Shown: piece after piece, positions 1 to 64,000 of the stretch | Layout: each line of letters begins with the position of its first letter | Numbering within the stretch: the first letter of the stretch is position 1 | DNA from: Monocercomonoides exilis PA203 | Lineage: Eukaryota; Protista; Preaxostyla | Assembly (NCBI GenBank): GCA_001643675.2 | Contig: LSRY02000018.1 | Coordinates: 1,054,001-1,118,000 of the forward strand | DNA: 64,000 bases | Direction: 5' to 3' | The notes under the pieces: generated by a model | What the model was told of the DNA's origin: nothing | Database searches by the model: none | What the model saw: only the letters and a program-made list of their open reading frames with translations | Program-made: the position numbers and the translations under genes

Positions 1-3000
1 CTGGCTGTGAGGGAATGGCTGAAGGGTGTTTACTTCATTTCTGTGGTGCTGTGACTGGGACGGCTGGATGAAGTTTGAGGGCAGTTGCTGATTGGATGAA
101 GATGCTGCTGCTATTGCTGCTACCCCTGTGCTTTCAACTGCGCTTGAGGAAGAAGCAATCTCTGCCCCTGCAAACGGCTTCTCCTTCGCCTGACTCGATC
201 GGTTATATGCCTCTCTTTGCTGCTGGCTCTGTGTGTTTGCAGCAGCAGGAGAATTAACAGCAGAAGTCGCAGAAGCAGCAGCATTAGCTGTATTTGGAGG
301 ATATCGCTGCATGGGAATGAACGGAGGAGGTTCATAACGAGCGTTGTGCACAAACAGAGGCGCCTTTGCCGCGCCATCTGCGCCAACACTGTCAGCAAAG
401 CCGCGAATCGTCTGCTTGTTGTCTCTGCCTCTGAACGGTGGAATGATCATCTTCGACATATCCACGCCATACTTCTGCGCACGCTGTGTGCCGAACGTGG
501 TGGAAGAAAGCGACGCCACGGGCATCCCACCCACATTCATCGGCTTCTGCTGCTGGAACATCTGCTGCTGCTGAGGTTGAGGTTGAGTTTGTGGTGGTGG
601 TTGTTGCAATTGCTGTTGTGGTTGTATCTGCTGTGTCTGTTGCGACTTCTGTCCTGTCATTTCAGGGTGCTGCTCGTGAAGTGCAAAGCCATAGCCCATT
701 TGGCCGTTCGGAGGATAGCCAGCCTGCTGCTGTCTGAACATCGGCTCTCTTCCTTGTGGCTGAGTCTGTGCCTGTCCTTGTCCTTGAAATGTGTTGTATC
801 CTCCTCCTCCTCCTCCTCCTCCAACACTCTCCATCCCTCCACCTCTGGCTGCAATGCCTCCTTTTCTATCACCTACACCTTCTATTCTCCTTCCCTGCTC
901 TCCCATTCCTCCTCCTCTTTCGCCATTGGCAGCAGCATTCGCATTAGCCATTTCCTGTTTCTTCAGCATCGCCTGCCTTTGTGCTCGTCGTGCCTGCATC
1001 TCCTCAAACGTGGGAACTTCAGGAATTTGGAACTTCTTTCTCGCTGCCAACATTCCCCCCATCTTTGCCTTTCCAGCCATTGGAGCTTCTCTTTCTCCTC
1101 TCTGCATAGCAGCACCTGCCCCATCTCCTTCTCTTTTGTCGTCGTATCCGTTTTTCTCTCCGACGCCCCCACCGCCATTGCCTTCTCTGTTGGACAATTC
1201 ATTTGACACAGCTGGCCCTCTCATCTGTGCATATGCCGAATTCTGCTGCTGCATCCGAGGCGCCTCTCTCCCGAACTGTGCAGAAGACGCAAACGATGCC
1301 ATGTTTCCGTAGTTCTGCTGCCCGCTCCCTTTCATCGGCTGCACTGTTGTCATCCCGCCGGCAAAGTTGGGCATCCCAATAATCCTCCCTTTTGAATCTG
1401 TGTTCATCTTCTTCAGCTGCAGCGGCATCGATGGATCTCCTCCTTTTCGCTCTTTTCTCGCAAATTCTTCCTCTGCATAGCCATCACCTGCCGTCTGCAT
1501 ATTCTCCCCTTCCTTTCTAATTCCTCCTGCCATTCCCACTTTGCTGTCATATCCTTTGCCTCGTGCTGGGTTTAGCATGTCTGTCGATGTCGCATTCGCA
1601 ATCAACGGTGCTACTGACATCATCTGATTGTACCTTCCTCTTCTTTCTCCTCCTCCAATTCCTCCTCCACCACCACCGCCAACATTACTGCCAACCGCTG
1701 AAGAAGCCACTCCGCTCTTCTCCATCTCTCTCTCCTGCTGCTTCGCCCTCATCTTCTGCTGCTCTGCCTCTCTCTGCTTCCTCTCCCTGGACTCCGCCGA
1801 TGACAGAACTGAACCCGTTCCGTGTGTGTTCACAGAAGAATGCGATGCCAAAGCCGACCTCTGAACGCTGCTTCCCCGCGGAGAAGGAGAATGTGGCTGC
1901 ACCAGCGAAGAAGAAGAAGAAGAAGCCTCTGTATTTCTGTCTGACTGCACTTTTGTGTTGTTCTGTGCACCGCTCATCGTTCTTTCATTGCGCTGAAGAT
2001 ACGACTGCCCGCATCCCACTGGATTCATATGCCCTCCTTCTGCAATCCCCCCAGAAATACCTCCAGGAATCCCTCCCTGTGCCCTCTCAGCCTCGTTCTC
2101 TTTCTCCTTCGCTTTGTTCTTAGCGTCCTTCGCACCGCCTTTGAATGCCGGGATCACCAAAGTGCGCGGGTCAATCACCATCGCCAGACGCGGCTTCACC
2201 GGCCCCACCCTTTCTCGCTGTGTGTTCCTCTCTCTCTCCCTCTCCCGCAGCCGGTTCCTCTCTTTCTCTCTTTCTCGTTCCGCCTCTTGCTCCTCTGGTG
2301 ACATCCGCTCGTCCCCTTCTCCCCTCCCCTTTCCGCTCCTCATCTCAGCTGATCTCTCTTCGGCGTGTCCTTTCGCTTCTCTCTCCCTCTCTCGCCCCCA
2401 TTCTGCTCCTTCTTCTCTCTTAAATGCTCCACCACCGCCGCCGCCTCCGCCGCCTCCTCCTCCTCCCTCGTGTTCTCTTTCCAATCTCTGTCTTTCTCTC
2501 CCTTTGCCCTCTCGCTCTCTCCTCTCTCTTTCTCTCTTTCTCCGCTCAATCAGCCCTTGCAACCCGCCTGGCGCAAGCGTCCAGTCATAAACATTGTCAT
2601 AGACTGCGTCTTCGCGTGCCAGCAAGTCCCGAAACAGCTTCCGCAGATATGGATAGTCGGGCTTTCCATCGAATCTCAGACCTGACAGATAATTTGAAAA
2701 TAACAAAACAAACAAAAAAAAAATGTGAAAATTGGTGTTTAGGTAAATGAAATTATAAAAATTTCAATAAAAAAATTTCAAAAACTACATTCAAAAATCA
2801 TTTGTTAATCGTGCAAATGAGGTAATTAAGAAATAAAAATAAGCAAAAACAAAAAAATCATTTCAAATACTCAAAATTTTCACTACCTCTGACATATGTG
2901 AGAAATGTCGCAAATTCGGTCGGGAGATGTTTGCATAGAACATCAGGAGGAGTTCCCATTTTGATTTCTCCGATCTTTGAATACTTGACTCGCTTGCTAT

Positions 3001-3703
3001 GGGCTTTTAAGCCTTGCCACGGAAGGCTACCTGCCACAAAGTAGATAAGCATATATGCCAGCGATTCCAAATCATCTCGCCTGCTCTGCTCGATGCCAAT
3101 ATGTGTGTTAACACTGGCATAACGAACGGTTCCTGTAATTCCCTTCGTATCTCGATAGGGAATATGTTGATGCGTGCGGGTGTCTCTGTATCGCTTTGCG
3201 AGCCCAAGATCGATCATATACACTGTGTTCTCGCGTCTCCCTCTTCCTAGAAGAAAATTGTCAGGTTTTATATCTCTGTGAATGAAGTTTTTTGAATGCA
3301 AGTACTCCACTCTCGTGATTAATTGATCAGCTAACATGCATGTTGTTTTTATGCTGAGTCTTCGTCCGCACAACGTAAAAACATCTTCCAAGCTAGGACC
3401 TAACAAGTCCATAACCATGATATTATAGTCTTGTTCAATTCCAAACCAACGAATGTTTGGAATTCCTGTTCCACCTTGAAGCATTCGATATAGTCGCGTT
3501 TCATAATACAGCTGCGGTTGACGAGTTCGTACTTTCTCTAGCTTCACTGCAATTTCTTCTCCAGTTGATATGGCAACGCCTTTATAAATCTCCCCAAACG
3601 AGCCACTGCCAACTTTTTGATTTGTCAAAATGCGATATAACCCTGCAATAATCCATTCGGAGCATTCTCCACCAGTGGAATCTCTAGATATATGCTTGTC
3701 CAT
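1..3703 (-). CDS. CK1: Casein kinase 1 family Ser/Thr kinase with a long low-complexity C-terminal extension (3' end outside the window)
   Basis: Exon 1 (3703-2887) has [40 protein letters not shown] and [14 protein letters not shown] intron at 2886-2682 joins it in frame to [20 protein letters not shown]...YDW, the canonical CK1 C-lobe end. I saw no stop in the stretches of this frame I read towards position 1, consistent with its absence from the ORF track. Confidence 0.93.
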
Positions 3704-4809
3704 GAACTAACAAATGATGATAAAAGATGTTATCAAGTTATTACGACAACAGGAGAAAATTTATTTAAAAATAATAGGTAAAGTAAAAATTATCACAAAA
3801 AGAAAGCATCATCAAACCTAATCTTCTTACAAAAAATAAAAATGTTTAATAGTTGTATGCAATTACGAAATATTTCTGAACTTTCACTGTATATCAAATA
3901 GTTGGCTTTTTCTTATAACCTGATCAATTACCCAATTTCAGAATTTCATTTATTTACACAAAAAACTTTGATGGAAGAATAATTGCAGCACTTTTAAAAA
4001 ATCAAGATGTTAGTCATTATTTAACGAATAAAAAAGAAAAGAAAAAACGAATATTCATCTTTTAATGAGAAAAATTATTTGAAACACATTTTTGAAAAGA
4101 AATAGATTTTAAAAAAAAAGGAAGTGTTATAAGTTTTTAAAAACAACTGTATCATGTTCAAATTTTCAAATTTTATTCGTATAAGGACTTTAAGAAATTG
4201 TTCAAAAAAGAAACTCAACAGAAAGTCAAAGATTTTAGAATAACTTAAAGAACTTTATTCAACGAATCCACTCGAAAACAAAAACTGTTTATAGAAATTG
4301 TTTTTTCAATTTACTGGTATAAAATCTTGAACAGGAAAGGAGGAAAAACAGTTAAAATACGTTTTTTTTATTTCAGAAATTTAAAAAAAAAAAAAACATA
4401 TTAGATATTGCTTGGTTAAAGAAAATGATTCTAACAAACAAAAAAATATTAATAAAATCAAACAGTCTCTTTATAAAGAAATGCTTGCAGGCTGCAATTT
4501 CACAGAGCACTCTTCAGAAATAACAAAAACGTGTATAACAAAAACAATCATCACTCGAATTTCAAAACAGAACGAGAGGGGAAAAAAAAAATAAAAAGAA
4601 GGAGAAAGAATAAAAAACAATGAGAACAATGAAGGGAAAAAACCATACTGACAGACTAAAACATAAAGAACTGTAAAAAAAGAACAAGTCAACTCAAAAA
4701 ATGAAAAAAAGAACATAAAGTGATTAAAACAAAATAAAAAATGAAAAAAAATAATAATAAATTAGAAATATTTTGTGATCAAATTATAATTCGTGTGATG
4801 TGTGTTCGT

Positions 4810-6463
4810 TTAATAAGAACCAGGGTGCCGAGAAGAAAGAAATGGAAGAGCAGCACCCGGAGAAATCTGCCCAATTGCGGAATTTTGCTCGATGTTGACA
4901 GGAGAAGGAGAGAAGCTTGAGGCGTTCTGATACCTTCCTTGGTACTCTTCAGAGGTGCTTGTGGAGTTTGAGCTATGTGAAGGATCATGAGAATTTGAGG
5001 CGAGTGAATAAGAAGGATAACTGGCACCATTTGATGATGATGAAGATGAGGAAGAGGAAGAGGAAGAGGAAGAAGAGGAAGAAGATTGAGAAGAAGAAGA
5101 GGAGGAGGAAGAGAACTCAAGTGGCGGAGAAGGCGGAATGAAAGGCGACTGTCCGTAGCCAGAGCCTGCCTGTGAAGACATGCTGCGAGCATTGCCTGCC
5201 AAAAGAGGTGTTTCGATTGGAAGCTGAGTGGAGTCGTTGAATGCGGAAGGAGCGTCGCTGTAATTGCCCAGCTCTTCTTTCTCTGACCGGAATTCTCGGC
5301 GCTTCTTCTTCTTCTTCTTTGTGCGCTCTTTCTTCTTTTTGGCTTTTTTCGCCATCTTCTTTTCGGGCAGGTGTGCTCCTTGCAATCCAAGCAGCACAAA
5401 TGTGAAGAGAAGGGCAACAGGCTGCAGCGACTCAAACACGAAGTAAAACCCAAAATATGCCCAGTAATACTCGCCCCTCAATTGCGAAAAAAAAATTAAT
5501 TGTTTATTTCATTTGAAAATGAAAAAAATAATGCAATTGAAAAAAAGAAGAACTTTAAATTTGTCAAACCATTTGGTATTGTCATTTTCAATATCAATGA
5601 TTAAAAGATTAAGTTTGTTTTGAAGAACATTACAATTAATGGCAGCAAAGAAGCACCAGCAAAATCTTCCAAAGAAGCAAGCAAATGTAACAATTATCAT
5701 TGAGCACAAAAGCAAAACACGCCAATGTAATTTTGACAGTTTTGAAGAAGATGAAAGCAAAACATATACAAGTCGACCGCCATAAAAGCCTATTGAAAAA
5801 ACGATTGCTCCGTATGCAACAGTATTAAACTCTTGACTTGTTATATCAAAATTATCAGAATTCTCATTTGTTAAAAACTAAATTTCATATTTATGAATGA
5901 AAAAGTTTTGCATAAAGGTTCAATCGTGAATTTTCCAATTAAAGTATTATAAATGCTGCAAACATATACTATCGGCTCCACTATTACCATGAGACAGGTT
6001 ATCAATACAAGAACAACAACAAATATCACTTTCGATAAGACAATCCATTTTTTTGAAGATTGGGTTGAAGAAACAGCATTCCCGATCCAAAGTGATAAAA
6101 ACTGCCATGCCATGAATAACATAAGCCTTGGAAGCTGTTGTGAAAAAATGTTGAACACAACATAATCTCGAAATGGAATTGGCACAAGCATAAAAAATGT
6201 TCTCATAAATGAAAACAAGGCAAGAAACATTAAAAAAAGTTTCTTTACAACATTTTTCTTTGGTCCAGTTTTCTTGATTGTGTCAATTAGCTGTTGGGTT
6301 GAAAATAGCAAACAAAAGAAAAAAACAATAAAAAGCAAATAAAGAGGGAAGGCCCCTTGCCCAAATAACACTTCAACAATAACAAATTAAATGTACAGTG
6401 AAAATGCTTTTGCAAACGTGGGCAATATGCAGAATTTGTCGTTTGAAAATTTTGAAGGGGCAT
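4810..6463 (-). CDS. THH1/TOM1/GPR137-like 7-transmembrane protein, multi-exon, Lys- and Ser-rich C-tail
   Basis: ATG at 6463 and GT-AG introns join ORF pieces 5871-6371, 5509-5760 and 4810-5481. About 7 hydrophobic segments, with 'FSFMRTFF', 'QLPRLMLF' and 'FVFESLQP' resembling the TOM1/GPR137 pattern. Family call is from motif memory. Confidence 0.6.
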
Positions 6464-6653
6464 TTTTTTATCCCCAAAAATAAAAAATAAGTTATGGGTC
6501 ACAAAATATTTATGATATTTACAGTTTAAATGAAATTATTGCTGATCAGTCCAAAAAATATGTTGATCAAACATTCGATTGTGTGTTATCTTTCGAATCT
6601 TGATGACAAAAATCTACTGATTTTTATTTTCAGAATTAGCATAACTCCATTTA

Positions 6654-7053
6654 CACAATTTATTATTCGAAATTAACAAACTTATTATTCGAAATTGGTA
6701 AATGTGTTATTCAAAATTGGTAAACTTCTTATTCAAAATAAATTAAATTGAGTATTTTTATAAAAAAAATTTATTGTGAAAAATTGGTTTTTGGCTAAGT
6801 ATCGGAAAGAGATAAAAATATTTTATTTTTTCATTATTCGTTAAAAGGATGAGTAATTGAACCTCTAATATGGTTATTTGTCAATAAACATGAAATTTTT
6901 TGATAATTCTGAAGAAAATCATCTTCATAGGAATCTTTGATATTAAGAATGATTTCACCTCACATTGTTAGATTGCACATTATTCAATCAAAGTGTAAAA
7001 TTTTCTTCAATACAAAATGCAGAAAACGAAGAAATTTTATAATAGAATAAATT
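6654..7053. repeat. Dispersed repeat / TE left end, family X copy A (TA|CAC start, four 22-bp subterminal units)
   Basis: TTATTC(G/A)AAAT units recur at a 22-bp period (C at 6668, 6690, 6712, 6734). The following sequence (tattgtgaaaaattggtttttggct...aaaaggatga...ttgaacctctaat) matches ~34312-34540. Confidence 0.65.
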
Positions 7054-7138
7054 GGCATGACCTTCTATCATGGCATCCTTTTTTATCTGTCCCAAAAACA
7101 AAATAAAGAAATAAAATTGAATTTTTTGTTTCATTTAT

Positions 7139-7985
7139 ATGTTAAGAATAATGGAAATTGAGGAAAATTCCACAGAAATGAACTCTCCTCATATCTTATT
7201 CGAAACTTTCAGCAACAGTGAAAGCAGTTTGCACTGGTTATTCGATAATGAAATGATTTCCAATTCAAAGAAATGCTCTCAATGCAACGAAGATATGTAT
7301 TTCTGCACGTATCCAACAAGAAGATTTGCCTATCAATGCAGAAAATGCAAATGCAATAATTCTATTTTAATAAATACTCCTTTTTCCATTCAAAAGCAAA
7401 AAATGAACTTATATTACAAACTATTTTTAATTTCACATAGGCCTGCAGCCGCTTCAGGCCAGATCTCTTTCAGGTCTTTGTGAAAAAATTACGGCGGAAA
7501 TTTATGCAATTAGCCGACATGCTTGTTATTCGGATTCAAACTCAAAAAAATAAAAATTTGGAGGTGTTGGAAATGTTGTCGAATTGGATGAGTGTTTGTT
7601 ACGGAAAATGAAGTATCATTGTGGCAGATCCAAAAAACAGGTTTGAATATTTGGAATCAATGAAAAAAAAACCTTAGGGTAACAAAGCATTAATTATTCC
7701 AGTAAAAAAAAAGTATTCAAAAACTCTGCTTAATATAATCACAAAAACCGTTAAGCCTGAGATAATGATATATTCAGATTGTTGGAAAGCTCACTCAAAG
7801 TTGCCAGAGCTTGGTTTTGGAACGAAACAGTTGATCATAGCAAGGAATTTAAAAATTAAATAACAAACTGTTACACAAATAACATCGAAGCTGTCTGAAG
7901 TCGGTTTAGAAGGTATTTTTCACTAAATGGAACTAGCCTGCGTCACATTAAAGATTTCATTGCCGCATTTAAATTGTTAAAAACA
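7139..7985 (+). pseudogene. Merlin / IS1595 (ISXO2-like) DDE transposase, decayed
   Basis: N-terminal zinc ribbon (CSQC...CRKC). Then, across frameshifts and stops: KFGGVGNVVELDECLLRKMKYHCGR, IYSDCWKAH, VDHSKEF and YTNNIEAV, which are the diagnostic ISXO2/Merlin motifs. Confidence 0.88.
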
Positions 7986-8444
7986 CAGTCTAAACCGGAT
8001 ATAATCACATCGGTTTTTGCACAACTTTTTGTGACTATATCCGATTGTGATAATATACGATGATGCTACACACAGAAGAAAATAAAAAAATATACATTAA
8101 TTAATTAATTTTGGGTCAAATATTTAATTTTTGATAATTCTTCATTAAAACGCATTTTTCAATAGAAAAAACAATTCTTATTATTTATACACTTTATTCA
8201 AACCTATTTCATCATAATTTTGAAAAAGTAAAAAAAAAAAAAACCAAAAAATTTGAACAAAAAAATATATTTTTTATTAAAAAAATCACCCACAATGATA
8301 AAAAATGTGATTATATATTTTCAGCCCTGTGATTATATTCGATGGAAAATGAATGAAAAACAAGCAACAAATGTATGTACACAGAAATGTGTGATAATAA
8401 ACGAAGTTGATAATATTTGATGTTATTATATCCGGTCTAGACTG
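7986..8444. mobile_element. 459-bp MITE with ~26-bp CAGT terminal inverted repeats (Tc1/mariner/pogo-type)
   Basis: Left end cagtctaaaccggatataatcacatc; right end reverse complement cagtctagaccggatataataacatc. TA on the right flank, CA on the left (probably a mutated TA TSD). Inserted in the 3' end of the Merlin ORF. Confidence 0.85.
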
Positions 8445-9593
8445 TATGTGAGATTTTAATTTCATTCGTAAATTAAACATTTGTAACTTTTCAAAAAGGA
8501 TATCACATATGAAATATAAAATTTTTTCTTTGAAAAGAATTATCGAACACAACCACATATAAATATTGTCTTAAAAAATTGTGATTGTTCTATGCGATTA
8601 TCTCCTATTTTATGTAAAATTCAAAGCCTTACAATTATGAGGGGAAAAATAGAATGAAAAAAAAAGAAAGAAAAACAAATAAATTCATTTTATTTCAATT
8701 GTTCATTCAAAAGCAATTTAATTTTCGTTTTCCCACTGAGGAAAATTATTTAATCCGATATCGAACGAAAGCGTGATTTCAAAGAGGAACAGCCATATGT
8801 TATTTATATTTCAAAAATGAAATGTTATTGAGGACTTTATTTTGGAAAGTTCAAACAACCAACGATTTCTAACAAATGAACAAAGAATTTGAAAAAATAT
8901 ATAATCCAACTTCCATTTGATCGATTTTGATATTATTCTTTTATTCTCTGTTTAATTTTTTTTAATAATTAAAAGAAGTGATTTGTTATTTTAAAAATAT
9001 TATGAGTTTTCAAGGTTGTGATAAAAACCCAACAACAACAATAACAACAGCAATTTTGATGATTATATTTTCAAAAAAATATTGAGCCCAATGAATCTTT
9101 GACCCTTCAAAAAACATATCCAAATATTTTTTGGCTGATATGTTTGATGCGCAATCATTATGAAAACGAATATTTCTGAATTTTTTCCTTTCTCATTCGT
9201 TTCTTGGGGAAAACAAAAAAAGAAAAAAAGATTTCAGTTATTGAATACATGGACATTATGATTGTTGTTTGAAGTGGATGAAGTGATTCACCGACAGCAC
9301 AGTTGCCATCAAACAAAAAGTGTAAACAGTCATCTGCCTTCTCATTCACGAACAGCAACACCCTTCAAAAAAATCCCTGCTATCCATAAATGCAGACAGA
9401 TTCTGCACAGCATCTTCACCTTATTTCTTTTCTTTTTTTTTCGAAATATTCATATCCCTCTTGCATCTTCCCCTTCCAGAAGCACATAATCGTTTCATCA
9501 AATCAAGTCTCATTATATTCAACTGATTGGGAGATCCCTTTGCTTCTCTTCTTCCCCTTAATCTCCATTCCCTCCATCCCTGGTCTTCTCTCC

Positions 9594-12500
9594 TCATTCA
9601 AATGTGCTGTACCCACTCACAAGACTTCCACTTTGTGCACTTCCACTTTCTCTTTTGCCTCTGTCTGTTGTTTCCTCCAGCCCAATTGCGTCAGACACTG
9701 TCAGGACAGCACAGTCAGCCGGAAAATGACTGATGAATGCCCGCTTCAAGTCTGTGAGTGTTGGCCTGGCGTGCCGGTCCATTGACAGACAAGCGATGGC
9801 TGCTTTCACTCCATCTGGCGAGCCTGCCCTCGCAACATCTGGTCTCTCCCCATTCGCTATCTTCTGTCCCGCCACCTCTGCTGGATACTCCCCAAACGGG
9901 ATCTCCAGCGTCAGGCACTCCAACAGCATCATCCCTATCGAAAACACAACAGACTTCTTCGTTGCCCCCATCTTCCTGTTCATCAGCAATTCTGGTGCCA
10001 TCCACCTCAAGCACTCTTTCTTGTAATCATCCTCATCCTCAAATGCTGATGAGGGTAGAGAATCCTCCTCGTCATCATCACTTGCAGAAGTCACAACTGT
10101 TGATGATGAGATGGAGGATGAATCAGAATCATCAGATGAAATGAAATCAGAGTGCATCACAATGCAGATCACCATATGCTCAGAGAACAGCACAATATGG
10201 GGACTCAAATTGGCCAATGATTGAAGCTTGTTTTCCATTTCATCAAATGAGTGAAGAGCGAGATTAGCCACCCAGAACAGGATCTGAGCAGAAGTCACCT
10301 CCCTCTCCTTCAAGCTCCCAATTGCCATTTCTTTCTTCTCATTTCTTCCATGCAATAACATAAATAGTGAATCTCTCAAATCCACAATCAGTTTCTCATG
10401 TGGTGATGAACAGGCCATTGCATCTACCAGATTCGACATTGAAGAGGTTGTTGGACACATATCCTCCATTCGAACAAATGTCGAATCTGAATCCGTTGTT
10501 GAAGTGGATGAAATGGATGGCGATGGCGTTCGCTTCCTTATCTCTTCTTCTTCTTCTTTCTCCAATGCCCATTCTGGGATTTTGTCTGAGTCTCTTCCAA
10601 GGATATATTCAGTGGAGCCACTCTCACTCAGCAAATGCTCTGATGATTCCGAATGCCCCAAGCTTTTCGTATCATATATTCTCTTCTTTATCCTCTCGTC
10701 ATTTTTCTTCTCTGCCTCCCTCTCCGCTCTCCTCCACTGCTCTTCTGGCGACATCTCCATTGTCACCATCTCAAATGCTTTTGGATCTTTTTTCACTGTA
10801 TCATTCACAATCTCTCTCAGGTCTTTCGCTTCATTCTTTGCCATTCTCCATCGAACAGCCAGAACAATTGAAACAATCAAAGCTATCAGAAACAACACAG
10901 CAAATATCACAATCACAATCAATGCCCATGATGATTTTACATCTTTTCCACTTTCAACAAGTTTTTCATCTCCATTTGCTTTTGTCTCTGTTCGGTTCTT
11001 CAGAACATGCCTTGCAGTCGACGAACGGGAATCACCGTTTCCAAACAGAATGCACACAGAAACTTCTGCTTCGGCTGGTGCAGAGCAGATCATTGCTTTC
11101 TCAATCCAATAATGTGCTTCCGTCTCTGAAACAATTGCTTCCTCTTCCAGTTCATATGTTTCCAGAGATTCTGTGCTCCCAACAGCAGAAACAACACGCA
11201 CGCTCAGATTGCACGGGAGAAGCAGCATCCCGCCCAGAATCAGCTTCATTTCTTTTCCGCTCTCTTCCATATTCACTGTCTCCAACCGAGGGATGAACAG
11301 TGCCGATGCCCGTTCTGCTGGAATCCCCATCAGCTCGCATCCACCATCCATAATCCACAGCGATGTGCTCGGCTGCATCCCATCCCCTCCCTTCAGGCTC
11401 TGAACATCCACCATCCCATTTCCACTGCACAGCACATTCCGCCGCATCGAAGGGTACTTTGCCATTGATGGGTTGTTGTTGATGAATTCTCCTTTCACAA
11501 TCGTCACGCTCCCCCCACACATCGACAGCCCTCCACACGACACATTCGCAATCGTTGTGTCTCTCATCATCACCAATGAGTCTATGCAATCCACCAACGA
11601 TCCACTCCACTCGCACACACCTCCATCCCATTCCACCCCTTTCTCCATCCTTTGTGTGTCTTCCAGTGCAAACAAGCATGCACCCATCACCACATGATTT
11701 GCTCCACAGATGCCAACATCCTTTCCTCTCTCTGCCTCCGATGTGCATCCAGTGCACGTGCAGTTCACCAATTCCAGCCCCTCTGATGCACCGCTCTCCC
11801 AACAAATCACCGATGGAGAGCTTGTCTCTCTGCTGATGTTCTCGAAGCGGCTCAGCGATATCCCGCAAATGGATGAGACTTCTGAGTCTTCATTCTCATT
11901 TCCTCCAGTCCACACATGGCTTATCACTGCACCCTCCACCAACTTTGCTCTTTTCACTTCCACCTCTTTCACAGACACATCCCCGCTCAAAGCCCCAATC
12001 TGGACAAGCGACTTCGCGCACTCAATATCCTTCAGCACCACTTCTGTTGCCATCAGCGAGCCACACTTCCCAATTTCAATCAACACGTTTTCGCAGCTGA
12101 TCCCTCCAATCGAGCATCCCCACATCTTCATCCCACTCTCTCCGCCGCGCTCCCCGCTTCCGACGCTAAACAGCACAAATGGAACTCTCCCAACACCTGC
12201 CTCGCCTTCGCTGCTCACACCAATGCTCCTCAGCTCAGCTGTTCCTGATGCCACCTCCATGAACATTTTGTGCGAAGACACAAACGAACCAGAAAAGACA
12301 AACACCAGCTGCTCAAGCTCCACCTCTCCCACACTCTCCACCACACAATCCTTCGTCTGCTTCATCCCAGACCTCACATGCACCTCTGCTTGCTCTTTCC
12401 ACTTCGAATGCACTCCCACTTCTGCCAGCTCAATTTCGCTTTCAATCTCGCTTTCCCCATCCACAACCAGCTTGCTCTCATATATCTTCGTCATGTGGCC

Positions 12501-15500
12501 CAGCCCATACCCGATCGAAGCACACGGAAGTGCCCGGCTCCCACACTTCTTTGTGTCCAGCCCAGCTCCTGCCCCGCTGCCTGACACAAATATCGTGTCT
12601 GCCTGGTACGTCATAATGAACTCCAGCAGGTTCACCGGCTCAAGCGCATGCTCGCATTCATCCATCCCGTAGATTGCGTTGATTTGGTTGTACACCTCGC
12701 TGCTCAGCACCAGCTTGAACTGCGTCTCATTTATCTGCGATCCGATGTCGTGGCACTCGATGAACATGTCTCGCCCCACATGCGCCGTGTTCGATTCAAA
12801 CTCGATCCCCGAAAACATCATCTCCACGTCTCCTTCAACTGTGCTCCTCACATACATCCCTCCTCCTTTCCCATTCCTCGTCGAGCAGCTGCACTGCCGC
12901 ACCTCCGACTTCCTCACCCCAATCCTCCCTCCTTCCTCCACACACATCATCATCATCCCCCCTTTCTCGCTCTCCGACGACACACACACCTCAAACACAC
13001 ACCCCACTATCTCCACATCCACACACCTCGACGTCCCGCACTCCATCACACTCGCTCCTTCCCCATTCCGCTTGATCCCTTCCAATGTGCTCCCATTCAC
13101 AACCACTCCCGACCTCTCCCCCGAACATTCTGCCCCTTCCTCGCAATCAATCTCAAACACTGCCCCTCCCCACAGGCTCACAGACGATCCATGCATCTTC
13201 TCCACTTTGCACTCCCTCACTCCCCGAATCACAAACACACTTCTCTCGCAAAACACATCCTTCACTCTCACCTCTTCTGCCTCCATCTCTCCTCCCATGC
13301 ACACCACAAATGAATACCTCCCCGGCATGTTCGCGCTGCTCTCCGATACAAACTCACATTTCGCCAACCCCAGCTTTCCCCCTTCGTTCACAATAATCGC
13401 CCCCTTTCTGCTCTCAAACCCTTTCCCCACCTCAATTCCAATCTCCCTTATCCCCAGCCTTCCCCGGTTTTCCATCCATGCCTCGCTCTCTCCTCCTGCC
13501 CCTCCGTTCTCCATCAACAGAATCGCTTTCTTCCCTGTCTCAACCTCACCATCACCCCCCTCAATTCCAAAACCCGACAAGTCGTATCCTTCCCTCATCA
13601 CACTCGCATCCTCCACCACAACCTTCTTCTCCCCATCATCCTCTTCTCCTTCTCCTCCAATGTGCATGAACCCTCCATAAAATGTCTTGCACGGCTCCTT
13701 CTCGCTTCCACACCGCCTCACATCCAGCCCCCTTGTCGACACATGCACTGTGCTGCTCTCATAACTCATCACAAACATCAGCAGGTCCACAACCCCCACC
13801 ATCTCATCTTCCCCACAAAACGATTTCTCGTCCCATCCCATTCCTTCCAACAACACATTCAGACTCTCTTCATTCACACTTCCATTCAGGTCTGCTGCCA
13901 CCACAAACATGTTCCTCCCCATCCATGCCTCATTCCCTCCAAATATCATGTTCTTCACTCCAAATGGCAATTCCCTCAGCGCTTCCGTGCACATCAAATA
14001 CATCCCTCCTCCTTTCCCACTCCTCCTCTCACACACACACTTCTTCACACTCGTTCCATTCACCTCCATTCTCCCTTCCCCTTTCACACATATCCCTATC
14101 CCGCCTCCCCTCAACGACCCTCCGGCAAACACATCCTCCACCTTGCACCCATTCACAACCACTTCTCCAAACACACTTCCTCTCAGCACCACCCCTTCTC
14201 CTCCAACCTCCGACTTCAGCCCCACAAACGAGCATCCATTCACAGCCATCCTGTTCTCCCCGTTCCATCTCCCACCTCCCTTGCTCCCTGTCCCAACCAC
14301 TTCCACAACACTGCTGTCTCCAATACTCACATCCTCAAACTGCGTGTTTTCAATCAATCCGCTCCCTGCCACTGACACCTTCAACACAGGAGCCAACGTC
14401 CAAATCCCTTTCACCACGCACCCTCTCACTGTCAACTCCCCACATTCCACAACCACAAAGCTGAACCCCAGCCACACCCCTATTTCCTCCTCAACAATGC
14501 TCTCTGACAGCTCCACCCCTCCCACATACGAGTACGAATAGATCACACACCCTTTGCTCCCAGGCAGCTGCGCCCCCACCAAAAACTTTATCTTCTCAAC
14601 CTTCAATCCTTCCATGTTCCGAACAACTCCTTCTCCTCCTCCTCCTGCCTCTTCATCCAAACCCCCTCCAAATTTCAGTGTTCCCATCTTCTCTTCTCCA
14701 CTCGCTCCGCCTGCCGATCGGATCACAAACCGCGACAAGTCATAGCTCCTCCTCACCTCGCACTCCCCGTCAATAATCATTTCCTTCTTCTCGCTGCTCG
14801 CCTCTGTGTTCATGAATCCTCTCCAGAATGTTGCACAGGGGTACGCTGTGCTCCCGCACCCAACCATGTCAAACCCCTTCCTCCCCACACAAACACTCCT
14901 GCTCACATATTGCAGAACAAACATCATCAAGTCCACTGCTTCTCCAAAAAAGTGCTCCCTGTCTCTCCCTCTCATCTCCACTTCTCCTCCCCCTTCTCCT
15001 TCTCCACACACCACATTCACTATCGACTCTGCCTTCACTGTCCTGTTCAGTGACTCACATTCCACATACACATCCCTCCCCTCTCTCGCTCTGTTCCTCC
15101 CAAACACAACATCCCTCAACAACAACTCCCCCTCCTTCCTCCCATTCAGCCTCATCCATATTCCTCCTCCTTTCCCTTCCTCCCCCTCTGCCACACACCC
15201 CTTCACCTCTATTCCTTCGATCATCACCTCTTCTTCTTCTTCTTCTTTTTCATTCTCTTTCTCCTCCTCCTCCTCCTCCTCGCTTGCCTCCCACCTCAGC
15301 CAGCCCCCCTTTCCCTTTGATGACACACACCCATCCACCATGCTCCCATTCCCAATCCACCCTCTCTTCACTCCCCTCAGCACAACAACCGCCTCTCCAC
15401 AACTGCAGTTTCCCATCTCTACCCCACTCACATTCACTCTCTCACACTTCTCACACACAATCACCGAACTGCCCTCTCCATCCACCCCGCCAATAAATGC

Positions 15501-18500
15501 CCCTTCAACACTCACTTCTCCTCCTTCCACATCAAACACCCCACATCCTGCTCCAAGCCTGATGTCCTCTATCCTGATTCCGCTCATCTCCAATGACCCT
15601 CCACTTCCCCTTCCTATCCACATCCCCATTCCTGTTGTCTCTGCTCCTCCTCCTGCTCCTGCTCCTTCCTCTCCTGCCTCAAATGAGCAGTTCACAATCG
15701 AACACTCCCCGGCCCTCACCTCTATCACCTCCCCATGTGTCGATGTGCATGGAAGGCAAAACCTCAGTCTGCTCAGCATCAGCCCCACCATCCCTGCCTC
15801 TCCTGTCAACTCCAAATGCCCCTCCCTTCCAACCGCCACCAAAGCCCTTGTCTCCTTCTTCCCCTGAATCGTCAGCCATCCTCCCTTTCCCTTCACCGCC
15901 CCATCCACCCTTCCATTCCCCACAATCTGCACTATCCTTTGCCCTTCCCCCATTTGCTTCACCCCATACACCACATCCAAGCACGGCCGCACCTCCTCCC
16001 CACAATCCTTTGTGTTGCTCCCCTCCCCTCCATTCACAAACACAATCGCTTCGTCTGCCGGAAACAGATACGGCAGCATCGACAGGCTCCGCCCGCTCGC
16101 CTCATCATACACCCACAGCTGCTTCTCTTCTCCATCCGACTCCCTCGCCGACCCACTCCACCACTTCTCGTTCACCAGTGCTCGTGCATCCGCACACACA
16201 ACATACGCGTTCTTCCCCTCATACGCCTCGTTCTCCCCAAACTCCACCATCTTCACACTGTATTTCACATTCCTCGATCCCAGCACCAGATACATCCCGC
16301 CCCCTGCCCATCCCCACTGTTCACCTTGTTCCCCCAAACCCTGTTCGAATCAAACAAAAACTCTCCTCCTTCCTCAACCTCCACGTATCCCCCTCCTCCC
16401 TTTCCGCTCCCTTCCCGGCACTCCACTTCAATCAGCCGACAATCCTTCACAACCACCTTCTCCAACCCCCCAACGACCCCTTCCATCACCCCTCCTTTCC
16501 CACTCTCTCGAGCCACCCCTTCAAACGTGTTGTTCCCCATTTCCATGCTCACCCCTCTCTCAAATCTCACTGCCCCATGCTCCCCAAACACACATGACCC
16601 AACTGTTGAGTTGCCCCACTTCGCCGTTGCCCCTCCCCCAAGCTCCACCAATCCTCCCCTCCCTCCTCCCGTTATGTTCTCCAACACCAGCAAGTCAATC
16701 ACCCCTTTTGCTCCATCGCCCTTCACAACAACCACAACAACACCAGTCTCTGTCAAAATGTTCACATCCTTCACTGTCACATTCCGCAGCGTCATCAGCC
16801 CTGCTGTGCACTCTGCCACACAATATGTCGCAGCCCCTCCCTCTGCTTCCATCTCCCACTTCTCCACACACAGCTCCCCTCCGCTGCAGCAAAACAAGCT
16901 TCTCCGAGCTGGTGCAAACGAGCTCGGCACTCCCATTTTCATCCCGCCAAATCGCCCCACCCCTCCTCTCGTTCCAAACACACACTCTCCACCCCTTCCA
17001 CATCCCTCGCCACTCCAACACCCGCCCCTTCAACTGCCCCTTCAATATCCACCTCCTGCCTTTCTGCCACTATCTCTGCCCTTATCATGTATGACTCCAC
17101 AAGTCGGATGTGCACCTTCCCCACCCCAAACCGCGCCCCGATCGCAAACCCAACTGACCCGCACGGATACCTCTCAAACCCACACACCCTGTAGTCCACC
17201 CCTTCTTCCCCCACATACCCCGGCTCTTCCCATTCACTCACACACACCCAAAGCGGAACATCTAGCTCCTCCCCTTTGTCGAATCCAACATGCTCATTGC
17301 TTGTCCCTGCTGCCTCCACCCCTCCCACTTTCACACTCTCCGCTGTCACAACCCTCCACAGCTCCTCTGCTTCCACAAACATCTTTGCCCCTCTTTCTGC
17401 CATGTTGTCTTCGAATGTCAGCCCTTCCACCAAATAGTCTCTTCCCACTTCACCTTCCCCAATAAACTCCATCGCCACCCCTCCTCCACACCCTCCTCTG
17501 TTTTCCTTCTTCAATGCCCTGCATCCCACAAACTTCGTCACCACCCCGCTCTGCCCAACCCTCACCTTCCCGCTTCCCTCAACTCCAATCTTCAATCCCC
17601 CTCCACACCCCCCTTCCGATATGCTGTCTCTCACAACATTCCCCTTCCACTCAAACACACTCCCTTCCCCAACCTCCACATACGCTGCCCCGCCATCCCC
17701 GTCTCCCACCTTCCACAGACTCATGTTCGAGTTCAAGATCTCCACACTCTTTCCTCCCTTCCCACACACTGCCCTCCCACCATCCACTCTTCCCACCCCT
17801 GTCAGCTCCGATCCTTGCACGCTCATCGACCCTCCTCCCTCCACATGCACAAGCCCTCCTCCACATGTGGTGCTGCACCCACTCACTGTGCACGATGACA
17901 CTGTCACCCATCCTTCATCCCTCGCTTCACAGAACGGACACTCGCCGAAACAGATCCCGCTCATCTCCACCTGAGACAGAATCACACTCCCTCCTGTCGC
18001 CTCAACAATCCTGAACCCCACCATGCTCCCCTCCTTCGCAACAACAACCACACTCCTCATCGTCAGCGCCCCTCCAATGCTCTTCACAAAACTTCTTCTC
18101 CCGTTCAGCCCGCAAGGCACCTGAATCCCCACATTCCCAATTGTGGTCGTCGCCTTGTTCACCACCAGCCCGTCCTGCTTCTTTTCCCCGCTTCCCCCCA
18201 CATCCACCACACACCCTGCCCCTTTCCCTTCCACAACAACAGTCCCTTCCCCAATCACATGCTCCCGCTCCAGACTCACACTCATCTCAATCGTGCTCCG
18301 AAGCCCCAGAATGCTCCCCCGCTTCTCCATCGCATAGTCCAGTGTTCTGCACCCAGCTCCTTCGTATCCACATCGCTCAAAATCCCAGCTCTCTGCTCCC
18401 CCGACTGCAATCACCGACGGCTCTGGCTGCAGATACAGCACAAGCGGGATCCCGTGCTCACATCCATTCTCATACCCCATCGCCCCTGCCCGGTCTGACA

Positions 18501-21500
18501 TATTCGTGATCCATCCCATCCTTTCGCTGTCCACCACCTCCGACAGCTTTTCTACCTCCATGAATATGTCTCTCCCCGCCTTTCCTGCACTGCACCCGCT
18601 GAACTTCACTGTCTTCACATATATCTCTCTGCTCCCTTCCTCCATCTTCACCATCATCCCACCTCCAAACCCTCCTCTTCCCCCTCCAACTCCCCCTCCA
18701 ACTCCCCCTCCCTCATTTCTCATCCCCGCACTGCACAATGAAAACTCCGTGCTCAGCCGCCTCCCAACTTCCACTGTTCCGCCATCCGACACAACCACCT
18801 CCACTCCCCCGCCATTCCCCTCCATGCACACCCCATTCAATGTTCCCCCATCAATACTTATTTTCTGCCCAAGCCCCACAACCCCTGACACAATCCCCCC
18901 ATCTCCCCCTCCCACAACAATCCCTCTCAATGTGCTGTTCCACAGCTCAACACTCCCTGCTCCCTCACTTTTCAGAAACCGGCTCCTCTTTCCTCCTCCT
19001 CCTCCTCCTCCTTCCACACTCGAATTCCTCACGCTGACAATGCATCCTCCTCCACTCACCTCCACAAACGATCTCGACTCCTCATATCCTGCAACAACAA
19101 ACACTTCCAACTCGCTCAGCGTCACTTTTCCCCCACTCGCCCTCACAAAACTGAACCCCACTCCATTTTCGCACCCATCCCCTCGCACTGTGCATTTCGC
19201 CATCTCCACCTCCCCACCATCTCCGCTCACACTGGCCACACTCATCCCTTCTTCTGCCAGCTCTGCCTCCAGCACCAGCCCCAGCTCCTCCATCCTCCCA
19301 ACCCCTCCGATCGTCACAACCCCAGCTGCTCCTGACGTGTTCCCCACAACCACCACTTCTGCCCTTTCTCCTCCTCCTCCTCCTCCTCCTCCATTTCTCC
19401 CTCCTCCATTCAACACATACTCCTCTCCTCCACCAAACAAAACATTCTCCTCCATCCGGTACTCCCCAACCACCACCACCTCCTTCCTCCCTCCACCCTG
19501 CTGCTCCATCGAATACCACACGCTCCGACACGGATACTCCATGAATCCACACGCTGACACATCATGCCCTCCGCTCCCCACCACCACCCTCTCCTCCCTC
19601 TCCATCACATAGAATACCAGCGGAATCATCACATCCGGCCACTTCTCATCAACCCCCACACAACTCTCCACACTCCCATTGCTCCATTCCTTCACATGCA
19701 CAAATCTCTTCACATTCACACACCCTTTCAGATCCCCCGATTCCACAAACAAATCCTTCCCTTCCTCCCCTCTGTTCTCGACAAATCCCACATTCTTCAC
19801 ACACAGATCCACATCCTCATCCTCCACCCGCAAATACACCCCTCCTCCTCTCCCTCCCCTCCCTCCCCTTTCACCACCCCCACTCCCTGCCTGGCACCCC
19901 ACAAACTCCACAGTGTTTTCTGTCGATGTGCTGTTTCCCACCCCCACCTTCCCTCCTTTCTTCACACACACATATATTCCTCCCCCATCTCCCTCCCTGC
20001 ACTCACACCCCCGCACTGTGCAGTTGTCAAACTCAAACACCTCTCCCTCCCCAACAACCCTCTCCACCACGCTTCCGTTCCCTTCTGTCTTCACAACCCC
20101 GCTCACCTCCGATCCCTCCATCACAACCCTCGCCCTTCCACTCATCCCAAAAACACTCCCTCCCATCCTGAATCTCATCCCCACAATCAACGAGCTCACA
20201 ATCCGTGTCTCTCCACCCCCAAGCACAAACACTGCTCTTTCCATCCCACAATCCTCCCCATCGCAAACACACCCCACAACACTCTCGTCCACCCTCAGCT
20301 CCCCGTCTCCACTCATCACAAACACTGACACACTCACCCACCCTGCCATCTTCACACTCACATTCATCCACCCTATCTTCAGCCTTCCTGCCCCAATCCC
20401 AAACAGCCTCCCCCCCTCTCCATTCCACATCATCGCATTTCTCGCTTCTCTGCTGTGTTCTGTCGATTCAATCCCAACCACTTTCCCCCAATCTCCATTC
20501 CCGATTCATATGTGATTTCGCTCCCCACTTTCACAACCCACGAGTGCTCCTCTCCCGAGTGGTCCAGCGCCCCTTTCACTGTTTTGCATGGCTGGTCTGC
20601 TCTCATCCCACATGTCCACTCTTCATCATCTCCAGAGACCACATCCACAAATCGAGTGTCAAACAACGGAATCCATTCATTCTGTGTCCCTTTCAGAGCA
20701 TGAAATAATCTGTTTGACAAAGTGGTGGAAAAGCATTCAACGAATTTGTCTCCCAAAAACAATCCTGATCCATCTTGCACATACACATCATTTCCATTGA
20801 AATTCGCTCCACATGTATTGTTGTGGAAAAACAAAATGACACTTTTGAATCAGAGTGATTGTTTCCTGGAATGATAACAAAATAAAGAGATCCGGCTTCG
20901 TGGGGGCAACATGAATTCTTACAATACAGTTCTGTGATTGTGAAGTGTGATTTTGTTTGTTCATATCCAATACAACCTTCATTTCCACCTCTCACTGTGC
21001 TGTTCATAAAAGAACAATTTGAAATGGAATCCGGTGTATTTAAATATTGATAACCACTTAATGCTCTCAAATAAATAGATCCACCAGCAGAATATTGAGA
21101 ATTATTGTTGAAAACCGAGTTTTCAATCAAGGATCCATCTAAAACCTCAAGAAAATGCAAACATCCTCCATATCCAATTGAAGTATTTTCCCCCCCTGAA
21201 ATGTTGTTGAAAACACTCGAATTCACTCTCGTTGAAAGCATTCTTTCCCCACTGATAGCCCCTCCATTGTTCCTTGCTGAACACTTTTGGAATTGACATC
21301 TTGTGGCTGTGAGAGCAGATTCAATCCCTGTGATTGAAATTGCTCCTCCATATGCAGCAGTGCATTTGATAAATGTGTCATCTTCGAAGAATCCCGAGCA
21401 ATTCAAAGACTGGTGCCCTTCAACATCGGAATATGTTTGATTCGCATTCCTGACTCTGTTGATGTTTGTGTATGTGTTGTTGATCGAGTTCAAATGAGAC

Positions 21501-22192
21501 ATAGCACAGCAATCTGGGTTGACGATGCTCCCATAAAACACATCTTCCATCGAAACGAAACAGCAGCCAACCATTGTTGTTTGGCAGCCATCCCTTCCAG
21601 CATTTCTGTGTCCTCCCACTTTCCTTTCCACAGAAATGTTGCTGAACACTGTCTCACACATCCAGATGCTGTTTGTTCCATATGCATCTATGAACGGCCC
21701 CTCTGAAACGGAGAGTGACAAAAAATTCGAGGATTTCAAAAGAACTGAGCCACTTGCCCCATCTTTTCTGCCAATCTGCCTGTTCGAAAAAAGCGAATTC
21801 ACACCCATGCCCTGCTTCCCTGATCCAACTGAAATATTGCTCATTTCCACAACACCAGCAACACTCACAAAAAACGAACTTCCCCTCGGACTATCTGCTT
21901 CCAGCTCACAGTCAGATATCTTCATTTCAGACAGAACATCCACAGTTTCCACCACTTTTCCACTCCCTTTCAACAAACACGACCGGGAAAGAACAAGGGA
22001 TGAATTCACCAGATGAATGCATGCCCTCACTTGGCATTGTTCATTGAACTTATTTTTTGGTGTGATGGTGTTGTTTTGAAGCTCACTTGTCACAAAATGT
22101 CTTTCTATTTGATTTTCTTCTTTTATGTTCTTTAACCCTGACGCAAAAACATCAACACAGCAGAAAAGTTGGAGAAGAAAAAACAACACCAT
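9594..22192 (-). CDS. Giant receptor-like protein (~4,200 codons): signal peptide, repeated beta-helix (pectin-lyase-like) modules, TM helix, degenerate TKL-type kinase domain; four frameshifts as assembled
   Basis: ORFs 20693-22192, 20430-20834, 16939-20481, 16265-16981 and 9594-16337 overlap in series and join by small indels. N-terminal MVLFFLLQLFCCVDVFA; GGG(I/M)Y and F..N.A..G.D motifs; eight C-G-x(4-5)-(P/G)C motifs; TM WALIVIVIFAVLFLIALIVSIVLAV (~10855-10930); C-terminal RWMAPE, VFSIG, PF and RP kinase subdomains. Confidence 0.8.
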
Positions 22193-22589
22193 TCACTCAC
22201 TTTTTGACGAGAGTTGGAAAGAAATTTGAAGAAAGAAAAGAAAAAAGCAAGTTTCCGGCAATCCTCAAGTTTATAAAATTAATTTTTACAACCATTTTTG
22301 ATAATTGATGAGGTTGTTCATAGTTTTCGTTTTATTATTTTGCATAAATATAGAAGAATATGCAAAAAAATTTACCAAAGAAATAGTTTTAAAACATGTT
22401 TCATATTTATTGCAAAGCATTTGAATTATTTAATATTTGTTAAGATTGACAAGTAAATAAAAAAATGAAAATTGTTTGTCTTTGAGAAAGAAAAATAAAG
22501 AATCTTTTTTGACTTTTTTTATGAGTACACAGAAAGTGAGAAAAAAAGTTGAATTTTAAAGTGAAAAGACCCAAACTTATTTATTGTCA

Positions 22590-25451
22590 ATGGAATGGAT
22601 GGAAAAACTGGCTTCGTTTGCATAGACGCTCACAAAAACGTATGCACTCATAGATGTTTTCCAATTTAAAATCTATTTGCAATATTTGTATTTTTTTTCA
22701 AAATAAAACTGAAGCTGCCTCAAGAGGAAAGGAAGATTCATTCGTTGTTTGCTTTGACTCAAGGGGCTTCATTCAGTGATGATAATTCCGTGCATTTTTC
22801 TGGCAGCAGCCATTTTCCAACTGCATCGCGGAATCAATCACAATCAGTTCGAAAACGTTTGATTATTTGTTTTGAGGCAAGAACTGCTTATTCTTCGCTT
22901 CTAGATTCCAATAATGCCGTGAAATGTGGGCCATCAGGTTCCAACGTGTCCTCGTCTCCCTTTATATACAGCATGGGAACACTCACACAGGTTGGGCATC
23001 ACGAGCAGAATTCTGGTTTGTTTTTCGTTTGAGATGTTTGCTTTGAATATTTGATGAAAAGACGTTCCTCTTTGATTGCAACAATAAGGCGCATCAGCAG
23101 ACTTTCTTGCATCGCATGTTCGTCATCCGTCTTCTGTTCCCATTTGCGACGCTTCTTTCAAGGCGCAATCAGACAGCAAAGTTGGAAATGAAGGAGAAAG
23201 GCTCTTATCAGTGGGAAATCTTCGTTCGGATGAAGCATTGTTGAGTGAAAAGGTTGAAGGGGCTGATGAAAAGCGTGAGTGCTTTTTCCAGCAAAGGGTG
23301 GATTTGGGGGGTCAATTGCGTTTTGAAGCATCTGCAAAGAAAGAAATATGTGAGGCCGGATTTATTCCTTCTCTGAACAAAATGGAGGAATTTGAGGTGC
23401 TGGACGAAATAAGGGCAGCACTTTTGAGAAAGAAGAGTGCTTTGAAAGAGGAAAGCGGGGAAAGCAGACTGACAAGGAAAAGTGATATTGGCAAGCGATT
23501 GAACAAGCAGACTGAAAGAGAGACAGAAATCATAGATTTCTCAGCAGGCAGCGATGCGAATTGGCACAAATCAGGCCTTTTGGCAGAGACAGTCACTGCA
23601 CAGAATGAATTCTCGCAAGTTGCATTTGCACAAGCACCAATAGATGATGAGGATGAATGTGCATCTTCTTCATCATCGCCTTCTCCATCATCAGAGGCTG
23701 AGGCGTGTGAAAGGATAGCCAGCTGGCAGCCGAGCGAAGTCCGGAGTCAAATGCTGTGTGGAGACATCGATGCAGCAGTCGGAGGGAGGCGGCAGTCACG
23801 GGCAGAGCATGCGAGTCGGATGGCGCTGGTTGCGAAGTGGAAAGAGGAAGACGAGCTGTGGATGCGACTGGAGAAGTGGCAAGGTGTTTCAGAGTGTGTG
23901 GCGAAGGGACAGACAGACTCTAGTGCTGATGCTGATGCTGTTGTTGTGCAGAAGGAAAGGGGAAATCTTGGGTCAGGGTTATTGGCAGAGGACGGGCATC
24001 AATTGGACTGTGCGCATGGTGCAGAATTGGGGAATGAAGGCTTCGTCGGATTGAAAAGAAGAAGAAGGGCGCGTTTGACAAAAAGACAGATCAGAGAGGC
24101 GAAGGAGCACTGGAAGCTGTTTGGGGAGTGGGTCAGAAAGGGGTGGATGTTTGATGGGGCAGAGGCAGCTGAATGGGACAAGGCAGAGGCAAAGATCGGA
24201 AGAGCTGTTCAGGGCTGTGGGAAGGAGACTGATGAAAGGGCGGAAGCTGCGATGACAGCAGAAGAAGCAAAGAGGCTTTTGGATGAGGAAGGCACAGAAG
24301 GAGTGATGGGTAGTGGAGCGCAAAGAGACCTTCGGAGTATGCTGGCGAAGGAGGAAAGGGAGGAAAGAAGGCAAGAAACGGAAAAGAGCATGACGACTTT
24401 GGAAAGGTTCTGGCTGAGGCAAAGCAGGAAAAGGGAGAGAAAGAAAGGAAAAGCGAAAGAGGTTTGCGCTGAGTGTGGTGAAATGAGTTCCCCAAACTCT
24501 GAAAACGAGCAGAATGATTTGCTGTCATTGAATCAAAAGAACATCGCAATCAGAGCCTGTCCTTCACTTTTTCCCGTTTCTTCTTCTTCTTCCTCTTCCT
24601 CTTCTTCGTCTGCAGTGACTTCATCATTGCTGTTGCCAAGCTCAACAACAAAAACAGAGGATAGCCAAGTCAATCCACTTCTTTGTTGTTCTGGTTCTTC
24701 TGGGATATGCTCATCAGATGATTCTTTTTTTGAAGAAGCCACAAATTGCGAGCAGAGCAGCAAAAGGCAGAGCTTCGAGGAGAGCAGTTGCGACATGCCT
24801 TCCAAGCGAACGAAATGTCAAGTGTGTTTGTGCTCTTGGTTGGGCAATGAGAAAGATGCAGATGTTGCTGTGATGCATCGCCCGCTGCAAGCACCAGAGA
24901 ATGCAGCTGGCTTGGCGACTTCGGTTGTTTTGTCGATGGCGCTCTCTGCATCGCTTGATCGTTCTGCTAGCCATTCCGCCAAGAGTTTTCCGTCTTTGAT
25001 GGCAGCCAATGTCCATTTTCATCCATCTCATTTTGATCCTGCTCAGCTCCCGAAGAGCAGCAAAACAGCAGCATCCAGCTGCCATTGTTCTTTTTCTGAT
25101 CCTTTTGAGTCGTGTTTCTGTCTTGAAGATGCGCCTGTCCGATTGCCAACACAGCCATTGAACGACGATCAGTTGCCATGTGGCTCTTCAGACACATGTT
25201 TCTCGGTCAATCCTCAAATGCCTGTGTGTGTTGCTGACTCGGACGAGACACTCCCGCGGTTCACAGACACAGTCAATGGAGCTCGCAAAATCAAGCGAAT
25301 GCAGAAGCGCGGGTTTGATCCAGAGTTGTTTGTGAGACAGAAGAAGCAAATGTTTGAGGAGGTCAGATCTTCAAGTGCAATCGTTCTCCCTTTTCGGCTG
25401 TTTTATGCTTCGGTATTTCAAAATGTTATTTGTATCTCACCTCAAAGATAA
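22590..25451 (+). CDS. Hypothetical protein, paralog A of a tandem pair (5' exons tentative)
   Basis: 746-aa ORF 23211-25451 with coding-like composition, plus probable upstream exons (ATG 22590, ORF 22745-23032, GTTTG donors). Shares motifs with the next gene. Confidence 0.6.
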
Positions 25452-26080
25452 TCAAAAATTCATTTTATTGTTTGTATAAACAAATAAATTTTTATTATTT
25501 ACGATTGTTACAATGTTTTTATTCAGATTGAAAAATATGAATATTTTGTAAAAAAAATGTATATTTTGTACTGAAATTTTGATGATAAGTTCTTTGAATT
25601 GTGAGATTATTGCAAATGCATACTTGGATCTCTTTAATCCAAAAACAATGAGGTTTTCAGATTGATATTGTTGAATATTGTAGAAAAAAAAATAAAGTTT
25701 TTTTTCCATAATGAAAAAAGGGTGAATTTAAATGAAAACATGTAATGAAATTTATCTTTAAAAAATAAATACATAATAAAAATAGAGCTGCTTAATATTT
25801 TCAAAATAATTTTTAAACAAAATAATACTGAAAATGAAATGGAAGTTTGCTGATTTCAACTCTCAGAGTGATGTATAATTCAATATGGATTTTTATAAAC
25901 AAAGAAGGAAAAAAAGATATAAAGCATTTGATTAAGAAACGCAATAACAATGAGTTAAAAAACACTAAAAAGTTCCCATAATTAATAAAATGAAATGAGT
26001 AATTATTCTTATTCAATCGAGAACAATTTAAAACTTGTATGAATTGTTTGAATTTTTACTTGATACTGTTATAATTGTTT

Positions 26081-28564
26081 ATGATGAATAAAATTTTTGC
26101 AATATTTTACGTTTTTTATATATTCTGAAATTATTTTTGAATAACTGTTTGATTTAGCATTCCTCACTTGTTCCCAATTCTTTTCTTTCGTTAACCCAAA
26201 GGCCTACAAGCAAAAATACATGCTCCTCTATTCCTTTTGATTTTAGATGTCGGGAGCATTCAATAGCTTGTTCAGCATTCTCTTCAGAATCCTTTTCTTC
26301 CCTTTTACCTTTATTGCAAAAACCTGTGCTTAAATGTAATAAGAATATGGAAAACTATTCTGTAAAAGGTAAAAACAACAATTATTTTGGATGTTCAGAA
26401 GAAAATAAGATTGATTGCAACATTTGTAAAAAACGATCATGTTCAAGCAATGAAATGCAAAGCAAGGATCTTCACAAAAAACTTAATTTACAGAAGCCTT
26501 CTATAAAATTTAAGAGCAATGAATGTACTCGGGTTAAATTTGAAAAATACCCATTTCCAATCTATTTTATGACGAAACAAGATCTGATTCTGGAATGCTG
26601 TGCAGATATGATGGTGAATATTGATGATAACGCACGTGGAAAACATAAAAAAAGCGATATAACTTTGCCAAAATGCGAAGAATTTTGCTGTTCAACTTCG
26701 GATGGAAGCTACTGCTTGGAACAAAAACCTGAGTTATTGCAAAATCACATAGAGCCAATGTTTTCATCCTTCACTTGTGCATCTTCTATATCCCATCCTT
26801 CTTCTCGAACAGTTTTGACAAATTCTTCATCTATCCCATCTTCTTTGCTTTCTTCTCATTTGTCAAAGAGATCTTTGTCTTCTTTTTCGTCTTCTTCTGG
26901 CAACGTATCATCAACTGATTTACCTTCATCTCCTTCGTTTTTTGCAAACATTACCGATGCTTCAGAAGCTAATCGAATTGATGAGGAAGTGCTTTCTATC
27001 CTCGCTGGCAAATTGGGACCCGTCTCTGACGCAGCGCAAAGAGTTGTGCTCTGATGTGAATTACGTGAAGAACGGAGAAAATCGTTCAGAAATCGCTGAA
27101 TTTCGGAAAGAAAGGCTGCTAATGCGCTGGAGGCTGAACGAGATGGAGGGAAGAAAGAGGGAAGAAGAAGAGCTGATGGAATCTGAAAGCGAGTCAAATG
27201 AATTTGGCAGCAAAAAGAGAAGTAGCGAAATTAATGAAGCGGCACAATCTGACGAATGCAATTGCAACAGGGGTATTTCAAAGAAGGGCAAACTTAATTT
27301 GTCTGATCTCGGAGTTTCGCCTTTCTCCGATCCTTCACCGGATTGCGATGGCACAAATAAAGCTTTAGTTGCATTGGAGATGCTGAGGAAGAGGAGGCTG
27401 CAAGAAATATACGCCGAAATAAAAGAAGCGAAACTGTTTCAGAAGATGTTTGGCGAGTGGGTTGAAAAGGACTGCATTGAAAATGAAGAGGAGCGGAGGA
27501 TTCGAGCAGACGCATACAAGGAAATGGTAAAAAAGAAGAGTAAAACGGAGCAGAAGCAGATGAAAGCGGTCAGCGAAGTGGAAGAGCTGCAGAGCTGGTT
27601 GAAGGCGAATGAAGAAAAGATGAGCCAGGAGGAAAAAGAGGAGGTAATTGGTAAAATCCTTGCTTTGCAGCTGAAGATACAAAAGCAGAACATAAAAGGG
27701 CAGATGAGCAATTTGGAGAAAGACAAAAGAAGGAAGCAGTGGCTCTATTACAAAAAATGCGGGTATTTTTTGACGGACAGCAGAGATGGCTCAACGGAAG
27801 ATGATTATCTTGAGGCAGATAGCAATGAAGAAATCACTGAAAATGAGGACAAAGTTAAAATGACAGAAAACAAAGAAGAGAGAGAAAAAATAGCCTCAAG
27901 GGAATTACCACTTCTCAACAGCCTTTTTCCGTTTTCTGAAACCTTCAATTCTCGTCAGCATCCAAATCACCTTTTTGCCTCTTCTTCATCTTGTTCTTTT
28001 TCTTATCATTCATCTCCACAAATAAATCCAGAAGATACAATCAGCATCACCAATAACAACGGCAATAACAGCAATTCAATAGCAATTCTATCAATTCGCA
28101 GTAATAACAATGTTGATGACATCGTGCCTATATCCGCACTTAGCCCTCATCCATTCATTCAGTCTATTTACAAACTGGAATGTGCAGCTCTCCGCCCTGC
28201 AGCCTCAGCAACAGTCGGCAGATCTTCTGAAACTGTCCTGCCGTTGATTACTTCTCTGTGTTGCTTATCTGCTCCGGTCGAGCCGCATTCGAAGGAAAGT
28301 GTACTGAGTAAGCTGAGTGATGCCAAGAAATATACTCAGAGTTCAGAAAGGCGTGACGCTAATGAAATTATAGAAAATTCAAAAGCTTCATCGAGTGCCC
28401 TTGAAATTCACAAGTATTCACACATAAGTGAAATGAGAAATGTTCTTAGAGAAGCAATGAAGCAGAGAAGAAGGCGAATGTTCCTTAAACCACCCGTGCG
28501 AAGACAGTTTTTATGGTCTTTCGATGCTCCTCCGACAAAGCTATCCAAAATGAACAAAAGGTAA
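26081..28564 (+). CDS. Hypothetical protein, paralog B of the tandem pair, one frameshift near 26985
   Basis: Probable ATG at 26081 and intron 26111-26157, then ORFs 26314-27054 and 26942-28564. LANWDPSLTQRKELCSDVN aligns with IASWQPSEVRSQMLCGDID of paralog A, and EAKLFQKMFGEWV with EAKEHWKLFGEWV. Confidence 0.6.
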
Positions 28565-28743
28565 AAAGTTAGTTGATGCGGTGAAATTACAAATTTGTTT
28601 TATCATAATGAAAATTTGAAATTTTGAAATTTTTTACAAAAAAAAAATCTATATATGTATTTTTGATTTGTCAAATTTTAAGTTTTTTGTTGAATTTTTT
28701 TTTTGAAAAATTTTGTAATTTTATGATTCTTTAAAAGAAATAA

Positions 28744-29310
28744 TTATTTCTCAGCTTTTTTCTTTGAAGCATTATGTAAAACTGGCAGCTCTTTCTCAGT
28801 CGTTGGCTTCCAATCCTTGAATGCATCTATGAACGTTATTATGATGTAATAGCAAAGTGCAACAAGGAGTTGAAGGTGGACAACAGGAACAAATCTTGGA
28901 TCACTTGGTAAGTATTTATCCAAAAATGGCCTAAATGGAAAGAAAAATGCTATAAATGATAGTATCATTCCAAAAACTACTCTCCATCCTCTCTTATTTT
29001 TGATAATGATGTTTCATTTTTTCGACAAAACATCAAAACAAATTATTTGGTTAAAAATTCAAACTCGCGCAATTTCCTTTCTCATTTGGTCCACTTCTTT
29101 ATCACTAATCCTTTTTTGAAGCCGTTTGGTCGCTTGAATACCTGAAAATATTCAAAAGTCAATTTTAGTGAAAAAAGATAAAAATTGATAACTAGATAAA
29201 TAAGACATTATACGAGAAATTGATAATATATAGAACATCATCCAAAATAAAATTATAGTTATTGCAATGAATTTCACTGGTAATTTTGAAAATGTGGAGG
29301 CTAAAGACAT
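28744..29310 (-). CDS. Small multi-exon hypothetical membrane protein (2 TM segments)
   Basis: ATG at 29310 after an A-run, short exons between AT-rich introns, last exon ORF 28744-28968 with two hydrophobic segments and a Lys-rich C-terminus (KKKAEK). Confidence 0.5.
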
Positions 29311-29640
29311 TTTTTGAAAATTATGATTTTTATTATTTATTGATCATATTATTTATATATTTTTTCAACTGATGACACAGATAAACGAAGTCTTATTATT
29401 TGGTTAATAATAATATTTAGGCTCAAATTAAAAATTGAAGATAATTTTTTTGAATACTCAAGTGAAAATTCAACTCCAATGATGCAAATCAAAAGAGATG
29501 TGTTTGTTCACAAGCTTTTTATGATTAATGAATGCAGTCTAATTCTTCATAAAATCAGCAGCAACATTTTTTTTTGAATTAGTATTTGGCCCATTCTTAA
29601 TATATTTGTTGTTATTTGCTGTTACTGATCATTGTTGAAA

Positions 29641-31699
29641 ATGGGCGAAAAGAACGGTAAAGGTTTGTTCACCAAACTGTTAATTGCAAAATAAGTTAAT
29701 TATTGTTCGTGTTCATGGATTTGTAAATTTAGAAGATTTTGGAGAACCAGTCAAGTCTTTGCCTGAAAGCAATGGAAAGCCAGACTTTCGGGATAATCAC
29801 GGATGTTGCAGGGACTTTTATTGTTTAATTGTATTTGCTGCATGTGTGATTGCTGTGATAGTTATATTTGCAGTTGGTTTTTCGCAAGGAACTCCATATA
29901 AACTATATTGCCCTTTGAATTCCTTGTTTGCTTCATTAATTAAGTATTTTAGCGATTTATAAATTTTTTAATTATTTCTTGTACGTAGGGGTGAGTATTG
30001 CGGGCATAAAAATGATGATCAAGGAAAAAGAGACCTTACGAATTATCCATATTTGTTTCGTCCAAATACTACTGATGCAACGATTGAAATATGCGTTTCT
30101 GAATGCCCCATCGATGGGAAAAGATGCATACATTCTGATGGAACGCTTGGACAGGAATCAGAAGCTGATTGTATTGCAATAGGAGATGCAATTTATGCAA
30201 ATTATACCACAATGAATCTTGTTCAGAGATGTTTTCCAGATATCATTGATGAAGCTGCGCAATTCGACTCTTATGAATCATTTAAAAATGTATTCACCAC
30301 TTCCGTATCTGATTTCAAAAAAGGGTGGTGGGTTCTATTGATTTCTGCAGGATGTGCAATAATATTATCTTTCATCTGGATTTGCTTTATGCAATGCTGT
30401 GGAAAGTGTCTTGTTTGGACATCAATTATACTTTGCTTGATACTGATTCTGTTATTGGGGCTCTGGATGCTTATCTATGGCTTAACAAACTATATGAAGT
30501 TGCCCAGTGAACAAGACAAAACCAACTGCTATGTATTGATAGGATTTGGTGGTGCTGTGCTACTCATCTGGATCATATTGGTTATAATTATGATTGCTTT
30601 GAGAAAGCGAATTTCACTTGCTGTGGGACTTGTTCAAGAAGCTTCGAAGGCACTTCGCTCAATGTGTTGCTTGATAGTTGTGCCTTTGGGATACATTCTG
30701 TTGTTCGCTGTTGTTGTTGTGTTTTTGATCGTAACAATGGTGTTTTACTTCTCTTCATTGAATTTCGTGGAAAATGGCGGACATAAAACAATTGAGCCGA
30801 CGTCCAATACGCGATGGGTCGTTCTCTTTGTGTTCCTGATGTTCCTTTGGTGCACATTCTTTATCATGGGAATGAACACATCAACAATTGCAGGAGCTGG
30901 CGCAGAATGGTACTTTACGCGCGATAAAGCAACTGACTTGCCAACTTTCCCGATCGGCCGCTCACTCAAAATCCTCGTTTTACATCACATGGGCTCAGTC
31001 TCAGTTGGTTCATTTCTGATTGCAGTTGTTGCCTTATTCCGTACTATTGTTCTCTATTTACAGCAAAAAGTGAAAGAAAAGGCGCCTGAAAATTGTTGCT
31101 TGCGCTGCTGTCTGGCGTGCCTTCAATGCTGTCTTGGCTGCTGCCAGCGATTTTTGGAATTTATTGCAGATAGAGCGTACGTGATGATGATGATCTTTGG
31201 CAAGTCATTCTTCCCTTCGGCAATTGACGCGATGAATCTGATGCTGAGAAATATCCTCCGCACAGCTGTTCTCACAAAGGTGACATCAATTATTATTATC
31301 TGCGGTGTGTTGGCTGTCACGGCGCTTTCATCGCTGATCTGCCTAATCATTCTACGTCCAGATTTTATTGTGACTGAGAAACCATTTTTGGAGATTGTGT
31401 ACTGGTGGTTTATCTTGCTTATCTGCGCAATTATTGCCTTTGCTGTTGCATGGCTTATGATGATGGTGTATGATTCACTGATACAAACACTGTTTATGTG
31501 CTTTTTGATCGATGAGGAGATGCATTTGAACAGCCAGGGAGCTCATGAACCGTATGCATCCATTAGCCTTCAACAGCAGATGGATACTGTTAAGAACCGT
31601 AGCAAAGAGATGAAAGAGGCTCAAACGAACACAAAAAAAGGTCAGCAAAAAGTTATAGTTGAAGTTGATTATGATAATAACGAGATGATTGCAATGTAA
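29641..31699 (+). CDS. Choline transporter-like protein (CTL/SLC44 family)
   Basis: ATG 29641 and two introns. N-terminal CRDFYCL, G.YCG and CVSECP motifs; HMGSVSVGSFLI, CCL.C..CCL.C.QRFLEFI, AY...I.GKSF..SA and TLFMCF.ID are CTL signatures; about 10 TM segments. Confidence 0.92.
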
Positions 31700-32643
31700 T
31701 TGTTCTGCAAGGAAAATAATTGTTCACGGCTTCAATCAAAAAAGGCTAGACAAATACAAACAAAAATTTTTTTGTTAAAAGTTACGGTTCACTATATTAT
31801 CGTTTAGTTTTTTTATGTTTTATTGGAAATTTTTGTGTTTTCTTTGATGTTCAATAAAAACGCTTCAATTCTTTTTATTATACAATATTTCAAGCGATAT
31901 TTTGAGCAAAGCAATTTTTGATACGCAAATATTAATTTCCAAATGTTATCATTGAAATTTGTTTTTCGTTTGTTTCATCAATGAAAAATCTCATAAACGT
32001 TTTGTTTCAGATTTTTTTTTGATATTATTATTTCAACAATAAATTATCTAACTTATTTTAGGATTTATTTAATGATAATCTTCAATAATTACACCTTTAA
32101 CATCATTTTATTTATCATCAGAAACATTGTCTTTTTTTTTTTTCTCTCTCTCTCTCTCTCTCTTTTTCATTAAATAAATGAAACAAATATTCACATCAAG
32201 TTGTTATTTTTCTTTAAAGTTTGAGATTACAACAAAATATCAAACAAGAAATATTTCTTAATCATATCATCTTTTACGCTTCGATTTGTAATATGATATA
32301 ATTTTCGGTAAGATGGCTTTATCAAGAAGTGAAAGTTTTCTATTTAAAATGTGTTTTGGCAAGAGGCTACTTTAGGGGTACCAAATTTTTTCGTTAAATC
32401 CAAGAATCCACAGCTAAAAATAATACAATGTTAAGATATTGTAAATACATTAGGTAAACAATAACTTGTTGATCAGAATTGAAAATGATTGAATGGTTTT
32501 TTATTCAAATCTTAAGTTTTAAGAGGCTTTTTTCAAACTTCATAAAAATACTTTAATTGAGTTATTTTCAACCCAAACAATTGCAAATAACAATAATATT
32601 CAATTTAAAAACCTGAAAATGTCTTTTTATTGTTATTTAATTT

Positions 32644-33440
32644 CACCAAAAATAATTCTGATTCGAAAAAAAAAATTCAATTTCGTAATTAATAATTCAA
32701 AATCGAAAATTAATAATTCAAATTCGTAATTAATAATTCGATTTCGAAAAAGAAAAATTCAATTTCGAAAATGATTATTTCAATTTCGAAATTCATTATT
32801 AACTGAAATTTTAAATTTTTCTCGAGAATGGATTTCAGAAAAGGAAAAGTTATTTTTTTGACCAATCAAATTTTATTACGCATAGAAAACTGTTTTTTTT
32901 ATTGCAACAATCAATAAAAAAATTTTTAAATTTTTTTCATTTTCGAAAATCATCACTCAAATAATATTAATCTTATAAAAATTCATTCTATTGAATAACC
33001 TAATAAAATTGAAAAAATTTAATCACGATTATAGTATTATTTCTTCACAATAATGTGATTGTTTCATTTTCAAAATTTTGAATAATATCGGTTTTAAACA
33101 TGAAAATGTATTTCTTTCCTTTTCAAATTAACTTCAATCAATAAATCTTCATTCAGAATGAAAGAAAATTTTTAATGAAAATGCATCATTTTTCAAATAT
33201 TGATAAACAAAATTTGCTGATGAGATAATAATTAAAAGAATTTAAAACCCCAAACACAAGTTATTCATTCCACAAATTAAAAAAATTCACGTTTCGAAAT
33301 TGAATTATTCTTTTTCGAAATCGAATTATTAATTTCCGAATTCGAATTATTAATTACGAATTTGAATTATTAATTTTCGAATTTGAAATATTAATTACGA
33401 AATTGAATTATTTTTTTTCGAATTTGAAATATTTTTGGTG
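32644..33440. mobile_element. Foldback-like non-autonomous element, CACC termini with inverted arrays of ~21-bp repeats (copy 1)
   Basis: Starts caccaaaaataattc and ends gaaatatttttggtg|ta. ~32650-32790 and ~33290-33435 are inverted tandem arrays of (t/a)tcg(t/a)aattaataattcaa-like units around a non-coding AT-rich core. Confidence 0.82.
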
Positions 33441-33980
33441 TAATTTTTCAAAAAAATCATTTAAAATTTCAATTAGGGGACAGTTGTGTTTGAGAACGAA
33501 AACCCTAAAAAAGAAAAATGATAAATAAAGCATATAGTCTACACCAAAGATTGTTAATGATAGTTCACTCGAAAACATTTAGCCTTTTCATAAATCTTGT
33601 TTTTAATTTTTTAGGAACACTTAAAGTGGCCTTATGCCTGTGTTTTTATTACAAAAATTATATTTTTTTCTCGTTGTTTTCATATTGTAACAAATAGGAG
33701 CAATTGATATGAGAGAAAATATTTAAATCAAATTCAATTCTTCAATTGATTTTTGGGAAATGTTTTTTTTTTTTTTGAATAAAAATTTTGTATAAACTCA
33801 TTTAAATTTGACTTGTTTAATTCATCTGAAATATCATCTCTTTAATTGCTATTTCCTTATGTATATGAAAAAATTTCGAGATAATAATATATGTTTCATC
33901 CAATTCGATTTCGCATACGGCATTTATTATTCAAAATTTGTGAACTTTTTATTCAGAATTATGAAAATTGAGTATTTAAG

Positions 33981-33982
<2 letters not shown>

Positions 33983-34040
<58 letters not shown>
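33983..34040. repeat. (TA)n microsatellite, ~29 units
   Basis: Perfect AT dinucleotide run. Confidence 0.98.
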
Positions 34041-34042
<2 letters not shown>

Positions 34043-34306
34043 GGGAATATACAGTCTTTCAAGCTTTTTTTGCACAAAGCATTGAAAAATTGCTTCACAC
34101 ATAACTTTATTTACCTTTGTCAGATTTCAAAATGAATTTGATTTTCATATTCTTTAACAATCATCATTGAAATCAAAACATGAAGAATTGTGACATTTCT
34201 CGAATGTCAAAAAATCGACCCATTTTTATTGTGTCTGTTGAATTCAAAATGTAAATGAAAAGTGCATTTTTTTCATGAAAACGCCTGAAGTGAAATGTTT
34301 AACCCC
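34041..34306. mobile_element. Putative small insertion with GGGG...CCCC termini in an (AT)n target
   Basis: Absent from family X copy A; flanked by (TA)n on the left and atat on the right; imperfect inverted ends gggggaatatacagtctttcaagctttt / ggggttaaacatttcacttcaggcgtttt. Confidence 0.5.
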
Positions 34307-35379
34307 ATATGTATTGTGAAAATTTGGTTTTTGGCTGAGCATCGGAAAGCGATCCAAATATCATATTCAGTCAAAAATAAAAAAAAGGATGAAACATTGA
34401 ACCTCTAATGTTATTATTTATCGAAATAGAAAAAAAATCCACATTATCAAAAAAAACCTTCATTGAAATCAGATATCTTTTGGATAAAATCACCTTCCAT
34501 TATCTTATTATGCAAAATTCAATGAATAAAAACTGTTTGCATCTCCTTCACACACCGAAAAACGACATAGGTGTAACTGCGTCCCTTTTTCAATTCTTGT
34601 TTTTAGACATTAATTTTGTGATGTTTGAAATGCAAAATTTATTTAAAAACTTTTGTATAGACCGGTTTTTCGCAAAAATTTTTGTTTCTCGTGAAAAAAC
34701 TGTTTTTAAAATGACCCATAAATATGAGTATATTTTCAAATAATTTATTAAAATAAGATAATTAAGAAATAAAAAGTAGATGAAATGTTATTAATTATAA
34801 TATTGTCCTATTTTAATAATAAAAATTTGGGCATATGTGTAAATTGTACCACTTTCAATTTGCATTTTTAAAAATTTTGAATATCATAGCATTAATCTAC
34901 ATTATTTAACGAAGCGATTCAAGGAGGTAAATTTCGAAATTCGACCAAAAATTTTTTCTCTGAAATTCAAAATTTCCTACACCCATAATTTTTTAATTTT
35001 GATCATATTTTATTTAAATTTCTTTTTCTTACTTAGCATAGTTCGGATGAATTTGGCGATACTATGGAACAAAATAAAATATTATGTTTAATGTTTGTCT
35101 TGATGAATAACTGTCTATATTGTTTTTTATGTTGCTTATTTTTAAAAATTGATGTTTATGTGATATTTTAATTATAATAAAATTCAATGATAAAGCCGCA
35201 TGTCCAACTCTGATGAACTGATGGAATTGCACAAATATTATGTTTGAAATGATTATAAAATTGTTCATAAACTTTTTTTATTCTGTATTATTTTGTCTAT
35301 TTAATTGAACTTTATGAAAATGAAAACTTTCAAAGAAGAAAGTACTAAAATGTTTGAGTGCTTATTAGCCTCATGCTCT

Positions 35380-36050
35380 ATTTCAGGTTCAAGTGGAAGA
35401 GGAATGTATTACTGAAGTGTTTCAGATGGATTCAAAATGAAGTGCATGCAGTTTATTTCTTGTTGAGAAGCATCATATGGCGGGGGATTGGATTTTGTTC
35501 CAAATCAATCAGAAGCTCCAAGCACAACTATTATTATTATTTCTTCTTCTTTCACGATTGCAGTTGCAACGCTTCCACTCCATATGGCCACGATGTGTAT
35601 TTTCAAGACAATAATAATCTCTTTTCATCGGCTAACCCGTTCTATGAATCGTACACAACGAATAGTGATGATAAGAGAGTGTGCCGCCAATATTATAATG
35701 GAAGCAGTTATGTGTATCAGCACACAGAAAAGTAGGATTGGCTGAAGGAGGGGATGAAGGATCGGTTTGTTGGGGTGGGTGGGAATGACGCAAGCAATCT
35801 GTGTGGAATGAGCGAGTCAGCGCCTTGCAAGACAGTGGGGCATGCAGTGGGGGAGAGCATGGCGCAGCTTTGCTCGACAATCACAGTGCTGGGTGGGAGG
35901 CATGTGAGCGAAGGGGAGACAATCAGTGTTGGTGAAAAGAAGATTTCTGTTGTTGGGAGAGGGAAGATAGTGAGTGTGATTGGGGTGAATTCTCTTTCTT
36001 CGACTTCGCCTACGCTCTTCAGTGTGTCGAGTGGACAGTTGAAGTCGAAA
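35380..36050 (+). pseudogene. Captured fragment of the beta-helix surface-receptor family
   Basis: FFFHDCSCNASTPYGHDVYFQD...PFYESYTT...(TAG)DWLKEGMKDRFVGVGGNDASNLCGMSESAPCKTVGHAV parallels FFHNNTCGANFNGNDVYVQD...FVECFST...EWIPLFDTRFVDVVSGDDEEWTCGMRADQPCKTVKGAL at ~20570-20830. It has an in-frame TAG and ends abruptly. Confidence 0.82.
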
Positions 36051-36059
36051 TATTTTTGC

Positions 36060-38000
36060 TGGCTGAAATAACGGCAAATTCCAGGTCTTTAGGAAGTCGT
36101 CCAATATTCTTATCCGTATTTGTGCTGGCACTGCCACAGCTTCCAAACATCGCCGTTGAAGTGAAAAAAATTCGATTCTGCTGTAGCTCCTCGTCTCCAA
36201 ACTGCACTCCTCATTATCTCCATTTTCATTGCAACCATCACCTTCCCCGCTGTTTGGGCCTCCCCAGGCACTTGGATCATCGAAAAATTCTTCTGTTGAG
36301 AAACATTCCCAGCTGCGCCCTGTTGAGAAATAAAAAACGAAAAAAAAGAACATAAAAAAGGTGTAACACATTAACAGCTCACTCGTGAGGCAAACAAAAT
36401 GGCACACCTCCACCAGTATGGCTGAAAAGATAACATTCTGAAAGGAAACAACGCCACCCAACGGCACCAAGCTGCCCCACAAACCCTGTCACACAACGCT
36501 GCCACATTATTCAACAGACGCAGAGCATAGAAAGAGCATCATAAACAAATTCAATGTGCGGATTCAGCCTATGGACTGATTTACCTCAGTCCGATTTCAC
36601 AGACATCCCAGAGGCTCAGCAGTCATAGCCTCTCTTAGATCTTGTTCAGTTTTATAGATGATTCCGTGTGCAATTACTGCTCCATGCTGCTGCACCTTTT
36701 TCAGCTATATTAACTATTTTTTATAAAAATAATCAATATGTGCCACGCATTTGTTGAACTTTTTATTTTCATTTATTTGCAAAAATACTTCAAAAATTGC
36801 GAAAAGTTGATATTTAATTTTTCTATTGGCATTGGTTATCCCAAATTCATGATCAGAACCTTTGCAAAAGCGTTTCGCTGGCTTTGCAATTTTCTTAAGG
36901 TCACTCGCAACTTCTTCTCCCGCGTTTTTCGCTCATTCTTCAGACACAATGCAGAAACCTGGTTGATGATTCGACAGCATGGTCAAAGAAATAAAGAAAT
37001 AACATAAACGAACAGTTAAATGTAACAAGAAAAAATCAACAGCCATATAACAAAATTACAAAAAATTTAGAAGATATAATCTGGGATAAATGAAATCAAT
37101 GACTTAGATATTAGAACAGACTTAAGAAGTAACCTCGTCACTTTTCTGCTTTGCATATATCAAATGCCTCTTTGTCTAAAACTCTTCCTTTCCTCCTCTT
37201 AGTCCTTCTTCTCTTCTCATACAGTCAATCCCCTTTATTTCTATGTTCTTTATCTTTATCTCCATCTTTTTTCCTCGTATTTCCAACAGCAAACTGCCCT
37301 CCGGCCTCTCTCATTAAAATCATCAACACATTCCGCTGCTGCTCGACGGAGCATCAGCTCATCAATCATCACTTCTTCTCTTCCAACTCATCAAGTGAGG
37401 ATTTATCTTGCCTCGACTTCTCTTAATGCAACCTAACACTCGTCCTTCTCTCTCTTTTTTTTTTTTGCTTCTCTCTTTTCTTCCACTGCTTTCTATTTTG
37501 TCTCTGCTCAGAAACAAACAGCTGCTTTCACTTCCATTGAAGGAAACAGAAATACCAAAGTCGTTCCATCCATGCAAACAAGCATGGATTTGCTGCACAA
37601 ATACTCATTTGAACCTTTTATTTGTCCTCCGAATCTTCTCCTCTCCTCTGTTCTTCTTCTTCTTCCACTTTACGAAGCATTTAATTAATCTTCAGACTAA
37701 CAGCCAGACTCCTCCGTGCCTTGCAAACTTTTTGCAACAAGGTGATCCTTTCTCCTCAGCCCCAGTTCGTCACTTATTCAAATTCTAGTTTTGAAACTTT
37801 TCTCATTGCAATTTCCGAAAGACACCTTGGAAAAGATGAACAAATGTGTATTTACTTTTCAATATCTTGGATTTTTGCTTTGCTTTTGTCAAATCCTTTA
37901 ATTCTTTTCATTTCTTCCTCTCTTATTTTCTGCTTCGCATTTGTCATTTGGAAAACAGCGTTTGTCCATAATTCATTTGAATCCTTTGCTCTTATGGAAC
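36060..38000 (-). pseudogene. Further decayed, intron-containing gene fragments inside the TIR element (donor genes unidentified)
   Basis: Minus-strand coding-like, purine-rich stretches (~36060-36695 and ~37140-38000) with scattered stops and apparent splice acceptors (e.g. aaaaag|GTGCAGCAGCAT near 36695). Confidence 0.5.
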
Positions 38001-38495
38001 ATTAACTAAAATTCAAAATTTAAAAAATAATATTCTCATTATTACAGAAATATTTATGTATATTAAGCACATTCACACTTTATATAAATATTGTTATTAA
38101 TTGTGCAAGATAAACAACATTGAAATTAAGTGCGCATCAGAGTAAAATACAAATACTGAATCAGTCAAAAAACAGAGTTATAAAATAAATAACAATTGTA
38201 ATTTCGATAACTTTACCATTTTACACAATATTTTATCTTGTTCCATATCATCGCCAAATTCATCCGAACTATGCTAAGTAAGAAAAAGAAATTTAAATAA
38301 AATATGATCAAAATTAAAAAATTATGGGTGTAGGAAATTTTGAATTTCAGAGAAAAAATTTTTGGTCGAATTTCGAAATTTACCTCCTTGAATCGCTTCG
38401 TTAAATAATGTAGATTAATGCTATGATATTCAAAATTTTTAAAAATGCAAATTGAAAGTGGTACAATTTACACCTATGCCTATTTCTGTTCATTA

Positions 38496-39241
38496 CACCA
38501 AAAATTATTCAACATCGAAAAACATTAATTCAAAATCGAAAAAGTTTAAAAAAACATCGAAAAACTTTAATTCAACATCGAAAAACTTTAATTCAAAATC
38601 GAAAAAGTTTAATTCAAGATCGAAAAAGAAGTTAATTAGTTCAGAATTTCAATTAAAGTCAAAACCTAGGAAATTTTATTGACGCAAATGTTTATAATTG
38701 CAAATGTTTATTTATTGGAAATGTTTTTCTTTCGTTTTTAACAACTGGTTTCTATGATAAAGACTGATATCAATCGATTCTTTTCTCATTTTGAATATTG
38801 AAAAAGATATATTTTCTCAGTTTCCAATGCAATAAATGAAAAATAAAACATTTTATTTTCAGTAAATGAAAAGAATTTTTTCATTTTTGTGCACAAAACA
38901 AGATCATGAACTATCCTATCACTTTTATTTTTTGCTCAAATTCCTTATAATCTCCTGAATACATGTAAAGAGTTTAAATAAAATTCAGTTTTATCCTATT
39001 TCCAGTATTTCACACAATCAAACACCAAAAAAACATCAAAAAATGTTTTTCTGATTGACATTGACAAATTTCTCAGATCAATAACTGAAAGAAAAGAAAC
39101 TGACATGAGTATTAATTTTTAAATTGTTTTTCAAATTTTGGATGATGCAGCATTTTCGACGTTGAATAAAATATATTCAATTTGGAATTATAGTTTTTCA
39201 ATCTTGAATTAAACTTTTTCGATGTTGAATAATTTTTGGTG
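38496..39241. mobile_element. Foldback-like non-autonomous element, CACC termini, TA TSD (copy 2, divergent subfamily)
   Basis: Perfect 27-bp TIR caccaaaaattattcaacatcgaaaaa, TA on both flanks, and a 21-bp tandem array (tcgaaaaactttaattcaa(c/a)a) at ~38505-38630. Confidence 0.88.
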
Positions 39242-39261
39242 TATATTTTTAAAAATAATTA

Positions 39262-41297
39262 GGGTGATTTATAAAACCGAACTTTTTTTTAATTTTGGTT
39301 TGAAATAAAAAAAAATTTTTTTCAAGCAATCATGTTTTAATTTTGAAAATTGAAATGATCAATAATAAACATAATCAACAAGTTCTCTTTTTACAATTTT
39401 TCTGTAATTTTTCTGCTTTGATTCATCATCCAAAACATCATCATTCAAAATGTGGGATTTATTAAATCTTCTTTTTTGGGGCTTTTCAGCTGCGAAAAGA
39501 ATTTTTTCTTCTTTTTCATCACTATTATCTTTTCTTTTCTTATCTTCTTTCATTTTCTTTTCTTTTTTCCATTCTTCAAGCAATTTTTGTTCAGTTATAA
39601 TTTTTCCATAAAAATCAAACCTGTGTGTTCTCTTTTTCAGTGTTACCGAAGGTTCCTTTGGAAGTGTTGATAGTACTGAATGCCACTCGTTTGAAAGCAC
39701 GCCGCTTTTCTTGAACGAAGAAACAACAGTTGCAGGAAGTAATGCTGTCTGAAGAGCTTGTGGAAGAACGTTGGAAATGGCCTCACGTCGAAGAGAAATG
39801 GTAGAATCTGGAGGCACAGAGTAAAGAGAGTTGATGCATTTTTTGAGGGCAGCAAACACACCACGATCAGGAGGTTGTGTGATGTGTGAACTGTGTGGAA
39901 TAAAAGTGACGACGTCAATGTTGTTGTCAGCAAATTTCTGCCATATGTCAGGCTGAGCCCGAGAAGAGTGAGAATCCAAAAGCAGAAAACATCTCTCATT
40001 GGTTCTCATTAATATTTTCCTTCTTTCGATGATTCCAGTTAATAAAACCTCTTCTGCGTATCTTTGAAATATGCTTTCCGTCATCCATCCATCGTTGTTA
40101 TCCCAAACATCAATGAATGCGCTCAGAAGAACTCGCATTTCCTTTGGTAATTTGTGGCATGGCCACAACACAATGCTTTTGAGAGAATATCCATCTGCAG
40201 CAGCTGTTACAACCAAAGTGGCATTTGGCATGTTTGTGGGTGTTGTATGAAATCCAGCTGGAACTACTGTGGGGTGAATCACAAGAGTTTTGAAGGAATC
40301 CGATAAGCGGAGTGAAGATTCATCGGTGTTATAAATTAAAGAAGGTGAATAATGATGTGAATTGTGAAGATTTTGCAGAAGCTCGTAGAAAGGAAGAAGA
40401 GCTTGTTGATTGGATACCGAAAGACGTTGGATATCCACATTTCTGGGAATGGACGCTTTAAGCTCAGAATTCCTTTTTGCAAATAGATATGGATTTGATT
40501 TGGACACACTGGTGTTTTCATCAAAATCAGTTTCTGATCATCTTTTTTTGTCGGAAAGGACGGATTCCATCTGAAAAATATTTGTTATTAAAAACGAAAG
40601 ATAAATAAATGTGTTATCGAACTAATTCTCTTGTTCTCTTTGCATTTTTACTTGTTCCGGATAAACTTTCGATTTTAATAACTCCAACAATAGTATTTTT
40701 ATCATCTTTGTTAAATAGTTCTGGCCTGCCAGGTTTTGCAACAGCTCTGCCGCTTTCAATTGCTGAAACTGCTCTTATTATTGCTGAACGAGAGAACTCT
40801 TTGGTATTTATTGCGTCAACGATTCTGACATGTCCATCAACAACTATGCGCGCCATGCGTTCCAAACGATTTTCTATTTGCCTATAACCAAATGACATCA
40901 TTTGATTTCTAATGTTTAGCAATCCTTGTTCTGTTCTATTTTTCACAACACTCATTTCAAAAAATTTTTGGTAATGATCTTTTTTTATTTTTAAAAAAAA
41001 TTTTTTTTGTAATGAAAAAAAATTAAAAAAAATATTTTCGATTAAATTCTAACTTAGTCAGCCCCGTTGCTATTACCTAATCTCCTCAGGGGAGGCACTA
41101 ATCAGAGATGGAGGAGCTAACCCCCCCATTTCCCCATCCATCAGAGATTAGGTATAGTAATTTTATCTAGAATTTCAGTCATTGATTTTTCCTTATATAC
41201 TGAAAACAATATAAAAAATATAAAAAGTGGGAAAAATCAACTTATTATTAAAAAAAATGTCCGGGTTTTTAAAAAAGTTCGTGTTAATAAATCACCC
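39262..41297 (-). mobile_element. pogo-superfamily (DD35D) DNA transposon, full-length, TA TSD
   Basis: TIRs gggtgatttataaaac-cgaactttttt / gggtgatttattaacacgaactttttt, TA on both sides, enclosing the transposase. Confidence 0.88.
39359..40955 (-). pseudogene. DDE_1 (CENP-B/pogo) transposase with one intron and one in-frame TGA
   Basis: YNTDES, DGWMT, LLLDSHSS and PHSSHITQPPDRGVF, with 35 residues between the 2nd and 3rd Asp. Exon 1 40955-40623, 52-nt GT-AG intron 40622-40571, TGA at 40540-40538. Confidence 0.85.
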
Positions 41298-41662
41298 TAT
41301 ATTCTTTCTGTGATAGTGAAACTGTAATTTTGTGTATGTGAAAAAATCGACATTTCATTCAAAACTTATTCTTCTGTCATTTCATAAAAAGTATTTTTTT
41401 TTATCCAAAAAAGAGGAAGCTTATAAATATTTTGATATTATTATTCTTTAATAATTTTTTCTGCGAATATGAATAGTGAATTGCTCAAATACTAATTGTT
41501 CATTTTGAAAGCAATTATTTTAATAAAATATTACTAAATTCCTATTTTGATAATACAGCGCTGTGTTCAAAACTGAATTTTTCCAATAATTTGTGAAACT
41601 ATCCCAAAAGTTTAAAATTTTTGATATGAGGAAAATGAAAAGTTCGCAAAAGCTTGTTGAAA

Positions 41663-42689
41663 ATGGATGCTGTTATATATGTAATTCAAACATGTAGTGC
41701 AAGTTTTGTATTAGCTTTTGCATTATCCAAAAAGATTTTTTGATAATTCTTTTTTAGTTTGTTATCTTGTTGGAGTGCAAAAGAATAAGTTTGAACTGCG
41801 AGCTGCAACTAAAGCAATGCCTGTTTTACTACTGGCGCCGCTTGTTGGACGTTTGTGGAGAAAGCAAAGTCTAATTCATCAGAAAAATTCTATTCAGTCA
41901 AAAAATTGTATTTGTTTGTTCCTAAATTTTCATTTGAAAGAATGATGTAAATCTTCTTTAAATGAACATAATGTAAAAATAAAAAGCTCTCATTTTATTT
42001 GGAATTTTGTTTGGAGCAATTGGAGATGTCCTTTTATTGTTTGATGGAATATTTTTTCTTGGTTGTGGAATGTTAGCGTTCATTGGAGGACACATTTTCT
42101 ACATTTTGGCCTTTTTTCCAACACATCCTTTTCCGTATTTGCATAAAATTGTTTTTGGATCATTTGCCGTTGTCACATGTGCTGTGATTATCATGCTTAT
42201 CAATCTTAATTACTTTCAGCATCCTGCTTTGTTTGCTCCATTTGTAGTTTTATATTTTCTAGTTGAAGGCTCTTTAGTTCTTACAATGATTATAATACCC
42301 GATGAGCCTTCAAGATGTTCGTATGTTCTTTGCTTGAAAACTCATGTTATGATAAATTCAATTTAACTAATTTTCATTTTGTTAACTTGTTCTTTGATTC
42401 TTCTAGAATATGTAGATCTGTTGGAATTGTTGGTTCAATTCTGTTTTATGCATCCGATACCGTAATTGTGTTTGGGATGAGCCTTCCAAAAGGAGTTGCT
42501 TGTAGAAATTATATTGTAATGATTACTTATTATTTGGGTATCTGACTTATTTTTTTAATTAGACATTCATTTACACGCATTTTAATTAATGCTCCAAAAT
42601 ATTCATTATTTTTATGAAACTGATTTATCGAAGCACAATTTTGCATTTCGTATTCCAGTAGACAATTTGCATGTAAATCAAATTTTTGA
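41663..42689 (+). CDS. YhhN/TMEM86 family (lysoplasmalogenase-like) membrane protein, multi-exon
   Basis: K.MPVL, FGAIGDVLL, GM.AF..GH.FYI, GSILFYASD and MITYY.(A)Q motifs across short GT-AG introns. Confidence 0.85.
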
Positions 42690-43011
42690 CAAATCTCCGT
42701 TTTCGATGGAAAAATAGAATCCGATGATAAATAATTTTTGAAATTATAATTATTATTTTTGAATCTTTTTTTAAAATAAAATCTTTGAGAATAGGCTTTG
42801 TTCATATTTTATTATTATAATTATTATTTTCCAAAATTTGTTTGAAGTTTCTTGTTGGATAAAACTACAATATTGCTTAAGATTTGAAAAAGAGAAATAT
42901 AACTTTTTTCAGTACATTTCATTTACAGAAAAAAAAGTAGGGGTTATGCACTTAAGTTTCAGTTTTGAATTTTAAAAAAAAATACTTTTTTTTAAAAAAA
43001 GAAAAATCACG

Positions 43012-44183
43012 ATGACAGATAATGCTCAGGTTTAAATAACATACACTTTTTATGAATCAAAATGGTAAAAAATATTGAAATTTACAATGAGTATTATTGT
43101 CCGTTTAAATGGACCATAACAATTTTTATGGATTTGTTACAAAACAGTTATGCTAAACATGCTGAATTGGCACCATTATCAAAGCAACAGTTGCCTGTGA
43201 GAAGTGAAGGTTATTTTTTTCCATTTGTTTATTTGTTTGAAAATGTTGAAATACGTATCTTTATCAAAAAATAAAGAGTTTCATCGTCCAATACGTTCTT
43301 ATGAGCCTGCAGCAGATCAAATTTCAGATATCTTGAAGAATCCAAGTTTTAATCGTTTGAATGATATTTTTTGCGATCAATTAAAAATTCTTGTTTTTAA
43401 TTCTGTTTTTCTGAAACTATTATTATTAGAGGTTTCAAATATCGAGCCAAAGGATCCGAGAAAAATTCGTTTGGATGTGCATTTAAAGAGGACTATGTTT
43501 GTTGCTGACGCTTTTTTATTCAATTAACCGTAAAAATTTTTTTCAATCAGCGAAGAAAGAAGAAAAGCTGCTGAACTTCGACGAATTCAGGATGAAAAAA
43601 AAGAAGATGGAAAACTTCATCCTTCTTGGGTTTCAAAGAGAACTGCTGGGAGGTTTTTTTTCCACCATTTATTTTTGATGTCTTGCATCTTCAATGGGTG
43701 AATTTAGTGTTTCGTGTGATATTATTACTCATAAATATAATGATGGACTTGACGGAGAGCGAATGAAAAGAAATGACGAACGAAAATTAGTTTGTTTTTT
43801 TTATTTTTTGAAATGAGCAAGATTGGGCTATTTGTTTGCAGTATTTAAAGGAATGCAGAAATTATTACACATATACTCGCCAAACGAGATCATCTTACAA
43901 TCCGATTACAGGTCAGCAAATGACTTATTATCCAGCGACTCCAAAGCCTCCGTCGTGGATGCAGACGCTCCCTCAGTCTGCTGGCAGCGTCGAACAATAT
44001 TCTCGCTCGCATTCAGATTCATCTTCAAAAACAGTTTTTCCCTCTCTTCCTCTGCTTGAGCCAAAGCCTGCTGAAGATGTCTGTTCTTCATCCACTTCGA
44101 CTGCTTTCACGTCCTCTTCTTATTCTCCCAGCGATCCAGCTGCTCTTCCGCGGCGCAGCAGAGGAAGAGCATTTTATAGTTGA
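43012..44183 (+). CDS. Multi-exon hypothetical protein
   Basis: ATG 43012 followed by short coding-like exons between AT-rich GT-AG introns; last exon ORF 43836-44183. No recognised domain. Confidence 0.55.
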
Positions 44184-44764
44184 CTTTCAACTCTCTTTGA
44201 ATGTGTGGAAAGAATATTTAGTTTTTCATTACAATGTGTTCTTTGATTTCAAATAGGAATGATATTTGTTTTTTATGTTCCAATCCTTTTTATTTTAAAT
44301 CCATTTCAGATTTTGTTCCTGTTTCTAATTTCCATTTTTGAGAATATTATTTTGTCATTATTTTATTTTCATTTCAAAGTTGTTTGAAAACACTTCTTCA
44401 ACTAATCATTGGTAACTATTTTCCATATTTTCCTGTTTAAATCAAATTTTAATCAGATAAAGTTTTGTTACATCTTGTTATATGGACCAATAAAAAATCG
44501 ATGTAATATTGAAAATGGAAAGAACTTCAAATATTATAGTGTATTTTATAATTCAGAAATTAATGTTAAATTTTATATAAATAAAATGAAAGAAAAAATG
44601 AAAAGAATAAAAAAAAGAAAAAGAAAAAGAAAAAAATAATTCATTAACAAAAGTTGAAGCATACTAAGACACTTTCACACAAAAGATGAAAAAAATAAAA
44701 AACAAGATAATTCAAACAACAACCAAATAAAAATAAAAAAATTAAACAGATGACACAAATAGAT

Positions 44765-46529
44765 TTATCCGCATTTTGGTCCAGTTGCCAGATAAAACAC
44801 CAAAATCGGCACAATTATTGACACTGCCAGCAAAATCAAGCCAACGATTTTCCAAATGGATTTTTTGAGTATGAAAATCAAGCCTAAGCAAAATCCAGAA
44901 ATAAAGCCGCCGAGATGAGCTGCGTGATCGATGGCAGGAATGATAAGAGACAGAACAACCATCGACACGATATAGGAACAGAAAAAGACGATGCAGATAA
45001 CTCTTTCATTTGCATTTGAATTTCAGAGGCATTTAGAATAATTATGATAATAATTATAACAATGATAGTAATAAAGAACAGAAAAGAAAAGAAAAGAAAA
45101 ATTAATCACGATGAATATTATTCAGATGCAAACCGCTGCATTTTATCCATAGTTTTCCACTTATCAACCGTTTCAACAACCGCATAACCTTTCGAGGATA
45201 TGATTATTGGACAATAACACAGTTTAATGGAAGATCCAATAAATTTCAAAGAAGTGAAGAAGATATGAAAATTAGAAATTTATTAACCAAATAAAAAGAG
45301 AAAAAAAATCATCAATAACAAAATCAATGGACATTTTTTACATGAACGCATACCAAAAATACCCATCAAAGCACCTGACGCTCCGATTCCAATAGAAGTA
45401 TAATAAATTGCACAAGAAAACCACGACGCAACAAATGTAGATACAAAATACACCAAAGCTGTTTTTCCAAATTTCCATCTTGCTTCACCATAAAACATAA
45501 CTTGATATTGAAAAAATCCATTCATCAAAATATGCGTAATATCAGAATGAAGTAAACAAGGCAAAATTACGCGGTGAAACTAAGCGAATAGACATATAAC
45601 GAATATTGTTTATTTAGAAAGAGAATAATTAAAATTGAACTTTAAATTTTTGAAGAAAAAAATATTCTTGTTTTTTAAAATGCTTCAATAAATGCTGTCA
45701 CTTCTCAAAATTAATTTCATTCAATCAAACAATAACATACATGATACGAGCATTTAATAAGTGGTGGATATTTTGCGCCTAATTCAATCAATGCTTCAGA
45801 TGTTGGTCCAATTGTTTTTGGAGCAAAACCATGAAGGCATAAAGAAATAATGAACATAACAATCTATAATTACATATTCATTTGTAAATATTCATTTAAT
45901 TTTATATCCGATCAATTTAGATGAACACCTGTACTAACGAAATCCATGGAGTAAACATTTTTAGTACTTTGCAATAATCTTTCTTTCTTACAGTCGAACA
46001 ACAAGGTCCAACAAAGCATAAACATCCACAATTTTTTAAAACCATCTACACTCGTCACAATATTTGCAAAATAAAAACATAATTATTTAAAATTTTTACA
46101 ATCAACATACATTACAATAATTCGGTTTTGTCCCCGGAGGAAGATTATCACTCCAAACTTCATCGTGCAAATTTCCAAATATCACAACTCGCTTAAAGAA
46201 TATACATTTTTATGAAATAATAAACCAACTGAATCATGAACTTCTAACCTGTTCAGTATCATTATCATCATTCAATTCAGAAAAACTATTTTTTTGCTTC
46301 GTTTTTTTCAAATTTTCACCCCTAACATTGATTAAAATAAAAAGTTACATTAAAGAAACAGATACTACAAATTGAAAGTATACCAAGGATTTTTAGCTTT
46401 TTTACCGCTGATTGAATGCCCAATTTCTAAAATTTCAGTAGAATCAGCTTCATCTTCATCTGCCTTCCAGGGATTCGTTAGTGAATCTTCATCTGAAGGA
46501 ACAGAATCAAAAGAATGGATATTTGCCAT
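44765..46529 (-). CDS. Rhomboid family intramembrane serine protease, multi-exon
   Basis: LH..ITHILMN, catalytic GASG (IGASGALMG) and DHAAHLGG motifs; ATG at 46529. Confidence 0.9.
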
Positions 46530-46623
46530 TTAAAAATCGCTTTGGACACAAATTAAAAGAAATAATTTTTTATTGCGGGTCTTTCCCATAATTTCACTTC
46601 GTTCGTTGAAATCTTGAAAGGAA
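46530..46623. promoter_or_regulatory. Putative compact bidirectional promoter
   Basis: Only 94 bp separate the inferred divergent start codons of the rhomboid and CFAP44 genes. Confidence 0.5.
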
Positions 46624-49600
46624 ATGGAAATTGAAGGAGAAACGGAAGAAGTTACTTTTCTTCCGCCAAAGGAGGAGAAAGCCCCGCCAAAAAGAAAGGT
46701 TATAAGGAGACGACACAACCTTGTAAACGGGGATATAAGGTTTTTTTTGTTCTTGGTGCAATACTGTTTATAAATTTCGTTCAGGTACGTTTTCGGAATA
46801 GAGCAGCGTAGAAAAAATAATGTTCATATTGTTGGGCCAGATACCATTGCTTACGTTACGGGAAATTTTGTTGCGTTTCAGGATTTGAAACGAAGACAAC
46901 AATTGTTTGAATATAACATATTTAAATATTTATTTACAATCTTTTGTTATTTATAAGGTGCCTAAATGGAAAGAACAAAGGATTTGGATCAATTGCAGTT
47001 TTGCTATTTTTGAATTTTAAATAGATTTTTTATTGTGATATTTATCAAAAATTTTTTTATTTTTATTCAAAACTTTTATTCAAGGTTCATCCAAGTGGGA
47101 AATGGATTGCAATCGGCGAAAGAGGCATTAACCCAAGAATATTAATATACTCATTTCCCTCACTTCACCTTGTTCAAACACTTCGCCATGGCACCGAATC
47201 TGGCTACACTGGTTTTTTGTTTTTTTAAAAAGAGAGATTTCTTTTATTATTATCTGAATTCAATTTTAAAAATAAAATTTATTTTAGCACTTCGTTTTGA
47301 CAGAAATGGTGACAGACTAGGAAGTGTTGGAACGCATCCAGATTACATGCTCACAATATGGGATTGGAGAAATGGCAAAGTTCTTCTGAAAAACAAGGCC
47401 TTTTCTCAGGATGTGTTCACCATAGAATTCTCGCCGTTCCAGTTTGGTAAGCTGATTACGTCTGGGATTGGCCATATCCGCTTCTGGAAGATGGAATCTA
47501 CGTTCACTGGGCTGAAGCTGAAGGGAGACATCGGAAAATTTGGAGTTGTGGAGCTCACCGACATCTCTTCCTTTGCCGAGCTTCCCAACGGGCAGATCGT
47601 CAGCGGGTCTGAGTCTGGGTTTCTGCTCCTCTGGGAGGCGGGCCTGCTACGCGGGCAGTTTGGACGCAGTGCAGAGAAAGGGTGCCACGACGGGGCGTGT
47701 GAGTGTGTGAAGCTGGACACGTTCTCCAAGATGCTGGTGACTGGGGGGTTCGACGGCTGTGTGCGGTGGTGGCTGCGGGCAGACTTCGAAATTGAGGTGC
47801 TGAACGCGACGGTGGTGCAGGTGATTAAGCCGCTGAAGGAGATCCGCCTGGGAGAGAGGCTGCCCATCCGCCTGCTGGTACCTGGAGAAAAAGAGTGGAT
47901 GGTCCACACTGAAAACGGAGTGGTTGCACGTCTGAGCTATCAGAACGACATAGTCACGCACGAGCTCGAGTATCCGTCTGGTGTGTGATTCTGTTATTGA
48001 ATGTTTCGTTTATTTAATGTATAATAAAAAAATAATATTTTCTTGAAAAAAATGAAACTTTAATTACAAACTTTATTTCCACCACCATTCACTTTTCTCT
48101 CTTTTCTTATCTCAATCCACTTCAAAAAAATTATGAAAATTATCTTCTTTTTCATTTCCAGACAACATCACCTGCATAGCGCTCCAGGGCGGCACACGGG
48201 GTGAGCTGTGCAGCAGCGATGTGAGCGGCGTGGGTGTGGCAGTTGGCTCAGAAGACGGGAAAGTGTTTGTGATGGACGCGGCCCGGCGGCGAGTGAGCTG
48301 CTGGAGACAATTCCAGTCGCCTGTGACAGCACTGCACTGGTGCCCCGAAGAGAGCGACGTGGTGGGGAAGCGGCTGATCGTGGCGTGTGCAGACGGCTCA
48401 ATCAAAATCGTGCAGATTTCTGTACCGGCACCGCTGGCTCCTGTCCCGCCGGTGGATGAAGAGGCGGAGGAGGCGGAGGAAGAGCGCAAGTGGAGAGAGA
48501 AGATGAAGCGGAGGAGGGCAAGGAGGAAGGCGGAGCAGGCTGAGATGGAGGCGCTGGAGGAGACGGAGAAGAGGGAAGAGGAAGGAGATGGGAAGAAAGA
48601 AGAGAAGAAGGAAGGGAAAGAAGGAGATGAGAAGGGGTTGTCTGAATCAGTCGCATCACTTGAGAAGGAAGAAGGATCAGAGGGCGAAAACGCAAAGGGA
48701 GGAAAAGAATCTTCAGCAAAGAGCGAGGAAGAAGAAGAAGAAGTGAGCGATTCCGAGTTGTTTGACGAGGAAGACTTGGAGAAAGAGAAGCGGCGAAGGG
48801 CGAAGATTGTGCGGGAGCGTGCGGTTGTGGCGCCTCCGCTGCCTTCTCTTGAGATTCAGACAGCATTCAAGCCACACACAGAAAGAGTGAACTGCATCTC
48901 CGTCAGCCCGAACAAGCTGTGGGACGACTCAGGGGCAGAAGTGAGGCTGATTGTGACAGGGTCAGACGATGGCACTGTGTTCTTCTTTGCTCTCCCTGCC
49001 TCCATCGAGTCAGCAGGGCCAGTGGGGTTTGTGCGGGTGTCGTCGCGTGTGGTCAGCTTAACATGGCCAAACCTGGAGCCCAACCTGGAGATGGACAAAG
49101 GAACGGCTGAGGAGTACCAGGAAGGAGGAGAAAACGGAGGAGGAGAGAATGGAGAGAATGGAGAGAACGAAGGAGGTGATGGAGAAATGGCAGAAGGGAC
49201 GGATATTTCTCCGATGGAAGGAAACAGAAAGAAAGTGTTTACGACCCCGAACGGCTTTGAGGATAGCGATGGAATTGAGTATGGGACAGAAGGGCTGGGT
49301 GATGAAGAGAACGAGCGAGAAGGATTTGGAGGAGATCAGAACATGGCATCACCAGCACGCACACCATCGCCTGTGAATCCACGCTCTACCTCTCCACAAC
49401 CAGTAGCTTCTTCTTCTGCTGCTACTACTTCTTCCTCTTCTGTTTCATCATCTCCTCCCTCAACCTCTGCACAATCACCTCAATCACCCCAATCACCCCA
49501 ATCCTCTCCTCTTCCCAACAACCTTCCAGAAACCAACCCATTCATCCCCAAAATACCTGCCGTGTACAAACCGCCCACTCGTCTCTCGTCCATCCCGAAT

Positions 49601-52600
49601 GCTCTCTTTGTGCTGGCTGCCTGCGACGACGGCAGCATCCACGAAATCCCCATCCCGCCCATCGTCGTGAAGCCCTTAAGCGCTGAGACATTTATTATAC
49701 CTGCGCCGGCAAATTATATTCCGCCTCGTGTGGTTGTACCGGCAACATCTGCAGCAGCAGCAGTTGATAATAATAACAGCCCAACAAAAGCAACTGGGAA
49801 GGGAAGTGATGGCAATGCCACTGGAAGTGAAGAAGCTCAAACGCAAATGCAGTCTCAGTCATCGCCTACACAGCAATCGCAACTGGATGACTCAACAGCA
49901 CGTTCATTGACTACTCCCAATGCCTCATCATCATCATCATCCAACACACAACAATCTTCTTCTTCTGCTTCTGTTTCTGAGGCCGTATCCCCCTTCCATT
50001 CCGCTCTATTCACACAAGTTGCAATGTTTCCGTATGCAACAGCAGTTGATGCCATTTTGCAGCACGATGAGAAGTGTCTGAGGGAGAGGCTGATGAACGA
50101 GCACTTTGAAAGGCTGAAGAAAGAGGCAGAGACAAACTTGCAGGACATCACACAGCTGTTGGTGGAAGAGGCGCAAGAGGCAGAAGCACAAGAGCAGGAG
50201 AACGAGGCAGCGGAAGAGAAAGGAGAGAAGGAGAAAGGGAAGGGGAAGGGGAAGGGGAAAGAGAAAGATGGAGGAGAAGGAGGAGAAGGGGGAAAGAGGA
50301 AGAAGAAGGGCAAGAAGGGCAAGAAAGCAGGAGAAGGAGAAGAGGAAGAAGGAGGAGGAAACGATGAAGAAGAAGGCGAAGAGAATGAGGAAGACAAAGA
50401 TGCAGCAGCTGCTGATGGCACAATTGCACCCAGAAGAACGCCGCAAGAGGAGAAGCTGTGGGAGAAAGCGAAGGTGATTGTGGAAGGGCTGATTCCGAAG
50501 CCAGTGAAGAAGTCAGAGCCAGTTCTGTTGGGGTGCCATGTGGTTGATGGAGGCATTGATTTTGGCTTCTGCAAAGTGGCAGTGGTGGGGGGGACACTGA
50601 GCGGGGGAATATACACGTTCTCTGGTGCTGTTGGGGATGAGCTGGATGCAAAAGCAGAGGAAGAGGAGAAGGAGAAGGAGAGGCAGAAGGAGAGAGAGAG
50701 GCAGGCGAAGAAGATGAGGGGGAGGAAGAACAGAGAGAATGAAGCTGCAAGAGAAAAAGAAGAGGAAGAGGCAGCAGCAGCAGCATCGTCATCAAATGCA
50801 GCAGTGAATATCCAACGTGTTCCAACTCCCATGGGAAGAAGAGACGGATTTGAGCGCTCACGCACACCAGCTTCTGTGATGACGTCGGCAGACGGCGCAG
50901 GCAGAGGAAGATCACCTTCGCCGTTTCCAGCACATTCACCTGCATCAAATGCGATGGGACAACAGCAACAAGATACTTCTTCTTTGCGTTCTGCTTCTCC
51001 AAACTCTTCTTCTTCTTCTTCTGGCAATCCCATCACCCCCACCTCTTCACACCATCCATCACAGAGTCAGCATTCTCTTCCCATTGACCAAGCATCCTCT
51101 TCATTCAATGACCCTTCGTTCTCTTCCCCCGACAACCAGCAGCTCACCTTCCGCAGCCGACGCAGAGGAGTCATTGCAACTCCAGCCAGGCCTTCCCAAA
51201 TAACAGGAGTGTATCGTATTCCTGGTCTAACTGCCTACTCTTTCACACCTGGCTATGCATTCCTCGTCACAGGAGACGAAGAAGGGCGAATTGCTTTGCA
51301 TTGCTCGTGTCCACATTCGCAGCTTCCTCCGAATTCTCATCCGCTTCTGGCGAAGCTAGCACCGATTTGGGGTGTCCATGCGCATAATTGTGCAGTTAGT
51401 TCAGTGGCTGTTGTGGGCGGGGGAAGGATTGTGAGTGGAGGGGTAGATGGGACAGTGTGTTGCTTTGATGTTGGAGTGAATGTGAATGTAAATGTAAATG
51501 GGAATGTGAAGGAGGAGGAGGAGAGGAGGTGGGAGGAGAAGGTGAGGGAGTTCTTTGGAGTGGGAGAGGAAGGAAAGGAGGAAGAGGAGAAGAAGGAAGA
51601 AAAGGAAGAAAAGGAAGGAGAAGGAGAAAGAGAAAGAAATTATCCTCTTTCAGATAATGAAAGAGGCAACGAGAACAATCAAAAGGAAGAATCGGACGCC
51701 CAAAATGAATTTTCATTTGCCGGCAGACGCAGAGAAAGAGAGAGGCAGAGAAGGGAGATGAAGCCCAGAGCCACTCTGAAGCAGCTGCTGGAAGAGAAGA
51801 GAGGGCTGGCTGTGCCGTTAATTCCCCGCACCGACCAGCCGTTTGAGCCAATAATTCCGCAAGTGCCTGCTTTTGACGCAGCGTATTATGAGCCGGTTTC
51901 GATGGCAAAAGCAGAAAAAATGGTGATGGAAAGGAGGAAAGAGAGGAAAGAAAGGAAAGAGAGGATGGAAGGTGAAACTGGGAATGAAAAGGAAGGAGAT
52001 GATGGTTTGTATTTCTTTGAATATTTGTTGTTTGTTTATTTTTCCTTATTTTTCACTTTTTTTTTGTATATTTTTTTAGAATCTCATCTAAAGGTTAGCA
52101 GATCCAATTCTCTGTATAATGCAGCTGAAGACGAGGAGCAAGACGAAGGACATCTTCCAAATGGCGACTTTTCATATGTGATGTGTCAAGCTATTCCTCC
52201 TGCAAAGGAGAAGAAATTGAATGCAGATGGAGAAGAAGAGGAAGAGGAAGAGGATGAAGATGATGAGGAAGAAGAGGAAGAGGATGAAAGCGACGAGGAA
52301 GACGAAGACGAAGATGAAGCAGAAGCAGAAAGAAGAGAAGGAGAAGGCAACGAGCGCGAAGGAGGAAGAGGCGGGTACTTGGCAAAGAAGAAGGAGAAAG
52401 TGCAGTTGCCTGGTGGAAATAAAGCGTGGAGGAGGGCAGAAGAGGCAATAAGAGCAGGATTAACAGAGCCAGAGATTGAAATAGACGAAGATGCACTGCT
52501 TGCACAGAAAGCAGCAGAAGAGCAGAAGGAGAGAGAAATGAAGGAGAGGGAGGAGAGGATGAATGAAAATGGGGAGCAACGAGATAGCATTCAGTCTGAA

Positions 52601-55600
52601 CATGAAAAGGAGAAAGGAGAAGGAGGAGAAGGGGAAGGAGAAGGGGAAGATGATGCTGACAAACCAGAACCATTGCAACCATCATCATCATCTTCTTCTT
52701 CTTCATCTTCTTCATCTTCTTCTTCTTCCCAGGGAACAACAACAGCACTTCCAGGTGTTGTGACAAAGCCCACCTCGTTCTCCACATACCTCGCCCCCAA
52801 CACATCCACACTTGCCATCCCCACAATCGTCCTGACTGTTCTACGCCCTGTCTTCTCTGACTCATCCAGTGACATCCCACCAGGCGCCTTCTGTTTGGAA
52901 GAGGCTCGCAGAAAAGAAGATGAGAAGCAGTACATGACACAGGCAGAGAAGAGGAAGCAGGCCATGCGCTTCCAAATCGCCAAGCTGCGCGACCAGCTCC
53001 TTCAGCTCCAGAACAAGAACAGACTGTCCCCTTCTGCTGCCCAGCTGCCCCCTGAGGCGCTGGAGGCAGATTCTGAACTGCGGAATATTCTTGCGGCGCA
53101 GGTGGAGGAGCGGCTGGCGGAATTGCGGAGAGATGCGCTGAATGGGACAGTGCGGGCGTCATTGGGGCTGAAGAAGGCGAATGAAAGATACATGGACAAC
53201 ATCGAGATGATGCGCACGACGGTGAAAGGGTTCAAAAACGGACATTCGGTTTCTTCGTTCCGCCTGGTGAAGCTGCCAGCACACATCCTGAAGAAGACAC
53301 AGCTGCTGATGAACAAAGCGCAGATGCAGCAGGCCAAAGCAACGCAGAGACTGAGAGAGAAAGAGAGAGAAAGAGAGCAGATGATGCAGGCAACACAGGC
53401 AAGTGGAGGCAGCCACAATGAATATGGCGGACAGCCCATGGCAGGGCAATCGCCAAGCTCGCAGTCAGGCAGCTCAGCCAGCACAGGCACACTCCACACA
53501 CCTGCACAGAACAAGAGAGGAGGAATGGATCAGACACAAATGCAACTGCAACAACAGCAGCAGCAGCAGCATCGTGCTGGCTCGCCTGCTGGTTCGATAC
53601 AGTCTGCTACGTCGCACATAAACCAGTCTCCGCAGAAGGGATTTGGTGGAAGCAGGGCAGTGACGAGTGGAACAGAAGGTGGAAGTGCATTTGGCGGAGG
53701 GAGTGTGGCACAAGTGGGAGGCACGACTATGAAGATGGCAAACAAGACACTCACTGGAAAAGCAGCAACACTGGCAAAGGAGCAGGAGAGAGAGAGAAAG
53801 AAAGCGCTGAGAGAGGCAGAGTGGGCAGCGCACAACGCAAAGAAGCCGAAGTATCCTGATCCCCACCGCTTTGAGGCGAAGCGGTCGGGCGCCCTTGGCT
53901 CAACAGGGAAGTTTGGTGACACTCACTTTGGGAGTGGAGCAGCTGGGGGAGGGATGGAAGAGATGGCTGGGTCAGATGTGTTTGAGCCAGAAGACCAGGT
54001 GATGATCGATGCAGTGATGAGCGACGTGGGCGAGCAGAAGCTGAAGACAGAGCCTGATTTTGTGGTGGCAGAGAGGGACAGGCCGAATGGAGAGAAGAAA
54101 GAGCGAGAGATTCTGTTCCACCAGTACGGTGTGCACAACATCCAGATGCGGTTCAACGAGTTTCTGGAGAAGCTGCGGTCGCACAAGCAGAATCTGATTG
54201 TGAAGCTACGGATGATCGCAGCGCGTGTGCACGACATCTCCCGCGACATTGGCGATGCTGTTCACATCTTCACTCCCAAATGGGATGGGGCAGAGTTTCC
54301 AGAGAAGATGCTGGAGGTGTCAGACAGCGATATCAGAGAGTACGAGACACGCCTCGCGCTGAAGAAGGAGAGAGAGGCAGCAGCAGCAAGGGAGGCACAG
54401 AGCGGGGGAATTGGGCTGATGAATGCAGGTGGAAGTGGAGATTCCGGGAAGAAGAAGAGTGGAGCGAGTGAGGGAGAAGGAGGAGAAAGTGGAGAGAAAG
54501 GAGCTGGTGAGGGAGGTGATGCAACATCGTCTGCATCTGGAAATGGTGATGGGGCAGATGGAGAAGGAGGACGAAAGGAGGGTTCCACATCATCTTCATC
54601 TTCGTCTTCTTCTTCTTCCTCCTCTTCATCTTCTTCTTCCTCATCTTCTTCAACCTCATTTGGTGATGATGAAGAAGTGCGTCTAGTTGACCCATGGGAT
54701 CCATCAACAGCATTTCCTTCTGATCCCATCGAAGTTCATCCGTTTCTGCACGGAATGGCTACCCAGCCACTGCCAGGGGCTGACAAGAACACATATTTGT
54801 TCCCACCGCCATATGCTGGCTCGTCTGCTGCGAATGGAATGGGCAGTGCACAGGGAAGCAGCGATTTCGGATCAGACCTGTCGAGTCTGGACTCGAAGCG
54901 GAGGGAAATGTTGGGAGCGATTCCAGTTTCGATGTTAGAGCAGATTGAGAGGGCGACAAGGATTATGGCGCTGAGAGGGGAGAGAAGGAGACTGATGCTG
55001 GCGAGTGAAGGGCTGGTGAACGAGTTTGATGCGCAGGTGGATGAATTGAGGAAGAGCAGGTTCAAACTGGCGGGGGAGATCAAGAGCGCAGACTTGAGAT
55101 TAGTCACTCTGTTTGAAGAGCTGGTGCTTTTGAAGGAGTTTGAAGAGGAAGACGCGAAGCTGTCTGCACAATACAGGCAGTGCAAGACGGAGAAAGCAGA
55201 GCTGACGAAGCAGATGATGTGGTCGCAGCGGAAGATGGAGCAGAAGAAGAGGGATTTGCTGAATCTGCGTGCAAAAGAGGAGGAAACGAGACACAAGTTC
55301 GACAAGCTGATGAACGAGAACAAAGGCACAGAAAATCCATTCTACACGAAGTTTGTGAAGATCTTTGAGCATACAGTGAAGAAGAAGAGCACAGAAAGCG
55401 ACGAAGAAGAAGGCGATGACGATTCTTCAGTCTCCACAATTGACTCGCAGAATCTGTTGGAGGAGCAGCTGAAGTCGTCGAGCGGATCATCAGGAGCAGA
55501 CGAAGAAGAGGATTACGACGGCTCACTGCCAGAAGGGTGTGACGAAGCACTATACAACGAGGTGCTGAAGCTGGCTGAGGAGAATCTGCCGCATGTGGAG

Positions 55601-56695
55601 GAGAAGCAGTACCTGGACCAGTCGATCAGAGACCTGTCGGAGAAGACGCTGGGGCTGACGCAGCGGATGAAGAAAGCAGAAGAGGCGCTGCGTTCGGCAG
55701 ACAAGCAGATTGTGTCTGCACAGAAAGTGAAGCAGGACAAGCTGAACAGATTGTCCACAGTGGTGGCACTGCAGGCACACCAGATCGAATACCTCCACCA
55801 GATCCCGCTCAGCAACCTCGACCAGGCAGCGATTGCGCCTTCTTCCACTCCTTCCTCGTCTCCCACGTCTTCGCCTTTGTCTTCGTCTTCCTCTTCTCTT
55901 TCTGATGAGAACGAGCCAGAGGACGTCAGCTGGGCGCTGCGAAGCGACTTTGCAGAGGCTGTGGTGTGCACCACGGGGCAGGTGAACACGCTGCTGCAGA
56001 ACTTGGACAAGGCACAAGTGAACAAGGAGAAGTACATTTCGCTGCTGCAGAAGAGGCGGCAGGAGCTGCGGCAAGTGAAGTCGCAGCTGAAGGAGAAGCA
56101 GACGGAGCTGGCGGCGAAGCAGCAGGAGCTGCGGGGTGTGTCTATGCTGAAGTTTGGGCAAGTGGTGAATCCAGAGGACGTAATGCGGTGGGCGAGCCAC
56201 AAGGCGTCGTCTGATCTAACGGCGCTGATTGGGAAAGAGGAGAAGCAGCTGTCGATGGAAGTTGCGCTGGAGGAAGAGAAGCTGCTGCAGCTGAGGATGG
56301 AGCTGGCAGATTTGGTGAGGAAGAATACGGCCGAGCTGAAGAAGCTGGGAACGGCACTGGAGGAACAGCAGCAGATTGAAAAGGCACTTGGAACATCAAT
56401 GCAGAAAGTGGTATGTTGGAAGAATGAGTCGAGTTTTATTATTATTATTATTATTATTATATTTTCTTTTTAAATGAACCATCAAAATCACATTTCTGAA
56501 TATTCTTCTAATAATTTCATATTTCTTATTATTGAATAGACTGCGGACTTCCCAACTCTTTCTACACAACGAAGCGGTGGAACAGCCAACGATGCACTGA
56601 GACGGCAAATCAGCCAGCAAAAGCAGGAGATTGAGCAATTGAGAGACCAGATATATGCACTCAGGCGAAAAGGAGGTACTTGGCATCAGCAGTGA
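46624..56695 (+). CDS. CFAP44: Cilia- and flagella-associated protein 44 (WD-repeat + coiled coil), expanded by low-complexity inserts
   Basis: VHPSG..IAIGE.G.NP.I.IY.FPSL, SVG..PDY.LTIWDW, KAFSQDV, TSG.GHI.FWKM..TFTGLKL.G.IGKFG and ELP.G..VSGSE.G.LLLW match the CFAP44/WDR52 N-terminus. Later LKT.PDF, FD..V..LR and MLKFG motifs; terminal LRRKGG. Several 5' introns, then introns at ~47982-48161, 52005-52079 and ~56411-56539. Confidence 0.9.
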
Positions 56696-57133
56696 AAGAA
56701 TTGAATAAATCTTCAGAAAATGAACAGAGACAAGAAAATAACACAAATTAATGAGAAATCGTTTTAATAAAAATTGGAGAAAACAGGGAAAGAGATTGGG
56801 AAAAAAAAAAAGAAGGAAAGAAAGGTGAGTGTAAAGCAAGAACAGTAGAATAAAGATAGAGATAGGAATATTTTTATTTTTTGTTCTAAAAATTCTCATC
56901 TTGTCACAAATATCTGAATTCATCTCACATTTCTGATCCTCATTCAATATTTTATTAATTTTAAGAAATGCTCCATTTCAAATGAACTTATTCAAATTAC
57001 TCTTTGTGGGAAAAAAAAAAGATTAAAGTACAGAGAACCTTAATTCTCCGGAACAAACGATCAACTGCAACACCTCTTGTTATGGGAGTAAGGAGCCTAT
57101 ATTAAGGGCTCTGTCGCTTACCAGATTATTAAC

Positions 57134-57871
57134 ATGGAAGCATCAACTGCAGGACCTACATCAGGACTGAGCGGTGATTTTTCCCTCGGCGGATCAACGG
57201 GCGGCGTGGGCTTATTTCAGCCTACCTCCTCAAGCAGTTCTCTCACTTCCGACCAATTCCCAGCAACTTCACAACCTGCACCAGCAGATCGGACAGAAAG
57301 CCATGTTCCGTCATTTTCTTCGCTTTGCCAGGACAAATTTAATGATAACATCAATTCTTCTGTATTCGATCTTCACACGGATTCCGCAGACTTAGCGAAA
57401 ACAGTTGAGCAATTAGAATCCATTGCTTTCACGCCATTTATTCCAGCCAGAACTCATCATCATGCAAGATCATCAAATTGGCTAAGAGACGTGCTCGATT
57501 CCAGCGAGAACAGAGTGGAAAGATATCTTATTCTGGCATCAAAGGATTTGATCATGTCTCGTCCAGAAGGTGAAGCCAGGAAAGAGAGGACATCAGACGT
57601 CATGCTCCTTATTGCTGAAGCGCTCCAGGAGGAAAGCCATACAAGAATTCAGGCTGAGTTTGGTTTTGATGCAGCTCGCACTCTCAAGGAAGACCAAAAA
57701 GACCCCCTCGTTTCCAGCGACAAGCTCGCAAAGATAACACCAAAACTGGAAGCATGGAAGACAAGAAGAGAAGCCATCATCAGAGCACAACGCACGAGAA
57801 CCTATTTTTTTCGGGGTGCGACGTCCCAAGGAGGCACTCGATCAGAAGGAAGGTCAAGCAGGATGTGGTAG
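57134..57871 (+). CDS. gag-like ORF of the DIRS element
   Basis: 245-aa open frame directly upstream of and overlapping pol, ending in a basic FFRG...R-rich segment; TATA-like tatattaa inside a short inverted repeat at ~57095-57111. Confidence 0.6.
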   Translation: MEASTAGPTSGLSGDFSLGGSTGGVGLFQPTSSSSSLTSDQFPATSQPAPADRTESHVPSFSSLCQDKFNDNINSSVFDLHTDSADLAKTVEQLESIAFTPFIPARTHHHARSSNWLRDVLDSSENRVERYLILASKDLIMSRPEGEARKERTSDVMLLIAEALQEESHTRIQAEFGFDAARTLKEDQKDPLVSSDKLAKITPKLEAWKTRREAIIRAQRTRTYFFRGATSQGGTRSEGRSSRMW

Positions 57872-59709
57872 AGAGTGGTTTCTCCATCAAAAGCACCAGG
57901 AGCCTGGAGGTGGAAGTTGCAGGGGGTGGGACTCAGCTAACTGCGGAAGAGTGGGATTCACTGGGGGTGCGCAGTGTTATACGGGAAGGAATCTTACCAA
58001 TTTGGAGGGAGAAGAGTGCAAGGGAGCGCCTAAAAAAAGGTGGTGGAGGCTGGGAGAGGCTTCCTTGGATCCAAGCAGGAAGAGGAAGAATGCGCGAAGT
58101 GGGTGCAGGAAGGCCTTGCTTCGAGGGTCCTGGTTCAGCTTCCTCCAGGTGCAGCGAAATGACTCTACACCTTGTTTTTTGTGAAGAAGAAGAACGGCAA
58201 ATACAGGCAGATCCTAGACTGCAGGCCTCTTAACAGTACGGTTAAAGGAATACATTTCAAAATGGAGGATCATTGGACACTGGAAAGGTTGATACAATAG
58301 GATGGCCACTCCACAACAATAGATTTGTCTCAAACGAATTTTCTAATTCCAGTTCACCCTTCTTTCATTCACTTTCTTTCTTTCATATTCAGAGACAAGA
58401 CATGCGCCTTCAAAGGAATGCCCTTCGGCTACAAGGATGCGCACCTCATTTTCACACGCGTTATGAGGAAAGTTACTTAGGAAATACGAAACAGATGGGG
58501 TCTGCGCTGCTTTGCTTTCTTGAATGATATGGTACTGCTTCATCAAGACCCAAACAAGCTTCAGACAGCAACGAAAGAGATCACTGCATGGCTTGGAAGG
58601 CTTGGACTGTTGGTCAACTTCGACAAGAGCAAACTGCAGCTGAGGCAGACATTCAACTTTCTCGGATGGAAGTGGAGGACAAAGAGAGGTGCAGTCAGCC
58701 AAGAACAAGAGAGATGCAGGTCCTTGTAGAAGGAGTGCAAACGGTGGATGAGACTTGCAAGGAGAAACGCAGAAGTCCGGATCAAGAGCTTTGCATCGTT
58801 TGTAGGTCTCATCAGTTCCACACGGTTCGTCATTAGAGACGCTTCGCTTCAAATGAACAGATTATACCAGGCACTCAACAGAGTGGTGAAGAAGGAAGGA
58901 TGGAATAAAACGATGAGAGTCAACCCCTCGATCATCAAGCAAATACACGGATAAAAGAAAAGATTAACCAAGAAGGAACAAATACATTTCACATCATTCG
59001 CAGCACCCCAGGAGGTCCTTACTATGGATTCGGCACCCCGGGCTTGTGGAGCCACGCTAAGGATCAACGGAGACTTGTACCACTTTCACCAACCTTTCAA
59101 CAAGGCCTTTTTAAGCCAAACCTCCAACTTCAAGGAGATGTTGGCTGTCTTAATTGCACTCAAGCACTTCCTCCCACTTTATCTTGGGCTCCACATTCAC
59201 ATAGTCTTGTAAAAATCAGACAACACGACTGTTGTCTATGACATCAATCGTTGGTCAGCAGGAGCGAATCTCCTTTCTCTGCTTAGGAAAATACGACAAA
59301 TGACAACAGAATGGTATATTCAGATGAGAGCGGTTCACCTTCCAGGAGTAAAGAACGAGACCGTGGACGCATCATCAAGATTCCAGCGCGCAGGAGATGA
59401 CGAGATCACAGACGAAGCATTAAGAGAGCAGGAACATTGATTGGATCCCACAATTGAACAGGACGCCTCCGCAATCGCGACAAACAGGAAAACAATGACT
59501 TGGTTTGGACCAGGAAGCCCGATGTTGAAAGACTGGCTTTTAGCGGATTGGAGCACAGCGATTACTCTGGTTCACCCGCCAGTAACTCTGATTCTTCCAT
59601 GCATCAAGAAGATTCAGGGAGAAAACGTTAGAGAAGTGATTCTGCTTCCAGCTTGGAGGAACCAGATTTAGAACCAGCTGCTTATGGAGATGACAACACG
59701 TTGTGAGAA
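57870..59709 (+). pseudogene. DIRS pol: reverse transcriptase, RNase H and MT-like domain, multiply disrupted
   Basis: KYRQILDCRPLN...HFKMED, GMPFGYKDA, FLNDM (YxDD remnant), GLLVNFDKSKL...FLGW; RNase H TMDSA, NFKEMLAV, KSDNTTVV, HLPGVKNETVDASSR; then W...LVHPP..LI...ILLPAWRNQ. Confidence 0.85.
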
Positions 59710-60130
59710 GGCATAGGTCTGAATTGTACCATTTTGTTGAAGGCATTAAAAAATCTAAAATTCACAAATTATAAATTGTTATTAAACCTCCTCGTCACCC
59801 CGCCAATGACGAGCATTTTTTTGAAAAGTGACAAACAAATCTGAATTTTATATGTCACTTTTTTTTGAACGAGAATTATTATTTATTTTGGAAAATAATT
59901 CTTTCTAAATTATTGAAATGGTTTCAGTTTTATAACGATATATCTTTAATTAATTTGTGAATTAATTGAAATCAATAAAACTTTTGAAAATTTTTCGTTA
60001 TGGAAAAGTTGATTAATTTTTTCAGATTCGGATTTTTTTGATCGTCACTTTTTTTGATCATTTGTCATTTTTTGATAATTTTGGCACTTCCCGTCACTGA
60101 CGTCATTTTTAAGTGACTTGTCATTTTGGA
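59710..60130. mobile_element. Left end of another GGCATAGG-terminus element; other end not seen in the window
   Basis: ggcataggtctgaattgtacca vs ggcataggtgtaaattgtacca of the 38480 TIR. DIRS homology and GC content stop exactly here, and a cluster of GTCA(C/T) motifs follows. Confidence 0.7.
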
Positions 60131-60386
60131 AACTAACTGTTCTTGAATAATGTTGCAAAACCAAATTGATGAAAATGAATGCTTGACAGAATTAATTCGG
60201 TCAATCAAAGATCCAGACACAGTTTGCCTCATTAAACACTTTTTGGATGATCTTGCCCACTTTATCTCTTTTGTGATGTATTTTTGAAAGGATTTATTAT
60301 TCAGAAACACCATGAATGATTTTTATTGAGAAAAGTGCGAATTTTTGAAACTCAAAAGATTTAAAGAATTTAAGTTTTTTCAATGA

Positions 60387-61215
60387 ATGAATAATGCATT
60401 TGGTTTGATTCCTTTTGTTAATGATCAACGAAATTTCCAGAAAAGCTCAAATAATATTTTTATAGATTTATTGAATCACATTGAAACTCTTCGAATAAGC
60501 TCACTATCAATGGAAATGGAAAGCAGCACGGACGAATCAGACGAAGAGTATGATGAAGATCTGTTCGGATTGTTATGTGCAGAAAACGAAGCAATTGACG
60601 ATGAATATATGGAAGATTTTGATGAAAGAAATCCAACGGATAATGTATATCATTCCAAAGAAGAAAAGAAGACAAATTTTGATGAACAACAGAAAAGTGT
60701 CAACATAATGGATGAGGAGGAAGAATATTGTTGCTCAACAAATGATGATTTGCATAAACTGGAGGAGTGATATGTTGAAAACGATATTGGAACGTGCCTT
60801 GTGATATTTTGATCAGTGAAAAGAATCCATTTTCATAATTTCGAACTGGAAGAGAAACCAATGCTCAGAATTTTTGACGCAGTGTTTGGAGATTGGCATG
60901 GTTGGATGGTTTGCAGCTTTAGGGAGACTTTTCAAAGTTTTATTGGTCAAGAAAAAGGAGAAATAATTGAAGGCTGTTTGCTGTTGTTTCTGAGATTTTT
61001 GGAAAAAAAGGAAACTGAAAAATGTGTGATTGAAGATGATTCATTCATTTATTATTCCAATATGTTTCGAAAAAGCGATATTCACAAAATATACTCATCA
61101 TTTGGATACTGCCTTATACAATCTCCTTGTAGCTAATTTTTTTGTGAAAGATTATTTTCCAGGGCTCGATGAATTGTGGGAGAAAGACGTCAGAGTTTAT
61201 CAATTGACATTTTGA
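60387..61215 (+). pseudogene. Unidentified acidic coding remnant
   Basis: Consecutive ORFs 60387-60770, 60816-61136 and 61030-61215 with coding-like composition, separated by stops or frameshifts. Confidence 0.35.
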
Positions 61216-61339
61216 ACTGCTTGTTGCATAACGAATAAAAAATTTAACTTTTTGTTCTTTTCATTTTCATTTCAGGTTTATCATTAACATGCGAATAAAC
61301 ATATATCTTCTCATATTTTATTACCAAAATTGAAACATT

Positions 61340-63560
61340 CATTCATTCTTCAATCTTTGAGCATTTTTACGCAATAGTTTCTGGTGCATTGGCCGCTTCA
61401 CTCATTGCGCTTTCACTTCCTTCTTCTAGTTCCAACAAATACATCTCCTTTATCATCCGTGCAGCGACTGTTGAATTCTTTGAGATAAGTTCACCGATAG
61501 AGTTATCTTTGCTTCAAGGAACAGATATTCATTTCTCTGCAACGTATTTATCAGAGTAGGAAGAAAAGTCGGACGCAGATGAAGAAAAACACATTATTTG
61601 AAGCTGTGCGGGAGGAGGTGCTGTCATGAAAGAATACGATGCAGAAAGAAAGAAAAATACAAGTGAGTATTTTGAAGTTGCCAAAGAGCGACAAAATATC
61701 ATAGAGGCATCTGTTTATCCAAACAAGATATGAAGATGAAAATAAAGGATCTGACATTTCATTATTTTTGGTTGAAGAAAAGACGAGTGAAAGAAGTGAA
61801 AGAAGAAGAAGAAGAAATTGAAATGGCTAACTGACCTTCATTCTCGTTCAACCTGCTGTTGATTTAAATTTCAATTCAACTTTTGATATTCACTTTGTTT
61901 CCACAACTTCATTATTTGTCATTTCTCTCTTCTTCTCTTTCTCCTTCAAATGTCCTACCCCTTCCGCTTCTTCTTGTAACATCTGCTTCAGAAACCGTCT
62001 GGCTGTTTCGAGTCTGTAGTTGAGTGAAGACAGTCAAATGTCTCCAGCAAGTGCCGTCGCATCAGCCATGCCAATGTCAGCAAGTGAGAGCAGAGAGAAG
62101 AACGACGTCCATTCTTTGGCCTGCTGGTGGGTGTATTGCTTGTGGATGATGGAAGAAGAGGCGAAAGAAGAAGAAGAGGCGGAAGAAGAAATAGATAATG
62201 ATAATGAAGAAGATGATAATGAAGAAGAAGAAGAACATGAAGAAGAAGCATCATAAGAATCCTTCACTGAATCAACTTCCTCCATCTCTTTCTGATTTCT
62301 TTCTCTTTCAAATGCCTCAATGAACTCCTGTGCGAGAATGTGGTCAACAACCATCTCATCAGTCACAATGTATGATGCACCATTAACACATTCACACAGA
62401 AGTGCGAGGTGAGCAGGCAAAATCTTCAGCAGGTTCGCCAGTTGCATCATTACTCGTGAATAAAGCGCACTCGATCGAAGAGACTCAGAATGAGTGTTGT
62501 ATAAATGTCCCCTCAGCGTTTCCTGCACAGATCAGGAGGAAGAAGAAGAGAAAGATAAGTTATTTCTTCTAATTTTGTTGGTTCTGCCTTTTTCTTCTTC
62601 TTTCGCTGTTTCTCCTTCTTCTTCTGCTTGTCCTCTCTTTCACATTGTTTGTCTGTAAATTAATTTGTCTCTGCTCCTTTGCCACATGCTGTGCGACAGA
62701 GTTGATGGAAGTCGTTCTGTTTTCCTTTTCCTCTGCCGTTTCAAAAAGGCTGCTGTTCTCCTTCAACAAGGACGGATAACAGTACAACAGCACTCCCAGC
62801 ATAAAATTCTTCTTTGCCGAAAAAAGCATCTCTGTCTGCAGCATCGCAAACTCTTGCTTCACAGCCAGCGGCGGTACCTCATCCAAAATGCTTCCGTCTT
62901 CCCACTTCGCAAAGAACACCGCTTCCCCGTCAGGCACCAGCCACCCGAAGCCTTCTCTCCACAGCTCTGCCAGCGCAATCATGTCCTGCTTCGGAAAGTC
63001 ATCTTCCGTGCCCTCTTTCGCAAAGTGCGCAGTGGCTCGACCGAAGTCGATGCGGTCGCTGCCAATGCCGTAGAGATGGTTCATTCAGTAGAACCGGTTG
63101 TGCTGTGTGCTGGCCAAATAGTCATTCTCTTCAGTTGCTTGAGAGAATGAAGGTTCCACTCCGGCTGTTTGTATCGCAGTGAAAAATGAATCTGCACCGC
63201 TTTTCTTCTCACTATCATAAAATTTGTAGTATGCTTGCTTGTTCTTTTTCAAAGCCGATCGAAATTTGGCAGACTTGTTCGCGATATGTTGAAAATCAAT
63301 GCAACTGTCAACTTCCATGGATTGATCAGCATCACAAGGTGGAATAACTCCAAGCCAGGAATAAAATGATGTGTATGTTGGAACAAAGGCCATGTTCAAA
63401 AGAGTCGAATGCGCCAAATTCATCATTAAAAAAAATGAAAAATAAAAGATCATGATCAATATTTATTATCAAAAAGGGATTATGCAACAGATTAGAGGCA
63501 AAAGAAAAGGAAGCTTCAGTGTTCATCGAAGAAGCAAATGCGTTAAACCCTATCACCTTT
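61340..63560 (-). CDS. Multi-exon hypothetical gene or pseudogene; start probably further right
   Basis: Same-strand coding-like blocks 63085-63459, 62569-63084, 62034-62528 and ~61340-61980, some abutting out of frame; no recognised domain. Confidence 0.45.
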
Positions 63561-64000
63561 AATATAAAAAAAGATGATTTTTTAAATTAGTTGAAAATTT
63601 CATTGAATTTATGTTTTTTTGAAAATATTGAAATTTATTCTAACATTCATAGAATTATCAGAATAATGTCTTTGGGAAAATAGAAAGATTCTGTCATATT
63701 CATTATTTAACAAAAATGCCAATGTTCCAAATTACTCGGAATATCCTTTATCCAACTTTTTATTAATTACTTTCAAAACACTTAATTGATTGGAAGTTGG
63801 GGTCAACTTTACATCATTTTATTATAGAAAGAAAAATGAAACAAATAACATAACTGTTTGTATCATAAAATACAATTATTAAAATATTCTTAAAACAAAG
63901 CAAACGATGAAAGGAAAATGTACAAATTAAATCATCAAATTTCTAGAATTTTCAAACCGAAATTTTCCCCGATTCGATTTATTGAAAAAAGATAACATAA

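Follow-up and report, generated by a model that had tools for sequence, protein, structure and literature searches.

A probable old, chimeric Merlin transposon with a receptor-module passenger in Monocercomonoides exilis

What is the segment bounded by long inverted repeats that lies in a 64-kb stretch of the Monocercomonoides exilis genome (the whole of which is called the window here), and how does it come to harbour a piece of a surface-receptor gene? An earlier note on this DNA had proposed a gene-capturing transposon that contains a receptor fragment and, on the minus strand, two or more pieces of unrelated genes. The analysis described below indicates that the 3.65-kb segment at 34830-38480 is very probably an old, chimeric, non-autonomous Merlin transposon, which bears a decayed receptor module as a long-standing passenger. 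Its features are as follows (TIR, terminal inverted repeat; TSD, target-site duplication).

34822-34829, no strand: left flank at the expected TSD position, AAAATTTG, agreeing with the right flank at 4 of 8 positions
34830-35093, plus strand: left TIR, beginning GGCATATGTG..., with 74-86% identity to the arms of sister elements
34830-34953, plus strand: terminal ~124 nt common to transposase-encoding elements, matching the autonomous copies on contigs C40 and C7
35094-35337, plus strand: sub-terminal spacer, 61-66% identical by sensitive blastn to the sub-TIR region of elements L031-L043
35350-36044, plus strand: cargo, a pseudogene of the receptor-kinase family N-terminal module (amino acids ~270-494 of ~520), delineated by tblastn with a 534-aa sister ORF
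36045-36621, no strand: ~0.5-kb segment 3' of the truncated module, with 75-84% identity at no fewer than 25 loci, mostly on C42 and C80
36672-38216, no strand: pyrimidine-rich, non-coding-like, family-specific interior, collinear with TIR-flanked sisters
38217-38480, minus strand: right TIR, defined by inverted-repeat alignment; a same-sample contig bridges its outer junction (38444-38520)
38481-38488, no strand: right flank at the expected TSD position, TATTTCTG, directly adjoining a ~750-bp foldback repeat

Terminal repeats and the Merlin family

The two arms are inverted repeats of 264 nt, 97% complementary, and constitute the longest inverted repeat of the entire window. The outer ~231 nt (34830-35060) contain one mismatch, T versus G at 34836, in agreement with the single-base difference that the earlier note had described for its 231-bp repeats; six further differences are located in the inner 33 nt. 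The ends read GGCATA(T/G)G, and both arms stop precisely at the family terminus GGCATAGG. The note's observation that no transposase is enclosed also holds: Pfam scans of the internal ORFs returned no match, and tblastn searches with a 513-aa Merlin transposase revealed no remnants in 34830-38480 or in any 4-kb sister element. A pogo-like DDE_1 ORF at 39359-40507 was considered as the transposase of the element and discarded, being situated beyond the TIRs and a member of a different family.

A strict 28-nt version of the end identifies 54 termini in the genome (28 forward, 26 reverse) and none in the control, and these make up ~22 pairs. A looser terminal motif retrieves 144 termini, again with none in the control, mostly arranged as pairs 2.4-11.5 kb apart. 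Approximately 70 Merlin-type elements of this family are present in the genome and are divided among three terminus subtypes. Sister TIRs span 207-541 nt, some of them (533-541 nt) exceeding the published Merlin range. A perfect, in-register 8-bp TSD flanks 12 of 21 family elements, and others agree at 6-7 of 8 positions; two further elements score 8/8 and 7/8 once eroded ends are allowed for.

A copy with a Merlin transposase, which the earlier note had suggested looking for, does exist. The autonomous sister L045 (C40:833747-840620) has TIRs of 208 nt and the TSD CACAAGAA, and its ORF at positions 743-2284 encodes 513 amino acids without stops and matches PF12762, DDE_Tnp_IS1595 (E 4.1e-15; 56.5 bits against a cut-off of 27). 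Motifs around three catalytic residues are discernible in this predicted transposase. The terminal ~126 nt of L045 are common to every non-autonomous copy, with 83-97% identity, and in all copies the homology between autonomous and non-autonomous elements is limited to this length. The ends of the window element display identities of 88.5-89.3% (122 nt) and 86.5-87.3% (126 nt) to the autonomous copies on C40 and C7, respectively. The terminal ~124 nt (34830-34953) are, on this sequence conservation, likely to be the transposase-binding end.

The earlier note had hesitated between MULE and Merlin. The family is Merlin on account of its 8-bp TSDs, its GG ends and the DDE_Tnp_IS1595 transposase of its autonomous member, and the element at 34830-38480 is a non-autonomous Merlin, not a MULE. 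Long TIRs that start with G are reminiscent of MULEs, and an 8-bp TSD is typical of hAT elements too; nevertheless, the sole transposase detected between such ends is an IS1595/Merlin one, and MULE and hAT domains were not encountered. The TSD is 8 bp instead of the 9-11 bp of MULEs, which moreover employ a MuDR-type transposase, and TSD length is the single hAT trait that fits: hAT elements have short TIRs and a hAT transposase with its dimerisation domain, whereas the TIRs here measure hundreds of nucleotides and the transposase is of the IS1595 type. The probability that the element is Mutator-like or hAT is negligible.

The receptor module and the rest of the interior

Three in-frame stops and a single frameshift disrupt the cargo at 35350-36044, which also lacks its 5' end. 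The fragment corresponds to amino acids 270-494 of an intact 534-aa ORF in a sister element (C7:1252050-1253651), with 53% identity over 57 aa and 76% over 164 aa, the two tblastn matches being in different frames. Compared with the first module of the giant receptor gene of the window (21583-20469), the 534-aa ORF shows 25-33% identity (E 8e-16), and the cargo itself matches that gene directly (48% over 33 aa, E 2e-6). The plus-strand homology to this neighbour that had been noticed from the sequence is therefore genuine. The giant gene terminates in a PF07714 kinase domain, and no TIRs were found around it. Its N-terminal module is represented by 2279 candidate loci in the genome; module identity is 62-72% across 81 scored loci, whose open frames extend up to 4411 aa. 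The closest DNA matches to the cargo elsewhere in the genome display 80-84% identity. No donor above 84% was found genome-wide, which excludes the neighbouring gene as the source, as the earlier note had argued.

All 4-kb sister elements harbour the same module, and cross-reading of coordinates indicates that elements of subtypes b and c harbour it too. As every sister examined has the same kind of module, the type of cargo is invariant. Many TIR pairs were found, as the earlier note had anticipated, but not the different cargoes that it had expected to find in them: the non-autonomous copies examined share the N-terminal module. The autonomous copies also contain a receptor-like gene. The presence of the cargo in all three terminus subtypes, together with this gene, points to a long-standing passenger and not to varied captures.

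Homology to receptor proteins ends near 36045-36050, where the earlier note had placed an abrupt joint. The end of homology is real, but the junction is not peculiar to this element: the stretch 36100-36621 adjoins the same module at a minimum of 25 other loci, with 75-84% identity, and in L049 and L050 the module continues into the segment 36045-36621. L050 is flanked by TIRs; beside L049, a C42 copy, no family termini were seen at the end of homology. This segment may represent the 3' end of short-form genes of the receptor family. An RNA-library contig is identical to 36050-36406. Further along, 36672-38216 is collinear, at 67-69% identity, with three TIR-flanked elements, L047 (C9), L048 (C40:559945) and L051 (C46); for the 4-kb sisters the figure is 56-60%. 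Between 36000 and 38000 the base composition has a skew opposite to that of the cargo.

The minus-strand stretches proposed as gene fragments for this region could not be verified as such. In tblastx comparisons between copies across 36000-38216 the six frames score alike, and Pfam scans of 36050-38216 detected no family. When the longest minus-strand ORF of the interior was searched against the genome, it recovered short self-copies alone, many of them interrupted by stops, and a longer gene was not among the matches; blastx of the interior against all ORFs of the window and of the fetched loci gave no match. The DNA at 36050-38216 is family-internal and shows neither a coding signal nor a parent gene.

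Chimerism, age and competing explanations

Phylogenetic trees assign different relatives to the ends and to the cargo. In the TIR tree both window arms pair with 100/99 support and group with L031-L035, while in the cargo tree the window element joins L051 with 98/97 support. Approximately unbiased (AU) tests corroborate the conflict: the TIRs reject a grouping of the window element with L051 (p 1e-5), and the cargo rejects both the TIR-defined group (p 8e-5) and a single clade of all subtype-a cargo (p 3e-4). This incongruence implies that sequence has been exchanged and that the element is a chimera, with arms from one subfamily and interior from another. In L037 and L041 the two arms of one element derive from different clades, and the cargo of L044 groups with that of L049, a copy devoid of TIRs. 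The window cargo is closer by identity to host genes than to sister cargo. Such a ranking was set aside as proof of repeated capture and tree tests were used instead, as the same ranking would arise if element-borne copies decayed faster.

The TSD sought by the earlier note is a property of the family and not of the window copy, whose flanks agree at 4 of 8 positions whereas sister copies display perfect 8-bp duplications. Having no TSD and no relative closer than 86% (TIR) or 84% (cargo), the window copy is old. The missing TSD also means that its insertion by transposition is deduced from the family. Short-read contigs from public runs, which derive from the same sample as the assembly, show no differences from it and extend across the inner edge of each TIR and across the right outer junction; none among these runs crosses the whole element.

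The missing TSD and the lack of a contig across the element are compatible with an inverted duplication of local origin, or with an artefact of assembly, that happens to resemble the family ends, and many large palindromes in this genome bear the same module. Such a non-mobile origin is very improbable, as both arms end at the exact family terminus, both belong within the family TIR tree, and the contigs bridge the arm edges and the outer junction without differences. Somewhat less remote, yet still improbable, is the scenario of a Pack-type element with at least three independently captured gene pieces (one from a receptor and two or more from unrelated minus-strand genes) in a family with varied cargo that actively shuffles modules. 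The element indeed falls under the operational definition of Pack-TYPE elements (PMC8903248), non-autonomous with TIRs and a piece of coding gene inside, and the opposite base skew, the exact RNA-library match and the exchange implied by the tree conflict could all be accommodated. Against it stand the six frames that score alike, the lack of Pfam and blastx matches, the minus-strand ORF that finds short self-copies alone, the collinearity of the whole interior with L047, L048 and L051, and the recurrence of the same module in every sister.

The flow of sequence might also have run in the reverse direction, the module being native to the transposon lineage. In that case element-borne copies that had lost their ends would have given rise to the receptor genes of short form on C42, C80 and C53, or even to the N-terminus of the family. 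The receptor-like gene already present in transposase-encoding copies, the occurrence of 36045-36621 behind the truncated module at no fewer than 25 loci devoid of family TIRs, and the grouping of L044 cargo with TIR-less L049 would all suit this idea. It is unlikely, however, as host module genes number in the thousands and include intact frames of 2000-4400 aa with terminal kinase domains, whereas element-borne copies number ~70 and are nearly all truncated or broken. From these copy numbers (~2000 host against ~70 elements) and the truncation, with few host rows in the tree, we infer that capture proceeded from host gene to element.

The reading of an old, chimeric Merlin with a long-standing passenger entails the following mode of action. 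An IS1595-type DDE transposase made elsewhere would bind the conserved terminal ~126 nt, a candidate source being the intact 513-aa ORF at C40:833747-840620, and would mobilize the element in trans by cut-and-paste, insertion generating an 8-bp target-site duplication. The place of the transposase is taken by a 5'-truncated receptor N-terminal ectodomain module; the ~2.1 kb behind it are family-specific and non-coding-like. The chimera may have arisen by recombination between elements or by template switching from one to another.

Relation to known transposons and significance

In plants, gene-carrying non-autonomous DNA transposons are well documented for the MULE, CACTA, hAT, PIF and Mariner groups. 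The window element resembles the Ds derivatives that arise from Ac by internal deletion in that its ends alone are common with a transposase-encoding copy, on which it would depend in trans; it differs in its host-like interior, in which tblastn detects no trace of a transposase. With plant Pack-TYPE elements (PMC8903248) it shares TIRs that enclose no transposase, an interior that includes host coding-gene DNA, high copy number and chimerism. In contrast to these, it belongs to the Merlin superfamily and resides in a metamonad protist; the N-terminal module of one gene family occupies every copy, the autonomous ones included, instead of several diverse captured genes; and no exact parent locus is identifiable, the best match reaching 84%.

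Merlins of Monocercomonoides sp. PA203 have been described as >100 copies in at least seven families with 8-bp TSDs, and the superfamily is characterized by 5'-GG ends, TSDs of 8-9 bp and TIRs of 24-462 bp (PMC8101967, citing Feschotte 2004). The present elements conform in species, in GG-starting arms (264 nt in the window, within that range), in 8-bp TSDs and in the IS1595 domain of the autonomous sister. The published PA203 copies bear transposase and mostly have TIRs of 23-29 bp, and non-autonomous or gene-carrying copies are unmentioned (PMC8101967). By comparison, the family studied here has TIRs of 207-541 nt, the window element has host-family coding sequence and no transposase, and even the autonomous copies bear a receptor-like gene. 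The earlier note knew of no such system in oxymonads: Merlin itself had been published for this species, but the gene cargo had not, and no description of gene-carrying Merlins, or of such elements in metamonad protists, was found in the literature searchable here.

The window copy is one decayed, chimeric member of a family in which ~70 Merlins bear pieces of the organism's largest gene family, the history of these pieces differing from that of the transposon ends. A broader proposal, possible but doubtful at present, is that Merlins of M. exilis, which is studied because it lacks mitochondria, habitually bear the N-terminal module of this ~2000-member receptor-kinase family and repeatedly swap it, both among themselves and with host paralogues, through gene conversion or template switching in the course of gap repair. 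If so, Merlins would serve as vehicles for receptor 5' ends, dispersing, truncating and recombining them, and would seed short-form receptor genes. In the published assembly a third of the genome consists of 'unclassified repeats' overlapping kinases (PMC8767320); the element family may account for such repeats, and under the broader proposal Merlins would be part of those that overlap tyrosine kinases. The family offers a concrete and testable way to tie the expansion and mosaicism of the surface-receptor genes to mobile DNA.

Merlin-type termini and an autonomous sister

The arms of the element at 34830-38480 are terminal inverted repeats of 264 nt each (34830-35093 and 38217-38480), 97% complementary and 3123 nt apart, and the pair is the longest that an inverted repeat search detected in the 64-kb window. 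On alignment they differ at one base in the outer ∼231 nt and at six further positions in the inner 33 nt. The open reading frames between them are all short and none matched a transposase family in a Pfam search of the interior. An intact 382-aa frame for a pogo-like DDE_1 transposase (39359-40507, minus strand; PF03184, E 1e-13) lies beyond the arms, 880 nt to the right. Relatives of this gene are nested in the sister element L044 (3044-3766), flank L042, and are cut by the insertion of L051 into 2359-2694 and 6438-6815. Two foldback repeats of ∼750-820 bp (38489-39259 and 32637-33457), with arms of 21-bp tandem units that are 81-90% complementary, look like MITEs; one begins 8 nt past the right end of the element.

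A genome-wide search with the left arm bore out the inverted pairs sought by the earlier note, as it returned 40 scored matches, mainly in pairs spaced 3.3-6.9 kb apart. Matches to the strict 28-nt terminus number 54 (28 forward, 26 reverse) and form ∼22 pairs, against none for the reversed control; a looser 22-nt terminal motif is found 144 times genome-wide (control 0). At either end, GGCATAGG marks the exact limit of homology between copies. Three terminus subtypes are distinguished:

Subtype a: the terminus class of our copy
Subtype b: about 25 uniform elements of 2.4 kb
Subtype c: elements of 3.7-6.1 kb

The subtype b terminus is one base different (GGCATAGGTCTAAATTG...), examples being C1:1628196-1630641, C8:588473-590875 and C27:192763-195162, and these uniform elements may represent the subfamily with the latest activity.

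A perfect, in-register 8-bp direct repeat is present at the ends of 12 of the 21 elements examined; when eroded termini are allowed for, two more reach 8/8 and 7/8, and others 6-7/8. The expected target-site duplication (TSD) is thus a feature of the family, but it is missing from our copy, whose flanks AAAATTTG and TATTTCTG agree at 4 of 8 positions. The left flank of the sister L031 (L031 1-551, C35:706641-707191) is a reverse-transcriptase-like frame, so that this copy is inserted in a retroelement.

The earlier note had left open a MULE or a Merlin affiliation and had called for a transposase-bearing copy. Such a sister is L045 (C40:833747-840620; 6874 bp, arms of 208 nt, TSD CACAAGAA), which harbours a 513-aa frame without stops matching PF12762 (DDE_Tnp_IS1595) with E 4e-15, above the curated Pfam cut-off. 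Related transposase copies on contigs C7 and C74, with 87-89% protein identity, are bounded by the same ends. A MULE is ruled out by this transposase type together with the 8-bp TSD, and a hAT element by the transposase type. Merlin hallmarks are GG ends, TSDs of 8-9 bp, terminal inverted repeats of 24-462 bp and the DDE_Tnp_IS1595 domain, and Monocercomonoides sp. PA203 contains more than 100 Merlin copies in at least seven families, all with 8-bp TSDs (PMC8101967). The terminal ∼126 nt is the sole sequence common to autonomous and non-autonomous copies (83-97% identity; 86.5-89.3% for our copy) and is likely the transposase-binding part. A CxxC...CxxC motif is located close to the N-terminus of the Merlin transposase (L045:743-1200), a region with weak Pfam hints of zinc-ribbon or RING-like domains (E 0.005-0.5). 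According to the literature, the IS1595 zinc-finger domain is absent from Merlin transposases.

A receptor-family passenger

The core idea of a gene-carrying transposon with a piece of a receptor holds for the arms, the family and the cargo at 35350-36044. All ∼4-kb sisters have an internal region in common with our copy (65-83% identity), which in L044 (C7:1252050-1253651) is an intact 534-aa frame with a hydrophobic N-terminus. This protein has 2279 candidate loci in the genome, 81 of them scored (62-72% identity), and many of the scored loci form the beginning of reading frames 2000-4400 aa long. What the sisters share is therefore the N-terminal module conserved in a very large family. As the giant gene of the window (9594-22192, minus strand) terminates in a PF07714 kinase domain, the family is linked to the tyrosine-kinase family that overlaps 'unclassified repeats' in the assembly (PMC8767320). 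Our copy retains only module residues ∼270-494, as two tblastn matches in different frames with three in-frame stops. No donor locus above 84% identity was found genome-wide, and the neighbouring giant gene matches only weakly, in agreement with the proposal that the cargo is not its direct copy.

The autonomous C40 copy contains a receptor-like gene opposite in strand to the transposase. The gene is split (frames of 537, 161 and 808 aa), with a transmembrane stretch at its end, and its repeats match modules of the window's giant gene. The autonomous C7 copy is collinear with it over 6.6 kb and also encloses part of the N-terminal module; receptor sequence has thus long travelled with this Merlin lineage. 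Cross-reading the coordinates of termini and module matches places the module also within elements of subtypes b and c; several 2.4-kb elements contain such matches. In L055 (C37:817000-822500) a module frame (1739-3229) and a segment resembling 36100-36621 lie immediately next to part of a distant Merlin transposase (749-1267, minus strand), an arrangement suggesting that further Merlin families also travel with the module.

The earlier note had also read several unrelated gene fragments into the interior, joined abruptly near 36050. Receptor homology does run out near 36045, and the following ∼0.5 kb (36100-36621) is found after the same truncated module at at least 25 loci, mainly on C42 and C80. 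One of these, L049, shows no family terminus at the end of homology. The junction is thus not unique to our element; it may characterise short-form family genes. Collinearity with sister elements covers 36672 to ∼38200, at 67-69% for the TIR-flanked L047, L048 and L051 and at 56-60% for the 4-kb sisters. Copy-to-copy comparison of the remaining interior (36000-38216) gives equal scores for all six frames, Pfam found no domain in it, the longest minus-strand frame retrieved only short copies of itself from the genome, and blastx against all frames of the window and compared loci yielded nothing else. The stretch is accordingly read as family-internal, non-coding-like DNA rather than captured genes. 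In a metatranscriptomic RNA library labelled 'synthetic metagenome', one contig of 357 nt is an exact match to 36050-36406; either a transcript or DNA carry-over could account for it, and it is no proof of transcription. L053 (C42:141500-149800), L054 (C53:343500-352800) and L049 (C42:120000-129999) are large near-perfect palindromes (arms of at least 4 kb, 95-100% identity), each arm with a short-form gene having the module; many such inverted pairs occur among the search matches on C42, C53 and C80.

Exchange between elements

Arms and cargo have different histories. The cargo tree joins our copy to L051 (support 98/97), a subtype c element on C46 (3702 bp, perfect 207-nt arms, TSD CGTGAGCA) within a pogo-like gene, and the 5' truncation of the module is identical in the two. 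The TIR tree places our arms with L031-L035, c-type arms being set off by a long, fully supported branch. AU tests reject a clade of our arms with those of L051 (p 1e-5) and, for the cargo, both the TIR-defined group (p 8e-5) and a single clade of all subtype a cargo (p 3e-4). L037 (C80:880644-885297) and L041 (C36:882093-886655) possess arms from different TIR clades, with 77-79% mutual identity; their perfect 8-bp TSDs indicate that they transposed as hybrids. The tree conflict and these mixed arms show sequence exchange between elements; exchange with host genes is suggested.

Age and standing of the copy

The closest relatives of our copy are 86% identical in the arms and 84% in the cargo; with its cargo broken and TSD absent, there is no evidence of recent movement. 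Within most elements (L031-L051) the arms, 207-541 nt long, are 97-100% identical, while copies differ from one another by 14-26%, a pattern pointing either to homogenisation between the two arms or to old, diverged lineages that have moved recently. Nine public runs include parts of the element, the best four coming from one sample, probably the assembly source. Their contigs show no differences and bridge 35031-35576, 36431-38279 and 38444-38520; none covers the whole element.

Pack-TYPE elements, described in plants, are non-autonomous class II elements with fragments captured from coding genes (PMC8903248), a working definition under which our element falls for one gene family only. The occurrence of Merlin in this species is already published (PMC8101967); no paper connecting Merlin to gene capture or Pack-TYPE elements was found in the literature searched. 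Ordinary in appearance though chimeric and decayed, the element at 34830-38480 is real and belongs to an undescribed Merlin branch whose members carry genes.
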